Below, in pieces: positions 1 to 64,000 of a DNA stretch of 64,000 nt (its first letter is position 1; the number at the start of each line of letters is the position of its first letter). Under the pieces are notes generated by a model. That model searched no databases and was not told the DNA's origin. It saw only the letters and a program-made list of their open reading frames with translations. The translations under genes and the position numbers were made by a program. Source of the DNA: Kiritimatiellia bacterium (GTDB taxonomy: Bacteria; Verrucomicrobiota; Kiritimatiellia; JAAZAB01); assembly GCA_040767085.1 (NCBI GenBank), contig JAXGPF010000005.1, positions 256,001 to 320,000 on the forward strand. The letters are read 5' to 3'.

Positions 1-25
1 GCCGGCCGGTTGCATCCCGGAAAGA

Positions 26-3000
26 TCACGGTTCATATTCCGTCGGTGTCATGCCCCGCTCCATCTGCACGGCATCCACCCACATGTTATCGCCCGGATT
101 GCCTATAATCCAGATATAAAACATGTTGCGATGATACAAGCCTGGCGGAATGATATCCGCCACATAATACCGCCGCCACTCGGTTGTTAATTCAAAAGTT
201 TCGCCTTTCCAGGACGCGGAATTGATGCGAGCCTTGACCCCCGGCCGATTGGCGCGCATATACGCCGAAAAGACGTATGGTTCCGGCTGGGACACCTGGG
301 GCGACACGGTGATGCTGAGCGCATCCCGATTGCCGATCCCGGGGATATCGTCTTCGCTGATTACCCGCAGGCATAGATTACCGTGAAAAGGATTGTCGTT
401 GACCGCCGTGAAGAACGGCGCCGGACCGCCAAGCCGGTTTTTCGGTGAAAACTTGTGTTTGCGGTTGATGACCCAAACGTAATCGGGCCAGCCCGGCAAT
501 GAACATTCCTCAAAGCTGGAATTCGGCAGAATATTTTTCCGGTCGGGACGCCCCCTGGTGGTAAAGCCCGGCGGCTCCGGCGCGAATTGTTCCGGGTGGC
601 CGTCCGACCTGACCATGATTTCCGGCGGCGCGGAGCCGTCATACGTGTACGCGCAGGTGGCATAGCCGGCCAGGGAATCCTGCAAGGCGCCATTTTTGAC
701 GGTGTATGACTTATCGTCAAACAAACCGGCAAGCGTCGCTCCATCTTGAACGCCCGCCAATTCAAAGGCCGCATCTACCGGATACGGCATGCTGTTGGCC
801 GCAAGGAGCGTATATCCGCCCGCGGGATTGGCGAACAAGGCCGCCTGCACTTCCGGAAAAATATTATTGGATGGGTCCAACTGCCCCGGCGCGTAGGCGA
901 TGGCGCACGACGGAGCCGGGGCCACGATCATCGGCCCCAACACCCGCATTTCAGCGCCCAACTCGGCCAGGATGTCAAAAGTGGCCTGGTGTCCCACCGG
1001 GTAATACCAGTAAACAATCCCCTTCGCGCCATGAATCAACGCCAGGTACGTCTGCACCCGCTGTTCGCGGGGTAAAAGCGCCCGTTTGTATGTTCCGCTG
1101 GTGCGTTCCGCCTGCGGCACAATCATGATCGGCTGGCGGAATCGCGCGGGCGCGGCCAGCAAATTGATTTCATGCGTCCTCCGGCTGACCCAGTTGGGCG
1201 AACCGATATGGGTCGGACGGCCCGGCGTCCAATAAGGATCGGTCATCAGCACGTCAAACCAATCGGTATATTTATCGCCGGCCGGGATAAACGAGGAATA
1301 ATTCACAAACGCAGGACGGTATCCGTCCGCCTGCCGGATGATTTCATACACGGCGCGCCCGGCAACGCTGACATCATACACCGTATATCTTGGTTCGTCC
1401 CAGGCAAAGTACCCCATGATATTAGGCAAATCACAAACCGACTCAACCCCCTTGACGATCAATGGCGCCTGGCTAACCATAATATCATCCAAAACCATTT
1501 GCGTGGCCCGCGCATGCCCGGCTTTTTTCAGCCGGGCATTCACGGCTTGCGCGGATTCTTTGGCCGGGCCAAAGAATTGCCGGGCATAGGGAATGAAATC
1601 CAGATTATGCCGGGCAGCCATTTCCGCAAATGATTGCACATCCCGGTAATCCCCGGAGCCGCGATTCCAATGGACGATACAATTGAACACCTGCCCCAAT
1701 TCCCGCCATTCCGCCGCGTCGTCAAGATTGATCAACGCGCAAATGCCAAATGGGAAATGCGGGCGGCCGTTTTTCATCAAGACCCGGTTGACATGGTCAA
1801 TCTTCCATTCCAAGCCCGGCCGCGAAGCTTTTTTATCCAGGAACACTTTCTGCCGGGCAACCAGGGCATCATCCGGCAAACAAAGCTCCACTTTGACAGC
1901 ATGCCGCCCTGCGACCAAGCCGGCCAGGGGAATTTCCAGAACGGTTGCATTCCCGGACACCGCCGCAGACGCCATCACGCCGCCCGACGAATCCCGCGCT
2001 TTCAGGCGCAAGTTCTTGTTCAGGGGATTTTTTACCGTCGTCAGACAAATAATTTCAGCGGCCTTTTCGTCCGTGTAGAACGACCGGCCGGCATAAGCCT
2101 TCAACAAGTCCATACCCGCCATTCGATCCGGCGCCAGCTCCGCCGATTGCAGCAAGGCGCCGCTCAGCGCATCCCGCACCGTCACCCGCAGCCGACTGGC
2201 GCCGGGATGCTTCACCGGCACGCGCAACGGCTCCAGGCGTTTTTCCCCTCCCTGGAAAGACAACGCCGTCCGCCACTCATGCGGCGCGGCCGCATCCGGT
2301 ATTTCGCAAATCGCCACCTCCGACGTGCCCGGCGTGTCGAAAGCGTTTGCCAACTCCAATTGCACCGTGCATTCCTTCCGCATGATATCGTAATCGCTGA
2401 CGGTAATATTGCCCAATATCGGAAAAAATGGAGCATTGACTGGAATGTCGCCTAGTCCTTGCATGGGGATGAAATGTTCCGGCTCGTGATAACTGCGGAC
2501 CAACGGCGCCCAACTGGCATGTTCCCGCTCGTGTCCCATGGAGACATCCTCCACCGTGCTGATTGGGATCATGCGATTGATGCAAAGGTTTATCCGGGCT
2601 TGCTTCAAATCGCCGCTGGATGACAGCAAAGCCAGGGGGATGGCGATTTCGGCATTCCATCCCTTGTCGGTCAATTTTGCGGCATAACGCCAGGGAATCG
2701 GCCGCTGAATCTTTGATGTTATATCGCTCCCGGCGGCGATATTCCTTCGCGCGCCGCCGTAGCCCGCGGCGTTCAATCCAAACTGGTAATATACTTGGCC
2801 TTCCGCGCCCGGATCGACAAATACTTCAACGGAATCATCCCGGATTACATCCAGACTCCTATCCAACACCCTGGTGATGATTTCCGACGGTTTGGGATGA
2901 ACGATTTCAAACCCGACAAACAGCCAGGTATTGTCCGCCATGAGCATGGCGCGCTGTTCAGTCATGACGTCATTGCCCCCCAGGCGGCGGAATCCTCGAA

Positions 3001-3202
3001 TTTCCGCCGCCTGGCGCCAGGCCGCATCCCCCAACTCACCATCCAGAGCCGGCATACCGACGGCCACCGGTATTTCGCATTCAGCAATGAGCGGGCCATC
3101 CGCCCGGGCCGCGGCCGGCCAGAGGCTGATAATATTCACCAGGCCCATTCCGAGGATTAACCTGACCGAACTTGTGATCTTTGTTTGGATTGGATTGAGC
3201 AT
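26..3202 (-). CDS. Large secreted multidomain carbohydrate-active-like protein (N-terminal CBM9-like domain, central glycoside-hydrolase-like barrel, C-terminal CBM-like domain)
   Basis: 1058-aa ORF with signal peptide (..PAAARA/DG) and an AGAGGGG RBS. CBM9-like motifs PALDGELGDAAW..DDSVEVFVDP..WNAEIAIP; central YFAWDEP; C-terminal NILPNSSFE..WVDAVQMERG. Confidence 0.7.
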   Translation of the reverse strand: MLNPIQTKITSSVRLILGMGLVNIISLWPAAARADGPLIAECEIPVAVGMPALDGELGDAAWRQAAEIRGFRRLGGNDVMTEQRAMLMADNTWLFVGFEIVHPKPSEIITRVLDRSLDVIRDDSVEVFVDPGAEGQVYYQFGLNAAGYGGARRNIAAGSDITSKIQRPIPWRYAAKLTDKGWNAEIAIPLALLSSSGDLKQARINLCINRMIPISTVEDVSMGHEREHASWAPLVRSYHEPEHFIPMQGLGDIPVNAPFFPILGNITVSDYDIMRKECTVQLELANAFDTPGTSEVAICEIPDAAAPHEWRTALSFQGGEKRLEPLRVPVKHPGASRLRVTVRDALSGALLQSAELAPDRMAGMDLLKAYAGRSFYTDEKAAEIICLTTVKNPLNKNLRLKARDSSGGVMASAAVSGNATVLEIPLAGLVAGRHAVKVELCLPDDALVARQKVFLDKKASRPGLEWKIDHVNRVLMKNGRPHFPFGICALINLDDAAEWRELGQVFNCIVHWNRGSGDYRDVQSFAEMAARHNLDFIPYARQFFGPAKESAQAVNARLKKAGHARATQMVLDDIMVSQAPLIVKGVESVCDLPNIMGYFAWDEPRYTVYDVSVAGRAVYEIIRQADGYRPAFVNYSSFIPAGDKYTDWFDVLMTDPYWTPGRPTHIGSPNWVSRRTHEINLLAAPARFRQPIMIVPQAERTSGTYKRALLPREQRVQTYLALIHGAKGIVYWYYPVGHQATFDILAELGAEMRVLGPMIVAPAPSCAIAYAPGQLDPSNNIFPEVQAALFANPAGGYTLLAANSMPYPVDAAFELAGVQDGATLAGLFDDKSYTVKNGALQDSLAGYATCAYTYDGSAPPEIMVRSDGHPEQFAPEPPGFTTRGRPDRKNILPNSSFEECSLPGWPDYVWVINRKHKFSPKNRLGGPAPFFTAVNDNPFHGNLCLRVISEDDIPGIGNRDALSITVSPQVSQPEPYVFSAYMRANRPGVKARINSASWKGETFELTTEWRRYYVADIIPPGLYHRNMFYIWIIGNPGDNMWVDAVQMERGMTPTEYEP

Positions 3203-3222
3203 AATATCCCCTCTTTATCATG

Positions 3223-6200
3223 TTAAGGTAAATTTAACGATTGCCGGCCGCCCAAGACCCAGAAAATAACCCGGTTGGGTGGAATGGATAATCCGGCGCG
3301 GCCGTTAAAGTCCTTGACCACGCCGTGTGAAAAATCTGCCAGCAAGGGCGGAATGCGTTCATCATGCCAGCTCAGGTCAACATTGATTGCTGCGTCCGTC
3401 GGATTGTAAACGCCCAGGACATGCAAGCCGCCGTCGGACACCAGCAGGCTGGAATCCAGCGCATCCGCGCCTTCCCCGGTCAACTGGACCACGAAATCTC
3501 CGGCCAAATCATCAACCAGGGCGCGGAAAAATCCAGCCGGGCCGGAATCATCAAGGCGTTCGCTCAGCCAGACAGGCAAGTAAAGCAGGCGGCCCTTCCC
3601 CACATTGCGTTCGAACACCACCGGCCGGCCGGCGGTGGATGTCAGGCGCACCTTGGCGCCGTCCGGTTCCGCGGCCGTAATCTTGCCGCTGAAATTGAAG
3701 GCGCCAGCCCCGGCCACGCTCAGTTGAATTTCCTCCGGCGCGCCGGTCCGCCGGACTCCGGCCAGGCCCTGCATGATTGGATTATTCAACACTTCACCTT
3801 CGGCCAAGACGCAGCCGCCCTGTTGCAGATAGTCTTGAATGATTGCGGCCATGTCATCCGCGAGGGCGTCATACGACGCCAGGACCAGGACGGGGTATTC
3901 CTTCAGATTATCCATGGTGAAATATTTGGACATAACCAGGTCGCATTGAAAATTATGCAGATACACGATGCCCTGCAGCCGGATGTCATATTGCGTGCCG
4001 AAATAATCGCCGGCGGCTTTTACCCAGCGTCCCTGGCGGATATCCTCAATCATCCCGGCGCGGTCGCGCAGCAGGGCGGCGCGTTTCGCCGGACGGGCGC
4101 GGGCAATCAGGTCGCCCAGCCCGGTATATTCATAAAACTGAAGGTTGCGTTTGGCTTCGTCGTAATATTCCGCCCAGGTATCGGTCCGACAGGGCGGAAA
4201 CACAATCAACGACTGCAAGCCCCACATCATCTGGTGGTCATGCGCCGTGCCCAGGTCGCGGGTGAGTCCCATGGAAAGGAACCCGGTAGATCCGCGATTA
4301 TCGAACATGGCGCGCATCAGCTTGCGGAACCACTTGAAGCGGTTGCAGGGTGGTCCCCAGATATCCATGGACTGCATGTCGAAAAATTCCGCGTGGAGTT
4401 CCCAGTCATGAGGCCCGCCTTCAAGGCGGGCGATGGTGGAAGCGGCATCGCTGTCCCCGACAATGATCTCAGGATTGACAGCCTTGATAGCGCGGGTCAT
4501 ATCCCGCACCAGATCGGTATAGACATCCATCTCGAAGAAAACGGTGTTGTGATGGGCGGGATCGGCCAGTGATTCCACCCGCGCGGGAGCGGCCGGTTCC
4601 ATGCCGTATTTAGCCTGAAAGGCCTGCCGGCCGAATTCGCGCACATGCCCGGCGGGATCGTGCGGATTGGCAATCATGTATTTGGTTTCTTCAAACAACC
4701 AACACATGTCCAGATCGTAGGCGGCGATTTCCTCGGCGGCGCGGATGGCATATTCACGGAATCGCAGCAAATCCGCCTGCGACTCGACGAATCCCGGCGG
4801 CGCCTTATCTCCGAAAAAAATGCTGTTGCCGGAGGTCTTGCCAAGTTTCGACAACATGCCGGTGCCGCCCCACTGGACGCCCATGCCCCGCGCATGCGCC
4901 AATTCCAGCAGTTTGCCCAGGTATTCCGAACGCGGATCAGCGTTGTCCAACCAGCGGCTTTTCCAGAACGGCCCGGCGGCATAGACGCTCAGGTAATTGC
5001 CGCCGCGGCGTCGCACCCAGTCCAGCACATGCGGCAGATTTTCCCACGGGGTTGCGCCGCCGGTATACAGCGGCTGGGGGCGGCCCCGCGCCGCCAGGCC
5101 GTCGTGGTATCCGCGGATTAACTCCCGGTTTAGCCGCGGAACTCGGGCTGACGGCGGAACATCTTCCCTTTTTTGCACCGGCGCCGTCAACACCAGGGCG
5201 GGATTATTCAAGGCTCTGGCTTCACGCGGAAACGGCAGCCAGCCGCTGCCTTCCGGCAGGGGCAGCCAGGCGCCGCGCAAGGCGTTGGTCAGAGCGGCCC
5301 ATTCCGCCTCAACAGATAAATCCATATCCGATTGGACGGCGCGCAGAGACGGCGGAAAACATCCGTCAAATATTTCGCCGACGGTTTGCCCGGTTTGAGT
5401 ATCCTCCAAGGCATACCAATCCCCGTCAGCGGAAGCCGCGGCCTCGCGCTGCGCCAACACCCCGGCCCGGCTGCATGGAAATCGCTCCACGGCATCCGGT
5501 TTGGCCCAGCGCAGGATATCGGGGGGGGTGCCGGCGCCATGGCCGTAGCCGCCGCGGCCTGGCATCCAGTCGGTTGTGATTTTCAAGCCGCTGCCATGGG
5601 CCCGCCACTCGAGCGACCGGGCGCCGTTATAAAGCATGATGCTTATGATTGGCTGACCGTCATCTCCGGTATATTCAACCACCGCCCGCACCGGTCCGCG
5701 TTCCGCCACCCGGCATCCGGTTATCCGCGCGCCCCGCACATCTATCCGGCTGCCGGGATAACCGTTGCCGTCCGGCCATTGCCCGTGTGAATCGCTCAAT
5801 TGATTCCCCCCGGGATTAAACCGGGGCGCCAGATACGCCAGCCGGGGCTCGGCCCGGCGCAGCACGGCGCGCAACCGGCAATTAACGAGTTCGATCCGAT
5901 CATCATATTCCTGCACTATCAGGTCGGCCTTGCCGTCCGGGGGGGGCTCGCCCGCGCCGCCGCAATAAACAAAAAACAGGCGATGCTCATGCGCCAGGAA
6001 ATCGGCTGCAAAAACAACTTCAACCAGGTTGGTATTCGGGCTGGTTGGGCGCAATTGGAAAGGCACATCTTCGCCCCAGGGCGTCGCCACCCGCACAGAA
6101 TCGGACGCGGCGCCGCCTAAATCTATGGAAACCAACGCCGGCAAGGCAGCGCGGTCCATCCCCGAAGGCTCGAACACCAGCACCGGCACGCGCCGCGTCC

Positions 6201-7149
6201 AACGGGCATCCCGCCACGGGATGGATGGGGACGCGCGCAGATACAGCTGATTTATTTCAAGCATGCGGTCCGAGGGCGCATCCAGCGCCGGATAAGAAAA
6301 CAACCTTTGCATCGTTTCTTCCTGCGTGGATTCCGCGGGATTCATTTCCTGCGCCTGCAGCGTCAACCCGCCGAAAACCGCCGTCAACAGATTTTCCGTC
6401 CACCGCTCAATGATCAAACGCGGATGATTGTAAACCCGGGGACGCAGATTAAGCACCGGCATGGCGCCGAAGATCACCCGTCCGGCGCCCTCCACGCCGT
6501 CCTGCACAGCCATGGCGGCGCGCTCCGGGTAGTCGCGATCGCACATCAGCGTTTTGACTCCGGCGGCCCGATCGGCGGCCGTCAGCGTGAAATAAGCAAA
6601 ACCGGCCGATGGCGGCATGCGCTTGACGTCTTTGGCCATGATGGCGGCCAGATCGTTGGGGGTTTTCAACAACAAGTGATTTTCACCGGCAGCAAGCGTC
6701 ACGTGGTAGCGATCAGGCGGCACTGCCCGCGATGGCACGCGCACGCCCAATTTTTCCAGCGTCTTCGACGCCTGTCCGGCCAGCGGAAACGCCATATGAT
6801 GCAGATACAGCGTACCGCCGGCTTTGAAAAAAGACGCCAGCGCGGATTGGGTTTCCGGGCGCAAGAGGATATCGGAACGCGCCAGCATCCATAAAGGCGA
6901 TTGCATAGCCGCCTGTTCCCAGCCGGGGACAAGATCGTCAGGAGCGCAAGCGACAATTTGCAATCCGTACCGGGATGGAATCCATTCCGGGCTGCTCATA
7001 TGGTCGCCGGTCGTATCGGGATTGCCTTTTTGTCCGATGGCGGTTTGATAAACAAAAACGCTCTGCTTGAACTCATGCGCGTTTGTTCCGGCGCGGACCG
7101 ATCCCGCGGCCAGCAGTATTGCAAAATTTACGGCAAATGTTTTATTCAT
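3223..7149 (-). CDS. Large secreted glycoside-hydrolase-like protein with C-terminal beta-galactosidase trimerisation-like domain
   Basis: ATG 7149 after GGAGG; signal peptide MNKTFAVNFAILLAAGSVRA; C-terminal NLKEYPVLVLASYDAL..IQDYLQQGGCVLAEG..GKGRLLYLP. Confidence 0.6.
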   Translation of the reverse strand: MNKTFAVNFAILLAAGSVRAGTNAHEFKQSVFVYQTAIGQKGNPDTTGDHMSSPEWIPSRYGLQIVACAPDDLVPGWEQAAMQSPLWMLARSDILLRPETQSALASFFKAGGTLYLHHMAFPLAGQASKTLEKLGVRVPSRAVPPDRYHVTLAAGENHLLLKTPNDLAAIMAKDVKRMPPSAGFAYFTLTAADRAAGVKTLMCDRDYPERAAMAVQDGVEGAGRVIFGAMPVLNLRPRVYNHPRLIIERWTENLLTAVFGGLTLQAQEMNPAESTQEETMQRLFSYPALDAPSDRMLEINQLYLRASPSIPWRDARWTRRVPVLVFEPSGMDRAALPALVSIDLGGAASDSVRVATPWGEDVPFQLRPTSPNTNLVEVVFAADFLAHEHRLFFVYCGGAGEPPPDGKADLIVQEYDDRIELVNCRLRAVLRRAEPRLAYLAPRFNPGGNQLSDSHGQWPDGNGYPGSRIDVRGARITGCRVAERGPVRAVVEYTGDDGQPIISIMLYNGARSLEWRAHGSGLKITTDWMPGRGGYGHGAGTPPDILRWAKPDAVERFPCSRAGVLAQREAAASADGDWYALEDTQTGQTVGEIFDGCFPPSLRAVQSDMDLSVEAEWAALTNALRGAWLPLPEGSGWLPFPREARALNNPALVLTAPVQKREDVPPSARVPRLNRELIRGYHDGLAARGRPQPLYTGGATPWENLPHVLDWVRRRGGNYLSVYAAGPFWKSRWLDNADPRSEYLGKLLELAHARGMGVQWGGTGMLSKLGKTSGNSIFFGDKAPPGFVESQADLLRFREYAIRAAEEIAAYDLDMCWLFEETKYMIANPHDPAGHVREFGRQAFQAKYGMEPAAPARVESLADPAHHNTVFFEMDVYTDLVRDMTRAIKAVNPEIIVGDSDAASTIARLEGGPHDWELHAEFFDMQSMDIWGPPCNRFKWFRKLMRAMFDNRGSTGFLSMGLTRDLGTAHDHQMMWGLQSLIVFPPCRTDTWAEYYDEAKRNLQFYEYTGLGDLIARARPAKRAALLRDRAGMIEDIRQGRWVKAAGDYFGTQYDIRLQGIVYLHNFQCDLVMSKYFTMDNLKEYPVLVLASYDALADDMAAIIQDYLQQGGCVLAEGEVLNNPIMQGLAGVRRTGAPEEIQLSVAGAGAFNFSGKITAAEPDGAKVRLTSTAGRPVVFERNVGKGRLLYLPVWLSERLDDSGPAGFFRALVDDLAGDFVVQLTGEGADALDSSLLVSDGGLHVLGVYNPTDAAINVDLSWHDERIPPLLADFSHGVVKDFNGRAGLSIPPNRVIFWVLGGRQSLNLP

Positions 7150-8251
7150 TGGCAACCTCCGTTTTAGCCGCCAGAATCGACAAAAACGTGTTAAAAAACT
7201 GCCGGCCGTGTTCCCGCATATCCGCCGGCAGCCGGGTGTACCACGGGAACTCAGTCAGGATCGGCACGGTGCTGAAACGCTCCAGGCATAACCGCGGCAG
7301 GTAGCCGGCGGGCGCGGGCACCTGGTTGACATTCCAGAATTTCTGATCGCGCGACCGGTCGGGCGCCCGCGCGCGAAATTCATCCGCCAGGTCCGCGTCG
7401 CCCGCCCTGAACGAATCCGCCAGATGCGGCCCGGTATTATTATGCATATCCAAATAATACGCCGGACGCAAGCCGCAAATGAAATCCGCCAGGGCCCGGG
7501 CGCCGGCATCCGCCCCTGGCCGCACGGCCAGTTCCCGGCCGAAATTCACGCCGGTGGGCGCCAGGCAGCAATGGCCATGCGCCACCGCGTCGGGATTGAT
7601 CATCGGGAAAAAATGAAGATTTAACTTTGCCAAAATTTCCGCCACGCGATCCGGCTCCGCCGCGGCATATTCCAACCAGCCGGCCATGCAATAGGCGCCG
7701 GCGGTCTCGTACCCATGCGCCCGCGTGGTGACCGCCACGCGCCGGCCGGCCGGATTGCCGCAGCGCAAGCATGCCAGCGGCCGGCCTTCCGCGCTGCGCC
7801 CGATGTCCATCCGCTCGAACGGCGGCGCGCCGGCAAAGCGCTCCAGCAAGGCCAGGTAATCCCCGACGTCGAACTTCGGGGTGCAGCATAACAGATGCCG
7901 GCCGGGCGGAAGCACCACCTTCAAGACCGTCATGGCATTCGAGGATGAAATTGACAGCATGCGCCATGCTTTGCCCGAATCGTAGCCGATATACATGTAA
8001 TCGCGGCAATAATCGAACTTTGGCTCGGTCCAGGCGATTTTCAGCGGGACCAGCGCCGCGCGCGCGCCGGAATTGACTAATCCCACGTGCAGGTGAAAGG
8101 AATAGCCGGCCGGCGCGTTGGCTTCAAGCTGCTGCCGGATTTCGCAAACGCCATCCTGGTCAAACCGCACCATGCCGGCTGTTGCCGGGTTGGCATTGTC
8201 GAATCCAACTTCAATTGAGATTTCCGGCTGTTTGGGACTGGCGATCAGCAT
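7142..8251 (-). CDS. M14-family zinc carboxypeptidase-like protein
   Basis: IGRSAEGRPL, RAHGYETAG (HxxE), PMINPD, GVNFGR, LDMHN, TEFPW. Confidence 0.8.
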   Translation of the reverse strand: MLIASPKQPEISIEVGFDNANPATAGMVRFDQDGVCEIRQQLEANAPAGYSFHLHVGLVNSGARAALVPLKIAWTEPKFDYCRDYMYIGYDSGKAWRMLSISSSNAMTVLKVVLPPGRHLLCCTPKFDVGDYLALLERFAGAPPFERMDIGRSAEGRPLACLRCGNPAGRRVAVTTRAHGYETAGAYCMAGWLEYAAAEPDRVAEILAKLNLHFFPMINPDAVAHGHCCLAPTGVNFGRELAVRPGADAGARALADFICGLRPAYYLDMHNNTGPHLADSFRAGDADLADEFRARAPDRSRDQKFWNVNQVPAPAGYLPRLCLERFSTVPILTEFPWYTRLPADMREHGRQFFNTFLSILAAKTEVANE

Positions 8252-8268
8252 GCAAGCCTCATTCTGGA

Positions 8269-8303
8269 GTTCAAGGTTTTAGGTTCACGGTTCCGGGTTC
8301 GGT
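8269..8303. repeat. Degenerate heptamer tandem repeat (GTTCNNG-like x5) overlapping the DUF4838 gene stop
   Basis: gttcaag gttttag gttcacg gttccgg gttcggt. Confidence 0.55.
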
Positions 8304-10295
8304 ATTCAGCAGCAGAGTTTCCCCGACGATGTCCATCCACCGCCCCAGCATCCCGCGGCGCAGGCGCTGCTGGTATTGAAACCACATGGCGGCGATCCAA
8401 AAGCCATCGCGATGGGCATCCACCCATTTCATCAAACGCGAACGGCATTCAACCGCTCGTTCAATCAATGCTTGTTCCCCGCAAGACTGCGCCCATGCAC
8501 GCAGCTCCGATCCATCATCCGCCAGCACCGGCGGCGCGCCACGCTCAACCAAACCCCAGGCCGCCGCACAGGCTTCGGCATACAAATCAAGAAAAGCCAG
8601 TCCCTCCCGCACGAAACCGATGCGGGCGGCGATGGCTGCATCATCCCCGGCGGCAATCCAGGCGGCTTCCAGCTCGGCCCGGCGCGCCCGGCGCCATGCT
8701 TCCGGATACAACGCGGCCACGGCCGCCTCATGCCGCAGGCCGGTCTGTTCGAAATTTTCCCAACGTTCCTGGAATGCCATCCAGTATTTTTGCATGGCGC
8801 CGGCGGCCGGACCGAATCCCGCCCGGCAGTAATCTTCCAGGATGCCCTCAAAATCAAGCTCCGGATTCCACAACATGCGGGCGGCGGCATAATAGACCAG
8901 TCCGTTCGATGCGAAATCCAGGCCGGCCTGCGCCGCGAAATACCGGCAGCCGGCATGATGGTAATCGCGTATGCTCCGGCACAGGATCCGGGCAAAGCCG
9001 CGCGGCAGGCTGCCGTTGGCGCCGTTGACGAAGTAATCGTAAATGCCGCGCCGTTCCGCCACATCACCGAGCTGCGCGAGCAGGCGCCGGTCTTCCGCGG
9101 CGATCTTGGCGTCCGCGTGCAGGAAACTCATGGCGCAGAACTGGGCCATGACATTCGGATGCAGGCGCACGCCGCGGGGCGGCCGGCGGTAAACGCTGTA
9201 AACCAGCATCACCAGCAATTTATCGGGATAAACCCGCGCCACCTGTTCCGCCACGGCATTGGCAAACCGGAATATCCGCGCCGTGATGGCGGCGGTCGTA
9301 TTGGATGCGGTATCCGCCCCGGCCGACTCGTCGGTCAGTTTTTCCATGGCGGCCGTTTTGTCAGCCGCCCCGGCAGTTTCATCCTGCGCCCGGCAGGCCG
9401 GGCACTCGCAAAAGCCCGCGCCGTCGTTCAGGCTGATGCTGAAGGCATCCAGTTCCGGACGCGCGCGGAACTGCGCCATGACATATTCCGCCGTCAGGCG
9501 CACCACTGCCGGATTGCTGGTGCAGGGCTGGTTGCCATGCTTGCCGTCCCGGCGCGCCGTATCGCGCGCGCCGTTGATCAGGGCAAAATATTCCGGATGC
9601 GCGCGCCCGTGCGCCTCCGGCGGGCAGATCTGGCACCAGCGGTGCCCATCCGCTATGTTTAAGCCGCCCAGCCGGTTGCGCTGCTGCCAGAGTTCCAGCG
9701 CCGACAAGGCCGCCGGGCTTACCCCGCCAAATTTCATTTCCGCCAGCCACGGATCGCAGGCGCCGTAAAACGCCCCGCCCAGCCATAGCCGGCGCCAGGC
9801 CCAGGCCGGCCGATGCCGCGTTATGCCCGGCGGCCAGGCTACGTTGATTGCCGGCGGACACACGGTCCCGCAATCCCCGCCGGCGCGTCCGACACGGCCC
9901 GCACCGACCGCACTGCCGGAACGGCTCGTTCCCGGCCAGAGCCAGCGTACACCGAACGCCTGCTCCAGGAAATAATGCACGGCATGTCCCATGGCGGCGG
10001 CGGTGGAAGCGGCCAGGGAAACGCCATCGGCCTGCGCCGATATTTCAAACTCCTCGCGTTCCAGGACGCGTTCCGGGCAAAAACGCAACTCCAGGCGCAC
10101 CGGCATGGCCCGGCCGCCGTTCGACCAGGCAACCGGCTGCCCGAGGCATTTTTCGCAATGCAAAACCAGATCCGCGATGGCGGCGCGGATGGGTTCCGCA
10201 TCCTGCGGCGGCTGGACATCCAGCGCAAACCGGGCTTGTCCGTTTTGCACCAGCCAGATTGCTTGATCGGGATGACTCATAGGTTTGCATTGCAT
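8271..10295 (-). CDS. DUF4838 domain-containing protein (start may be ATG 10280)
   Basis: FLEQAFGVRWLWPG, HPEYFALING, QPCTSNPAV, SISLNDGAGFCECPAC, YAAARMLWNP..LEDYCRAGFGPAA. Confidence 0.75.
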   Translation of the reverse strand: MQCKPMSHPDQAIWLVQNGQARFALDVQPPQDAEPIRAAIADLVLHCEKCLGQPVAWSNGGRAMPVRLELRFCPERVLEREEFEISAQADGVSLAASTAAAMGHAVHYFLEQAFGVRWLWPGTSRSGSAVGAGRVGRAGGDCGTVCPPAINVAWPPGITRHRPAWAWRRLWLGGAFYGACDPWLAEMKFGGVSPAALSALELWQQRNRLGGLNIADGHRWCQICPPEAHGRAHPEYFALINGARDTARRDGKHGNQPCTSNPAVVRLTAEYVMAQFRARPELDAFSISLNDGAGFCECPACRAQDETAGAADKTAAMEKLTDESAGADTASNTTAAITARIFRFANAVAEQVARVYPDKLLVMLVYSVYRRPPRGVRLHPNVMAQFCAMSFLHADAKIAAEDRRLLAQLGDVAERRGIYDYFVNGANGSLPRGFARILCRSIRDYHHAGCRYFAAQAGLDFASNGLVYYAAARMLWNPELDFEGILEDYCRAGFGPAAGAMQKYWMAFQERWENFEQTGLRHEAAVAALYPEAWRRARRAELEAAWIAAGDDAAIAARIGFVREGLAFLDLYAEACAAAWGLVERGAPPVLADDGSELRAWAQSCGEQALIERAVECRSRLMKWVDAHRDGFWIAAMWFQYQQRLRRGMLGRWMDIVGETLLLNTEPGTVNLKP

Positions 10296-10351
10296 TATAA
10301 TTAGGGCAAGTTATAATCCAACCTGTTTATGGTTTATCCGATTGGATTCTG

Positions 10352-11164
10352 GTGATGCCGCTGGAAACGCTTCAATACCTGCATCGCACCACGCCGGGGC
10401 CGGTCAGCCGCCTGCCATTCAGCGTCCTCTGCGCCGGCCATTACCGCGTTACACCCCCTTTTACATGCTCCATCCGGATCAAGCCGATCGTGCAGTTGTT
10501 CTGGAGCTTGCGGGGGTCGGGCTGGATCGCACTGCAGAAGCACCGCCTGCCGCTGCGGCCGGGCGACCTGGCGGTTTACCTGCCGGGCATGCGCCATGAG
10601 TGGGGCGCCGGGCGCGGGCCGTGGGAGTTTTTATGGATGAGCCTGGATGGCCCGCTGGCCGAATCCACGGCCGCGGCCTTCGGCTTGTATGCCGAGCGGC
10701 ATCCGGCCGGGCCGGCGCCGCGCGGATTATTCATGGAATTGCTCAAGTGCCTGCGCAGCCCGGCGCGGGGCAGCGAATCGCGCGCGGCGGCGGCGGCCTT
10801 CCAGATCATGGCGCGGGCGGCGCACCGGCCGGCCGATACATCCGACATCCTGGCGGCCGGCGCGGTGGAATTGATGCTCCAGCACTGGCGCGAGCCGACC
10901 TTCAACGTCAAGTCCCTGGCGGCCGAGCTGCGGGTCAACCGCTCATCGCTCAGCCGCCGGTTCCACGGCGCCCTGGGGGTCAGCCCCACCGATTACATCC
11001 AAAGGCTGCGGCTGCAGCATGCGCTGGCGCTGCTGCGCAACACGAAACTTACGGCGTCGGAGATTGCCCGGCAATGCGGCTTCCGCGAGGCGGCGTATTT
11101 CTGCCGCTGGGTACGGCGCGCCACGGGCCAGACGCCGTCCGCCTGGCGCCGCGCCGGCGGGTAA
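10352..11164 (+). CDS. AraC-family transcriptional regulator
   Basis: N-terminal cupin (PGDLAVYLPGMRHEW); C-terminal double HTH (SEIARQCGFREAAYFCRWVRRATGQTPSAWR). Confidence 0.92.
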   Translation: MMPLETLQYLHRTTPGPVSRLPFSVLCAGHYRVTPPFTCSIRIKPIVQLFWSLRGSGWIALQKHRLPLRPGDLAVYLPGMRHEWGAGRGPWEFLWMSLDGPLAESTAAAFGLYAERHPAGPAPRGLFMELLKCLRSPARGSESRAAAAAFQIMARAAHRPADTSDILAAGAVELMLQHWREPTFNVKSLAAELRVNRSSLSRRFHGALGVSPTDYIQRLRLQHALALLRNTKLTASEIARQCGFREAAYFCRWVRRATGQTPSAWRRAGG

Positions 11165-11175
11165 GCAACCGGGCG

Positions 11176-12996
11176 TCAGGGCAATTCCACCAGCTTGAAA
11201 TTATCCAGCAGCAATTGCGCGTCGCCTTCGGGCATTTTGAAGATCAGGTAGAAATTTAATTCATCCGAAGATCCCTTGCGCACCTTGGGGTCCTTGGGGG
11301 TCTTGCCGACGCCGGGGCAGGTGAATTTCAGGACATTTTTCTGCCAGCTCCGGGAAGTCCGGATGTTGCCGGTGAAATCGTAACGCTCCCAACGGGTCGG
11401 GATGGTGCCGGAGCCGGGGAAAGTCTCCCAAGCCGACATCAGCCAGACCGCCTGCTTGGACGGCATCACGGAAGAGAATGAAAATTCGTACTTGTGCCCG
11501 ATCTTCATTTTCAAGGCCGCTTTGTTCAAGCCGAACCAGCGGCCGCCCTGGACGTTGATATTATGCGGCGCCGTTTCGGAACGGGTCCAACCCAGGTATT
11601 GATTGACATAACGGAAATAAACAAACCTTTCCCCGTGCTCGGCGGCGACCGCCGGCACGCCCGGCTGGAGCACGACGGATTTTTCGGCGCTCAGGAGCAC
11701 CCCGGCGTTGCAGATCATGCCCAGCCAGTCCCAATGGCCGAAAATCCAGCGGCTGATGCTGTGTTCGCGGCCGATCCCCGGCCACCAGCCCTTAGGCGCG
11801 AGCAAATCCTTTTCGGTATTGATGCCCTTAATGGCCTCCACGGCGGGGAAACTGGGTTCGGTCTTGGACCCCTTGTTTAAAGACAAGTAAATGCGGCCAT
11901 CCGTATTGCCCAGCACCAGGTCGAACAACCCATCCTCGTTCCAATCGCAGGGGAAGGCATTGGACATCTTGGAGAATAGATTCTTGCCGCCGACGGCCAG
12001 GAAACCGTCGAATTCCATGGCCGCGGGCGCGAGCGTGCTGCGGATGGCGGCCACCATATTCCGGCCCTCCACAGCCTCCTGGGTGCCCTTATACTTGCGG
12101 ATTTCGCCGGTGCGCGTGCCGACGATCAAATCGTCAATGCCGTCGCCGTTGTAGTCCACCACCGCCGGCGTCAAGTGTTCAAACCCTTCGCCGAAGGCCA
12201 AGAAAAATACCTGTTCGGGGATGAAATTCGGGCGGGAGCGCGAGCCGGTATTATACAGGATGCGAACGCTGTTGGCCGAGTAAGTTCCCTCGCCCAGCAG
12301 CAGATCCAGGGAGCCTTTTTTACGCCAATCCGCGGCCCACGGACTCATGTAATTGCCGAACAAGAGCGGGCCCTTCCCCAGCATGAGCGGCGGCAGGCGG
12401 TCGCCCGAGCGGTCCACCTCGTAGAGCGGCATCACGTAGCGCGGCACGCCCATACTGCGGGTGAAGCGCGGCGCGCGAACGGTGCCGAAATTTTCCAGGA
12501 CCGCGACATCGCCGTAGAAAGTCCCCACCAGCACATCCAGGTCGCGGTCGCCGTCCCAATCCACCACGTGAATTTTCGAGCCCCAGCCCAGGTAGGTCGG
12601 CACGAACTGGCCCTGCGTGAATTTGGGCGCGCCTTTTTCGCCGGAATTGAGGTAAATCCAGAGGAAACCGTAAGTGTCCGCCACCAGCAGGTCGGGCAGG
12701 CCGTCATCGTTGATATCGGCTACATTAGGGAAGGACGCCTGCGGGGTGTTGACCATCCGCCCGACATCGTTCAGCACCGGCGAACTCGCGACGTGGACGC
12801 GCAGATAATTCTGATCGTCCACGCCGTCCCAGTAATTCCCCAGCGGCGTTGTCGCGTCGCCCTGCGCCTCGGCGGGGAACAGGTTGGCCTGCTGGGCACG
12901 GGCGGCGCCGGCGCAGCCCAGCGCCAGCCACAACACCATGCCCAGCCACCGATTGCCATAAGTTTTCATCGTCATGCCATTCATCGTCGTTTTCAT
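11176..12996 (-). CDS. Secreted FG-GAP/VCBS repeat protein with C-terminal beta-rich domain
   Basis: Signal peptide; five FG-GAP-like repeats (ADINDDGLPDLLV, VDWDGDRDLDVLVG, ADWRKKGSLDLLLG, VDYNGDGIDDLIVG, CDWNEDGLFDLVLG); ATGA overlap with upstream gene. Confidence 0.85.
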   Translation of the reverse strand: MKTTMNGMTMKTYGNRWLGMVLWLALGCAGAARAQQANLFPAEAQGDATTPLGNYWDGVDDQNYLRVHVASSPVLNDVGRMVNTPQASFPNVADINDDGLPDLLVADTYGFLWIYLNSGEKGAPKFTQGQFVPTYLGWGSKIHVVDWDGDRDLDVLVGTFYGDVAVLENFGTVRAPRFTRSMGVPRYVMPLYEVDRSGDRLPPLMLGKGPLLFGNYMSPWAADWRKKGSLDLLLGEGTYSANSVRILYNTGSRSRPNFIPEQVFFLAFGEGFEHLTPAVVDYNGDGIDDLIVGTRTGEIRKYKGTQEAVEGRNMVAAIRSTLAPAAMEFDGFLAVGGKNLFSKMSNAFPCDWNEDGLFDLVLGNTDGRIYLSLNKGSKTEPSFPAVEAIKGINTEKDLLAPKGWWPGIGREHSISRWIFGHWDWLGMICNAGVLLSAEKSVVLQPGVPAVAAEHGERFVYFRYVNQYLGWTRSETAPHNINVQGGRWFGLNKAALKMKIGHKYEFSFSSVMPSKQAVWLMSAWETFPGSGTIPTRWERYDFTGNIRTSRSWQKNVLKFTCPGVGKTPKDPKVRKGSSDELNFYLIFKMPEGDAQLLLDNFKLVELP

Positions 12997-14366
12997 TGCC
13001 GTGCCCCTGTGGGCGGCCGGCCGGGCGCAGCCGGCGCCGCGGATGCCGGGGGGGCGGACGCGCCGGCAGCGGCTGGCTGCTTGAGGCGCGGGTTATTGGC
13101 CGGCAAGCCCTTGGGCAGCAGCCGGAAATGCTTCTGGTAGCGGGTCAGCAGGTGAACCACCACGTTGATGCCGAAACGGAAGGAGTTGTTAACCGTCTCG
13201 TCGTTGATGTTGCGGTAGATGATCCCGTTTTCCTCGCGCGGCGACGCCAGGTGGGGCCCGTAAACATGCCGCCAGCTCGGGGCTTCCATGGTGCCGACGT
13301 TCACCAAGCCCCACTCGATCTTGTTCTGGCTGTTCAGCCGGGCTTCCCATAAATGGCCGTAACCGTTGAGCGTGTACAGCACGGCCATCTCGGAGCCGAT
13401 GTTGATCAACTCCACCGGTTCCTGGTAAAAATTCATGCCGGCCGGCAGGCCGATATTCTGGAAAAAAGTCTTGAACAGTTCATGGTCCGTGCCCGGCACC
13501 ACTTCGAATTCGCGGTCGGGCATGACGCGCTTCATCTCGCGCCGGAACGCCACGTCAAAGCGCGACCGCCGGCCGGCGAGCGAACTATCGGCCCAGACCG
13601 CGCCGCCCAGGGTCAGGTAATCCCGGAGGTTCTTCACCTCCGACTCCAACAGCGTGAAATCCTTGTGCCCGGTGAGATACACAAACGGCGGGCGCAGGAC
13701 GAAAAGCTGGTCGGTGCCCACATCCAGCGTTTCCGGATACAGGTTGGCATCCAGGCGGTCGCGGGACCAGGCGCGAATCTGCAGCATCAGATTTTGCAGG
13801 GAGGAAGGATTGCAATTCCAGTCGCCGCCGCGGTACTTGGCCTGAAAGATGGTGAATTTCGCGCGTGTCGCCCGGCCCTGGTTCTGCACATCCCAGACTT
13901 TCTGAAAATCGCGCACATTGGCGAAGCGCTGCTGGCGCGCCTGCTCGATTTTACGGCTCATGTCCGTCTCGATCTTGATTTCCGCAACCTTGACCACAGG
14001 CGCCACCGGCGGCGTTTCCGTGCGCACGAAAGTGGAAGGCGCATCCACGGTGATCCGCACCACCGGGGTCTTGGTGGCGGTAACCTTGACTTCCTTGTTT
14101 TCAACCTTTTCCGGCGGCGGGCGCGGCGGGGGCGGCGTGGGCGGCGGCAGCACCAGCAACTGCTCCACGCCTTCGAAAGCGCCGCGGGTGGCCAGGTAGG
14201 TGGTAATTTTATAACCGCCGAAGATCAGTAAAACCGAAAGGTACAAGATCAGCGAAATCAGGAAATAGCGCGAGCGCAGCAGGGCCAGCACTATCACCCA
14301 GACGCCCCGGCGGGCGGCAACTCGCTCTTCCAGTCTCTCGATATTCTGTTCGATCTCGATCGCCAT
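12993..14366 (-). CDS. Membrane-anchored DUF4159 domain protein with TonB-like Pro-rich linker
   Basis: N-terminal TM (YFLISLILYLSVLLIFGGY), PPPTPPPPRPPPEK linker, DUF4159-like motifs GDWNCNPSSL..PFVYLTGH..LRDYLTLGG..FRREMKRV..GINVVVHLLT. Confidence 0.75.
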   Translation of the reverse strand: MAIEIEQNIERLEERVAARRGVWVIVLALLRSRYFLISLILYLSVLLIFGGYKITTYLATRGAFEGVEQLLVLPPPTPPPPRPPPEKVENKEVKVTATKTPVVRITVDAPSTFVRTETPPVAPVVKVAEIKIETDMSRKIEQARQQRFANVRDFQKVWDVQNQGRATRAKFTIFQAKYRGGDWNCNPSSLQNLMLQIRAWSRDRLDANLYPETLDVGTDQLFVLRPPFVYLTGHKDFTLLESEVKNLRDYLTLGGAVWADSSLAGRRSRFDVAFRREMKRVMPDREFEVVPGTDHELFKTFFQNIGLPAGMNFYQEPVELINIGSEMAVLYTLNGYGHLWEARLNSQNKIEWGLVNVGTMEAPSWRHVYGPHLASPREENGIIYRNINDETVNNSFRFGINVVVHLLTRYQKHFRLLPKGLPANNPRLKQPAAAGASAPPASAAPAAPGRPPTGARQ

Positions 14367-14381
14367 AACGTATTCCGCCCG

Positions 14382-14810
14382 CTATTCGTACTGGTTGGCA
14401 AAGAAAGAAAGGTTTTTCACACCGGTCGCCGCACAGGCGTTGAGGACGTCCACGATGCGCTGCTGGCGCACTTTGGGCTGCGGGTGGATGACCACCGGCT
14501 GCTTGTCGCCGAAGAGCTGCAGGCATTGCTCGAGCTTGGCGCGCACGGTCGGCAAATCGCGGTCGCCCGGGGTGTCCATGGGAATGTCGTTGCAGAACAC
14601 CTGGTTGTTTTCCGCGATGGCGAGCGTCAATTCCACCGGCAGGGCCTGCGGCGTCTGGCTGACGCCGCCCGGCACCATCAATCCCAGGTATTTTTCCTCG
14701 ATTTTCACCTGGGCGGCCGAGATGAAATACAACAGCAGCAGGAACACGCAGTCAATCATCGGTCCCATCTGCAATTCGGCTTCTTCGTCTTTTTCTTCCT
14801 TGAAACGCAT
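14382..14810 (-). CDS. exbD: Biopolymer transporter ExbD/TolR-family protein
   Basis: MGPMIDCVFLLLLYF TM helix with conserved Asp; C-terminal VVIHP..IVDVLNAC. Confidence 0.9.
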   Translation of the reverse strand: MRFKEEKDEEAELQMGPMIDCVFLLLLYFISAAQVKIEEKYLGLMVPGGVSQTPQALPVELTLAIAENNQVFCNDIPMDTPGDRDLPTVRAKLEQCLQLFGDKQPVVIHPQPKVRQQRIVDVLNACAATGVKNLSFFANQYE

Positions 14811-14826
14811 ATACCCGTCCCCGCCT

Positions 14827-15291
14827 TTACAGGTCCACCGGCAATTCCTTGTCCAGCGTCGAAAACATCATGTTGGGGATGTTGGCCTGCGCCACCGCCG
14901 CCATGACCTGCTGGGTGTATTCGTACGGCACGCGCCAATCGGCGCGGATTACCACCCGGAAATTCTTGCTGGCGTTCTGCAACGAGCTGGCCTTGATTAA
15001 CGGCACCAGGTCGCGCGCGTCCCAGAGCTCATGCGGGCCGGCCTTGTAAATGGCCTGCTGCTGATTGTCGTCCCACTCGACATCCACGATGAACCGGCCG
15101 GACTCGTCCTTCTCCAGGATGCCGGATTTCGCCCGGGGCAGCACGACATCCTTGCTGATGCGCTCGGCGTCCAGCGTGCTGACGCTCACGAAATACATCA
15201 GCAGCAGGAAGGTGCAGTCAATCATCGGCCCCATGGCGATGGAGCAAGGCGGATCGTCTTCCGTCGACCATTTTGGTTCTTTTCTGGCCAT
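14827..15291 (-). CDS. exbD: Biopolymer transporter ExbD/TolR-family protein (second paralog)
   Basis: MGPMIDCTFLLLMYF; VVIRADWRVPYEYTQQVMAA. Confidence 0.9.
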   Translation of the reverse strand: MARKEPKWSTEDDPPCSIAMGPMIDCTFLLLMYFVSVSTLDAERISKDVVLPRAKSGILEKDESGRFIVDVEWDDNQQQAIYKAGPHELWDARDLVPLIKASSLQNASKNFRVVIRADWRVPYEYTQQVMAAVAQANIPNMMFSTLDKELPVDL

Positions 15292-15316
15292 GGATTCCCC
15301 CCCTCCCGCTAGTCCG

Positions 15317-16198
15317 TCATTCCCAATCCATTTCCGTCTTGCAGTACGGGCAGGCTTTCACGCCGACCTTGATTTCCTTTTTGCAATTGGGGCAGGGCAC
15401 CTTATCCCCCGCCGGCGCCGACGCCGGCGCCGCGTCCGCCGCCGGAGCGTCGGTCACGATTGTCAGATCTTCCGGCAAACTGGCGAAATCCACCGACTCC
15501 AGCACTTCGATAAAAGCGTCCTGAACGGAGGCCATGACTTTTTTCAAGCGCGCCAGCAGGATGAAATAGGCCATCATACAGGGAATGGCGATGACCAGTC
15601 CGCCGTAGGTGGTGATCAAGGCCTCGCCGATATCGCCGGCGAGCTTGGTGGGATCGCCCACGGCGCCGCCGAAGGCCATCGCGTTAAACGCGCCGATCAT
15701 ACCGGAAATCGTGCCGAACAAACCCATCATCGGCGCCACCCCGGCATTCAAGGAGAGGTAAGAGAGCTTGATCTTGAAATCGGCGCTGATGTTGGCGGCC
15801 GCTTCGATGGCGGTTTCTTCCACCGCGTCCCGCCCTTTGGGCAATTTTGACAGCGCCGCCGCCAGCATGCGTCCCAGCGGGCTGGGACTGTCGGCGGCCG
15901 CGCGCCAGGCCTTCTGGTAATCGCTGACGGAGAGGGCTTCGCGCACCTGGCGCAGAACGCTATCCGGGCAAAACACCTTTTTGCGCATGCGCACCAGCAC
16001 TTCAATCAAAACGGCCAGGGCCCAGATCGCCAGCAGCGAGAGAGGGATCATGGTGATGCCGCCCTGCTTGAAATAGTCCATGAAAGTTGTCGGCCGCCCG
16101 TCCGCCACCTCCTGCGCCCAAGCCGCCCATGGGCACGCCAGGCAGGCCAAACCCAGCAGTCCGAACAGCATCCAAGACCGTGCATAACGTTTCTGCAT
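15317..16198 (-). CDS. exbB: MotA/TolQ/ExbB proton-channel protein with C-terminal zinc-ribbon
   Basis: APMMGLFGTISGMIGAF and IGEALITTYGGLVIAIP; tail CPNC..CPYC; AAGGAG RBS. Confidence 0.9.
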   Translation of the reverse strand: MQKRYARSWMLFGLLGLACLACPWAAWAQEVADGRPTTFMDYFKQGGITMIPLSLLAIWALAVLIEVLVRMRKKVFCPDSVLRQVREALSVSDYQKAWRAAADSPSPLGRMLAAALSKLPKGRDAVEETAIEAAANISADFKIKLSYLSLNAGVAPMMGLFGTISGMIGAFNAMAFGGAVGDPTKLAGDIGEALITTYGGLVIAIPCMMAYFILLARLKKVMASVQDAFIEVLESVDFASLPEDLTIVTDAPAADAAPASAPAGDKVPCPNCKKEIKVGVKACPYCKTEMDWE

Positions 16199-16228
16199 GA
16201 CGATATCTCCTTGCTTATTAATGGTAAA

Positions 16229-17122
16229 TCACGGCTGGTCCGCGGCGGCCGCTTCCCGGGCTCTGGCGCCGGCCGCCTGTCGGACCGGCTCCGCCTGCTT
16301 GGCGAGGGCATGGTCGGGATAATTGTCGTTCAACTCATTCAACAGCCGCTCCGCCTTTTCGAATTGTTCCAGCGAGTTGAACACCAAACCGGCGCGGTAA
16401 AGCGCTTCGGGGTACGCTTTCGGGTCCGGGTACAGGGCGATTACCCGCAGGTAGGCGTCCAATGCTTCCGGCAATTGCTGCTGCGCTTCCAAGGCCCGGC
16501 CGATGCCGAGGTATGCGCCGGCGGCGAAGACGACCTGTTCGACCGGCGGCTTCAGTTGCGCGTCAAACGGCGCCGCCAGTTCGCGCAAATCCGCCAGGGC
16601 TTTTTCGTAATTTTTGTTCAGCAGTTCGATCTCCGCCATCCCCAGCCGGGCGTCCACCGCCAGGTCGGACTCCGGATACGCCTTCAGAAAGGCCTCAAAC
16701 GCCCTGGCGGCGGCGGTCAAATCCTGCCCTTGCAGGCAGGTCCGGCCGAAATACAGCAGGCCTTTCATTGCCCAATCCACGTCCAACCCCTGGTATTGAA
16801 AGACCACCCGGTCCAGATTCTGCCGGGCCTCGCGAATATTGCCGTGCTCATAGGCGGCAATCCCGCGGGTGACGGCCGGCGGCGGCTCCACCCGCATCTG
16901 CGTTACCGCCGCGCGGGGAATGGTAATCACGCCCTTGCCCGGCAGTTCGAACTGGATGCCGTCGGCGGTCACCGCCTTGACGGTGCCCCGGTAGTTCTGC
17001 TGGCGGGTGGCTACGATGTCCTCCGCCCGCGCGCAGTTAATGCCGGCAGCCAACAGGCCGGCTGCCGCCAGGATGGCGGTGATACCCGCGTGTAAAAATC
17101 TGTCCCGGTTAACGAATCGCAT
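16229..17122 (-). CDS. Exported TPR protein (CpoB/YbgF-like repeats) with small N-terminal beta domain
   Basis: Signal peptide; FEAFLKAYPESDLAVDARLGMAE, YLRVIALYP, LNDNYPDHALA. Confidence 0.75.
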   Translation of the reverse strand: MRFVNRDRFLHAGITAILAAAGLLAAGINCARAEDIVATRQQNYRGTVKAVTADGIQFELPGKGVITIPRAAVTQMRVEPPPAVTRGIAAYEHGNIREARQNLDRVVFQYQGLDVDWAMKGLLYFGRTCLQGQDLTAAARAFEAFLKAYPESDLAVDARLGMAEIELLNKNYEKALADLRELAAPFDAQLKPPVEQVVFAAGAYLGIGRALEAQQQLPEALDAYLRVIALYPDPKAYPEALYRAGLVFNSLEQFEKAERLLNELNDNYPDHALAKQAEPVRQAAGARAREAAAADQP

Positions 17123-17160
17123 AGTCAGCCTTCTCCGGAAATTGAAAATTCCCGGTGCTT

Positions 17161-17189
17161 ACCCTAATCCAGCCGCCGGTTTCTGTCAA
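17161..17189 (-). promoter_or_regulatory. Candidate sigma70 promoter for the TPR-exbB-exbD operon
   Basis: Minus strand TTGACA (17189-17184), 17-bp spacer, TAGGGT (17166-17161). Confidence 0.5.
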
Positions 17190-17332
17190 ACAGAAAAAAA
17201 ACATCCGAAAAAAATTCTCGCGCTGCGGCTGGAAATGTGTATAAATAAAGACGCCGTTCAGGCTGCCGGCAACGCTCATGCGCGCCCGACCGCCGGGCGG
17301 TCCCCGACAAACGCCAATTGAGGAGAGCATCC

Positions 17333-20300
17333 ATGCATTATTACAAGCAAACCGGCAAATGCCTTTGCGCAGCCATCGTGGCCGCCACGGCGCTGGCCGC
17401 CTACGGGCAGACTTTTGACGAACTGGCCGCCGCCGGCGAAGACGCGGCGAAAGCCGGCCGCTACCCCGAAGCCATCCGGCTCTACGAAAAAATCGTGGCC
17501 GAGGGCAAGACCTACGAAAACATCATGTTCATCAAGTTCGAACTGGGCTGGGCGTATTACCTGGTGGGAAGTTTTGATAAGGCTATCCCGCTCTTCCTGG
17601 ACCTTTCCGGCGTCCGCGCGCCGAGCGAGGGCATGAAACAGCAGTCCATCTTCCTGATGGCCGAGTGCCACGCCCGCCTGGCCGACAGCCAGCCGGAAGG
17701 ATCGGCCGAACGCAAAAAAAGCATCGAGGAATCGCTGAAACTGCATACCCAGTTTCAGAAGGATTATCCCAAAAGCCCCTTCATTCCCCAGTCGCTTTAC
17801 GGACGCGCCTTCGCCTACTACCTGGACGGACAGTTGGATAAGGCGGAAACCGACCTGAAAACCGTGATCACCGACCACCGCACCTCCTCCACGGCGATCG
17901 ACGCCTATTACCTGCTGGCCAGCGTCTTCAGTCAGCAGGGCCTGGCGCTGGTGAAAGCCGGCAAGCGGGATGCAGCCAAGCCGTTTCTCGACAAGGCCCG
18001 CGAACTGTTCAACCAACTGGCCAAGCAGCAAAACAACCTGGCCATGGCCAACGACAGCACCTTCGCGCTCGCGGAGACCTGGTTCTCCGCCGGGCTTTAC
18101 CTGGAAGCCATCCAATATTTCCGCGAAGTCCGTTCCAAGATGGAAGTGCAGCAGAGCCTGCGGAAATCGCTGGAGGAACTGCAAACCAAGCTCGCGGCGC
18201 AGATGGCCAAGCGGGAGGATACCACCCAGACCAAAACCGAGCAAAACCGGCTCGCGGCGCAATTGGCGGCCGTTAACGAAAGTCCCGACCGCATGATTTC
18301 CGCCTACCTGCGCATCAGCGAATCCTTTTACCGCATGCAGCATTATGACGAAGTCCGCATCATCTGCCGGCACCTGATGAACTTCACCGAGGATGTCCTG
18401 AAAAAGCAGGCCAACATGCTGCTGCTCAACACTTACATCGAGGAGCGCCAGGCGGCGGATGCCGCGCGTGAATTCACCGAATTCCAGCAATCCTTCGGAT
18501 TGGACCCCATGGCGGAAAGCGTCAGCCTGGCCATCGGGCAGCTTTTCCTGGCGCGGGACGAACTGGAACCCGCCCTGACGCATCTGACCCGCAGCGTGGA
18601 GGATTATCCCGAGGCCAAAACCTTCGAGGATGCCCTGTATTTGAAATTCACCGTCGAATACATGCTGACCCGCCATGCCGACGTCAAGGCCACCGCCGAC
18701 CAATACGCCGCCAAGTTCGCCAAGGGCAAGTACCTGCCGCTGGCGCTGTATTACAAGGGCATGAGCCAGGCGGCTCTGGGCGAATCCGAGGAAGGACTCG
18801 CCACGCTGACCGACGTGCTAACCCGTTTCTCGGAAAAAACCGAGGATTTCGACAACGTGGATGAAGTCGCCCTGCAAAAAGGCGTCCTGCTGATGCAGTT
18901 GCAGAAAACCGACGAAGCCATCAAGCATTTCCAGCAGTACATCGAGCAATACAAGGAGAGCGCCTACCGCCCCTACGCCCTGTATCAACTGGGCATGGCG
19001 CTGAACAACGCCGACCGGTTTGAAGAAGCGCAGACCTTCCTGCGCCAGGCGGCCAAGGAACATCCGGAACACGCCATCGCCCCCGCCGCCATGTTCCAGG
19101 TCGGGGTCATGCACTTCCAGAAGGAACAATTTGAAGAAATGGCCGCGGTCATGCGCGAAATCCTGCAGATGTTCCCCGACCGCCCGATCGCCACCGACGC
19201 TTATTTCTGGCTCGGATTCATCGCCAAAAAGGACGGCGCGTTTGACGATGCCGTCGCCAACTTCGCTAAAGCCGTGGAAAGCAACCCCAGCTCCGAGCGC
19301 GCCCCCGAATGCCTGCTTTTCGCCGGCCAGGCGCTCAACGAGAAAGCCGACAAGATGGGCGTGCCCGCGGTGCTGCCGGAAGAGCAGCGCCGGATATACC
19401 GCGAAACCCGCCTGGCGGCCGCGCGCAAGTTCGAGGACATGCTGGCGCAATACCCCGCCGCCGAGAAGACGCTGGAAGCCATCCCCGGCATTGCCGCCAG
19501 CATCTTCGAGCTGGTGCGCAGCAAGCAGATGCCCCCCGAGGAGGCGGTCGCCTGGTTCAAAGAAAGCCGCGCCCGGCACCCGGACAACGCCGAATTGCAG
19601 GCGCAGTTGCTTTTCAGCTACGGCAGCTACTTCATGAAAAACCGCGAACAGGCCCAGGCGCTCGCAGTCTTCAAGGAATCCATGGCGCTCCAGCCCAACG
19701 TGCGGCTTTCGCCGGAAATGCTCACCGATTACGCTGAAGCCTTGAAGGACGCTGGCAGCCTGGCCGACGCCGAGAAGATTTACAACAAGATTATCGCCGA
19801 CTTCGCCGATGCTCCGCTGGCCCTGGCGCCGGCCTGGTTCGGCCTGGCCGATATCAAGTATCTTGAGAAAAACTACGACACCGCCCGCGAATATTTCGAA
19901 AAAGTCCTGGGGGATTATCCCTGGTTCAAGCGCGGCAAGCAGGGCCGGGTCAAGCTGGCGGCCATCTACGAAATCAACGAGAATTACGAGGAAGCGGAAA
20001 AACGGTTCACGGAAGTCTTCAACGAGGAAACCGGCGAACCGCGCCTGGCCGCCTCCCTGGGCGTCGCGCGCTGCCAACTGGCCCGGGCGGAACGCCTGAA
20101 ACGCGCCGGAGACCAGTCCTGGCAGGGCATCGTCAAGGTGGCTTCCGAAAATCTGACCAAGGTCACCGTGCTCTTCGAGGCCTATCCCGAATACGTCTCC
20201 GACGCCTTCCTGCAACTCGGCCGCGCCTGCGAGATGGTGGGCGATGTCAACCAGGCCAAGGAAATGTACAAGCGCGTCGTGGACAATTACGCCAAGTACC

Positions 20301-20347
20301 CGGCCGCCAAACCCGCCGGCGAACAACTCCGGCGCCTGGGCGGGTGA
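17333..20347 (+). CDS. Large exported tetratricopeptide-repeat protein (~1000 aa)
   Basis: ATG 17333 after GAGGAG; signal peptide; continuous TPR-like repeats (FQKDYPKSPFIPQSLYGRA, YIEQYKESAYRPYALYQLG, VVDNYAKYPAA). Confidence 0.88.
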   Translation: MHYYKQTGKCLCAAIVAATALAAYGQTFDELAAAGEDAAKAGRYPEAIRLYEKIVAEGKTYENIMFIKFELGWAYYLVGSFDKAIPLFLDLSGVRAPSEGMKQQSIFLMAECHARLADSQPEGSAERKKSIEESLKLHTQFQKDYPKSPFIPQSLYGRAFAYYLDGQLDKAETDLKTVITDHRTSSTAIDAYYLLASVFSQQGLALVKAGKRDAAKPFLDKARELFNQLAKQQNNLAMANDSTFALAETWFSAGLYLEAIQYFREVRSKMEVQQSLRKSLEELQTKLAAQMAKREDTTQTKTEQNRLAAQLAAVNESPDRMISAYLRISESFYRMQHYDEVRIICRHLMNFTEDVLKKQANMLLLNTYIEERQAADAAREFTEFQQSFGLDPMAESVSLAIGQLFLARDELEPALTHLTRSVEDYPEAKTFEDALYLKFTVEYMLTRHADVKATADQYAAKFAKGKYLPLALYYKGMSQAALGESEEGLATLTDVLTRFSEKTEDFDNVDEVALQKGVLLMQLQKTDEAIKHFQQYIEQYKESAYRPYALYQLGMALNNADRFEEAQTFLRQAAKEHPEHAIAPAAMFQVGVMHFQKEQFEEMAAVMREILQMFPDRPIATDAYFWLGFIAKKDGAFDDAVANFAKAVESNPSSERAPECLLFAGQALNEKADKMGVPAVLPEEQRRIYRETRLAAARKFEDMLAQYPAAEKTLEAIPGIAASIFELVRSKQMPPEEAVAWFKESRARHPDNAELQAQLLFSYGSYFMKNREQAQALAVFKESMALQPNVRLSPEMLTDYAEALKDAGSLADAEKIYNKIIADFADAPLALAPAWFGLADIKYLEKNYDTAREYFEKVLGDYPWFKRGKQGRVKLAAIYEINENYEEAEKRFTEVFNEETGEPRLAASLGVARCQLARAERLKRAGDQSWQGIVKVASENLTKVTVLFEAYPEYVSDAFLQLGRACEMVGDVNQAKEMYKRVVDNYAKYPAAKPAGEQLRRLGG

Positions 20348-20370
20348 CAATTCGACGCCGCGCCGGCCGG

Positions 20371-20877
20371 TCAGCGCAATTCAATTGTCATGGCGACTTC
20401 CGGGCAGGTAAACGGGGAATCGTACTTGGTGCAATTGACGCACCCCATGTAAAGCTTGTGCATCAGCTTTTCCTTGGGCACCTCGCGGAAGCCGAACCGG
20501 CGGAAATATTCCGGCGAAAAGGTCAGCACCACGAGCTGCGCCGGGTGATAAGCCCGCACGTGGCGGATGATCGCCCGCACCAGGGCTTCCCCCACCCCGC
20601 GCCGCTGGAATTTTCGGGAAACGGCCACGGATTTAATCTCGATCGAAGGTTCCGTCACATGGCCGATTTCCGGCAGAATCTGCCAGGACGCCGTCCCGGC
20701 CAGCCGGCCGCCGACTTCCGCCACCAGGAACCGATCGATGTTCTGGACGATGTCGCTCACCGAACGCGCCAGCACCTCGCGCGGATGTTCCTTGATCAGC
20801 TGGTAGATTTCCGCCGCATCGCCGAATCCCGCCGGGCGGATTCGGACAGCGGCTGGTTTGTTTTTGCGCGCCGGCAT
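20371..20877 (-). CDS. GNAT N-acetyltransferase, short N-acetylglutamate synthase (ArgA)-like
   Basis: EIKSVAV..FQRRGVGEALV, VLTFSPEYFRRFGF, C-terminal LMHKLYMGCVNC..CPEVAM; GGAGG RBS. Confidence 0.75.
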   Translation of the reverse strand: MPARKNKPAAVRIRPAGFGDAAEIYQLIKEHPREVLARSVSDIVQNIDRFLVAEVGGRLAGTASWQILPEIGHVTEPSIEIKSVAVSRKFQRRGVGEALVRAIIRHVRAYHPAQLVVLTFSPEYFRRFGFREVPKEKLMHKLYMGCVNCTKYDSPFTCPEVAMTIELR

Positions 20878-21063
20878 ATTTCAGTCCTCCCGCATCCTGT
20901 TCCGTATCCCATCCCGCGCCGCCGGACCGCGGCGGCTCAATTCCACGGGTAACATAACAAGTCTGCCGGCGGATGCCAGTAAATTTTATCGCGGGACCGC
21001 AACCATCGGCCCAACCGGGGCGTGTTTAACTTGAACCTGAATCCGTGACGGAATTTTATGCTG

Positions 21064-21861
21064 TTACGCCTGGCCGCCGGCGGCCGCCGCCAAGCCGCGC
21101 AAGGTTTGCGCGTCTGCCAGGAACTGTTCGGGCGCGCCGCCGGCAACGAATTCCAGCAAGGCATAGCGCCGCGCCGGCGCCGCCGGCGCGGCGAGGGCCA
21201 GGTATTGACGCCAGGCTTCGGCGCCCTCCGCCAGCGGCCGCTGCCGGCGGGCCGCCGGATCGAAATAGTGCACATGCAGATGCGCCAGATGCCCTGCCAG
21301 CCGGCGCAAATCAGCGCAGCAGTCCGCGACGGCCCGTCCTACCGGCGGCTGCCAGTAAGTCCGCACCCCTGCCGGACCAACCTCTTCCAGCAATTGCATG
21401 GCCGAAGCGGCGGTATCAGTCAGGGTATTGACATGACATTCCAGGGCCACCATCAGACCCGCTCCGCCCGCCAGGGCGCCAATCCGGCGCAAATCGCCGG
21501 CAATCAGGGCGCGATATTCCGGCGTGGCCGATGCCGAACCCCGGACTCCGGCCCAGACCCGGATCACGGGCGCGCCCAGCGCCTGCGCCGTGGCCAGAAC
21601 GGTTGAAAACGACAGGCCTTCGGCCTCGCTTTTGCCAGCCCGGTAGTACGATCCGTACGACGCCACCGCCAGCCCGGCATCGGCGGCGAGGGCGCGCGCT
21701 TCCCGCGCGCCGGCGCGGTCGCCGTGCGGCACATGCACATCCCCGCCCCACTCGATCGCATCCAGCCCGGCCGCCGCGGCCAGATCCACGATTTGGCGCG
21801 GAGTCAACTGCCGGAAGGTCACCGATGCCAGCCCCGTCAGGAATATTTTTTCAGGTTGCAT
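21064..21861 (-). CDS. Sugar phosphate isomerase/epimerase (xylose-isomerase-like TIM barrel)
   Basis: GLASVTFRQL, IEWGGDVHVPHGD, IRVWAG, LECHVNTLTD, TYWQPP, LLEFV. Confidence 0.85.
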   Translation of the reverse strand: MQPEKIFLTGLASVTFRQLTPRQIVDLAAAAGLDAIEWGGDVHVPHGDRAGAREARALAADAGLAVASYGSYYRAGKSEAEGLSFSTVLATAQALGAPVIRVWAGVRGSASATPEYRALIAGDLRRIGALAGGAGLMVALECHVNTLTDTAASAMQLLEEVGPAGVRTYWQPPVGRAVADCCADLRRLAGHLAHLHVHYFDPAARRQRPLAEGAEAWRQYLALAAPAAPARRYALLEFVAGGAPEQFLADAQTLRGLAAAAGGQA

Positions 21862-22213
21862 TGTTTTAGAGTGAACCAGGGATACAGACGATTCCCGAAC
21901 GCAGCCGCAACGACACAACGAATGATTTCGATCTTACGGGAAATAGTCAAGGTTAAACGTGAAAACGCAGAAAACTATACAAGCCGTTTTGGCGCACGTA
22001 TCCGCCCGCCCCCGGCGAACTCGCCTCGCCGGCGCGCAAGGTTGAGTTCAGCAGCGGCATTCTTACGACCTCATTCACCGGCGGGACAAGCCCGCCGGGG
22101 TCTCCGGGCGGGATTTCCGACATCAATTAAAATTATGGCGTTGAAATCCTGCGCCGGAAGGTTACAATGCAATTTGTTTTACCCGGGAAGGCCGGGCATA
22201 CAGAGGGCAAGCT

Positions 22214-23332
22214 ATGTGTAAAAAATTCTTGCAAGGATTATCGTTTATGGGACTTAGCCTCGCGGTCGGCGCCGCGCCCGGCGGCGCGGCCGGCATCAAG
22301 CTCACGGAATCGGAGGAAGCCGGCGTAAAACTCTACCGCATGGAAAACGGTTATTACGACGCCGTCTTTGCCCCGGCGCAGGCCATGTTCCCGCTTTACT
22401 TCAAATACAAGCCGACCGGCAAAGACATCCTGGTGCGCAAGCCCGACGCGGCCGCCAGCTTCCGCAGCCGCGACGGCATTCAATTGTGCCTGCCCTGCGT
22501 AGGCGGTATTCCCGACCGCCTGACTTCCAAAGGTTACCTGAACACCGCCGTGTGGGAAACGACGGCGACCGTCCAGGACGGCCGGGGCGTCCTGGTCTCC
22601 CGCGCCGCCATTGGCTATAACGACCCGATTTCCGGCGCGCCGGCGCGCCTGGCGGTCACCGTGACCGTGATCGGCATGGCCCGCAGCAGCCGGCTGCAGA
22701 CGGATTTTGCGATCGAAAACACCGGCGGGCAGCCGGCGCGATTGATGTTCGTCGCGCACGCGCGCCTGGCGCCGGAAGGCGCCTACCAGGAAGGCGATTA
22801 CATCTGGGCGTCCGCCGATCGCTGCTGGATCAGCGACTTCCAATGGCCGGCGCTGGCGGCCGCCGGCGTCGTTCCCCACAGTTGGACCGCCTGGCCGGTG
22901 CCGGGCATGGACACTTTCGCCCCCAAGGCGCCGGCGGAAAAACGCGGCGATTTCGCCTATGCCTTCATCCCCGCCAACTGGCTGGTGGTGGGAAATGACC
23001 GCACGGAAAATTTTGTGGTTTTCCAATCCTCGGGGATCAAAATCGGCAAGCGTTTCCAGCCGTCGCCCTACTTCTGCGTACTGCGCCGGGATGGCGACTA
23101 CCTGGTGGAAGTCGGCGTTTCCCACGAATTGGACGCCAGGTATTGGGAGCATCCCGGCGCCGTGGCCACCCTGGCTCCGGGTGAAATCCTGGCCTACAGT
23201 TTGCACATGGCCGCCGGCCAGGGCTTGCCCCGCGCCCTGGCCCAGCGTATCCTCGCCGTCCGCCCCGACCGCATTGTCTGCCAGCCCGACCAGGGCGCGG
23301 CCCGATTCATCTATCTGGAAGAGCGGCACTGA
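22214..23332 (+). CDS. Exported hypothetical protein, possibly galactose-mutarotase-like beta-sandwich
   Basis: Signal peptide; MENGYYDAVF, FAIENTG..MFVAHARL, TLAPGEILAYS; GAGGG RBS. Confidence 0.55.
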   Translation: MCKKFLQGLSFMGLSLAVGAAPGGAAGIKLTESEEAGVKLYRMENGYYDAVFAPAQAMFPLYFKYKPTGKDILVRKPDAAASFRSRDGIQLCLPCVGGIPDRLTSKGYLNTAVWETTATVQDGRGVLVSRAAIGYNDPISGAPARLAVTVTVIGMARSSRLQTDFAIENTGGQPARLMFVAHARLAPEGAYQEGDYIWASADRCWISDFQWPALAAAGVVPHSWTAWPVPGMDTFAPKAPAEKRGDFAYAFIPANWLVVGNDRTENFVVFQSSGIKIGKRFQPSPYFCVLRRDGDYLVEVGVSHELDARYWEHPGAVATLAPGEILAYSLHMAAGQGLPRALAQRILAVRPDRIVCQPDQGAARFIYLEERH

Positions 23333-23342
23333 TGATGAAAGG

Positions 23343-23382
23343 GGCAAAGGATCAAAGGCGCAGAGGATCAAAGCGGCAGGGG
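23343..23382. repeat. Purine-rich degenerate octamer tandem repeat x5 between convergent genes
   Basis: ggcaaagg atcaaagg cgcagagg atcaaagc ggcagggg. Confidence 0.55.
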
Positions 23383-23411
23383 AACGGTGTCTGCCCTTCA
23401 ACATTCCGCGG

Positions 23412-24443
23412 CTAAAAATTCAGCCGCGCCTTGCGGGAACCTTTTACAATCCGCCCGATCACTTTGGGCGTCGCGCCATGCGCGGCCAGTGCGCGGATGG
23501 CGGCCGGCTGGTCGGCGGCGCGGACCGCGATGACCATGCCGATGCCCATGTTGAACACGCGGTACATTTCCCCGGTCTCGATGCCGCCGCGTTCCTGGAG
23601 AAACCTGAAAATCGCCGGCACGCGCCAGGCGCGGCAGTCAATCACGGCATCGGTGTCCGCCGGCAGCATGCGCGGGACATTATCCACAAAACCGCCCCCG
23701 GTAATATGCGCCATGCCCAGCACCGGCACCTGGCGCAAAAGGGCCTGGACCGGCGTCAGGTAACTGCGATGCACGCTCAACAACACGTCCGCCACCCGCT
23801 GGTTGGCGCCCGGCAGCCGGTCCTGCAGGCGCAGGCCGGCGGTCTCGAAAATCACCCGCCGCGCCAGTGAAAATCCGTTGGTGTGCAGGCCGGAGGAAGG
23901 CAGGCCCAACAACACGTCGCCGGGGCGGATGCGGCGGCCGGTGATGAGCTTTTTCCGGTCCACCACGCCGACAATGGTGCCGACCAGGTCGTATTCCCCG
24001 GGCGGGTACAACCCCGGCATTTCCGCGGTTTCCCCGCCCAGGAGGGCGCAGCGATTCGCGCGGCAGGCGCGGCAGAGTCCGCGCACAACGGACTGGAAGA
24101 CCCGGCCGTCAAAGCCGGACACCCCGAAATAATCGAGGAAGAACAAGGGCGCCGCGCCATGCACGAGAATGTCGTTGACGCAATGATTGACCAGGTCCTG
24201 GCCCACGGTATCGTGCCGGCCGGCCATCACGGCAACCTTGAGCTTGGTGCCCACACCGTCGGTGCTGGCCATCAACACCTGGCCGCGTCCCGGCGCGGCG
24301 AACATGCCGCCGAAAGCGCCGATTTCGCTCAGCACGCCCGGGGTACGGGTGGCGCCGACAAGTTTTTTCACCGCGCGCAGCGCGCGCATCTTGTTTTCGA
24401 TATCCACGCCCGCCGCCCGGTAAGCCGAATGTCTGGCTGTCAT
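23412..24443 (-). CDS. purM: Phosphoribosylformylglycinamidine cyclo-ligase (AIR synthase)
   Basis: AYRAAGVDI, STDGVGTK, GGETAEMPG, SSGLHTNGFSL, HITGGG, FNMGIGM. Confidence 0.97.
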   Translation of the reverse strand: MTARHSAYRAAGVDIENKMRALRAVKKLVGATRTPGVLSEIGAFGGMFAAPGRGQVLMASTDGVGTKLKVAVMAGRHDTVGQDLVNHCVNDILVHGAAPLFFLDYFGVSGFDGRVFQSVVRGLCRACRANRCALLGGETAEMPGLYPPGEYDLVGTIVGVVDRKKLITGRRIRPGDVLLGLPSSGLHTNGFSLARRVIFETAGLRLQDRLPGANQRVADVLLSVHRSYLTPVQALLRQVPVLGMAHITGGGFVDNVPRMLPADTDAVIDCRAWRVPAIFRFLQERGGIETGEMYRVFNMGIGMVIAVRAADQPAAIRALAAHGATPKVIGRIVKGSRKARLNF

Positions 24444-25537
24444 GATTGCTTTGCTCCTCGATTGCGGATGATCCGCGCCACTTGCCGCAGCATACCCACG
24501 CGCATGCGCGGGTATACCACCGCGTGCTCGCGGACATCTTCCCCCCATAAGCCACGCCCGTTGGAAAACACCAGGCCGTCAAACGGCGCGATAAAGCTCC
24601 ACAAATTCTCAAAGGTTTCCAGCGAAAACACCCGCGCTGCCACCTGGCCCTTGCGCGCCCAGGCGCCGGGCGGAATTTCGCCGATCAGCAGTCCTTCGGC
24701 GTCGGTCACCATCACGGCATCCTTGCCGCCCTGCCGCAGTTCATACTGCACCGGCGGCAATTCCGGGCGGCCGGGCAGCATGCCATGAAACTTGAAGCTG
24801 TTGAGAATCCCGCGGCGGCCGGAAGCCGCGGACGCCGGATCGACAAAATTCTGCGGCGGCAATTCCGCGACGATCAGCGGGATACCGGCATGGAAAGCGC
24901 GCACAGAGCTCATGCCGGCGGCCGGGTCCGCCAGGCGCGGCGCCCGCAATTGATAACAGGGCAAGCCGAAACTGCGCAGGAACGCGGCATGCTGGCGCAT
25001 GCTCCAGGCCAGGGGCGCGAAGGCGGAGGTCCAGCCGTGCAGGTCGAGGCACCAGTCGGCATGCCGCAGCCAGGTTTGCCAGACCGCCTCGGCCGCCGCT
25101 GCGGCATACGTGGCGGCCGCGGGAGATTCACGCCAGCACCGGTCCATGTTGTAATTGAAATCGGGAGCGGTGTCCGCGCGCGGTGTCAGCATGTTCAAGC
25201 CCATGCGGCGATAGCGAAATTCCTCGACGGGAAAATCCTGGCGCCGCGACAGGACCGCCAGCGGATTCAAGACCGGCAGAAACACCGCCGTGCCCTTCAA
25301 CGCGTGCGGATCCAATTCGTGAAAAACCTTCTCGATGGCCGCCACGCCGTTTAATTCCCGGCCGTGCTGGCCGGCCATAATCACGGCCAGCGGGCCGGCG
25401 CGCGCGCCGGTGACTGTCAAGACCGGCAAACGCGCCTTGACGGACTGGACATAATGCGGCATCTCCAGGAACGAACGGTGTTTCCCCGGCCGGCGCCGCA
25501 AGGCAAGGCCGCCGCCGCTTCGAATGATTTTAGCCAT
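24440..25537 (-). CDS. Succinylglutamate desuccinylase/aspartoacylase family (M14-like) protein
   Basis: AGQHGRELNG, LPVLNP, NMDRCW, LDLHG, VAEL; C-terminal APFDGLV; ATGA overlap with purM. Confidence 0.82.
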   Translation of the reverse strand: MAKIIRSGGGLALRRRPGKHRSFLEMPHYVQSVKARLPVLTVTGARAGPLAVIMAGQHGRELNGVAAIEKVFHELDPHALKGTAVFLPVLNPLAVLSRRQDFPVEEFRYRRMGLNMLTPRADTAPDFNYNMDRCWRESPAAATYAAAAAEAVWQTWLRHADWCLDLHGWTSAFAPLAWSMRQHAAFLRSFGLPCYQLRAPRLADPAAGMSSVRAFHAGIPLIVAELPPQNFVDPASAASGRRGILNSFKFHGMLPGRPELPPVQYELRQGGKDAVMVTDAEGLLIGEIPPGAWARKGQVAARVFSLETFENLWSFIAPFDGLVFSNGRGLWGEDVREHAVVYPRMRVGMLRQVARIIRNRGAKQS

Positions 25538-25617
25538 GTTTCCCCATCCTTCCCGACCCGCCGGCGCACCGGCGCACGATTTTGTCCCGGCGGTATCCGC
25601 CGGACGACCGCCCGGGG

Positions 25618-25797
25618 TTACGGATAATCCGCCGCCACCATGTCCAGGATCCGCGCGCCATATTCGCTGAAAACACGCAAAAACAACGTCAGCATGAACC
25701 ACACCGCCACCAGCATGCCGGCCACAATGGCGTATTCCGCCATGGCCTGGCCGCTCCGGCCCGGCCGGCGTTTAAATAAATTGACCCTGTTATCCAT
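25618..25797 (-). CDS. Small Flp/TadE-like prepilin (59 aa)
   Basis: Basic leader then G/QAMAEY (prepilin cleavage G, E+5, Y+6) and one hydrophobic helix. Confidence 0.7.
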   Translation of the reverse strand: MDNRVNLFKRRPGRSGQAMAEYAIVAGMLVAVWFMLTLFLRVFSEYGARILDMVAADYP

Positions 25798-25809
25798 GGC
25801 GCTTATAAT
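25781..25809 (+). promoter_or_regulatory. Near-consensus sigma70 promoter for the kinase-thrC-mntP genes
   Basis: TTGACC (25781-86), 17 bp, TATAAT (25804-09). Confidence 0.65.
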
Positions 25810-25879
25810 GCAGCGCACACAATGAAACAAAAACACTCTGATCTGTCAAACACTTCCGCCACTCCGGCCGCAGCCAAGC

Positions 25880-28800
25880 ATGGACGATGCGCCTAAATTC
25901 AAAGGGTTTGAAATTCTTGAAACCCTGCCGCGCGGTGGCATGAGCACTGTTTACAAGGCCCGCCAGATATCGCTCGAGCGTATCGTGGCCCTGAAAACGC
26001 TTCCCCCCAACCTTGCGCGTCATCCCGGCGACATTGACAAGTTCATTTACGAAGCCCGGATCACGGCCAGCCTCAAGCATCCCAATATTGTCCAGGTGTA
26101 TGACTTCGGCAAAACCGAGGATGGCGTCTATTATTTTGTCATGGAATTCGTTTCCGGGTACAACGTGGCCCACTGGATCCGGCGCAAGCAGCGGATTTCT
26201 CAGGAAAACACCCTGCTCATCGCCCAAAGCGTGGCCGACGCCCTGAAGTACGCCTGGGAACACGACCGCATAATCCACTGCGATATCAAGCCTGACAACA
26301 TCATCATTGACAGCGACGGCTCGATTAAAGTTGCCGACCTGGGCCTGGCCCGGAGCATTCATTCCATGGCTGACAGCGGCGAAACGGGCGTGGTCTTCGG
26401 CACCCCGAACTATATCGCCCCCGAGCAGTCCCGCGGCGACGCCGCGCTGGACTGCCGTACCGATATTTACGCCCTGGGCGCCACCATATACCACTGCCTG
26501 ACCGGCCGGATGCCGTTTGCCGAACTGCCGCCCCAGGAAATCATGGATCGGCAAATCACGGACACCATACCGGATCCCCAGGAGATTCACCCGGCCATCG
26601 CCACTGGCAGCGCCTGCCTGATTGAAAAAATGATGCGCAAAAATCCCGCCGACCGCCAGCCGGACTGGGACGCGGTGATCCAGGACATCATCCAGGTGCG
26701 ATCCGAAAAATTACCGGCGGGCGATTTCCGTCAGTACCTGCCCAGCACGGCCCGGCGCTGCCAGTTGCGGGAACAGCACCTGCGGGACATCTACCGCCTG
26801 CTGGACCAGCAGATTACCCGGCGCACCGACGGCCTGCCGGAAGGGCGCTACCTGCGCGGATACTGGCTGGCGGAATCCCAGCATCCGCGCCCCCTGCCCC
26901 GCGCGACGCCCCGGCCGGCCGCCCGGCGGACGCTCCTGGAAAAAACCGCCGCCATCCTGCTGTTTACGGCCGTGCTGGTTTTTGCCGGCCTGATCCTGCG
27001 CCGCTGGCCGGCGCAGGGCCGCGCCCGCGGGACCCAGCCGCCGGCGGCGCCGGCGCCGCCGGCGGAGGCTTCCGCGCCGGCGCACGATTCGCCGGCGCCG
27101 GTCATGGACGATCAACGGGACCAGTTGGCGCGCGAGCTTTACGACACCACCCTGCAATGGCTGACGGAGCATCCGGGTCTGTTTAACGAAGCCATCCGCA
27201 AGTTCGAACAGGTTGCCGCCGACACGCGGGGCACCCATTACGCGGCCCTGGCGCTGGAGCAGGCGCAAAAGCTGCGCCAGGGCAAAAACCGCGCCATCAA
27301 CCGGCTGATGCAGACATTGCGGGACCAGGCCGAGCAATTGGGCGCCCGCCATAATTTCGAAGAGGCCGCCGCGGTATTCTCCGGATATAAAGGCGAATTT
27401 GCCGCCGAAACCGCCAAGCAGCGCCGGGCCCAGGCCGAAACATGGCAGGCGCGCGCCACGGCGCACCGGAAGGAAAAGCAAGTCCAGCAAGAGGCGGCTT
27501 CGCGCCAATGGCGCCAGGTGCTGACGGCGGTGGCGGACGCCGTGCTCACGGAAAACTTCGAATCCATCGGCGAACGTCTGCAAGCGGCTTTCGGCGACAG
27601 CAACCTGGCGGAACACCGCCTGGAACTGCGGGAGATGGAGTCCCTCTGCCAGGCGGCCGCGGAATTGGATCGGCGGCTGCTGGCGACCTTCCTGCCCCAG
27701 AAGGGCCTGACGCTCGATCTGCGCCTGAAACAGGGGGTGGATAAACTGACCATCCGCGAAGTGACGGACAAGTCCGTCCTGGCGGAAAAAATCAGTCCGG
27801 TCGGCGGCGGCTATGCCATTCAGCCGCAGGAGGTGCGCCTGGCGGATTTGACACTGGTGGAACTGCAGGAACGCCTGGGGTCTTCCACAGCGCCTGAAAC
27901 CTCGCTCCTGCGCGGCATGCTGGCCATGCGCGAGAAGAATTTCGATGCGGCGGCGCGCGCTTTCGAAAACCTCGGGGAACCGCTGGGTTCCGTGCTGGCC
28001 AAGGCCGTGACGCACCAGCGCAACCGGCAGCGCGAACAGGAAGCCTGGGCGGAGATGGCTCAAATCCTGGCACGCGTGCAAATCAAGCTGGAAGATCCAC
28101 CGGGGAACGGCCAACTTGCCGCCCTGCTCAAGCAGCGTAAATTCTCGGCCCTGGAAGCGCGCTTCATCAACCATGCCGCCGCCGTCTTCCAGGCGCGTTA
28201 CGCCGGCACCGATTGCGCGCGGCAGGCCGAACCGCTCTGGCAAATCGGCCGCGCCGCCGCCGCGGCCGCGGATGCCGGCGCGAACGGATCGGGAGCGGAC
28301 CCCGACGCCGGCCGCACCCCCCATGCCCTGCTGAAAACCAGCCTGGCCAATCACAATCCCGGCCTGCAGGAACATGAAATTATCTGCCAACTCGATCCGC
28401 AGGGCCAGCCGGACCGCCTGGAAATCGTTTCCCCAAAAATCAGAACCCTGCAACCACTGGAACAGATTCCGCGGCTGCGCGAACTGATTTGCGGCGGGCA
28501 ACGGCCGGCCAACCGCTCGGACACGATCATCCTGGCGCCCCTGGACGATTTGGAGCCGCTGCGCAACCTGCCCCTGCAGACCCTCTCCCTGGCTTATACC
28601 CGCGTTAGAAACCTGGCGCCCATCCAGGGCATGTTATCCCTGACGCGCCTGAGCCTGGCGCAGACTGACGTCGCCGATCTCGCCCCCCTGTCCAATCTCC
28701 GCCTGACGGCGTTGGATATCAGCCACACCAAGACCGGCGACCTGGCGCCGTTACAGGACATGCCGTTACGGGAATTGAACCTGAACCACACCGGCATCGC

Positions 28801-29293
28801 CGATATCGGCGTCCTGCGCGGCAAATTCCTCGCGGATTTGCGCGCCGCCCATACCCGCATCCGCGAATTGACCCCCCTGGCCGGCATGCCATTGAATACG
28901 CTGGACATCCGCGGCGCCGCCGTCAGCGATTTGAGCCCGCTGGCCGGCATGCCGCTGGAACGGCTGGACCTGGCCGGCACCCAGGTCAACGATCTGAACC
29001 ACCTGCACGGCATGCCGTTGAAATACCTGGATATCAGCGGCACGGAAATCAAAAACATCGCCGCCCTCCGCGGTATGCCGCTGCGCTTCCTGAATATTCA
29101 GCGCACCGCCATTAAAGACCTTTCCCCGCTGCAGTACGCCGGCATCGAAGAAATCTGGCTGGATTACCAGCCCTTCCGGAATCAGCGGGATACCGGCCGC
29201 GCCTTCACGGAAATTTTGCGCCAGATGCCCGCCCTCACTACGGTCAATGGCATGCCTTGGCGGCCGAATGGCGACCGCCGCAATCGGGAGTGA
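25880..29293 (+). CDS. Membrane-spanning Hanks-type Ser/Thr protein kinase with C-terminal leucine-rich repeats
   Basis: RGGMSTVYKA, VALK, HPNIV, HCDIKPDN, DLG, GTPNYIAPE, DIYALG; TM AAILLFTAVLVFAGLIL; about ten 21-aa LRRs (LSPLAGMPLERLDLAGTQVND). Confidence 0.92.
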   Translation: MDDAPKFKGFEILETLPRGGMSTVYKARQISLERIVALKTLPPNLARHPGDIDKFIYEARITASLKHPNIVQVYDFGKTEDGVYYFVMEFVSGYNVAHWIRRKQRISQENTLLIAQSVADALKYAWEHDRIIHCDIKPDNIIIDSDGSIKVADLGLARSIHSMADSGETGVVFGTPNYIAPEQSRGDAALDCRTDIYALGATIYHCLTGRMPFAELPPQEIMDRQITDTIPDPQEIHPAIATGSACLIEKMMRKNPADRQPDWDAVIQDIIQVRSEKLPAGDFRQYLPSTARRCQLREQHLRDIYRLLDQQITRRTDGLPEGRYLRGYWLAESQHPRPLPRATPRPAARRTLLEKTAAILLFTAVLVFAGLILRRWPAQGRARGTQPPAAPAPPAEASAPAHDSPAPVMDDQRDQLARELYDTTLQWLTEHPGLFNEAIRKFEQVAADTRGTHYAALALEQAQKLRQGKNRAINRLMQTLRDQAEQLGARHNFEEAAAVFSGYKGEFAAETAKQRRAQAETWQARATAHRKEKQVQQEAASRQWRQVLTAVADAVLTENFESIGERLQAAFGDSNLAEHRLELREMESLCQAAAELDRRLLATFLPQKGLTLDLRLKQGVDKLTIREVTDKSVLAEKISPVGGGYAIQPQEVRLADLTLVELQERLGSSTAPETSLLRGMLAMREKNFDAAARAFENLGEPLGSVLAKAVTHQRNRQREQEAWAEMAQILARVQIKLEDPPGNGQLAALLKQRKFSALEARFINHAAAVFQARYAGTDCARQAEPLWQIGRAAAAAADAGANGSGADPDAGRTPHALLKTSLANHNPGLQEHEIICQLDPQGQPDRLEIVSPKIRTLQPLEQIPRLRELICGGQRPANRSDTIILAPLDDLEPLRNLPLQTLSLAYTRVRNLAPIQGMLSLTRLSLAQTDVADLAPLSNLRLTALDISHTKTGDLAPLQDMPLRELNLNHTGIADIGVLRGKFLADLRAAHTRIRELTPLAGMPLNTLDIRGAAVSDLSPLAGMPLERLDLAGTQVNDLNHLHGMPLKYLDISGTEIKNIAALRGMPLRFLNIQRTAIKDLSPLQYAGIEEIWLDYQPFRNQRDTGRAFTEILRQMPALTTVNGMPWRPNGDRRNRE

Positions 29294-29297
29294 CGTT

Positions 29298-30674
29298 ATG
29301 CGATATATCAGCACCCGCGGCGGCGACACCGCCGATTTTTCCGGCGCCGTGCTGGCCGGACTGGCGCGCGATGGCGGGTTGTTCATGCCCGCGGCCATCC
29401 CGGATGTCCGCGCCCGCCTGCCGGACTGGCGCGCGCGGCCCTACCCGGAACTGGCCTGGGAAATCATGCGCCTTTATGCCGGCCTCCCGCCGGAAGACCT
29501 GCGCCGGCTGATCCAGAACGCCTGCGCCGCGTTTGCGCACCCGGAAATCACGCCCCTGCGAAAGTTGGGCGGCTTGCGTCTGCTGGAACTGTTTCATGGC
29601 CCGACGCTGGCCTTTAAGGACCTGGCCCTGCAATTTCTCGGCGGCCTGTTCGAATATCTCCTGGAGCGCAACGGCGGGCAATTGAATATTCTGGCCGCCA
29701 CCAGCGGCGACACCGGCAGCGCGGCCATCCATGGCGTCAAGGGCCGCGCGCGCCTGCGCATTTTCGTGCTCTACCCGCACGGCCGGATCAGTCCCGCGCA
29801 GGAACTCCAGATGATCACCGTACCGGACGCCAATGTGCATACGCTGGCGCTGCAGGGCACCTTTGACGATTGCCAGCAGATCGTGAAAGACCTGCTCGGC
29901 GACCTCCCGTTCCGCGACCGCTGCCGCCTGGGCGCGGTCAACTCCATCAACTGGGCGCGCATCCTGGCGCAGGTCGTTTACTACTTTTACGCCGCTTTCC
30001 GCGCGATGGATGAAACCGGCTGCGCCGGCGTGCGTTTCGCCGTCCCCACCGGAAATTTCGGCGATATTTTCGCCGGCTACATCGCCTGGCGCATGGGGCT
30101 GCCCATCCGCCGCCTGGTGCTGGCCACCAACGAAAACGACATCCTGGCCCGATTTTTCCAGACCGGCGTCTACGAACGCGGGCCGGTGCGGGCGACCGTC
30201 AGCCCGTCCATGGATATCCAGGTGGCCAGTAATTTCGAACGCTACCTTTATTGCCGGCTGGAGGGCGATGTCCGGCAACTGCGGACCCTGATGCAAACTT
30301 TTGCGCAAACCGGCCGGCTGCAGTTGCCGGCCGGGCCGGCCGGCGTGATCGATCCGCTGTTCTGTTCCGGATCGGCGGACACCGCGGCTACCCTCGCGGT
30401 CATCCGCGACTGCCATGTCCGGCACGGCTACCTGCTCGATCCGCATACCGCCGCCGGGGTGCACGTCGCCCGGCAGTTCCTGCAGCCTGGCGAACCGATG
30501 ATCTGCCTGGCCACCGCCCACCCGGCCAAGTTCGGCGAGGCGGTCCGCCAGGCCGTCGGGAGCGATTTAGCACGCCACCCGGCGCTGGACCGCCTGGCCC
30601 GTCTGCCGGCGCGCCGCAATGTCTGCCCGGCGGAACCCGGCGCCGTGCGGGCATTCATTGAGCAGCGCCTATGA
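29298..30674 (+). CDS. thrC: Threonine synthase
   Basis: MRYISTRG, GLARDGGLF, ELFHGPTLAFKD, ATSGDTG, NSINWARI, VPTGNFG, SPSMDIQVASNFER, TAHPAKF. Confidence 0.97.
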   Translation: MRYISTRGGDTADFSGAVLAGLARDGGLFMPAAIPDVRARLPDWRARPYPELAWEIMRLYAGLPPEDLRRLIQNACAAFAHPEITPLRKLGGLRLLELFHGPTLAFKDLALQFLGGLFEYLLERNGGQLNILAATSGDTGSAAIHGVKGRARLRIFVLYPHGRISPAQELQMITVPDANVHTLALQGTFDDCQQIVKDLLGDLPFRDRCRLGAVNSINWARILAQVVYYFYAAFRAMDETGCAGVRFAVPTGNFGDIFAGYIAWRMGLPIRRLVLATNENDILARFFQTGVYERGPVRATVSPSMDIQVASNFERYLYCRLEGDVRQLRTLMQTFAQTGRLQLPAGPAGVIDPLFCSGSADTAATLAVIRDCHVRHGYLLDPHTAAGVHVARQFLQPGEPMICLATAHPAKFGEAVRQAVGSDLARHPALDRLARLPARRNVCPAEPGAVRAFIEQRL

Positions 30675-31228
30675 AAATCATTACAATGTTAGCCCTGGCC
30701 CTGGCGCTCTCCATGGACGCCCTGGCCATTGCCATCGCAAGCGGTTATGCCATCAAGCGCCTGCACCTGCATTACGCCATGCGGATTGCCTTCAGCTTCG
30801 GCGCGTTCCAGTTCCTCATGCCCATTCTCGGCTGGCTGTGCGGGTGCAAAATCCAGGCCCTGATCGCAGCCTTCGACCACTGGGTGGCTTTCGGCGTGCT
30901 GTCCTTCATCGGCGGCAAGATGATTTATGAATCCTTCACCCTGTCAAAAATCGAACGGCCCGACACGCCCATGAGTATGCATACGCTTCTGGTCCTATCG
31001 CTGGCGACCAGCGTGGATGCGTTGTCGGTCGGTTTCAGCCTGTCCCTGCTGGAGGTGTCGATCATTACGCCGGCGCTGGTGATCGGCGCGGTAACCTTCG
31101 CGTTATCGCTGGCGGGCGTGTTCATCGGCGACCGGCTCGGCCATTGCTGCGAGGGTAAAATCGAAGTCGCCGGCGGGCTGATCCTGATCGGCATCGGCGT
31201 GCGGATTCTCTGGCAGCACCTGTGCTGA
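30671..31228 (+). CDS. mntP: Manganese efflux pump MntP
   Basis: LSMDALAIAI..G, FGAFQFLMPILGW, FDHWVAF, ATSVDALSVG, EVAGGLILIGIG. Confidence 0.9.
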   Translation: MKIITMLALALALSMDALAIAIASGYAIKRLHLHYAMRIAFSFGAFQFLMPILGWLCGCKIQALIAAFDHWVAFGVLSFIGGKMIYESFTLSKIERPDTPMSMHTLLVLSLATSVDALSVGFSLSLLEVSIITPALVIGAVTFALSLAGVFIGDRLGHCCEGKIEVAGGLILIGIGVRILWQHLC

Positions 31229-31247
31229 ACGTATGCATCCGGCGGAA

Positions 31248-32603
31248 TTAAAACGGCAGATCGTACTCCCGTATTTTGCGCTGGATGGTGCGCACCGCCA
31301 GGCCCAGTTCGGCGGCGGCCGGCGCGCGGCGGCCCTGGTGCCGGCGCAGGGACTGCAGCAGGGCCGCGCGCTCGACTTCCGCCATGGTCAGGCCGGGCGG
31401 TATGGACGCCGGCTCGCCGGCCGGCGGCGCGCCGCCGCCCAGTTGCAGGTCGGCGGCCGCCAGCCGCGGCCGCGCCGCCATCAGCACCGACGCTTCCACC
31501 GCGTGTTTCAATTCGCGGACATTGCCCGGCCAGGCATACTGCTCCAGGCGCGCGTAGTAGTCCGGCTCCGCCCCCTCGATATGCCGGCCATGCTCGGCGC
31601 ATGCCCTGGCAATGAAATGATCGGCCAGCGGCCGCACATCCGCCGGCCGCTCCCGCAGCGGCGGCACGGTTATGGCCACCACCTGCAAACGGTACAGCAG
31701 GTCCCGCCGGAATTGGCGCTCTGCCGCCAGGACATGCAAATCCTGGTTGGTGGCGGCGACGATCCGCACATCCAACCGCACGGATTGCCGACCGCCCAGG
31801 CGGGTGATTTCTTTTTCCTCCAGCACCCGCAGCAGACGCTCCTGCACCCGCGGCGGCGCAATGCCGATCTCATCCAGGAATAACGTGCCGCCCTGCGCGC
31901 GCTCGAACGCTCCCGGATGCCGTTCCGCCGCGCCGGTGAAGGCGCCCTTTTCATGCCCGAATAATTCCGACTCCAGCAGCGATTCCGCCAGCGCGCCGCA
32001 ATTGACCGCCTCGAAGGGCGCGCCCGCGCGGTCGCCGCCGAAATGCAGTTCGCGGGCGATCAACTCCTTGCCGACGCCGCTTTCGCCGACAATCAGAACC
32101 GTCGCGCGGGTGGAAGCCACCGCCCGCACCCGGTCGAGCACCGCCCGCATCCCGTCGGAAGCAAAGACCAGCGGGCGCGCCCCCTGCCGTTCCGACAGGG
32201 CCGCCTGCAGCCGCCCGACTTCCGCGCGCAGCCGGACAGTTTCGCCCGCGCGCGCTACCTTGGCCTGCAAGTCCGCCAGGTCCAGCGGCTTCAGGATGTA
32301 GTCATACGCGCCGGCTTGCAGGGCGGCAACCGCGGTGGCGACCGTGCCGTAGGCTGTCATCAACAGGACCGGCAGCGCCGGCAGACGCCGGCGGATGCGT
32401 TCCAGCACCTCCAGTCCGCTGATATCCGGCAGGCGGACATCCGAAAGGACCAGATCAAACTCCCCCCGCTCCAACTCGGCCAGGCCGGCGGCGCCGGCGG
32501 GGGCGGCGACCACCCGATGCCCGGCCGACTCCAGCGCATCCACCACCGAGCGCCGGCCGTCGGGATCGTCCTCGATGACCAGGATGTTTAAAGCGGTTTG
32601 CAT
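31248..32603 (-). CDS. Sigma54-dependent NtrC-family response regulator (REC-AAA+-Fis HTH)
   Basis: ILVIEDD, DVRLPDISG, GESGVGKE, ESELFGHEKGAFTGA, LFLDEIG, WPGNVREL. Confidence 0.95.
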   Translation of the reverse strand: MQTALNILVIEDDPDGRRSVVDALESAGHRVVAAPAGAAGLAELERGEFDLVLSDVRLPDISGLEVLERIRRRLPALPVLLMTAYGTVATAVAALQAGAYDYILKPLDLADLQAKVARAGETVRLRAEVGRLQAALSERQGARPLVFASDGMRAVLDRVRAVASTRATVLIVGESGVGKELIARELHFGGDRAGAPFEAVNCGALAESLLESELFGHEKGAFTGAAERHPGAFERAQGGTLFLDEIGIAPPRVQERLLRVLEEKEITRLGGRQSVRLDVRIVAATNQDLHVLAAERQFRRDLLYRLQVVAITVPPLRERPADVRPLADHFIARACAEHGRHIEGAEPDYYARLEQYAWPGNVRELKHAVEASVLMAARPRLAAADLQLGGGAPPAGEPASIPPGLTMAEVERAALLQSLRRHQGRRAPAAAELGLAVRTIQRKIREYDLPF

Positions 32604-32663
32604 TGCCTTGGCAATTGTGCTATATGTTGTTTAAATTTAACAGAACGCGGGGAAAAAGCCAAG

Positions 32664-33992
32664 ATGTTGTTCCACTACCGCAAAATCGGACGCCGCGATT
32701 TCATCGCCCTTTCCGCCGGCGCCGCGGCCGCCTGGTGCGCCGGCTGCGCCACCAATCCCGTCACCGGCCGCAAACAATTAATGCTGCTGTCGGAAGACGG
32801 TGAAATTGACATTGACCGCCAGAACGCGCCGCACCAGTTTTCCGCCGATTACGGCGCCAGCCAGCAGCCCGGCCTGAACGAATACCTCGCGCAAATCTGC
32901 AAAGACCTGGCCGCGCATTCCCACCGGCCGCTCCGCCCTTACGCCTGCCGGGGCGTCAACGCCACTTACGTCAACGCCTACACCTTTCCGGCCGGCTCCA
33001 TGGCCGTCACCCGCGGCATGCTGCTGGCCATGGGCAGCGAGGCCGAACTGGCGGCCGTCCTGGGCCATGAGATCGGCCATGTCTGTTCCCGCCACACGGG
33101 CAGCAATCTCACCCGCAGCATGCTGACCGGGATGGTGATGTCGGGCGTCAACGCCTACGTGCAGATCCAGCATGAGGAATACGCCAACATCGCCGCCGGC
33201 GTCGGCATGGTGGCCGGCGGCGCGTGGCTGGCGCGCTACAGCCGGGCGGACGAGCGCCAGGCGGACGCCTTGGGGCTGGAATACATGACGCGTGCGGGCT
33301 ATAATCCCTCAGGCTGCATCGCCCTGATGGATATCCTGCGGAAAATGTCCAAAAACGAGCCCGGCTTGATCGAGTTGATGTTCGCCACCCATCCCATGAG
33401 CGAAGAACGCTACCAGACCGCGGTCCAGGCCGTGGAAACCAAGTACCGCCAGATGCGTTCATTACCGGACCACCGCGAACGCTACCTCGACATGACCGCG
33501 CCCATCCGGGCGCAAAAGGAAGCCATCCAGTTAATGCAAAAAGGCGACCAGGCCCTGGCCGCCGGCAAGCCCGCCCGGGCCGCGCCGCAACTGGAGGCCG
33601 CCCTGCGCCTGGCGCCGGACGATTACACCGCCCTGTTGCTGCTCGCCAAATGCCGCCTGGCCCAGGACCGCGCCGGCGAAGCCCGGCGCCTGGCGGAGTC
33701 CGCCCGGCAGGTTTACCCGGCCGAAGCCCAGGCCTGGCACATCGCCGGCCTGGCCTGCCTGGCCGGCCGCCATTACGCCGATGCCTTGAACAATTTCAAC
33801 CGCTATAATGCCATCCTGCCCGGCAATCCGCTGAACGTTTTTTTCCGCGGATTTGCCTTGGAAAACCTCCAGCGCAAACCCGAAGCGGCCCGCTGTTACA
33901 TGGAATTCCTCCAGGACACACGGGAAGGCGACCAGGCGCAGCACGCCTACCGGCGCCTGGTGGAATGGGGATACCTCCAGCCGGCCGTTTAG
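32664..33992 (+). CDS. M48-family metallopeptidase lipoprotein with Tat signal and C-terminal TPRs (BepA-like)
   Basis: GRRDFIAL twin-Arg signal, lipobox-like CAGC, ATNPVTG, HEIGH, YSRADERQAD, THP. Confidence 0.9.
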   Translation: MLFHYRKIGRRDFIALSAGAAAAWCAGCATNPVTGRKQLMLLSEDGEIDIDRQNAPHQFSADYGASQQPGLNEYLAQICKDLAAHSHRPLRPYACRGVNATYVNAYTFPAGSMAVTRGMLLAMGSEAELAAVLGHEIGHVCSRHTGSNLTRSMLTGMVMSGVNAYVQIQHEEYANIAAGVGMVAGGAWLARYSRADERQADALGLEYMTRAGYNPSGCIALMDILRKMSKNEPGLIELMFATHPMSEERYQTAVQAVETKYRQMRSLPDHRERYLDMTAPIRAQKEAIQLMQKGDQALAAGKPARAAPQLEAALRLAPDDYTALLLLAKCRLAQDRAGEARRLAESARQVYPAEAQAWHIAGLACLAGRHYADALNNFNRYNAILPGNPLNVFFRGFALENLQRKPEAARCYMEFLQDTREGDQAQHAYRRLVEWGYLQPAV

Positions 33993-33994
33993 GG

Positions 33995-35447
33995 TGTCGG
34001 GGGAAAAGCAAAAGCGGAATGCTGGAGCGAGCAAAAGCGGAAAGGGAGTGGAAAGGCTGGGATCGGGAATAAGAGGAGTGGAAGGTGCTGGTACGGATAT
34101 GGTTGCGAAGGAGAGGGGCAAGGATGTGACGCCCCCTAGGGGGCGCGCGCCCGTGGAGCGAGCAAAAGCGGAATGCGGTCTATAATGACCGCATGAAAAA
34201 ACAAATAGGATCCCGGTTGGGCTTGGCACATGTTCATGACGTGCTCAAGCAGGTGTGTGAAGGAACGATGACCATCGAGCAGGCTTGTGAATCCTTGGGG
34301 ATGGGCAAGACCAGGCTCTACGAGTTGCGTAGTAGCTATCTAAAGGCACGCGCAGCGGGCAAAGATGCTGTTTGGCGGCCAGGCATATCCGGTGGCAATC
34401 ATGCGGCGCCATGGGATGAAAACGTTGTGAGTTTCCTGAAGGCCGCCATCCGCAATGGTTACAACTATGCATTTGCGGCCAGCGAGGTGGATCGTCAATA
34501 CGGCATTACACTGGCTCGCTCCCAAGTCCGTCATTGGGCGATACGCGAAGGAATTTGCCCGACCCCAAAACCACCTCGTCTTCCTGTTCACCTGAGGCGC
34601 TGGCAACGCCAAGCCGTTGGTGAACTTTGGCAGATGGATGCCACCCCGGATCATTGGTTTGGCCGTGAGGAGCCGGCTTATCCACTGCTGGACATGCTCG
34701 ACGACTGCAGTCGTATGCAAGTGGGATGTGCCATCTACCGCCGCGAGAATATACCCGCCTACCTGCATTTCTTGCACAACGCATTCATGGAGCATGGGTT
34801 GCCTCTGCAAATCTATGTAGATCAAGCAGGGATATTCACGGCGCACAAGGAAGACAACGTGACCTGCATCGAGCAACGCCTGATGTTCTACGACGTGTCG
34901 TTCATCGTTGCCAATACCCCTGAAGCAAAGGGCAAGGTCGAACGGATCCACCAAGTCTGGCAAGATCGGTTGCCGCCATACTTTGCCCATAACGGTCTGT
35001 CCACATCTTCCGAATTAGAAGAGGTAAACCGGCACATTTACGCGCTGCGTGATCATCGGAACCGGCGTGAGCGCCATCGTGAACTGGGCATGACGCCACA
35101 GACGGCTTGGGACAATGCCATCGCACAGGGTCGAAACAAGCTGCGCCCCGTCCCCAAGGACCCTTGGTGGAACTACGTCTGGTCTCTATGGCATCCCGTC
35201 ACGATCGCCGTGGGCGGTCGCGTCCAATTCCGACAAGGCTCTTTCCCTACTCGGGGTAGCCTTGGCACCAGGGCCATTGTATGTGAACATCTGGACGGAA
35301 CCGTCTCGATCATCAAGGAGCGGCCAGACAAGCTCAAACGCCCCGTCGTTCTGTTCACCAACCGGCCTCACTAACCAGACTGATTGTATGCGTTTCTTTT
35401 CCGCTTTTGCTCGCTCCAATAATTCCGCTTTTGAAAACTCCACGACA
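33995..35447 (+). mobile_element. Complete insertion sequence, IS1202 family (ISNCY), 1453 bp, with 16-bp target-site duplication
   Basis: TGT..ACA ends; imperfect 26-bp IRs TGTCGggggaaaagCAAAAGCGGAAT / TGTCGtggagttttCAAAAGCGGAAT; flanking DR AGCCGGCCGTTTAGGG at 33979-33994 and 35448-35463; codon style differs from host. Confidence 0.92.
34193..35374 (+). CDS. DDE transposase (IS1202/ISNCY, integrase-core type)
   Basis: GELWQMDAT.DHWF, LDDCSR, HGLPLQIYVDQAGIF, ANTPEAKGKVERIHQVWQDRL. Confidence 0.92.
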   Translation: MKKQIGSRLGLAHVHDVLKQVCEGTMTIEQACESLGMGKTRLYELRSSYLKARAAGKDAVWRPGISGGNHAAPWDENVVSFLKAAIRNGYNYAFAASEVDRQYGITLARSQVRHWAIREGICPTPKPPRLPVHLRRWQRQAVGELWQMDATPDHWFGREEPAYPLLDMLDDCSRMQVGCAIYRRENIPAYLHFLHNAFMEHGLPLQIYVDQAGIFTAHKEDNVTCIEQRLMFYDVSFIVANTPEAKGKVERIHQVWQDRLPPYFAHNGLSTSSELEEVNRHIYALRDHRNRRERHRELGMTPQTAWDNAIAQGRNKLRPVPKDPWWNYVWSLWHPVTIAVGGRVQFRQGSFPTRGSLGTRAIVCEHLDGTVSIIKERPDKLKRPVVLFTNRPH

Positions 35448-35463
35448 AGCCGGCCGTTTAGGG

Positions 35464-35491
35464 TTGACTTATTTGTCGCTCCGATTAGTAT
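35464..35491 (+). promoter_or_regulatory. Candidate sigma70 promoter for gnd
   Basis: TTGACT, 16 bp, TAGTAT immediately after the right DR; AGGAG RBS downstream. Confidence 0.5.
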
Positions 35492-35538
35492 GTATTTTTC
35501 GCTTTTTGGCAGAATAACCACGACAGGAGAAAATCAAA

Positions 35539-36990
35539 ATGCAACAAGCTGACATCGGTCTGATCGGTTTGGCGGTGATGGGCGAAAACCTGGTGTTGAA
35601 CATGGAAAGCAAGGGGTTTACCGTCGCCGTGTTCAACCGGACGGTCTCCAAGGTGGACAACTTCGTCAAGGGCCGCGCCCAGGGCAAAAAAATCATCGGC
35701 TGCCACAGTGCCCAGGAACTCGTGGCCAGCCTGAAAAGCCCGCGCAAAATCATGATCATGGTCAAGGCCGGCGCGGCCGTGGATGCCACCATTGAGCAAT
35801 TCATCCCGCTGCTATCCAAGGGCGATATCATCATTGACGGCGGCAACAGCCATTTCCCGGACACCATCCGCCGTTGCAAGGCGCTGGAGGGCAAAGGCTT
35901 GCTGTTTATCGGCACCGGCGTTTCCGGCGGCGAAGAAGGCGCCCTGCTGGGACCCAGCATGATGCCCGGCGGCAGCCCGGCCGCCTGGCCGCATGTCAAA
36001 GACATCTTCCAGTCCATCTGCGCCAAGACGGACAAAGGCGAGTCCTGCTGCGACTGGGTCGGCGAAAACGGCGCCGGGCATTTCGTCAAGATGGTGCATA
36101 ACGGCATTGAATACGGCGACATGCAGTTGATCTGCGAGACTTACCAGATGATGCGCGACGGCCTGCGGATGAGCAACCAGGAGATGCACCAGGTCTTCGC
36201 CGAATGGAACCAAGGCGAACTCGATTCCTACCTCATTGAAATCACCCGCGATATTCTCAATTACCGGGATGAAAACGGCGAGGAAGTCCTCGACAAGATT
36301 CTCGACACCGCCGGCCAGAAAGGCACGGGCAAGTGGACCGCGATGGCGGCGCTGGATGCCGGCATGCCCCTGACGCTGATCGGCGAGGCGGTGTTCGCCC
36401 GCTGCCTCTCGGCCCTCAAGGAAGAACGCGTGATCGCCGCGCGGGCCATCAAGGGCCAGGCGGCGGAATTCAAGGGCGACCGCGCTCAGATGATCGCCGA
36501 CTTGAAGCAGGCGCTTTACGCCGCGAAAATCATTTCCTACGCCCAGGGCTACCAGCTCATGCGCGCCGCGGCCGCGGAATACGGCTGGAAACTCAACAAC
36601 GGCGGCATTGCGCTGATGTGGCGCGGCGGCTGCATTATCCGCTCGGCCTTCCTCGGCAAGATCAAGGAAGCCTTCGACCGCAATCCCGACCTGGCGAACC
36701 TGCTGCTCGATCCGTTCTTCCGGAACGTCGTGGAACAGGCCCAGCCGGCCTGGCGCCGCGTCGTGGCGGCGTCCGTCAACCAGGGCATCCCCATGCCCGC
36801 CATCAGCGCCGCCCTGGCGTTTTTTGACGGCTACCGCTGCGCGCGCCTGCCCGCCAACCTGCTGCAGGCGCAACGCGACTATTTCGGCGCGCATACCTAC
36901 GAGCGCGTGGACAAGCCCCGCGGCGAATTCTTCCACACCAACTGGACGGGGCGCGGCGGCACGACGGCAGCCTCCACGTACATCGCCTGA
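35539..36990 (+). CDS. gnd: 6-phosphogluconate dehydrogenase, NADP-dependent, decarboxylating
   Basis: IGLIGLAVMGENL, GVSGGEEGA, HFVKMVHNGIEYGDMQ, QKGTGKWT, WRGGCIIRS, QAQRDYFGAHTYER. Confidence 0.98.
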   Translation: MQQADIGLIGLAVMGENLVLNMESKGFTVAVFNRTVSKVDNFVKGRAQGKKIIGCHSAQELVASLKSPRKIMIMVKAGAAVDATIEQFIPLLSKGDIIIDGGNSHFPDTIRRCKALEGKGLLFIGTGVSGGEEGALLGPSMMPGGSPAAWPHVKDIFQSICAKTDKGESCCDWVGENGAGHFVKMVHNGIEYGDMQLICETYQMMRDGLRMSNQEMHQVFAEWNQGELDSYLIEITRDILNYRDENGEEVLDKILDTAGQKGTGKWTAMAALDAGMPLTLIGEAVFARCLSALKEERVIAARAIKGQAAEFKGDRAQMIADLKQALYAAKIISYAQGYQLMRAAAAEYGWKLNNGGIALMWRGGCIIRSAFLGKIKEAFDRNPDLANLLLDPFFRNVVEQAQPAWRRVVAASVNQGIPMPAISAALAFFDGYRCARLPANLLQAQRDYFGAHTYERVDKPRGEFFHTNWTGRGGTTAASTYIA

Positions 36991-37002
36991 GCCTGCCGCG
37001 CC

Positions 37003-37899
37003 ATGCGTCATTATACCAAATCCGACCTGGAAAATTTCCAGCCGCGGCATGCTTCATTCGTGGGGATAGACTCCGACGGCTGCGTCTTCCCCACCATGGA
37101 AATCAAGCAGAAGCAATGCTTCCACAAGTTGATTGTCGCGCATTGGAGCCTGGAAAAGATTGAAAAATACGTCCGCGAGACCGCGGAATTCGTCAATCTC
37201 TACTCCCGGCACCGGGGGCAGAACCGGTTTCCCTGCCTGCTGCTGACCATGGAATTGCTGCGGGAACGCCCGGAAGTATCGGCGGCGGGCGCGATCCTGC
37301 CCGACTTTGCATCCCTGAAAAAGTTCATCGATTCCGGCGTCCCGCTGAGCAATGGCGAATTGGAAAAAGCCGCCGCCGCCACCCGCGATCCCGGCCTGGC
37401 GCGCGTGTTGGCCTGGAGCCTGGCCGTCAACGCCGAGATAGCGCGCACGGTCAAAAACGTGGCGCCATTTCCCTGGGCGCGCGAGAGCCTGGAAAAAATC
37501 CGGGGGCATTCCGACGCCATCTGCGTTTCCCAGACTCCCACCGAGGCCCTCGTGCGCGAATGGGATGAAAACGGCCTGCTGGAATACGCCGCCATCATCG
37601 CCGGCCAGGAACTGGGCACCAAGGCCGAGCACCTGCAAATGGCGGCCGGCGGGCGTTACCCGCCGGACAAGGTGCTCATGATCGGCGACGCCCCTGGCGA
37701 TTACCGCGCGGCGCGGGCTGTGCAGGCTTGCTTCTACCCGATCAATCCCGGCGGCGAAGCGGCGTCATGGCAGCGGTTTTACAACGAAGCTTACGCCAAA
37801 TTTCTGGCCGGCGAGTACCTTGGCGCATACGCCGACCGGCTGATCGCCGAATTCGAACGGCTGCTGCCGGACACGCCTCCTTGGCAGAAAAAACACTGA
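37003..37899 (+). CDS. HAD-superfamily hydrolase
   Basis: GIDSDGC (DxD), VSQTP, GTKAEH, MIGDAPGD. Confidence 0.88.
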   Translation: MRHYTKSDLENFQPRHASFVGIDSDGCVFPTMEIKQKQCFHKLIVAHWSLEKIEKYVRETAEFVNLYSRHRGQNRFPCLLLTMELLRERPEVSAAGAILPDFASLKKFIDSGVPLSNGELEKAAAATRDPGLARVLAWSLAVNAEIARTVKNVAPFPWARESLEKIRGHSDAICVSQTPTEALVREWDENGLLEYAAIIAGQELGTKAEHLQMAAGGRYPPDKVLMIGDAPGDYRAARAVQACFYPINPGGEAASWQRFYNEAYAKFLAGEYLGAYADRLIAEFERLLPDTPPWQKKH

Positions 37900-38001
37900 A
37901 CACCGAACGCCTTTGACCAGATTACAACCTCAAACAACCGTTGAACCTGCTTCGACCGCTGGCAACCCCGAACACGGAAACACTCTATAAGGAATATCAT
38001 A

Positions 38002-38991
38002 ATGCAATATCCCGGATTGATTGACTTGCAGATTAACGGCCATCGCGGCGTGCATTTTTCGGCGCCGGACCTGACCCTGGAAAAAATCCGCCAGGCCACC
38101 CGCGAACTGGCGGCCGCCGGCACCGTGGCTTACTGCCCGACCGTCGTCACCTGCGCGATTGAAACCTACCGGCATAATTTGCCGCTCTTCGCCCAGGCCA
38201 TACGCGACCCGGAAATCGGGCCGCACATCCTCGGCCTGCATCTGGAAGGGCCGTTCATCTCGCCCCTGGAAGGCGCGCGCGGCGCTCACCCGCCGGAACA
38301 TATCCGCCAGCCGGACTTCAAACTGTTCCAGCAGTTCCAGGAATGGTCCGGCAATAATATCGCCATCCTCACCGTCGCTCCGGAAGTGCCGGGCGTCAAC
38401 GAGCTGATCCGGCAGGTGGCCGCGGCCGGCGTCACCGTCTCCATGGGCCATCAATTAGCCGACGACGACGCGCTGGAAGCGGCCGTCCGCGCCGGCGCCA
38501 GGGCCTGCACGCACCTCGGCAACGGCCTGCCCAACAGCATCAACCGGCACCAGAACCCGCTCTGGTGGCTGCTGGCCTGCGACGATGTCTGGGGCATGTG
38601 CATTACCGACGGCCATCATCTGCCGGAAGATTTCATCCGGGTGGCCTTGCGCGCCAAGACCCTGCGCCGGTTCGCCGTCGTAAGCGATGCCACCGACCTG
38701 GCCGGCCAGTCGCCGGGCACTTACGACTTCCAGGGGCACGCCGTGGTGCTGGAGCCCAACGGCCGCATCGGTTTTGCCGGCACGCCCTACCTCGCCGGCT
38801 CTTCCGCCACCATGCTCCAATGCATGAACCACCTGGCATCCCTGAACGTCCTGTCGGAAGCCGAATTGTGGCAGGTGGGCTTCGATAATCCGCTGCAATT
38901 GCTGGGCCGCGATCCCCGGGCCTTCGCCGCCCGCCTCCCGGAACGCAAGGTTTGGTTCCGCAACGGCCGGTTCGAGACTGTGGGCAGTTAA
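38002..38991 (+). CDS. nagA: N-acetylglucosamine-6-phosphate deacetylase-like amidohydrolase
   Basis: PGLIDLQING, GLHLEGPFIS..GAH, TVAPE, MGH, THLGN, DGHHL, VVSDA, LAGS. Confidence 0.8.
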   Translation: MQYPGLIDLQINGHRGVHFSAPDLTLEKIRQATRELAAAGTVAYCPTVVTCAIETYRHNLPLFAQAIRDPEIGPHILGLHLEGPFISPLEGARGAHPPEHIRQPDFKLFQQFQEWSGNNIAILTVAPEVPGVNELIRQVAAAGVTVSMGHQLADDDALEAAVRAGARACTHLGNGLPNSINRHQNPLWWLLACDDVWGMCITDGHHLPEDFIRVALRAKTLRRFAVVSDATDLAGQSPGTYDFQGHAVVLEPNGRIGFAGTPYLAGSSATMLQCMNHLASLNVLSEAELWQVGFDNPLQLLGRDPRAFAARLPERKVWFRNGRFETVGS

Positions 38992-40193
38992 TCCCGCCCA
39001 GGCTTTGCCGCGGGCGGATCGAGCACTTCCTCTACCCAGGGCAGCCCGCGCCGGGTCATCTGTTCCAGGAACGGATCGGGATCGAATTGCTCGACGTTGA
39101 ACACGCCCTGCCCGCGCCAGACGCCGGTCAGCATCAGCATGCCGCCGATCATGGCGGGGACGCCGGTGGTGTAGGAAATGGCCTGGGCCTGCGCCTCGCG
39201 GTAGCACGCGGCATGGTCGCAGATGTTGTATATGTAAACCCTTTTGGGCCGGCCATCCCGCACGCCTTCGATCAGGCAGCCGATATTGGTCTTACCGCGG
39301 TAATGCTCCGCCAGCGACGTCGGCTCCGGCAGCACCGCCTTCAGGAATTTCAGCGGCACGATTGGCTTGCCGTCATACATGACCGGATCAATGCGGGTCA
39401 GGCCGACATTCTGCAGCACGCGCAGATGCGTCAGGTATTCCCCGCTGAAAGTCATCCAGAACCGGATGCGCCGCAGGCCGGGCAGATGGCGGACCAGCGA
39501 CTCCAGCTCCTCGTGGTAGAGCAAATACATCTCGCGGGGGCCGATCCCGGGGAAATCGAAAGACCGGTGCACCGACAACGGCTCGACTTCGCGCCACTGC
39601 CCGTTCTCCCAGAACTTGCCGCGCTGGGTAATCTCGCGGATATTGATCTCGGGATTGAAGTTGGTGGCGAATGGCCGGCCGTGTTCTCCGGCATTGCAGT
39701 CCATGATGTCCACGCTGTGAATTTCATCAAAGTGGTGCTTCAGGGCGTAGGCGCAGAAGACATTCGTCGCGCCGGGATCGAAGCCGCAGCCCAGCAGCGC
39801 CATGATCCCGCGCTCGCGGAAGCGCTCGTGGTAATTCCACTGCCATTGGTAGCAGAACCGGGCTTCGTCCGGCGGCTCGTAATTGGCGGTATCCAGGTAA
39901 TCCACGCCGGTTGCCAGGCACGCCTCCATGATGGACAAATCCTGGTAAGGCAGGGCGAGGTTCATGACCAGCCGCGGACGGTGGGTTTGAATCAAAGCCG
40001 CGACTTCCGCCGGGTTGTCGGCGTCCACCCGGGCAATGTCGATCGGACGCGGCAGGCGGTCGCGGATGCGTTCGCACTTGTCCAGCGTCCGGCTGGCCAG
40101 GCAGATTTCCGCGAAAACTTCCGGCGCCATGGCGCACTTGTACGCCGCCACGCCGCCGACGCCGCCGGCGCCAATGATCAGTACTTTATGCAT
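38988..40193 (-). CDS. Saccharopine-dehydrogenase family, carboxy(nor)spermidine dehydrogenase-like
   Basis: IIGAGGVG, NLALPYQDL.IMEAC, DTANYEPPD, GFDPG, FATNFNPEINIREI, YHEELESL, AISYTTGVPAMIG. Confidence 0.88.
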   Translation of the reverse strand: MHKVLIIGAGGVGGVAAYKCAMAPEVFAEICLASRTLDKCERIRDRLPRPIDIARVDADNPAEVAALIQTHRPRLVMNLALPYQDLSIMEACLATGVDYLDTANYEPPDEARFCYQWQWNYHERFRERGIMALLGCGFDPGATNVFCAYALKHHFDEIHSVDIMDCNAGEHGRPFATNFNPEINIREITQRGKFWENGQWREVEPLSVHRSFDFPGIGPREMYLLYHEELESLVRHLPGLRRIRFWMTFSGEYLTHLRVLQNVGLTRIDPVMYDGKPIVPLKFLKAVLPEPTSLAEHYRGKTNIGCLIEGVRDGRPKRVYIYNICDHAACYREAQAQAISYTTGVPAMIGGMLMLTGVWRGQGVFNVEQFDPDPFLEQMTRRGLPWVEEVLDPPAAKPGRD

Positions 40194-40205
40194 GCCGCCC
40201 CATTA

Positions 40206-41237
40206 TTAAAACTCAATCATAGCCTTGATCACGCCGTCACGGTAACCGGACACCAATTCGAACGCCTCCGCCGTGCGCGGCATGGGAAAGCGGTGCGTGA
40301 CCATGAAATCCACGTCCAGCAAGCCGGCGGCCATCAATTTCAGGGTGTCGTCCGCACAGCCGCATTGACGCCGGACATTCAGCACGCGCACTTCCGCCCG
40401 GCGCGCCTGGTCAATGACCAGTCCCATGCGCTCGGTTTCCGGAATCCCGATCAACATCAAACGGCCGCCGGGCCGCATCAAGGCCACGGCCTGGTCCAAC
40501 GCCGCCTGCTGGCCGCAGCATTCGAAAACCGCGTCCAGCCCGCCCGGCGCCGCGGCCCGGATGCGTTCCACCAGATCAGCCTCCGGCGCACCGGACCAGT
40601 CCGCCCCGGCCGCGCGCGCCGCGCGCGCCCGGTAATCCAGCGGATCCGCGGCATATACCTCCGCCGCGCCCAGCAGCCGGACGCATCGGAGGACGCTCAG
40701 GCCGATCGGGCCGCAGCCCAGGATGCCCGCCCGCGCGCCTTTCAGCGGCAGCGCGCCGCGCGCGGCATAAAGCCCAATCGCCAGCGGTTCCGACAAAGCC
40801 CCCTGCGCCGGCGACATGCCCTCGGCCAGCCGCAGGCAACAATGCGCCGGCATCACCAGCCGCTCGGCAAGGCAACCCTCAGCCTGGCCGGGGCAACCCA
40901 GGAACTTCAAGTTGCGGCAGGTATGCGGCCGGCCGGCCTGGCATTGGTCGCAGGTTCCGCAAGGCATCGCCGGGTCCACCGCCACGCGGTCGCCCGGACG
41001 CAGATGCCGCACCGCCGGGCCAGCCTGTTCGACCACACCCGCGCACTCGTGGCCCAGGGTGAAGGGATAGCGCACTACCTGGCTGCCGATGCGGCCGGTG
41101 TTGTAGTAATGCACATCGGACCCGCATACGCCCACGGCGGAAATACGCAGCAGAACATCCTCCGGCCGTCGCAACTGCGGCTCAGGCGCGTCGCAAATTT
41201 CCAACCGGCGCAAAGCCGTCAATCGCACCGCCTGCAT
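40206..41237 (-). CDS. Zinc-dependent alcohol/polyol dehydrogenase (sorbitol dehydrogenase-like)
   Basis: GVCGSDVH, GHECAG, CxxCxxC..C structural Zn, GCGPIG; GAGG RBS before ATG 41237. Confidence 0.9.
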   Translation of the reverse strand: MQAVRLTALRRLEICDAPEPQLRRPEDVLLRISAVGVCGSDVHYYNTGRIGSQVVRYPFTLGHECAGVVEQAGPAVRHLRPGDRVAVDPAMPCGTCDQCQAGRPHTCRNLKFLGCPGQAEGCLAERLVMPAHCCLRLAEGMSPAQGALSEPLAIGLYAARGALPLKGARAGILGCGPIGLSVLRCVRLLGAAEVYAADPLDYRARAARAAGADWSGAPEADLVERIRAAAPGGLDAVFECCGQQAALDQAVALMRPGGRLMLIGIPETERMGLVIDQARRAEVRVLNVRRQCGCADDTLKLMAAGLLDVDFMVTHRFPMPRTAEAFELVSGYRDGVIKAMIEF

Positions 41238-41370
41238 AAAACACCTCGCCTCAATCCCAACCGTTCGCCCGCCATCCCGCGCCGGCCGCCGCACAGCGCG
41301 CGTTCCATCCAATCGCCAATCCGGTTTTAAGTTTGCCATGTTTTCCCGCCGAAAGCAAGCCGGGGTTGGC

Positions 41371-41399
41371 TTGACGGAAACCGCTCCGCGGTCTATCAT
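41371..41399 (+). promoter_or_regulatory. Candidate sigma70 promoter for the PfpI gene
   Basis: TTGACG, 17 bp, TATCAT. Confidence 0.6.
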
Positions 41400-41451
41400 G
41401 CCGCTGTATTAAATCCGGCGCTGAATAATCATCCCATAGGAGCATCCGCAC

Positions 41452-41994
41452 ATGAAACCCGGGCAACTGCTGAAAAACCGATCGGTATTGATGATTCTGG
41501 CGCCCAAAGGCTTCCAGGATGACGAGTTCGGCATACCTTGCGATCTGCTCGATCAACTGGGGGCAGCCATCACCATTGCCAGCACACGCAAGGGCGCATT
41601 GCACGGCATTGCGGGTAAAACGACCATCGCCCATGGCACCGTCGATACGTACGCGGCGGAGGATTTCGATGCCCTGCTGTTTATCGGCGGGCCGGGCGCG
41701 GATATCTTTTACCATAACACCGCCGCCCACCGGCTGGCGCAAGCCGCCTTGGCCGGGGAACGCATCAAGGTTCTGGGGGCCATCTGCATCGCGCCGGTGA
41801 CCCTGGCCAACGCCGGCGTGCTGCGCGGCAGGCGCGCCACGGCTTTCCCCGACGTGCAGGGATTGCTGGCCGCCCAGGGCGCCATCCTGGAAACACACTC
41901 GCCGGTCGTGCAGGACGGCAAAATCATCACCGCCGCGGGCCCGCATGCGGCATCGGAATTCGCGCATCAAATCGTCAACGCGCTGTTGCCGTAA
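41452..41994 (+). CDS. DJ-1/PfpI family protein
   Basis: FQDDEF, FIGGPG, GAICIAP nucleophile Cys, DGKIITAAGP; AGGAG RBS. Confidence 0.9.
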   Translation: MKPGQLLKNRSVLMILAPKGFQDDEFGIPCDLLDQLGAAITIASTRKGALHGIAGKTTIAHGTVDTYAAEDFDALLFIGGPGADIFYHNTAAHRLAQAALAGERIKVLGAICIAPVTLANAGVLRGRRATAFPDVQGLLAAQGAILETHSPVVQDGKIITAAGPHAASEFAHQIVNALLP

Positions 41995-42048
41995 GCTCCA
42001 GCGGCGGCCGCCCTGCCAAAATTTGAATACGTTGGAACGGTTCCGAAG

Positions 42049-42074
42049 GTAGGGCGCGCAGTCCCTTGCGCGCC
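42049..42074 (+). repeat. GTAG-type REP-like palindrome
   Basis: GTAG GGCGCGCA gtccct TGCGCGCC between convergent genes. Confidence 0.6.
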
Positions 42075-42143
42075 GTTCCGGAAAACCAGAGGCGGCCAAG
42101 GCGCGGGCCGCGCTGGCGGGCCTGGCCGATCCGCCAAAACCGG

Positions 42144-43367
42144 CTAAAACCGCAACTGGGCCCGCGCCAGGCGCCGGCCAAACTCTTCGATCACGCGATT
42201 ATCGTCGCCATCGCCCGCGGATTCGAAGGTGGCGGAAAAGCGCAGGTACGGGCCGGCGTCATCCCAGGGCACGGTGGAGATAAGGTGTTCGCGAATGAGG
42301 TGCTGCGAAGCTTCTTCGGCGGTATGCCAATCGCAGCCGCCCGCGCCGCGGGGCGCGGGCACGTACAGGTAAAACGTGCCGCCGGGCATGCGGGCGTCAA
42401 AGCCGGCGGCTTGCAGGCGCCGCACCATTTTCACCAGCCGGCGCTGGTAATGCCGGCAGATGCGGTCGGCCAGGGCGCGGTCGGCAATGCCGGCGCAGGC
42501 GGCCAGTTGAATGGCTTTGAACTGGCCGGAATCCATATTATCCTTGACCTCGGCGTAGGCCTGCACGGCGCGGGCCGCGCCGGCGACGAAGCCCAGGCGC
42601 CAGCCGGTCATGTTGTAGCTCTTGCTCATGGAATGCAGTTCCACGGCCGTTTCCTTGCCGCCCGGCCGGCTGAGGATGGAAAGCGGCGCGCGGTTGTAAA
42701 CCAGCGTGGCATACGCCGCATCCTGGACAATCAAGATGTTATTCGCGCGGGCGAAGGCGATCAGCCGGTCGAAAAACTCCGGGGTGGCCGCCGCGCCGGT
42801 GGGATTATTCGGGTAATTGACATAAAACAGCTTGGCGCGGCGCGCCATCTCGCCGTCAATCGCATCCAGGTCGGGCAGGAATCCGTTTTTTTCCAGCAGC
42901 GGCACCTTGACAACCGTGCCGCCCAGGTAACGCGTGTGCGTGCCCAGCACCGGATAGCCGGGGACGGTAACCAGCGCCACATCGCCGGGATTGACAAAAC
43001 ACAGCGGCAGCATGGCCAGCGCCGGCTTCGAGCCGATGCTGTGGACGATTTCCGTTTCCGGGTCCAGGTCCGCCACACCAAAAAAATCGCGCATGTAACG
43101 CGCCGCCGCCGCCTTGAACTCGCGGATGCCGTTGTCGGCATAACCGCGGTTGGCCGGGTCGTCCACCGCCTTCTTCAAGGCGCGCCGGATCGGCGCCGGC
43201 GCCATGCGGTCCGGCTCGCCCACGCCGAAATCGAGCAATTCCATCTCCGGGTGGGCCTGGCGGGCGGCGGCCTTGGCGCGCTTGATTTTTTCAAACTTGT
43301 AAATCTCGTTCGCAAGGCCGAAGGCGACCCCGCCGATGCGTTCCGCGAAAAGCTGCTGTAAATTCAT
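42144..43367 (-). CDS. dapL: LL-diaminopimelate aminotransferase (class I/II PLP)
   Basis: YKFEKIKRAK, DFGVGEPD, NYPNNPTG, QDAAY, HSMSKSYNMTGWRLG, KDNMDSGQF. Confidence 0.82.
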   Translation of the reverse strand: MNLQQLFAERIGGVAFGLANEIYKFEKIKRAKAAARQAHPEMELLDFGVGEPDRMAPAPIRRALKKAVDDPANRGYADNGIREFKAAAARYMRDFFGVADLDPETEIVHSIGSKPALAMLPLCFVNPGDVALVTVPGYPVLGTHTRYLGGTVVKVPLLEKNGFLPDLDAIDGEMARRAKLFYVNYPNNPTGAAATPEFFDRLIAFARANNILIVQDAAYATLVYNRAPLSILSRPGGKETAVELHSMSKSYNMTGWRLGFVAGAARAVQAYAEVKDNMDSGQFKAIQLAACAGIADRALADRICRHYQRRLVKMVRRLQAAGFDARMPGGTFYLYVPAPRGAGGCDWHTAEEASQHLIREHLISTVPWDDAGPYLRFSATFESAGDGDDNRVIEEFGRRLARAQLRF

Positions 43368-43387
43368 AATTACTCCGTTGCGTCCGA

Positions 43388-43918
43388 TCAATCCCCCTCG
43401 AAAGCCAGCGCCGCCCGCACCGGATAACCGGCCAGTTTGTCCCGGCCGTGCAAATCCGGCAATTCCACCAGGAATTCCACCCCCGCGACTTTGCCGCCCA
43501 GCTTTTCCAGCAGGCGGACGGCGGCGGCGGCCGTGCCGCCGGTGGCCAGCAGATCGTCCACCAGCAAAACGCTATCGCCCGGCCGCAGGGCATCAATGTG
43601 CACGGTCAAGGTGGCGGAACCGTATTCCAGGTCGTAGGATTCCTCGATCGTTTTATACGGCAGCTTGCCTTTTTTGCGGATGGGAATGAACCCCGCGTTC
43701 AACTCCAGCGCCGCCGCGCCGCCCAGGATGAAACCGCGGGCGTCAATCGCCGCCACGTACTTTACTTGCCGGCCGCGGTGCGGCTCGACCAGCACCGACA
43801 CCGCCTGACGCAACAGCCGGGCATCGGCCAGCACGGGGGTGATATCGCGGAAAATAATGCCCGGCTTGGGGAAATCCGGGATACTGCGCATTGCCGCCTT
43901 GAGGTTGGTGCAATCCAT
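43388..43918 (-). CDS. apt: Adenine phosphoribosyltransferase
   Basis: IPDFPKPGIIFRDITP, ARGF, RKKGKLP, YDLEYG, VDDLLATGGT. Confidence 0.97.
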   Translation of the reverse strand: MDCTNLKAAMRSIPDFPKPGIIFRDITPVLADARLLRQAVSVLVEPHRGRQVKYVAAIDARGFILGGAAALELNAGFIPIRKKGKLPYKTIEESYDLEYGSATLTVHIDALRPGDSVLLVDDLLATGGTAAAAVRLLEKLGGKVAGVEFLVELPDLHGRDKLAGYPVRAALAFEGD

Positions 43919-43961
43919 GGTCGCTCCTATGTCCTCTGAATGGTATTATTGAACGCGGCGG

Positions 43962-43990
43962 ATGGTAAAACAACACCCGCCGATTATCAA
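43962..43990 (-). promoter_or_regulatory. Candidate sigma70 promoter for apt-dapL
   Basis: Minus strand TTGATA, 17 bp, TACCAT. Confidence 0.5.
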
Positions 43991-44733
43991 GCGGTTTTTT
44001 TCCGCTCCAGCAGTAAATTGCACACCTGGCAGGCCGCCCACAGGCCGAACATCCCCGTGATGAACGGCAGGCTGCCGAGCGTGCGGCGCGGCCGGCCGCG
44101 GTCAAAGGTTTCCAATTCCCCGTCCATCCCCGCCGGCGGCGGCGACCGCCAGGCCGGTTCCTCGGAATAAACGCACCAGACGCCGGAAACCACGCCGCGC
44201 TGCCTGAGTTTTTTTCGCACGAACCGGGCCAGGGGGCAATACCGGGTGGCGGAAATATCCGCCAGGCGGATATGCTGCGGATGACGGCGGCTGGCGGCGC
44301 CCATACTGGAGACCACGGGCAACCCGGCCTGCACGGCCGCGGCCAGCAGCGTCACCTTGGGCGTCAGGCTGTCAATGGCATCCACCACCGCGTCCCAGCC
44401 GCCGGCCAGCAGCGCCTGCACGTTGGACTGATCCACGAAAACATTTTGCGCGTCCACGGCGCAGCGCGGGTTGATCTCCAGGACGCGTTCACGGGCGACA
44501 TCGGACTTGGGACGCCCCAGGGTGGATTCCAGCGCGTAAAGCTGGCGGTTGAAATTGCTGGGGCGGATGACATCGCAATCCACCAGGCGCATGGCCCCCA
44601 CCCCGGCGCGCGCCAGCGCCTCGACCGCGTACGAGCCCACCGCGCCCAGGCCGAACACCGCCACCCGCGACTGCCGCAACCGTTCCAGCGCCGGCGCGCC
44701 CAGCAGTTGTTCAATCCGGCGGAAGCGTTCCAT
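43987..44733 (-). CDS. tcdA: tRNA threonylcarbamoyladenosine dehydratase (ThiF family)
   Basis: VFGLGAVGSYAVEALARAGVG, SNFNRQL, VDAIDS, SSMGAA, CPLARFVRKKLR, VYSEE. Confidence 0.88.
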   Translation of the reverse strand: MERFRRIEQLLGAPALERLRQSRVAVFGLGAVGSYAVEALARAGVGAMRLVDCDVIRPSNFNRQLYALESTLGRPKSDVARERVLEINPRCAVDAQNVFVDQSNVQALLAGGWDAVVDAIDSLTPKVTLLAAAVQAGLPVVSSMGAASRRHPQHIRLADISATRYCPLARFVRKKLRQRGVVSGVWCVYSEEPAWRSPPPAGMDGELETFDRGRPRRTLGSLPFITGMFGLWAACQVCNLLLERKKTA

Positions 44734-44770
44734 AAACCAAACCGAAGTTTGCGGTGTTGGTGAGAGCGAG

Positions 44771-44847
44771 TGGTGCGCCTGGCGGGGGTTGAACCCACAA
44801 CCTTCGGCTCCGGAGGCCGACACTCTATCCAATTGAGCTACAGGCGC
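44771..44847 (-). tRNA. tRNA-Arg(CCG)
   Basis: GCGCCTGTAGCTCAATTGGATAGAGTGTCGGCCTCCGGAGCCGAAGGTTGTGGGTTCAACCCCCGCCAGGCGCACCA; cloverleaf, anticodon CCG, encoded CCA. Confidence 0.97.
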
Positions 44848-44872
44848 GCAAACAGGTAACAGTCAGGAAAAC

Positions 44873-44901
44873 AGCATAGCCAACTTGACTGCACTTGGCA
44901 A
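44873..44901 (-). promoter_or_regulatory. Candidate sigma70 promoter for tRNA-Arg/tcdA
   Basis: Minus strand TTGCCA, 17 bp, TATGCT. Confidence 0.55.
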
Positions 44902-44933
44902 GCATGATTGCAGGAGGCGCGCATTTTTGAGGA

Positions 44934-45064
44934 TGCGCCACGCCGTGGCGCTACTACATGGCGGAGTCCTCGCTACTGTAGTAGCCGAACGGCGTTCGGC
45001 TCCGGTTTGCTCCACATCCCGCTTCGCCGGACTACGGATTGCGCCACGCCGCGGCGTCACTCCG
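44934..45064. repeat. Cluster of three REP-like palindromes (TGTAGTAG-led hairpins)
   Basis: 44934-58 (minus) TGTAGTAGCGCCACGGCGTGGCGCA; 44977-45000 TGTAGTAGCCGAACGGCGTTCGGC; degenerate third copy 45040-64. Confidence 0.7.
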
Positions 45065-46040
45065 GCCGGCTGGCGCCGGCCAGTTGCCGCACGTAATCGC
45101 CCACGCCGTCTTCCAGTTCGGTAAACGCCGCTTGATACCCGGCGGCGCGCAGTTTGTCCATCTCGGCCTGGGTATGGTACTGGTACTTGCCGCGCAAGGC
45201 CGGCGGCATGTCAATGTATTCAATCCGGCAGGGCTGGCCGAGCGCGGCAAACACCGCCCGCGCCAGGTCGTTCCAGGTGCGCGCCTTGCCGGTGCCGCAG
45301 TTATACAATCCGCCCGCCGCCGGGCAGTCGTGGAAAAACATGGTTGCAGCCACGGCATCGCGCACGTAAATAAAATCACGGGTCTGCTCGCCATCCCGGA
45401 ACTCGGGCTTGTGCGAACGAAACAGGCGCATCACGCCGCCGGCCTGGATTTGCCCGAAAGCCTTGTGCACCACGGAGCGCATCTCGCCCTTATGCGCTTC
45501 GCCCGGGCCGTAAACGTTAAAGTACTTCAACCCGGCAATCCGGTCAAACAGCCGGCCGCGCAAGGCCCACAAGTCGAACATCTGCTTGGAATAGCCGTAC
45601 ATGTTTAAAGGGCGCAGGCGGGGCGTCTGGGCGTCGGCGTCGGAATAGCCCAGCGCGCCATCGCCGTAAGTGGCCGCGCTGGAGGCATAGACGAACCGCT
45701 TGCCAGCGGCCAGGCACCACTCGCATAATTCGCGGGTATAGCGGTAATTGTTGTCCGCCAGATAATCGGCGTCTTTTTCCGTTGTAGCGCTGCACGCCCC
45801 GAGATGGAAGACGGTGGCGGTGTCCGCGGCCCAGGGCGTCCGCCCCTCCCGCAGCAGCCGGCGGAACTCGTGCTTGTCAAGATAATCCTCGAAGGCCAGG
45901 CCGGCCAGGTTGCGCCATTTATCATCCTGGCCGAGATGGTCCACCACGAGGATGCCGGTTTCGCCGCGGGCATTGAGCGCCGCTACCAGGTTGCTCCCGA
46001 TAAAACCCGCGCCGCCGGTGACAATGAATTTTATGGCCAT
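45057..46040 (-). CDS. hldD: ADP-L-glycero-D-manno-heptose 6-epimerase
   Basis: VTGGAGFIGSN, HLGACSATTE, YASSAATYG, PLNMYGYSK, YFNVYGPGEAHKG, KYQYHTQA. Confidence 0.95.
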   Translation of the reverse strand: MAIKFIVTGGAGFIGSNLVAALNARGETGILVVDHLGQDDKWRNLAGLAFEDYLDKHEFRRLLREGRTPWAADTATVFHLGACSATTEKDADYLADNNYRYTRELCEWCLAAGKRFVYASSAATYGDGALGYSDADAQTPRLRPLNMYGYSKQMFDLWALRGRLFDRIAGLKYFNVYGPGEAHKGEMRSVVHKAFGQIQAGGVMRLFRSHKPEFRDGEQTRDFIYVRDAVAATMFFHDCPAAGGLYNCGTGKARTWNDLARAVFAALGQPCRIEYIDMPPALRGKYQYHTQAEMDKLRAAGYQAAFTELEDGVGDYVRQLAGASRPE

Positions 46041-46043
46041 GGT

Positions 46044-46523
46044 TCAATTCTCCCGCATGCGTTCGATCATCCGCGTGGAGGACAAACCCTCCACCAGCGG
46101 CGCCAGCACCACCCGCCCGCCATGCTGCTCCACCCATTCGCGCCCGCTGACGTAATGCGCCCAGTCCGCCCCTTTGACCAGCACGTCGGGGGTAACGGCC
46201 CGGATCAGGTCCGCCGGCTCATCTTCGCCGAAGACCATGACGTAATCCACGCATTCCAGCGCCGCCAGCACCAGCGTCCGCTGCGCCGCGGGATTGACCG
46301 GCCGCGCCGGGCCCTTGAGCCGGCGCACGGATTCATCGGAATTCACGCCCACCAGCAAGGCATCGCCCTGCCGGCGGGCGAATTCCAGGTAGGACACATG
46401 CCCGGCATGCAGGAGATCGAAGCAGCCGTTGGTAAAGACCAGGGTTCGCCCCGCGGCGCGCAACTGTTCGCGCGCGCACTGCATGTCCGGCAAATTCATC
46501 AGCTTGGATGACGCGGTACGCAT
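46044..46523 (-). CDS. rfaE2: D-glycero-beta-D-manno-heptose 1-phosphate adenylyltransferase
   Basis: VFTNGCFDLLHAGH, GVNSDESVRRLKG..RP, LVKGADW. Confidence 0.92.
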   Translation of the reverse strand: MRTASSKLMNLPDMQCAREQLRAAGRTLVFTNGCFDLLHAGHVSYLEFARRQGDALLVGVNSDESVRRLKGPARPVNPAAQRTLVLAALECVDYVMVFGEDEPADLIRAVTPDVLVKGADWAHYVSGREWVEQHGGRVVLAPLVEGLSSTRMIERMREN

Positions 46524-46616
46524 GAGTGCAGTGTATGCGAATCCCCGCCGCCGCGCAAGCCCGAAGCGCGGAATCCGGCGCGGAAGGCAGTCAGGCAAAA
46601 TCATGGCCCGCGGCGA

Positions 46617-47813
46617 TCAACCCGCGGCGACCTGCTCGGCGGCGGCGTGGATGCGCTTGATCATATCCTCCACCCGCTCCTCCTTCCAATCCGGATGCAG
46701 ATGAATGAAAATCGTGCGCCGGAGCAGGTCCAGCGTGCGCGGGCAGCAGCTGTCGGAATAATCCGCCCGCAAGCCCTGGTTCTGCGGGAAATTGAACGGA
46801 TTCATGGCCGGATGGTGCATGATGCGTTTTTCGCGCAAGGGTTGCCAGTTAGTATAGACGTGCTTGCCGTGGTCAATCCCGATGTAGCCGGCCTTGACCA
46901 GTGCCTTGAATTTGCGCACTTGCTCTTCACGGTCAAACTGGTAGGAAACCACCACGCCGCAATCGCCATCCGGGTCGTTGCTGGCGGTTAAGCGCAAACC
47001 GTTGGCGCCATTGGTCGCCTGTTCGATCCGCCGCCGGATGCGGCGCAAGTCGGCGATAATGCCGTCCAGACGCCGCCGCTGCACACGGGCCAAGGCCCCC
47101 GTGACCTCATCGGCGCGGTACTGCTGCGCGACGAAAACCGGCTCGGTCAATTCGCCCGCCATGGGCCGGAACGCCGTCCCGGAATCATGGTAAATGAGCG
47201 CGCGCTCGTACAGCCGGCGGTCGCTGGTCACCAGCGCGCCGCCTTCGCCGCCGGCGGAAATGATTTTGAAATAGTTGAAGCTGAAGGCGCCGGCATCACC
47301 CCAACTGCCCGTGCGTTTCCCATGATACATCCCGCCGACCATCTGGCAGGAATCCTCTATCACCTTTACCCCGCGCGCCCGGGCGATGCGGATGATCGCC
47401 TCCAGGTTTGCCGGCCGCCCCAACATGTGCACCGGGATGACCGCCTTGACCCGGGGCGTGATTTTGCGCTCGAAATCCGCCGGGTCCAGCGCCATGGTTT
47501 CATCCACTTCGGCCAGCACCGGAATGGCGCCGACCGTCAGCACCGCCGTGGCGGTGGCCATCCAGGTATAGGCCGGCACAATCACCTCGTCGCCGGGGCC
47601 GATTTCCAGCCCGGCCATGGCGCACACCAGCGCCGCCGTGCCGCCGCCGGTCATCAGCACGGCGTACTTCGTCCCGATCATTTCCGCCCATTCCCGCTCG
47701 AATTGCACGACTTCCTGGTGGTGGCCTGTCGCCGGATCGCCGACCCGGAACCACTTCTTGCTGAGAATGACCTTGCTGACCTCGTCGATTTCTTCCTGTC
47801 CTGCGCGATACAT
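46617..47813 (-). CDS. DegT/DnrJ/EryC1/StrS-family PLP aminotransferase
   Basis: GPGDEVIVPAYTW.AT, PVHMLG, IEDSCQ, FSFNYFKIISAGGEGG (PLP Lys); AAGGA RBS. Confidence 0.92.
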   Translation of the reverse strand: MYRAGQEEIDEVSKVILSKKWFRVGDPATGHHQEVVQFEREWAEMIGTKYAVLMTGGGTAALVCAMAGLEIGPGDEVIVPAYTWMATATAVLTVGAIPVLAEVDETMALDPADFERKITPRVKAVIPVHMLGRPANLEAIIRIARARGVKVIEDSCQMVGGMYHGKRTGSWGDAGAFSFNYFKIISAGGEGGALVTSDRRLYERALIYHDSGTAFRPMAGELTEPVFVAQQYRADEVTGALARVQRRRLDGIIADLRRIRRRIEQATNGANGLRLTASNDPDGDCGVVVSYQFDREEQVRKFKALVKAGYIGIDHGKHVYTNWQPLREKRIMHHPAMNPFNFPQNQGLRADYSDSCCPRTLDLLRRTIFIHLHPDWKEERVEDMIKRIHAAAEQVAAG

Positions 47814-47871
47814 GGTTCCTTGCCTTTCCGGATGTTGATGTTGTGACTGCACTGACAGATTTAAATATTTA

Positions 47872-48897
47872 TCATTCCGCCAGCCGCGCGCTACCGCGCG
47901 CGCGGAAAACCGTCGGGGTAATTTCGAGTCCGCGCCGCGGCCGTCTCTCCTGGATATCATCCAGCAAAATGGCCGCCGCCCGCCGGGCGAATTGGTCAAG
48001 TTGAATGTCCACCGCGGCCAGCGCCGGCACCAGGTATTCATCCTGGCTGAGCCCGTCAATGCCGACCAGGCTGAGATCGTCCGGGATGCGCAGGCCGCAT
48101 TCTGACGCGGCGCGGTACACGCCCAACATGGCGCCGCACGGCGCGAAGATGGCGTCCGGCCGCTCAGCAGCGTTCTGCAAAATTTTCAAGGCCTGGCAAT
48201 AGCCCTCCGCTGGAAATGCGGCCAGACCAAAATGTAACCGGGCGGGCGGCTGCCGGCCGGCCGCCGCGTACGCCTGCCGGCACCCGTTGACTATCTGGGA
48301 GGCGAAGGCCATGGGCCGCGCCGGGCTGGGCGCGCCTGTCAAGGCGGCCAGACGGCGGTGCCCGGCGGCCAGCAGACGACCGGCAGCCTCCCGAACCCCG
48401 GATTGATAATCGGGCGCCAGGCAGAACCCCGGCGCGCCGGCCGGCAACACCTCATCCAGAACCACGGTCGGCAATGCGCCAAAGCCGGCTGTCAGCCCGG
48501 AGCCCGCAAAACCGCAGCGTGTGATCACGCCGTCAACTTCCGCGGGATTGATCGCCGGGGCCAGGCCGCCCTGATTGACGCCCAGCAGGCGCATTCCAAA
48601 ACCCCGTTCGCGCAAGGCGCGCTCGACGGCGGCGGCCAATTCCATGGAAAACGGATACGTGGTCAACGCGCTGGAATCCTTGGTTAAAAAGGCAACCAGG
48701 AAATTCAAATCAGGCTGATGGGCGGCGGCGCGGCGCAGATTGCGCGCCCCGGCATGCGGCTGGTAATTTAACGACCGCGCCAGCTGCAGGATGCGGTCCC
48801 GGGTGGCGGGACGAACGCCCGGAACGCGGTTCAGCGCTTTGGAAACCGTCGCCGCCGAAGTCCCGGCCTGCCGGGCAATATCCACGATCGTCAACAT
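47872..48897 (-). CDS. LacI-family transcriptional regulator
   Basis: TIVDIARQAGTSAATVSKALN, YQPHAGARNL, GLRIPDDLSLVGID, ARGS. Confidence 0.93.
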   Translation of the reverse strand: MLTIVDIARQAGTSAATVSKALNRVPGVRPATRDRILQLARSLNYQPHAGARNLRRAAAHQPDLNFLVAFLTKDSSALTTYPFSMELAAAVERALRERGFGMRLLGVNQGGLAPAINPAEVDGVITRCGFAGSGLTAGFGALPTVVLDEVLPAGAPGFCLAPDYQSGVREAAGRLLAAGHRRLAALTGAPSPARPMAFASQIVNGCRQAYAAAGRQPPARLHFGLAAFPAEGYCQALKILQNAAERPDAIFAPCGAMLGVYRAASECGLRIPDDLSLVGIDGLSQDEYLVPALAAVDIQLDQFARRAAAILLDDIQERRPRRGLEITPTVFRARGSARLAE

Positions 48898-48930
48898 GCC
48901 GATCACCTGAAATCTTTTGCCTGCCTCAAC

Positions 48931-48991
48931 GTAAACGCTTTCGAAATCGTTTGCATAAAACCACGTTTACGGGGAGAATGCAAGCGTTTTC
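48931..48991. promoter_or_regulatory. Three LacI/GalR-type operator-like boxes (GNAANCGNTTNC)
   Basis: GTAAACGCTTTC 48931-42, GAAATCGTTTGC 48943-54, GCAAGCGTTTTC 48980-91, directly upstream of the LacI gene. Confidence 0.65.
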
Positions 48992-49008
48992 TTTCACGGG
49001 GTTGGCTT

Positions 49009-49181
49009 GATCAAGCAGGGCTGCGTCATGCTCCCGCGCCTTGCGCGCCGCTCCGGATCAGAAGCGGCCAAGGGACCCAGGCTTTGCCAAGGCTATGCCC
49101 GGCGAAGTCCGGCTTTGCCGGACTCAGCCGGGCAAGCCGGCCGAACCGTTTTTGCCGAGCATGACGCAGCCCTGGCTGATC
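49009..49181. repeat. MITE/REP-like element bounded by 25-bp inverted repeats
   Basis: GATCAAGCAGGGCTGCGTCATGCTC (49009-33) versus GAGCATGACGCAGCCCTGGCTGATC (49157-81), 23/25 complementary; two internal GGCTTTGCC-led units. Confidence 0.65.
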
Positions 49182-49308
49182 CAGCAAGGTGGCCACGGTG
49201 TGAAATCCAGCATTGCCGCTGTCGCCGCTGGCGTGAAAGTGACGATTTTGCTGCAATACCCTTTGCTTCGCGTTCCTTGCGCTCTTTTGTGGTGAATTCC
49301 AAACGGGT

Positions 49309-51072
49309 TTATTTCAACCGCATGGTCCCCCAAGCCTGGACATCGTTCATCAGTTCCTGGCCTTCCCGACCTTTCCAGTAAACCCGGTGCTGCTCGCCGT
49401 AAGGCGTGTAATCCGGCGGGATCCGCTCCCACCAATTCCGGCCGGCGCGGTTGACGGCGGATTTGGCAGCCGCAATGGGAGCGGACGGCTGGAGCACGCA
49501 CACGTTGAATTTGAACACATCGCCCGGCCGCAAACCTGATTTTGGGTTATCCGCGCGCCGGAGCAGCATGCCGAGCGGCAGGGCCAGCATGATGTTGTAA
49601 CCGCGGGCAGTCGGCCGCACCGTGTGCCGGAACAACATCCCGGGCATCTTGCTTTCGTTGGGCATCCAGACATTGCCGAGCGCGTCCAGCGAGATTTCAA
49701 ACGACTCGCGCGTGTAATTGATGCGGGGCAAGTCCACCCGGGCGGCAAACAGGAACCGGACGGCATCGCAATTCTGCATGGACATCAATCCCCGCCAGCC
49801 GACCCGGGTGGGGCTTTCCACTTCCGCCAGGATGTAAAGCAGTCCGTCCGCATGCATGGCGCGCAAGGTATAGGCGCAATGCCCATGCCGGAATGCGGCG
49901 GGGAAACGCGTGCGCGATGTGTCGTAATGAGTATCCTGCGAGATTTTCAAAACCGGGATGTTTTTCCACGCTCCGGCGCCGGGATCGGCGTCAACCGTCG
50001 CCGGTTCGCCTTGGCGGACGATGTAATCAATCTGCGGCTTGCGCGCGCCGGCGCCCGGTTTCGCAATCTTGGCGGGACCGGGACGGCGTTTGCCCAAGCT
50101 CGCGCCATGCCGGCGCATCCATTGGCCGATCTCTTGCAGACGCCGGACTTCCTCGGGCCGCAGACTGCCGTCGGGGCGCGGCCCGACATTCAACAGAAAA
50201 TTGCCGCCCATACCGGTGATTTTCTCGAGCATTTGAATCAATTGGGCCGCCGGCCGGAAGTCGGCGGTCAATTCGTGCCGGCAATAGCCCCAGGATTGGC
50301 CGGTCATGGTATGGCAGGATTCCCATGGAATTGGCCGGCCTTCAAAAGTCGGCGGCGCGGATGGAATGATCTGCTCGGGCGTAATGAAGTCCGGGGGACA
50401 TCCGACCAGGCGGTTGTTGATCAGGATGTCGGGCTGCAATTTGCGGAGTTCACGGCCGATGGATGCGCCGTCAATGACCGGGTCGCGCCCATCAAACCAC
50501 AGGAGATCAATCTGGCCATAATTGGTCAAAAGCTCGCGCAATTGGCCGAGCATGTAAGCCTCATACTTTTTCCGGTCGGGCCGGCGGGCGTTTGGTTCCA
50601 GGCGCACCAGCGGGAAATCCGGCGGGAACGGATAATTGGGATGATGCCAGTCTTTGATCGAATGATACAGACCGACGCGCAGGCCTTCGGCGCGGCAGGC
50701 GTCCACGTATTCCCGCACCAGGTCGCGCCGGGCGCCGGAATGCATGGTCGTGTATTTGGTCAACCGGGAATCGAACAGGCAAAAGCCGTCATGATGCTTG
50801 GTGGTCAGCACCATGTAACGCATGCCGGCCCCGCGCGCCAGGCGCGCCCATTGCCGGGCCGCGCCCGGGCGCGGCTTGAACAGGGGCGCAAGTTTTTCAT
50901 ACTCCCGGATTTTGACGCGTTCCTTAAACATAATCCACTCGCCGCGCGCCGGGATGGCATACAGGCCGAAATGGATGAACATGCCGAATTGCGCTTCCTG
51001 CCACCACTTGATCCGCGCCGCATGGTCTGGGGGTTGGTTTTTGTTTTGCATGATTGCTTTTTCCCTGTTCAT
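49309..51072 (-). CDS. Alpha-L-fucosidase (GH29) with C-terminal CBM9-like domain (start may be 51051)
   Basis: WWQEAQFGMFIHFGLY, TTKHHDGFCLF, LLWFDG nucleophile, INNR, TPEQ, WESC, FLLNVGP. Confidence 0.9.
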   Translation of the reverse strand: MNREKAIMQNKNQPPDHAARIKWWQEAQFGMFIHFGLYAIPARGEWIMFKERVKIREYEKLAPLFKPRPGAARQWARLARGAGMRYMVLTTKHHDGFCLFDSRLTKYTTMHSGARRDLVREYVDACRAEGLRVGLYHSIKDWHHPNYPFPPDFPLVRLEPNARRPDRKKYEAYMLGQLRELLTNYGQIDLLWFDGRDPVIDGASIGRELRKLQPDILINNRLVGCPPDFITPEQIIPSAPPTFEGRPIPWESCHTMTGQSWGYCRHELTADFRPAAQLIQMLEKITGMGGNFLLNVGPRPDGSLRPEEVRRLQEIGQWMRRHGASLGKRRPGPAKIAKPGAGARKPQIDYIVRQGEPATVDADPGAGAWKNIPVLKISQDTHYDTSRTRFPAAFRHGHCAYTLRAMHADGLLYILAEVESPTRVGWRGLMSMQNCDAVRFLFAARVDLPRINYTRESFEISLDALGNVWMPNESKMPGMLFRHTVRPTARGYNIMLALPLGMLLRRADNPKSGLRPGDVFKFNVCVLQPSAPIAAAKSAVNRAGRNWWERIPPDYTPYGEQHRVYWKGREGQELMNDVQAWGTMRLK

Positions 51073-51184
51073 CCTGATTTGCTTTCAGCGGGATGCGGCA
51101 TACTGCCCTCATCACGGATTCAGGTAAATACCAGGCGATATCCCAGTTTCCGCAAATGCGCGCGCCCGGGGGACGCGGGCAGGT

Positions 51185-51856
51185 TCACTGGGCATTTGCG
51201 CGCGCCGCGTCCAGCAGCGGGCGCAGCGCGGCGAAAACCAGCTCGGCCAGGACTTGGTTGCCGGCGGCCGTAAGATGCACGCCGTCGTCAAACGTGAAAT
51301 GATTTTGCGGGAATCCGGGCATCCGGCGCCGCAGTTCGCGGTCCAAATCCACCAGGGGCAGCCCCCAGCGCGCGGCGAAAACGCGGGTTGCCTCGCGGTA
51401 GCGCTCCAGCAGCGCTGACGCCCCGCCGGTATTCCGGAAATAGGGATGGCCGCAATAACAATGCTGCTCTTCGATCAGCGGCGGAAACGTAATGACGATG
51501 GTTTGGGTTTGCGACGGCAGGCGGGCTTTGAAATCGGCGAGATGTCCGTCAAACTCCTCCAGCGACACCCGCCGCTCGGGGCGGTTGGGATCATTGTTGT
51601 TGCCGCCGAATTCCAGCAGCACGAAATCCGGGTCATGCGCCAGCACGTCGCGGTCAAAGCGCTGCATGGCCTCGCGGGCGGAATTCCCGCCCCGGCCGGC
51701 ATTCACCACCTTCCACGCGACGGCGGGAAACGCCTCCGCCAGCATCGCCTCCAGGCGCTTCAACCAGCGCTGGCCGGCCTCCGGCATGCGCGCCGTTGCC
51801 TCGGTGATCGAGTCGCCGAAGCCCACGATTGTGAGGGATAGTTGACCGGGGTTCAT
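51185..51856 (-). CDS. SGNH/GDSL hydrolase
   Basis: GFGDSIT, NAGRGG, FGGNN, DGVH. Confidence 0.92.
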   Translation of the reverse strand: MNPGQLSLTIVGFGDSITEATARMPEAGQRWLKRLEAMLAEAFPAVAWKVVNAGRGGNSAREAMQRFDRDVLAHDPDFVLLEFGGNNNDPNRPERRVSLEEFDGHLADFKARLPSQTQTIVITFPPLIEEQHCYCGHPYFRNTGGASALLERYREATRVFAARWGLPLVDLDRELRRRMPGFPQNHFTFDDGVHLTAAGNQVLAELVFAALRPLLDAARANAQ

Positions 51857-51875
51857 CCTAAATCCGGCATTTAGG

Positions 51876-52547
51876 TTAATGCTGCTTGCCGCCCAGATCG
51901 CACAGCAGGCAATGCCGGCAATCCAGGTGTTCCGGCGGCTCGAAGGTCTTCCCGGCGCGGGCCGCCGCTCGGATTTGGAGTTGATTCATCAGGGCCATCA
52001 GGAAGCCCAGCGTGATGAAACCGCCGGGCGGCAGCACGGCCAGCAGCACGCCCGGTGTGCCGAGGGAGTGGCCCATGAGCGTGCCGCTGCCGATGATTTC
52101 ACGGATGGCGGCAATCACAATCAAGGCCAGGGTGAAACCGATTCCCATGCCCAGGCCGTCCGCCGCCGACATGACCACGTTGTTTTTGGAGGCAAACGCT
52201 TCCGCCCGGCCCAGGATGATGCAGTTGACGACAATCAGCGGGATGAAAATACCGAGACTTTTATGCAAGTCATGCAGGAAGGCGTTCATCAGCAAATCCA
52301 CCACGGTCACAAACGTGGCAATGATGACGATGTAACACGGAATGCGCACCTTGGCCGGCACCAGGTTGCGCACGGCGGCAATTGCCATGTTGGAGCAGAC
52401 CAGCACAAACGTGGCAGCCAAGCCCATGCCCAGGCCGTTTTCCACGGAAGTCGTCACCGCCAAAGTCGGACACATACCCAGCATCAGGCGGAAAACCGGG
52501 TTTTCCTGCCACAAGCCCTTCAGCAATTCCATGCGGTATTGGTTCAT
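51876..52547 (-). CDS. rnfE: Rnf electron transport complex subunit E
   Basis: ENPVFRLMLGMCPTLAVT, RIPCYIVIIA, FIPLIVVNCIILGRAEAFA, PPGGF. Confidence 0.95.
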   Translation of the reverse strand: MNQYRMELLKGLWQENPVFRLMLGMCPTLAVTTSVENGLGMGLAATFVLVCSNMAIAAVRNLVPAKVRIPCYIVIIATFVTVVDLLMNAFLHDLHKSLGIFIPLIVVNCIILGRAEAFASKNNVVMSAADGLGMGIGFTLALIVIAAIREIIGSGTLMGHSLGTPGVLLAVLPPGGFITLGFLMALMNQLQIRAAARAGKTFEPPEHLDCRHCLLCDLGGKQH

Positions 52548-53146
52548 TGCGGCGCCTCTCCATCCGACGCTTGCCGCGCGGCACCGATTTGATCCTTGTG
52601 CCGCCGATACACTGCCAGTCCGCTATTCAAAGCCGCCACTACGGCCCGCGGCGAGATGGTGGCGCCGGTGATGGCGGCGATATCGCCGCCATCCTTGGCC
52701 ACGGCCCACTTGGTGGCGGCAATGCCGCGGTTCTTGAACTGATCGGTAAAACCGGGCTCCGCGATCCTGGCGCCCAAACCGGGTGTCTCCAGTTGTTCAA
52801 TGATTTCCACGCCGCGCACCGTGTCATCCGCCCCCACCCCGGCCATGATGCGGATAGCGCCGCTGTAGCCCTGGTCGGAGGCCGCCTCAAAGGCCGCGCC
52901 GGCAAAGGCTCCCTTCAGCCGCGCCACGTAAAAAGTCCATTCGCAGCCGCCGTCCTGAATCACGCAGGTATCGGCCATGGGATCGTTGTCGTATTCCGGC
53001 AAGACCTGGCGCATGGCGTCAAGTTTTTCCGCGCGCCGGGACTGGGCGATCGGTTCGCGGGTGACGCTGTTGGACAGCGCCAGCAAACCGCCGGCCAACG
53101 CGCTGATCAGGGTCAGCACGCCCGCCATTTTCAACAGCTCTTTCAT
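52544..53146 (-). CDS. rnfG: Rnf subunit G (FMN-binding)
   Basis: N-terminal TM, GYSG, ETPGLG, ITGATIS flavinylation motif. Confidence 0.93.
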   Translation of the reverse strand: MKELLKMAGVLTLISALAGGLLALSNSVTREPIAQSRRAEKLDAMRQVLPEYDNDPMADTCVIQDGGCEWTFYVARLKGAFAGAAFEAASDQGYSGAIRIMAGVGADDTVRGVEIIEQLETPGLGARIAEPGFTDQFKNRGIAATKWAVAKDGGDIAAITGATISPRAVVAALNSGLAVYRRHKDQIGAARQASDGEAPQ

Positions 53147-54150
53147 GTTTTTTTCTTCCCAAACACCCGCGGCCGGGTGGCGCGATTCAGAAGCGGCGTG
53201 AAGGCGTTCATGATAACGATCGCGAAGCTCACACCTTCGGGGTAGCCGCCCCACTTGCGGATGATGACGGTTAAAACTCCGCAACCGATGCCGAAAATCA
53301 GCATGCCCGGGTGCGTCACCGGCGTGGTGACCATGTCCGTGGCCATGAAAATGGCGCCCAGCAGCAATCCGCCGGAAAGCAGATGGAACAGCGGGTTCAG
53401 GTTATGCGCCGGATCCACGGCCCACAGCACGCCGCTGAACGCCGCCACGGTGAACAGGTAAGTGACGGGAATATGCCAGGTAATGCAGCGGCGCCGCCAG
53501 AGATACAGTCCGCCCAGCAGCAGCGCCAGCCCGGAAACTTCGCCGATGCAGCCATTGCGGGCGCCCATAAAGAACTGCAAGGCGGTGGCGCCGTCAAATG
53601 CGAACGGCAAATCGCCGCCGGCGCCCAGCGTGGTTTTCAGCAAGCCCAGCGGCGTGGCGGAGGTGACCGACTCAACCCCGGCGGCCGGGGCGGGAATCCG
53701 CCATTCCGACCAGGTGGTCATGGCCACGGGAAATGAAATCAACAGCACAATCCGTCCGATCAGAGCCGGGTTGAAGGGATTATACCCCAGCCCCCCGAAA
53801 ACCTGCTTGGCCACGATAATCGCCGCCAGCGAGCCGACCACCGCCATCCAGGTCGGCAGGCCCGGCGGCAGGTTGAAAGCCAGCAGCAATCCCGTGACCA
53901 CGGCGCTCAGGTCGCCGATTCCCAGATCGCGTCCCATGAGTTTACGGGCGCCCGCCTCCGCGGCCACACAGGTCGCCACGCAGGCCAGCACCAGCCGGAT
54001 GGCATCCCAGCCGAAAAATCTGACTGACGCCGCCAGCGCCGGTGCCAGCGCGACAATCACGGTCAACATGATGCGGCGCACGGAATCACCGGAATGCGCA
54101 TGCGGCGAGGAGCTGACGATCCATTCAGGCTGTTGATTGTCTTCAGTCAT
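53143..54150 (-). CDS. rnfD: Rnf subunit D
   Basis: SSSPH, KQVFGGLGYNPFNPAL, VTSATPL, GCIGEVS, FMATDMVTTP, YPEGVSFA. Confidence 0.95.
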   Translation of the reverse strand: MTEDNQQPEWIVSSSPHAHSGDSVRRIMLTVIVALAPALAASVRFFGWDAIRLVLACVATCVAAEAGARKLMGRDLGIGDLSAVVTGLLLAFNLPPGLPTWMAVVGSLAAIIVAKQVFGGLGYNPFNPALIGRIVLLISFPVAMTTWSEWRIPAPAAGVESVTSATPLGLLKTTLGAGGDLPFAFDGATALQFFMGARNGCIGEVSGLALLLGGLYLWRRRCITWHIPVTYLFTVAAFSGVLWAVDPAHNLNPLFHLLSGGLLLGAIFMATDMVTTPVTHPGMLIFGIGCGVLTVIIRKWGGYPEGVSFAIVIMNAFTPLLNRATRPRVFGKKKT

Positions 54151-54185
54151 ACAGAACAAATTCCAAAACTCACATGTCAGATGAT

Positions 54186-54255
54186 TTAAGGTGTTATTAG
54201 GGTGTTAGGGTTTTAAGGTGTTAGGGTTTTAGGGTTTTAATGTGTTAGGGTGTTA
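54186..54255 (+). repeat. Octamer tandem repeat TTAGGGT(G/T), telomere-like, between rnfC and rnfD
   Basis: ttagggtg ttagggtt ttaaggtg ttagggtt ttagggtt ttaatgtg ttagggtg (54197-54252) plus one upstream unit. Confidence 0.9.
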
Positions 54256-54320
54256 CGCCGGGACAAATTTCAAAACTAACATTCAGGAGTCAGAATACTG
54301 GCTGCTGTCTCCTGAACACT

Positions 54321-54346
54321 GCTTTCAAAAGCCGGCTTTTGAAAGC
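54321..54346. repeat. Perfect 26-bp palindrome downstream of rnfC
   Basis: GCTTTCAAAAGCCGGCTTTTGAAAGC. Confidence 0.85.
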
Positions 54347-54359
54347 GACTTAAAACGCA

Positions 54360-55712
54360 TCACTTCTTGGCTGCTTCCCGGGCGCGGCGGCGCGCGGCAA
54401 CTTCCGCTTTGCCGAGACGCAGTTGCTGCACCAGGGGGCGATGCGCCGGACACTCAAACGCGCAAGCCCCGCATTCGATGCAATCCAGCACATTCCCGTC
54501 TTCCGCGGCGCTGAAATTCCCGGTTTCCACCAATTCGCTCAATTCACAGGGCATCAGGCCCATGGGGCACGCCGCCACGCAGCGGCCGCAACTGATGCAG
54601 GGCATGGCCGTAAACTGCGCTACCTGGGCGCTGGTCAGGAACAGCAGGCCGGAAGTGGTCTTGGTCATGGCCGACTCCAGGCTGGCTTGCGCCAGGCCCA
54701 TCATCGGTCCCCCGCAAATCACCTTGCCGGGCGCATCCTGCAAGCCGCCGCAGAATTCCGCCAGGCCGGCCAGGGTGGCGCCGATGGGCGCGAGCACATT
54801 CTGCGGATCGCGCAAAGGCCGGCCGGTAACCGTCACCAGCCGATGCGTCAGCGGCGCGCCTTCGGTTACGGCCGCGCAGATGGCCGCGCAGGTGCCGGCG
54901 TTTTCCACCAGGCATCCCACGTCCATCGGCAGGCCGCCGGAAGGCACTTCGCGGCCGGTCACGGCATAAATCTGCTGCTTTTCAGCGCCCTGCGGGTAAT
55001 ATGTGGGCAGCACCACCACCTGCGCGGTCGCGGGCGCCGACTGCATGGCTTTTTCCATGCCGCGGATGGCATCCGGTTTATTATCCTCGATGGCGACGGC
55101 GATGCGTTTGACGCCCAGGATGCCGGCTATGATTTCCACGCCCGCCCAGACGCGTTCCGGCTGTTCGAGCATGAGGCGGTAATCGGCGGTGAGATACGGC
55201 TCGCACTCAGCGCCGTTGACGATCAACGTGTCAATCACGCGCCCGGACGGCGGCGAAAGCTTCACATGCGTCGGGAAGCCCGCGCCGCCCATGCCGACAA
55301 TCCCGGCGGCCGCGATGCGTTCCTTGAGGTGCTTGGGGTCCAGTCTCCGCCAATCCGGCATGGGCGCCAGGCTGGAATCGGCGCCGCCTGCCGGGTCGGT
55401 CTCAATGACGACGGTCATGACCGGCTTGCCGGCCAAACCCGGGATATCTTCCAGCGCCTTAACCGTCCCCGCCGCCGGGGCATGCACCGCGGCGGAGACG
55501 AAGCCATTGGCGGCGCCGATGGCCTGACCCTGCAAGACGGCATCGCCCTTCTTAACCAGCGGCTTGGCGGGCGCGCCCAGGTGCTGGGCCATGGCGACAT
55601 ACAACACCGGCGGCAGCGGCATGGGCCGCACCGGCTTGTCGGCGGTCAAGTTCTTAAAATAACCGGGATGCACTCCGCCCCGCGGGCGGAACGGCGCCTG
55701 GATTACGCGCAT
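54360..55712 (-). CDS. rnfC: Rnf subunit C
   Basis: GGVHP, QHLGAPA, GIVGMGGAGFPTHVK, NGAECEPYLTAD, YPQGAEKQ, two CxxCxxCxxxCP; GGAGG RBS. Confidence 0.96.
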   Translation of the reverse strand: MRVIQAPFRPRGGVHPGYFKNLTADKPVRPMPLPPVLYVAMAQHLGAPAKPLVKKGDAVLQGQAIGAANGFVSAAVHAPAAGTVKALEDIPGLAGKPVMTVVIETDPAGGADSSLAPMPDWRRLDPKHLKERIAAAGIVGMGGAGFPTHVKLSPPSGRVIDTLIVNGAECEPYLTADYRLMLEQPERVWAGVEIIAGILGVKRIAVAIEDNKPDAIRGMEKAMQSAPATAQVVVLPTYYPQGAEKQQIYAVTGREVPSGGLPMDVGCLVENAGTCAAICAAVTEGAPLTHRLVTVTGRPLRDPQNVLAPIGATLAGLAEFCGGLQDAPGKVICGGPMMGLAQASLESAMTKTTSGLLFLTSAQVAQFTAMPCISCGRCVAACPMGLMPCELSELVETGNFSAAEDGNVLDCIECGACAFECPAHRPLVQQLRLGKAEVAARRRAREAAKK

Positions 55713-56527
55713 ACCGACGCCTCCTCCCGGCGGCCGGAGCGCCGCACAATGATTTTCTGGGGGCACTTGGCCGCCACCGCCGGATCGGCCAGCGGCTTGG
55801 CATAATCCATCACCGCCAGCGCGCCTTCCATTTTCAAGGATTCCGGCGCAGCCCTGGCGCACAAGGTGCAACCGATGCACCCCACCGCGCAGACTTTGCG
55901 CACCGCCGGGCCGCGGTCTTTATTGCGGCACAACACGTGAAACTCGGCGCTCTCCGGCACCAGCCGGATCAATTGCCGCGGGCAAGCCGCGATGCATTTG
56001 CCGCAGCCGATGCACAACTCGGGGTGCACCACCGCCAGACCGTTGCCGGTAATCTCGATGGCATTGACCGGGCAGACCCGAGCGCAGGAGCCCAATCCCA
56101 GGCAGCCATAGGCGCAGGCCTTGTCGCCGCCGGCCACCAGCACGGCCGCCGCGCAATCCGCTACGCCATTGTAAGCAAATTTACGGCGCGCTTCCTTCTG
56201 GCCGCCGTGGCACAGAACAATGGCCACCTGGCGCTCGCGCAATTCCGCCTTGACGCCCAAAAAAGCGGCAATAGCTTCCGCGACGGCGTTGCCGCCCGGC
56301 GCGCACAGGTTGGGAGGCGCTTTTTGGGCGACTATCGCCCGGGCGTAATCGGCGCAGCCGGCAAAACCGCAGGCCCCGCAATTCACCCCCGGCAACAGGC
56401 CGAGCACCGCTTCCACCCGCGGGTCTTCTTTCACACCGAAATAGTGCGAAACCAGGCCGAGGGCGGCGCCGCAAAAAATCCCCAGCCCGCCCAGCACCAT
56501 GACCGCGTTAATAATCTCACCATGCAT
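55703..56527 (-). CDS. rnfB: Rnf subunit B
   Basis: LPGVNCGACGFAGC, CAPGG, CAYGCLGLGSC, multiple ferredoxin motifs. Confidence 0.95.
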   Translation of the reverse strand: MHGEIINAVMVLGGLGIFCGAALGLVSHYFGVKEDPRVEAVLGLLPGVNCGACGFAGCADYARAIVAQKAPPNLCAPGGNAVAEAIAAFLGVKAELRERQVAIVLCHGGQKEARRKFAYNGVADCAAAVLVAGGDKACAYGCLGLGSCARVCPVNAIEITGNGLAVVHPELCIGCGKCIAACPRQLIRLVPESAEFHVLCRNKDRGPAVRKVCAVGCIGCTLCARAAPESLKMEGALAVMDYAKPLADPAVAAKCPQKIIVRRSGRREEASVCA

Positions 56528-56528
56528 A

Positions 56529-57125
56529 TCACATCTTGATCAAGGCCGCAAACCCCATGAAGGCCAGGCTCAACAGCCCGGCGGTCACCAGCGCCAGCGC
56601 CGGACCGCGGAAGGCCTTGGGCGGCTGCGCCCGCTCGATTTTTTCGCGCAAGCCGGTAAAAATCAACAGCGCCAGGGAAAATCCGACCGCCGCACCGAAG
56701 CCAAACACCACGGCTTCCATGAAATTGTATTGCTTCTGGATATTAAGCACGGCCACGCCCAGCACGGCGCAATTAGTGGTGATCAAGGGCAGGAAAATCC
56801 CCAGGGCTTGGTAAAGCTGGAGACTGAATTTCCGGAGAAAAATCTCCACCACCTGCACAAACGCCGCAATCACCAGGATAAACACGATCGTCTGCAGGTA
56901 GGTCAGGTCGACGCCGAACAGCCCCTGCGGCTCCAGCAGGAAACGCGAAACCGACCAGGTCACCGCCGAGCCGCAGGTCATCACAAAAATTACCGCGGCC
57001 GCCATGCCCAGCGCGGTCGGAATATTTTTCGAGACCCCCAGGAACGGACAAATTCCCAGGAAACGGGTCAGCACAAAATTATTTACCAGCACCGCGCTCA
57101 GAATCAAGAGAATATATTTTTCCAT
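56529..57125 (-). CDS. rnfA: Rnf subunit A
   Basis: VNNFVLTRFLGICPFLGVS, LGIFLPLITTNCAVLG, GLRE, SLAFMGF. Confidence 0.96.
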   Translation of the reverse strand: MEKYILLILSAVLVNNFVLTRFLGICPFLGVSKNIPTALGMAAAVIFVMTCGSAVTWSVSRFLLEPQGLFGVDLTYLQTIVFILVIAAFVQVVEIFLRKFSLQLYQALGIFLPLITTNCAVLGVAVLNIQKQYNFMEAVVFGFGAAVGFSLALLIFTGLREKIERAQPPKAFRGPALALVTAGLLSLAFMGFAALIKM

Positions 57126-57181
57126 GGCTTGTCTGCCGGGAAACAAATGCAGCCTGGCTGATTCAAAAAACAAACCACGCC

Positions 57182-57209
57182 AGTATAGATGATCCCGGAG
57201 GAATTGCAA
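57182..57209 (-). promoter_or_regulatory. Candidate sigma70 promoter for the rnf operon
   Basis: Minus strand TTGCAA, 16 bp, TATACT. Confidence 0.45.
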
Positions 57210-57297
57210 TAAAATTAAGCAGCCTTTTCGAGACGTTCCCGGGATGGAATTTGGATTGCATCCCGCACCCGGTTGCGGCACAATCCAAGCTTAACCC

Positions 57298-58935
57298 ATG
57301 CGACCTAAACTCCATCTTCCCGCCCTGCTGGCGGCCCTGCTGGCCGTCGGACCGTTGTACTTGTGCGGCACGTTCAACCACGATCTCTGGCGGCCGGCGG
57401 AAGCCCGGGAGGCGGGCATTGCCTGGCAAATGCTGGAAAACGGCGATTGGACCGCCACCTATCTGAACGAAGATCTGTTCCTGGAAAAGCCTCCGCTTTA
57501 TACATGGGCCATCGCGGTTGGCCTGAAAATTTTCGGCCGCCAGGACTGGGCGGTGCGGCTGCCCGCTTTTTTATTCACCCTCGGCACGTTGGCGCTGGTG
57601 TTTTGCCTGGCGCGCATCCGGCTTTCTTCCCTGGGAGCGCAGGGCGCGCTGGCCAGCCTGGCCACCATGGCCTTGTTCCTGGAAGTCAACCATGGCGCTA
57701 TGATTGACAACGGCCTGATGTTTTTTGTCACCCTGGCCATGCTGGCATTTTACCGGCTGCAAGCCGGCGCGGCCCGGCCGCGCGCCTGGGCCGCGCTCTT
57801 TTACGCCGCGCTGGCCCTGGCCTTCCTGACCAAGGGCGGCATCGGCCCGGCGCTCGTACTGGCGGCGGCCGGCGGCTACACGGCGGCGGGCCGCCTTCGC
57901 GGCATCTGGCGCTGGGCGCATCCGCTGCCGGGCGCCGCCATTCTGCTGGTCTTGATCGGCGGCTGGCTGGCGGCGCTCTGGCGCCAGGGTGGCGCGGAAT
58001 ATTTTCACGTTTTTTTCATCCGCAACAACCTGGACCGGCTGCTGGGGCGGTATGGCCCGACGGGCGCCTGGCATTATTATATCCCTTATGTTTTCAGCAG
58101 CGCCCTGCCCTGGACCCTTCTGCTGCCCGCCGGCATCTGGCGCATCCGGCAGGAATTGCGGCAGCCGGCGGCGCCGCGGGAAGCACGGGATTACTGGCGG
58201 TTCATGGCGTGGTGGTGCGGGGCGTTTTTTGCGATGCTCAGCCTGGCGGGCGGCAAGGATCATCAGTACCTTCTGCCCCTGCTGCCGCCTCTGGCCATCG
58301 CCGGCGGCGCTTGGATCGAACACACCGTCAACAGCCGCGGCATACCGCGCTGGACCATGGTGTTGACCTGGATTTTCACCGCCGGATCGGCCGGGCTCGC
58401 GCTGGCCATGCCCTGGCTGCCCTGGCTGCTCGACGCCCGGCATACCGGCCGCATGGTGTTCGCCGCGCTTTGGACACTGCTGCCGGCGGCCGCCGGTCTG
58501 CTGGCAACGCGCGCGCTCGCGCGCCGGAATTGGCGGGGTTACTGGCGGGCGCTGGCCGTGCTGGCCGCGATCAGCGGGTTCACGCTGGGATTATTCGTGG
58601 AACCGGCGCTGGATCGCGTCAAATCCATCCGCCCCTTAAGCGCGGCACTGCAGGATAACCTGCCGCCGGACGCCGAATTATGGGGGTACGACCTGGATGA
58701 AAACACCGTGGGCGCGCTGGTCTTTTACGGGCATCGCCACCGCCGGCTGGCGGGACTGGGCGACCACCTGCGGCTCCTGGAAGCCGGCCGACCGCAGCGG
58801 ATGCTGCTGATGTCGCGCCAGCCCGGGCGGCAGCCGGATGTCGCGCGGCTGCTGGACACCGGCGACTGGCAAATCCAACTCCACTTCGCCGCCGGCGACC
58901 GCTGGTTCTGGCTGATGGCGCCGCGTGCGGACTGA
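57298..58935 (+). CDS. ArnT/PMT-family (GT-C) membrane glycosyltransferase
   Basis: [43 protein letters not shown]; many TM helices. Confidence 0.88.
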
Positions 58936-58965
58936 CGCCGCACGCGGCATAAGTCGGCGCGGATT

Positions 58966-61086
58966 TTACCGCTTTTCGCCCTGCTTCTCGTCCGTCAGGC
59001 CCTTTTCCTGCATGGCGGCCCGGCGGCTCAGGCGGACGCGGCCGCGCTCGTCAATGCCGATGCATTTCACCCACATCTGGTCGCCCAGCTTGCAGATATC
59101 CTCGACCTTGCCCACCCGGAAGTCGGCCAACTCGCTGATATGCACCAGGCCGTCCTTGCCCGGGAAGATTTCCACGAAGGCGCCGAACTCCTTGATACCG
59201 GTGACCGTCCCGTTGTAAATCACGCCTTCCTCCGCTTCAGCGGTGATCAGGCTGACTTCGCGCAGCGCCATGTCCATGGATTCGCCGTCGGTGCTGAAAA
59301 TGTGGACTGTGCCGTCATCGTCAATGTCAATCTGCGTGCCGGTGACGTCGGTGATGCGGCGGATGTTTTTGCCGCCGGGACCGATCAGCAGGCCGATTTT
59401 CTCCGGATCGATCTTGACCACCTGCACGCGCGGAGCGTAGGGGGACAGTTCGGGGCGCGGGGCGGCAAGGACTGAGTCCATGAAATCGAGAATTCTCAGG
59501 CGCGCCGCATGCGCCCGCTCGAATGCGCCTTCAACCAAATTCCACGGCAGGCTGCGGAGCTTCAGGTCCACCTGGAACCCGGTGATGCCATTGCGGGTGC
59601 CGGCCACCTTGAAATCCATGTCGCCGCAATGATCCTCGTCGCCGAGAATATCGGTCACCAGCATGGCCCGGCGGTCGTCGGTGAACAAACCGATGGAAAT
59701 TCCCGCCACGGGCCGCAGCAGCGGCACGCCGGCATCCATCAACGCCAGGGAACCGACGCAGACACTGGCCATGGAAGTCGAGCCGTTGGACCCCATGATT
59801 TCCGAAACCAGCCGCACGGTGTAAGGATACTCCTTGGGCATCATCTGCTCCAGCGAGCGCTCCGCCAGGTTGCCGTGGCCGATTTCGCGGCGGCCGGTCG
59901 AGCCCAGCCGGCCGACCTCGCCGACGCTGTAAGGCGGGAAATTGTAATGCACCATGAACGCCTTTTCATCCGGACCGCCCGTGATGGCGTCCATCGACTG
60001 GGCGTCGGACTTGCTGCCGAGGGTCACGATGCCCAGGGCCTGGGTTTCGCCGCGGGCGAAAAGCGCCGAGCCGTGCGTGCGGGGAATCAAGCTTACATCC
60101 GCGTTCAACGGCCGCAGTTCGTCGAGCGCGCGCCCGTCAATGCGCCGCTGGTTTTCCAGCACGTTGCGGCGCACGGTTTCAATTTCCAGCCGGTCGCAGG
60201 TCTCGCGGAACTGCTCGGCGGTCATCTCCGGGAAACGCGCCTGCATGGCAGTCTGCAAGGCGGCGCGGATTTCGCCCGTCCGCGTCCGGCGTTCCAGTTT
60301 GCCGGGGATCAGCAGGGCCGCTTCCAGTTCCTTGCCGCAGATTTCGCGCGCCGCCGGCAGCAGGACTTCATCCTGCGGGAGGTCCGCTACGACCTTGTCC
60401 GGCAGTCCCAGTTTGCGGCGCAATTCCAGTTGCAGGTCCACCAGCGCGCGGCAGGCGGCATGGCCGAAACGCATGGCGGCCACCATGTCGGCCTCGGAAA
60501 TCTCCTTGGCATCCCCTTCAATCATGATCGGGTTGTCGCGGTCGCCGACGTAAATCAGGTCCAGATCGCTGGCAGCGCGTTCCTCATTGGTGGGATTCAA
60601 AATGAATTTGCCATCCACGCGGCCGACGCGCACGGCGCCGATCGGGCCGTAAAACGGCAGGTCGGAAATCACCAGGGCGGCGCTGGCTGCCAGGATGCTG
60701 AGGATGTCGCCGTCATTCTTGCCGTCCGCCGACAGCAGCATATTGTTGATTTGAACATCGTTGTGATAGCCCTCCTGGAACAGGGGGCGGATGGGCCGGT
60801 CCGTGAAACGGGCCGTCAGGATTTCCTTTTCCGACGGGCGCGCTTCGCGCTTGAAAAACCCGCCCGGGAAGGCGCCCGCGGCGTAAAATTTTTCGCGGTA
60901 CTCGACCTGCAGGGGGAAATAATCAATGCCTTCGCGGGGAGTTTCCGTGGCCGTGACGGCGGAAAAGACAACAGTTTCACCGAGTTGGACGGTGGCGGCG
61001 CCGCGCGCCTGGCGGGCGAGCAGCCCGGTTTCGATACGGATGGTCTGGCTGCCTAACTGGGTTTCTACAGCGGTTGTGTTTTTCAT
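58966..61086 (-). CDS. pnp: Polyribonucleotide nucleotidyltransferase (PNPase)
   Basis: [56 protein letters not shown] and S1 domains. Confidence 0.98.
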
Positions 61087-61337
61087 ACTTGTTCTGCGTT
61101 TCCTTGTGTGTTTTTTTGTTTTGTTTTTTTGAAAGGTTGAAAGACGGGGCGGACCGGGCCCGGCGCCATGTTCCCGCCGGCCCGGCGGCCGGCATTACAG
61201 AAGATATGCGGCGCCGGCGCCTCGCAGCAAGGCCAGACTGGATGGATTTTTATCCGGATCGCCCAAACGGCGCCAGATCTTCGGTCAGGCAGGGACGCGG
61301 GTCCGGGCGCGAAGGAGAGCGGCGCCGGCATGGATGA

Positions 61338-61601
61338 CTAATGCCGCAAGTTCAGCCGCTTGATCAGGGACTGGTAACGGGTCTCGTCCTTGCGCTTGAG
61401 GTAATCCAGCAGGCGCCGGCGGGCATTCACCAGCTTGATTAAACCGTACCGGGAACTATGGTCGGCGGTATGCGCTTTGAGGTGTTCGGTCAAGCGGTTG
61501 ATGCGCATCGTCAGCAATGCCGACTGGACATCGGGCGATCCGCTGTCCTTTTCATGCAACTGAAATTGCTTGCTGAACTGCTCTTTGGTCACTTCTTCCA
61601 T
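61338..61601 (-). CDS. rpsO: 30S ribosomal protein S15
   Basis: 87 aa: [44 protein letters not shown]. Confidence 0.96.
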
Positions 61602-61660
61602 GCAAACGTCCTTCTCGTGCTGATAGTGTTTTTTAAGCCTGATTTGTTTTGTTGGCGTGC

Positions 61661-61689
61661 ATTCTAGAAAAAACCCGCGCCCATGTAAA
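61661..61689 (-). promoter_or_regulatory. Candidate sigma70 promoter for rpsO-pnp
   Basis: Minus strand TTTACA, 17 bp, TAGAAT. Confidence 0.6.
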
Positions 61690-61707
61690 GCAATAAATTT
61701 ACGCAGA

Positions 61708-62664
61708 TTATCTCCCGCCGGCGCGGAACCAGGCTCGGACCTTGTCGATATCGCGGACAATCTGGCCGCGCAATTGCGCCGGGGAATCGAAACGCCGTTC
61801 CGGACGCAAGCGGCGGAGAAAACACACCTCCATTTCGAGGCCATAGATATCCTCCCCAAAATCGAGGATATGCGTCTCCACCAGCAAGGGCGGAGCCGCC
61901 GCATCCGCGCCGGCCGGGACCATGGTCGGGCGCCGGCCGACATTGGCCACCCCGCGCAGCCGCCGGCAACCCAGCAGCACCCGCACGGCATACACCCCCG
62001 GCGGCGGCAGGACCTCGTCGGCTGTGGCCAGGTTGGCGGTCGGTGTGCCCAGGCGGCGGCCGCCCAGGCCGCGGCCGGCGGCCACGGTTCCGAACAGGCT
62101 GAAAGGCCGGCCCAGCATGACGGCGGCGGACGCCAGGCGGCCGTCAGCCAGGGCGCGCCGGATGCGCGTGCTGGACACCGGCGCGCCCTGGCGGCAAAGC
62201 GGGGGCACGACCATCGCGCGGAATCCGTGCCGGGCCGCCAGCGTCCGCAGCAATGCCGGCCCCCCGCCGCCGTCGCGGCCGAAAGTCCAATTGCTGCCCG
62301 CGCAGACCGCGGCCAGGCGGGGCGCGGCGGACGCCAGTTCGGCAATGAATGTTTCCGGCGCGCATGCGGCCAGCGCGGTGTTAAACGGCAGCGCGATGCA
62401 CCCATCCATGCCCATGGCCGCGAAGAGGCGCAACTTGTGCGGGAGCCCGGTGAGCAGCAGCGGCGCGGATTCCGGAGCCAGCACCTTCAGGGGATGCGTA
62501 TTGAAAGTCAAGACCCAGGCCGCGCCGCCCAAGCGGCGCGCCGCGGCCGCGGCCCGGCGCAGAATCGCCTGATGCCCCAGATGCACGCCGTCAAAAAATC
62601 CGGCGGCCAGGACCACCGGCCGGCGTTGCGGCTGCAAAACATCCAACTGCCGGCTGAATTTCAT
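61708..62664 (-). CDS. ribF: Bifunctional riboflavin kinase/FAD synthetase
   Basis: [50 protein letters not shown]. Confidence 0.96.
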
Positions 62665-62674
62665 GAATCAGCGT

Positions 62675-63415
62675 TTACCCGGAAAGCGGCACGCGCGGAG
62701 ACGGCACGATCAAACGGATCAGGTCCGCGCGCGCCAGGTTTAAAATGTCCCCCAACGGCGCAGCTTCGCTCAGCTTGAAAGCGCCGCTGGCGAGCCGGCG
62801 CAACTGCTCCAGATACGCGCCGCATCCCAGCGCCTCGCCCAGGTCGGCGCAGAGCGTGCGCACGTAACAGCCTTTGCTGCAGCGGACGCGAAACGCCCCG
62901 GATGGCGGCTGAAAATCCAGAAGCGTGAATTCGTATACGCGCACCAGCCGGGGCTGCCGCTCGACCACCTGCCCTTTGCGGGCCAGCCGGTACAGGGGCA
63001 CGCCGTTCTTTTTCAGCGCCGAAACCATCGGCGGCAGTTGCATCAGGTCGCCCGTCAAGCCGGCCATGGCGCGTTCCACATCGGCGCGCGCCACCGCGCT
63101 GCAATCCCGTTCCTGCACCACCTGCCCATCGCCATCCTGGGTATCGGTGGCGATGCCCAGGCGGACCACGCCTTCGTAAATCTTGTCTTCCGCCATCAGG
63201 CGGTCGGCCAGCTTGGTGGCGCGGCCGAGCATGATCACCAGTAACCCGGTAGCCTGGGGATCGAGCGTGCCGGCGTGGCCGACTTTCGGGGCGCCGAAAC
63301 GGCGGCGGATGCGGTCCACCACGTCATGGGACGTCATGCCGGCGGGTTTATCCACCAACAGGATGCCGTCCGGCAGGGCGCCAAAAGGCGCGGTATGGCG
63401 CGATCCCTGTTTCAT
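62675..63415 (-). CDS. truB: tRNA pseudouridine(55) synthase
   Basis: [47 protein letters not shown]. Confidence 0.96.
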
Positions 63416-63822
63416 CCGGTTCCGGCCTGCCCTGCCGCGGGCTCCGCCGCCGGATGATCCAGCAACTCCGGCTGCGCGCGCTCCATTGCGGCGATCAAAG
63501 TCAAAACCCGATCGCCTTCGGCGATGGACTCGTCCAACTCGAATTCCAGACGCGGGGTGTACTTGATGGTGATATCGCGGTTGATGCGCTGCTGAATTTC
63601 GAAGCGATGCTGGCCGAGCAGGGCCAGCATGCGCGCCTGTTCCCCGGCCGGCGCGCGGATGGAAACCAGCACCCGGGCCTGGCGCAGGTTGCGGCTGGTG
63701 ATGACGCGGGTAATGGACACCGCCGCCAGGTCGAAGGCCTGCTCGTGCATCACGCGGAAAAGAGAATCCCCGATTTCGCGCTTCAACAACTCGTTTACCC
63801 TGGTCAAGCGGTCCACGTGCAT
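63412..63822 (-). CDS. rbfA: 30S ribosome-binding factor A
   Basis: [28 protein letters not shown]; located between infB and truB. Confidence 0.92.
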
Positions 63823-63835
63823 GTCATCCCCGCCC

Positions 63836-64000
63836 TCAAAGTTTGGCCGCAATTTTTTCGATTTCGAAAAATTCCAGCACATCCCCCGACTCGAACTCGG
63901 AGTAATTGTCGAGACGCACGCCGCATTCCTGTCCTTCGCGCACCTCGCCGACTTCGTCCTGGAAGCGCTTGAGCGTGATCACCGCGCCCTCGTAAAGCAG
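63836..64000 (-). CDS. infB: Translation initiation factor IF-2, C-terminal end (truncated by window edge)
   Basis: Manual translation LLYEGAVITLKRFQDEVGEVREGQECGVRLDNYSEFESGDVLEFFEIEKIAAKL*. Confidence 0.93.
   Translation of the reverse strand: MLYEGAVITLKRFQDEVGEVREGQECGVRLDNYSEFESGDVLEFFEIEKIAAKL

Follow-up and report, generated by a model that had tools for sequence, protein, structure and literature searches.

Organization of the gene cluster

The window, by which we mean the whole 64-kb stretch of DNA analysed here, carries six co-oriented genes on its minus strand (11176-17122) that encode a TPR protein, ExbB, two ExbD paralogues, a DUF4159 protein and an FG-GAP protein, as read from open reading frames (ORFs) and Pfam matches. 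By ORF coordinates, the genes are spaced by 30, 25, 16 and 15 bp, and the DUF4159 and FG-GAP genes share a 4-bp ATGA overlap, which can be read directly in the sequence. The features of the locus are:

11176-12996, minus strand: FG-GAP gene, 606 aa; Pfam FG-GAP_3 (E 1.4e-21) and FG-GAP (E 3.6e-10)
12993-14366, minus strand: DUF4159 gene, 457 aa; Pfam DUF4159 (E 3.2e-28; 99.1 bits, cut-off 25.9)
14382-14810, minus strand: ExbD/TolR paralogue b (ExbD-b), 142 aa; Pfam ExbD (E 3.9e-18); directly upstream of the DUF4159 gene
14827-15291, minus strand: ExbD/TolR paralogue a (ExbD-a), 154 aa; Pfam ExbD (E 5e-15)
15317-16198, minus strand: ExbB/TolQ-type stator subunit, 293 aa; Pfam MotA_ExbB (E 4.8e-24)
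16229-17122, minus strand: CpoB/YbgF-type TPR gene (TPR297), 297 aa; Pfam TPR families; first gene of the operon
17123-17333, no strand: divergent intergenic region, 211 bp, AT-rich
17334-20347, plus strand: long exported TPR gene, ~1004 aa; Pfam TPR families; ORF listed as 17318-20347

This layout bears out the preliminary description, which had a tight six-gene cluster diverging from a gene for an exported TPR protein of ~1000 aa. The likelier start of the latter gene is the ATG at 17334, with GAGGAG ahead of it and a signal-like N-terminus. The intergenic region is presumed to hold the promoters of both the operon and the long TPR gene; a sigma-70 consensus scan found no site within 17123-17333, and regional totals were at the level of shuffled sequence. 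An ORF lying 3' of the long TPR gene (20344-20952) was set aside as an antisense shadow of a GNAT gene (20371-20877, minus strand), outside the system.

Pfam scans of the window (17 ORFs at E<=0.01, 42 ORFs at E<=1e-5) found no TonB_C, TolA, Pal/OmpA or TonB-dependent receptor domain, in agreement with what had been claimed for the window, and the label 'receptor-less' holds for the 64 kb and the inspected +/-9 kb flanks, to which we limit it; a canonical TonB or TolA may be encoded elsewhere in the genome. The window and these flanks also yielded no outer-membrane component, and this counts against the reading developed below, in which the DUF4159 protein acts as a force transducer.

A stator with two ExbD paralogues

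The motif G-P-M-I-D-C was read in the transmembrane (TM) helix of both window ExbD proteins, confirming the conserved Asp ('PMID') noted earlier in each. The Pfam matches of ExbB and of both ExbD proteins exceed the family cut-offs. The TM Asp motif recurs in 31 of the 31 homologues listed for ExbD-b and in 22 of the 25 listed for ExbD-a, where the script pattern did not find it in the TM helix of L017, L020 and L040. ExbB has a signal-like N-terminal segment and a C-terminal cytoplasmic zinc ribbon with two CxxC, ending in D-W-E (Zn_ribbon_3, 22.7 bits, under the cut-off of 27); two CxxC lie within the last 50 aa in 19 of the 28 homologues listed, the distant L040 and L076 among them. With NCBIfam models, ExbB scores higher for tolQ (59.3 bits) than for exbB (33 bits), and the ExbD proteins higher for tolR (26-37 bits) than for ExbD (about 16 bits), with the tolQ and tolR scores far under their cut-offs of 221 and 127. 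The stator family has a 5:2 architecture. Homology shows ExbB to be the proton channel and both ExbD paralogues to bring the essential TM Asp, and we infer from the 5:2 architecture that the two paralogues would form a heterodimeric stator plug.

As the preliminary description noted, the Myxococcus Agl-Glt gliding motor also combines a TolQ-like subunit with two TolR-like subunits and TPR accessory proteins. The TPR proteins of relatives weakly match GltC (E 7e-5) and GltE (E 1.6e-10) in NCBIfam, as might be expected of a motor for surface motility or secretion akin to Agl-Glt or GldLM. These matches are at the TPR level only, however, and far under the cut-offs of 450 and 225, and Glt, Gld, secretin and adhesin genes were not seen in the window or inspected flanks. 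Agl-Glt has transducers with TonB_C domains, GltG and GltJ; the window set has neither Glt homologues nor a TonB_C domain, and we regard such a motor as highly improbable.

Anatomy of the DUF4159 protein

The position held by tonB or tolA in exbBD and tolQR operons is occupied here by the DUF4159 gene. The protein consists, in order, of a short cytoplasmic helix, a TM helix (about 33-61), a GxF...LVLPP segment that is conserved in alignments, poly-proline (73-85), a disordered linker running to about residue 134, a helix (135-158) and an alpha/beta head (about 165-430), and its AlphaFold model has a pLDDT of 82.8. TM helix, poly-Pro linker and head are kept across 79 relatives (alignments, model), and the first 135 aa are without a Pfam match at E<=10, a point against the transducer reading. 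The TM helix carries a [S/A]xxx[H/Y] motif, spaced like the SxxxH of TonB/TolA, the window version being S38-x3-Y42. Among the 79 relatives, the S38 column holds S (45), A (33) and T (1), and the Y42 column Y (47, window's protein included) and H (32) and nothing else. The seven distant members that are linked to a cluster (L036, L040, L041, L062, L067, L068, L076) all have His, and Tyr replaces this TonB-critical residue throughout the clade of the window protein. Both this replacement and the variability of the D-box-like segment outside the Kiritimatiellia clade count against a transducer role. For TonB itself, the SHLS motif and the D-box position are as given in an excerpt of PMC10907165. 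A canonical TonB_C protein from the same phylum (L052) has A-V-I-I-H in its TM helix, followed by a Pro-rich linker.

Searches by Pfam, structure and profile gave neither sequence nor fold likeness of the head to TonB_C or TolA-III, and these identities were rejected. Its sole strong structural match is 4i66 (profile E 3.4e-17, Foldseek E 3.9e-11, target TM-score 0.85), i.e. Hoch_4089, an uncharacterised 209-residue chain with the same DUF4159 domain that gives no functional lead. The head is modular, which also fits the transducer reading: it follows a BlaR1/M56 membrane domain in P0119 and anti-sigma zf-HC2 and vWA modules in P0241-P0244, architectures which suggest sensing, while its GATase1/ThuA-like fold with many invariant charged residues could suggest an enzyme. 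Such features favour mere operon neighbourhood, in which the ExbB/ExbD motor would work with an ordinary TonB from another locus and the DUF4159 and FG-GAP proteins would form an independent, co-transcribed enzyme or sensor pair, membrane-anchored and periplasmic.

Conservation of the cluster across relatives

Both flanks were readable at 55 DUF4159 loci, which comprise 20 full clusters, 6 with DUF4159 and FG-GAP only, 26 solitary genes and 3 partial sets. The full set comes from several phyla, with MAGs labelled Nitrospirota, Auribacterota and UBP3 among them, and the recurrence of the same gene order in 20 of 55 related loci indicates that the arrangement exceeds chance. The synteny, for which a survey had been proposed, is real, but with 26 solitary genes it is not universal. 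ExbD adjoins the DUF4159 gene in 27/71 cases and ExbB lies <=2.5 kb away in 25/60, while FG-GAP adjoins it in 33/72, the tightest synteny of all. In a 57-row tree, full-cluster members fall to either side of the midpoint root, so that the linkage looks ancestral, and the paralogues L021 and L024 each nest next to the cluster copy from the same MAG.

The solitary genes, which have neither motor nor FG-GAP beside them, and the 6 loci that lack the motor (Pfam confirmed L026, L046, L024 and L052) argue for mere neighbourhood, as does L052, whose solitary DUF4159 gene has a canonical TonB_C gene followed by ExbB about 2.6 kb upstream. Against it, the order ExbD-b to DUF4159 is retained across phyla with gaps of about 15 bp, L003 has duplicated this gene pair in tandem as one unit, and solitary members retain the TM helix with [S/A]xxxH plus the Pro-rich linker, as unlinked TonB paralogues do. 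Given also the apparently ancestral linkage, we consider neighbourhood without joint function quite unlikely.

A predicted partner for the DUF4159 head

A signal peptide marks the FG-GAP protein for export; a beta-propeller, in which Asp-rich FG-GAP loops recur, precedes a beta-sandwich at the C-terminus (about 433-605). Foldseek, used with its model (pLDDT 82.1, pTM 0.81), returned generic propeller-plus-sandwich matches alone (TMq <=0.29), and the C-terminal 186 aa had no Pfam match at E<=10, carbohydrate-binding families included. The family alignment shows no conserved lipobox, which again counts against the transducer reading.

A complex prediction, called for in the preliminary description, was run for the DUF4159 head with the FG-GAP protein and gave an ipSAE of 0.61 (runs 0.72, 0.58, 0.61) vs 0.00 for the best control, a score that expresses model confidence and is not a measurement. 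Among 157 solved complexes, 116 attain the mark of 0.61, vs 2 of 215 mismatched pairs, which is an approximate yardstick, as own alignments were used here. The runs share at least 71% of contacts, with a partner pLDDT of at least 77. Conserved columns hold 9 of the 31 interface residues of the FG-GAP protein (4.3 expected, p 0.018) and 12 of the 36 of the DUF4159 protein (7.8 expected, p 0.058), and the best-conserved motifs in each of the two families fall within the modelled interface. As a template, no solved complex of these families was found, the sole related PDB entry being the single chain 4i66. The DUF4159 head is thus predicted to bind the exported propeller/beta-sandwich protein via the loops that are best conserved in each family; the hand-over from DUF4159 to FG-GAP envisaged earlier gains from the close synteny and from a model that passes its controls, and stands as a prediction.

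TPR proteins and comparison with Tol-Pal and MUL1

The TPR297 protein is exported, with a small N-terminal PH-like beta domain (bPH_11, E 4e-4, under the family cut-off) ahead of CpoB/YbgF-type TPR repeats. It scores 74.6 bits with the YbgF model TIGR02795 (cut-off 90.1), a model which matches 16/16 of its orthologues (best E 5.8e-27), the L036 orthologue passing the cut-off at 94.6 bits. The long TPR protein contains about eight CpoB/YbgF-like modules (TIGR02795, 210 bits in 8 stretches), and the TPR297 profile matches proteins of about 1000 aa in 5-18 stretches; the long gene, divergent in the window, is co-oriented with and upstream of the operon in L036, L041, L062, L067 and L068. Both exported proteins may be periplasmic scaffolds.

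Tol-Pal operons have the order tolQ-tolR-tolA-tolB-(pal)-cpoB. The cluster mirrors it if ExbB is equated with TolQ, the two ExbD with TolR, DUF4159 with TolA, the FG-GAP propeller with TolB and the TPR proteins with CpoB, i.e. as a functional counterpart of Tol-Pal that would attach the outer membrane and help constriction, with no import. The ranking of tolQ and tolR above exbB and ExbD, the YbgF/CpoB matches, the predicted binding of a periplasmic propeller by the anchor's head and the housekeeping genes flanking distant clusters (CoaE, Rho and PrfA in L036, a PpiD/SurA-like gene in L040 and L076) all point this way. On the other side stand the sub-threshold tolQ/tolR scores, the absence of a Pal/OmpA-type lipoprotein from the window and inspected flanks, an FG-GAP protein that is no TolB homologue (Pfam, Foldseek), a linker that is Pro-rich as in TonB, unlike the long helix of TolA domain II, and transducer paralogues or tandem copies (L021, L024, L047, L066), which are more typical of TonB. 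The TPR proteins also differ from CpoB, with a beta domain or a chain of eight modules where CpoB has a coiled coil. A Tol-Pal counterpart is, in our view, somewhat unlikely.

A further candidate is a glycan uptake engine of the MUL1 kind, in which motor and TPR partners would power both capture and import of large glycans and the FG-GAP/beta-sandwich protein would be a substrate-binding adaptor. MUL1, which comprises ExbB/ExbD and Mul1A/B, has reportedly been characterised functionally (by Davey in 2023, with a review by Hughes in 2025), and to our knowledge the PVC bacteria concerned are without SusC/D. Like MUL1, the window set joins an ExbB/ExbD motor to exported family-less proteins in a PVC bacterium with no obvious receptor gene, and glycan-degrading genes (fucosidase, DUF4838, CBM9; Pfam) are abundant in the window. 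One DUF4159 protein, P0245, is fused with a beta-helix/NosD module. An excerpt of 10.1101/2025.02.20.639370 calls Akkermansia mul1A (Amuc_0544) a mucin transport gene whose loss reduces colonisation, and a supplement table of PMC11480725 places Amuc_0546 (ExbD/TolR) and Amuc_0548 (MotA/TolQ/ExbB) beside it, with hypothetical proteins flanking. The only link by family is a weak signal in TPR297: the Mul1B model (NCBIfam) matches 5/16 of its orthologues (best E 8.2e-6), the non-TPR N-terminal domain included, but the window's protein scores 19.5 bits, far under the cut-off of 75, and the DUF4159, FG-GAP and long TPR proteins match no Mul1 model. Nor does the table annotate DUF4159 or FG-GAP in Amuc_0543-Amuc_0548, a comparison made by locus tag, with the hypothetical proteins taken as annotated. 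In addition, the excerpted ISME J 2026 report has MUL1 synteny absent in aquatic Akkermansiaceae, the C-terminal FG-GAP domain matches no carbohydrate-binding family, and none of the distant relatives' clusters whose flanks were inspected lies within a polysaccharide utilisation locus. We rate this reading of the cluster as unlikely.

A proposed Ton/Tol-type machine with another transducer

Taken together, we favour, with modest confidence, an energised envelope machine of Ton/Tol type with a different transducer, the DUF4159 protein, a role inferred from its anatomy, its TM motif, its place in the operon and its co-duplication with ExbD-b. The TM helix near the N-terminus, bearing [S/A]xxx[H/Y], would dock on the stator; a short hydrophobic segment and poly-proline would exit the membrane where TonB has its ExbD-binding D-box, a putative site of ExbD binding here as well; the linker of about 70 residues would carry the head across the periplasm; and the head is predicted to grip the exported FG-GAP protein. 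The TonB/TolA role first suggested thus finds backing in the domain order, the TM motif, the gene's place in the operon and the L003 duplication, and is weakened by a non-homologous head and by Tyr in place of His.

The set resembles Ton in its ExbB/ExbD-family stator with TM Asp, in a transducer encoded directly after exbD with a single N-terminal TM helix and a putative periplasm-spanning linker, and in transducer paralogues that lie in the genome distant from the motor. Unlike Ton, it has a DUF4159 head of about 260 aa instead of the small TonB_C, two different ExbD paralogues and no TonB-dependent receptor nearby, and its head is predicted to bind a soluble propeller protein of the periplasm, not a Ton box. 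At the far end, Tol-Pal-like upkeep of the outer membrane and MUL1-like capture and import of polymers appear about equally likely as the output. The gene set was not found described in the literature searched, where the nearest characterised system is Akkermansia MUL1; the earlier word 'undescribed' stands within that literature, tempered by the partial similarity of this ExbB/ExbD locus. With that scope, the set appears to be a relative of the Ton and Tol envelope machines that has yet to be described.

Results

Organization of the gene cluster

The preliminary description had set six tightly packed, co-oriented genes beside a divergent gene for a long exported TPR protein, and ORF listing and Pfam scans bear out this arrangement:

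Genes of the cluster (coordinates, strand, product and basis)
16229-17122 (-), exported TPR protein of 297 aa (TPR297); ORF listing and Pfam
15317-16198 (-), ExbB; Pfam MotA_ExbB, E 4.8e-24
14827-15291 (-), ExbD paralogue a (ExbD-a); Pfam, E 5e-15
14382-14810 (-), ExbD paralogue b (ExbD-b); Pfam, E 3.9e-18
12993-14366 (-), DUF4159 protein of 457 aa; Pfam, E 3.2e-28
11176-12996 (-), FG-GAP protein of 606 aa; Pfam FG-GAP_3, E 1.4e-21
17334-20347 (+), long exported TPR protein, divergent; likely start at the ATG at 17334, behind GAGGAG

By their coordinates, genes in the six-gene run are separated by 30, 25, 16 and 15 bp, with an ATGA overlap between the DUF4159 and FG-GAP genes, and a divergent, AT-rich spacer of 211 bp lies between this operon and the long TPR gene, for which the ATG is a likelier start than the TTG at 17318. 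Scans for sigma-70 promoters and terminators gave counts at shuffle level. The nearest relatives of the window are Kiritimatiellia MAGs, with a protein identity of 95% at the closest locus (L001). As had also been described, the window encodes no TonB, TolA, Pal or TonB-dependent receptor, and no TonB_C, TolA, Pal/OmpA or TonB-dependent receptor domain was detected among the 59 window ORFs scanned with Pfam (17 + 42). A seemingly conserved ORF of 202 aa beside the long TPR gene, at 20344-20952 (+), was considered as an eighth cluster member and rejected: it is a spurious antisense reading of a GNAT acetyltransferase gene (20371-20877 (-), Acetyltransf_1 E 1.2e-11), and this GNAT gene is a conserved convergent neighbor in Kiritimatiellia-like loci.

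The stator proteins

ExbB belongs to the MotA/TolQ/ExbB family (PF01618, 85 bits, cut-off 22.9) and the two ExbD proteins to the ExbD/TolR family (PF02472, 66.2 and 56.1 bits against 25.4), and homology thus shows them to be a proton-conducting stator of ExbB/ExbD type. The conserved Asp reported for both ExbD helices is read in each as G-P-M-I-D-C, and this TM residue recurs in 31 of 31 ExbD-b and 22 of 25 ExbD-a homologues; the scan did not find the pattern in the TM of ExbD-a at three loci of relatives (L017, L020, L040), possibly due to mis-set starts. The two paralogues may form a heterodimeric plug. In the NCBIfam ranking ExbB is nearest tolQ (59.3 against a cut-off of 221; exbB 33.2 against 206) and the ExbDs are nearest tolR (37.2 and 26.2 against 127; ExbD ~16 against 153-216), every score being far under its cut-off; since the window stator proteins reach no ExbB, ExbD, TolQ or TolR equivalog cut-off, the stator subfamily cannot be assigned.

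ExbB has a signal-like N-terminus and carries a cytoplasmic C-terminal zinc ribbon (two CxxC, last residues D-W-E), an extension that is not usual in ExbB/TolQ proteins. The two CxxC are present in 19 of the 28 ExbB homologues listed, among them those of the distant Verrucomicrobiota loci L040 and L076, and are missing from ExbB at L036, L041, L062, L067 and L068, as well as from ordinary ExbB genes near solitary DUF4159 genes. The combination of zinc ribbon and terminal (D/E)-W-E was noted in the window (15317-15450), at L040 and L076, and at 16 other loci.

A putative TonB-like anchor on the DUF4159 protein

The DUF4159 domain assignment is clear (PF13709, 99.1 bits, cut-off 25.9), and alignments of 24 and 79 relatives agree with an AlphaFold model (pLDDT 82.8) on the following layout:

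Parts of the DUF4159 protein (residues, from alignments and model)
N-terminal to the TM, short cytoplasmic helix
~33-61, single TM helix
conserved GxF...L-V-L-P-P segment, then poly-Pro at 73-85
to ~134, linker, low-confidence in the model
135-158, helix
~165-430, alpha/beta head, confidently folded

DUF4159 is the sole Pfam match of the protein at E<=0.01, without TonB_C (PF03544), and its N-terminal 135 aa have no Pfam match. A TonB-type proline-rich spacer is present as P-P-P-T-P-P-P-P-R-P-P-P at residues 73-84, and is kept in an alignment of DUF4159 relatives (A1). The TM helix bears the motif S38-x3-Y42. Across the 79 aligned sequences, S occurs 45, A 33 and T 1 times in the S38 column, and the Y42 column, four residues on, holds Y 47 times, H 32 times and nothing else, giving [S/A]xxxY in 47/79 and [S/A]xxxH in 32/79, the latter in every member outside the Kiritimatiellia clade, including all seven distant cluster-linked members. 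At one relative's locus (L052), a canonical TonB_C protein carries A-V-I-I-H in the TM and a Pro-rich linker after it. According to PMC10907165, TonB and TolA share an 'SHLS' motif in their TM, and the ExbD-binding D-box of TonB, Q-P-I-S-V-T-M-V-T-P-A-D, sits directly between anchor and polyproline rod; a hydrophobic L-L-V-L-P-P-P segment occupies this position in the DUF4159 protein and may have a D-box role. Judged from these sequences, the DUF4159 anchor looks like that of TonB, and the protein could act as a periplasm-spanning transducer, docked on the stator through its TM helix and gripped close to the membrane.

For the head, HMM and structure searches had been proposed in the preliminary description, and these returned a single strong relative, the uncharacterized Hoch_4089 (4i66; profile E 3.4e-17; Foldseek E 3.9e-11, TM-score 0.85 on target), the rest being weak GATase1/ThuA-like matches, so the head is not a TonB_C or TolA-III domain. 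It also occurs behind a BlaR1/M56 domain (protein-database entry P0119), at the end of 1100-1300-aa proteins with anti-sigma zf-HC2 and several vWA domains (entries P0241-P0244), and in one beta-helix/NosD protein (P0245); besides these six entries, a fusion architecture was noted at locus L021 (3-1769). TonB_C, too, occurs fused to M56 domains. The occurrence of the DUF4159 head behind several other membrane modules suggests that it is a portable periplasmic binding module. A search of the ESM Atlas yielded only DUF4159 clusters (Verrucomicrobiota, Latescibacterota) and no further lead.

Predicted contact between the DUF4159 head and the FG-GAP protein

The FG-GAP protein is modelled (pLDDT 82.1, pTM 0.81) as a propeller with a C-terminal beta-sandwich, for which Foldseek found generic propeller-plus-sandwich proteins (GH43 with CBM6, integrin alpha, BBSome; TMq <=0.29), and Pfam searches at E<=10 left the sandwich unmatched. 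A CBM4_9-type jelly roll formed by the N- and C-terminal strands was considered and dropped, given the missing Pfam match and the generic Foldseek result. The signal peptide of the FG-GAP protein shows no conserved lipobox in the alignment, which makes a soluble periplasmic protein probable.

When the DUF4159 head (130-440) was modelled with mature FG-GAP protein (36-606) alongside three controls, the median ipSAE of three runs (0.72, 0.58, 0.61) was 0.61, against 0.00 for the best control. The ipSAE mark, reached by 116/157 solved complexes and 2/215 mismatched pairs, is a rough guide only, because we used our own alignments. The runs share at least 71% of contacts with a partner pLDDT of at least 77, and there is no solved complex of either family from which the model could have remembered this pass. 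The predicted interface comprises, on the DUF4159 side, loop 262-272 in the invariant S-R-F-D...R-R-E block, H234-K235 and 311-317, and on the FG-GAP side loop 238-243 (T-Y-S-A-N-S), 268-273 and residues 527-534 of the beta-sandwich. Conserved columns make up 9 of its 31 FG-GAP positions (4.3 expected, p 0.018) and 12 of its 36 DUF4159 positions (7.8 expected, p 0.058). The model thus supports, and does not show, binding of the FG-GAP protein by the head; the earlier proposal that DUF4159 passes force to this partner has gained a predicted contact through which it might do so.

The TPR proteins

TPR297 combines a small PH-like beta domain (bPH_11 E 4e-4, under cut-off) with CpoB/YbgF-type TPRs. 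It scores 74.6 bits with TIGR02795 (cut-off 90.1), which matches 16/16 orthologues, that of L036 with 94.6 bits, and 23 with the full-length CpoB model PRK10803 (cut-off 383). The long TPR protein scores 210 bits with TIGR02795, by repetition over 8 stretches, and the TPR297 profile matches ~1000-aa proteins in 5-18 stretches, so the long protein is built from the TPR module of TPR297, repeated in series.

With the model of Mul1B (NF052542), a protein of the Akkermansia muciniphila MUL1 locus, TPR297 scores 19.5 bits (cut-off 75) over residues 18-226, the non-TPR domain included, and 5/16 orthologues match at E<=0.01 (best E 8.2e-6). A profile search of 1.84 billion representatives (E<=1e-3) yielded no bridge from TPR297 to Mul1B among the top 150 of 80,919 matches, which were swamped by ~1000-aa multi-TPR proteins, 16 of the 150 being 248-309 aa long. 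The sequence comparison suggests that one subunit, TPR297, is remotely related to Mul1B, and nothing more.

Conservation and phylogeny of the cluster

Scanning one genome per species for a pattern gave at least 612 stretches, 521 of which encode a DUF4159 relative, and the best 80 fall into 77 loci, where neighboring ORFs were searched with the window proteins (phmmer, E<=1e-3). Among these best 80 of at least 521 genes, ExbD adjoins 27 of the 71 whose upstream flank spans at least 600 bp, ExbB is encoded no more than 2.5 kb away from 25/60, FG-GAP adjoins 33 of the 72 with at least 1.2 kb downstream, and the 55 with both flanks readable comprise 20 with the full set, 6 with FG-GAP alone, 26 with neither and 3 that are partial (the two tandem copies of L003, and L052). 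An over-extended ORF kept one adjacency, at L022, out of the counts. At L026, L046, L052 and L024, four loci where no neighbors had been detected, Pfam scans found no motor adjoining DUF4159. Within the cluster, DUF4159 and FG-GAP form the tightest pair in synteny.

The full set has a divergent long TPR gene in the Kiritimatiellia-like group and is co-oriented (TPR-long, TPR-short, ExbB, ExbD, ExbD, DUF4159, FG-GAP) at L036, L067, L068, L041 and L062, the first three in MAGs labelled Nitrospirota, Auribacterota and UBP3, respectively; the Verrucomicrobiota loci L040 and L076 have it without the long TPR gene. The expected synteny was thus recovered across several phyla, but not for the 26/55 genes (best 80 of at least 521) that have neither motor nor FG-GAP. 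At L003 (6564-10458), in a MAG labelled Lentisphaerae, ExbD-b and DUF4159 are duplicated together in tandem, in the order ExbD-b, DUF4159, ExbD-b, DUF4159, FG-GAP.

A tree of 57 rows (the window and 56 of the 80 genes, leaving 24 short-flank or partial genes out) was built by a quick method with SH-aLRT support only and a midpoint root for drawing only. Full-cluster members lie on both sides of this root, the solitary Chthoniobacterales DUF4159 genes form one nested clade, and the extra copies L021 and L024 stand beside cluster copies of their own MAGs (L016, L018). Three linkage states require 5 changes, compared with a shuffled mean of 23.6, and 0 of 200 shuffles were as low. From the spread of full-cluster members and the few state changes we infer, with the root serving for drawing only, that motor linkage of DUF4159 is ancestral and was lost several times, like that of TonB paralogues. 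At three Chthoniobacterales loci (L052, 4601-6384; L054, 2338-6171; L063, 1805-5657) the solitary DUF4159 gene has an ordinary TonB_C/ExbB or ExbB/ExbD/long-TPR cluster at a distance of 2-3 kb, with unrelated genes between (methylmalonyl-CoA mutase, polyprenyl synthetase, HEAT-repeat protein); these could be remnants of ancestral linkage, or coincidence.

Other features of the window

A run of large exported glycan-related genes occupies 26-10295 (-), including a CBM9-bearing protein of 1058 aa, a protein of 1310 aa with weak GH42M/GLMA matches, an M14 peptidase-like protein and a DUF4838 protein, and a GH29 alpha-L-fucosidase is encoded at 49309-51072 (-); these genes suggest a host that degrades polysaccharides, and an Rnf operon (51876-57281) suggests that it is an anaerobe. 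The block at 34001-36000 is probably an insertion sequence (G+C 0.56 versus ~0.63 for the window; ORF 34193-35374 (+) with an rve integrase core, E 1.3e-7). A protein of 1137 aa (25880-29293 (+)) carries leucine-rich repeats and, at its N-terminus, a Ser/Thr protein kinase domain (E 8.5e-47). In a 355-aa ORF at 61338-62405 (-) only the C-terminal 81 residues correspond to ribosomal protein S15, whose gene thus probably begins well downstream of the start listed for the ORF.

Discussion

Ton and Tol are the two textbook routes by which inner-membrane energy reaches the outer envelope in Gram-negatives. The cluster is a real, conserved and apparently undescribed envelope motor of the Ton/Tol family, and on balance we favor a core mechanism in which a TonB-like transducer with a DUF4159 head works on an ExbB/ExbD stator. 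The likeness to Ton is one of mode of action, whereas the absence of TonB_C places the DUF4159 system outside TonB; with regard to the Ton box, no TonB-dependent transporter gene lies near the cluster in the window or in the flanks of the relatives inspected. The cluster likewise falls outside Tol-Pal, having no TolA, PD40/TolB or OmpA/Pal domains and a propeller of FG-GAP type. A Tol-like output would fit the gene order, the CpoB-type TPRs and the housekeeping flanks of distant clusters (CoaE, Rho and PrfA at L036; a PpiD/SurA-like gene at L040 and L076).

An output in uptake also fits: the rod resembles that of TonB, the transducer has paralogues, the window is rich in genes for glycan degradation, and Akkermansia MUL1 offers a parallel. 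In 10.1101/2025.02.20.639370, mul1A (Amuc_0544) is described as a mucin transport gene, and an ISME J 2026 paper states that MUL1 'resembles the Sus system' and that its synteny is missing in aquatic Akkermansiaceae. In the transcriptome supplement of PMC11480725, Amuc_0546 is annotated as ExbD/TolR and Amuc_0548 as MotA/TolQ/ExbB; Amuc_0543, 0544 and 0547 are hypothetical, a small gene without a name stands between Amuc_0544 and Amuc_0546, and Amuc_0549 encodes endonuclease III. Both systems have ExbB/ExbD, TPR297 does not reach the Mul1B cut-off, and the comparison of the other genes covers the MUL1 product names. A protein search from the Verrucomicrobium-type member L040 showed no match named as Akkermansia among the 120 listed of 898, which argues neither for nor against a DUF4159 homologue in Akkermansia. 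Downstream of the cluster at L036 (6032-9030) come dephospho-CoA kinase, Rho and PrfA; the first two are also given in the ISME J 2026 paper as neighbors of the Akkermansiaceae MUL2 pilus locus, a sharing that is possibly coincidental.

All DUF4159 relatives seen are named 'DUF4159 domain-containing protein' or 'hypothetical' in databases. Full-text searches, with subscription papers and bioRxiv supplements outside their reach, returned only the Pfam database paper for DUF4159, PF13709, Hoch_4089 or 4I66, nothing for FG-GAP with ExbD, and a single, unrelated paper for Kiritimatiell* with ExbD.

Kiritimatiellota and Verrucomicrobiota are major degraders of sulfated and mucin glycans. A bolder proposal, which we think improbable as it stands, is that the cluster represents a third Ton/Tol branch of Verrucomicrobiota/Kiritimatiellia and several candidate phyla, in which a DUF4159-headed TonB-like rod would pull a soluble lectin-like FG-GAP adaptor, not a Ton box. 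This would make it the missing engine by which PVC bacteria, independently of SusC/D, bring large glycans into the periplasm ('selfish uptake'), and MUL1 would share its logic as a reduced or diverged relative. A conserved third type of transducer, whose head differs and whose propeller partner is soluble, would widen the Ton/Tol picture. The cluster would offer a first functional context for DUF4159 and a large FG-GAP family, and a testable candidate for how Kiritimatiellota and Verrucomicrobiota may energize envelope processes or polymer uptake without the SusC/D of Bacteroidota.
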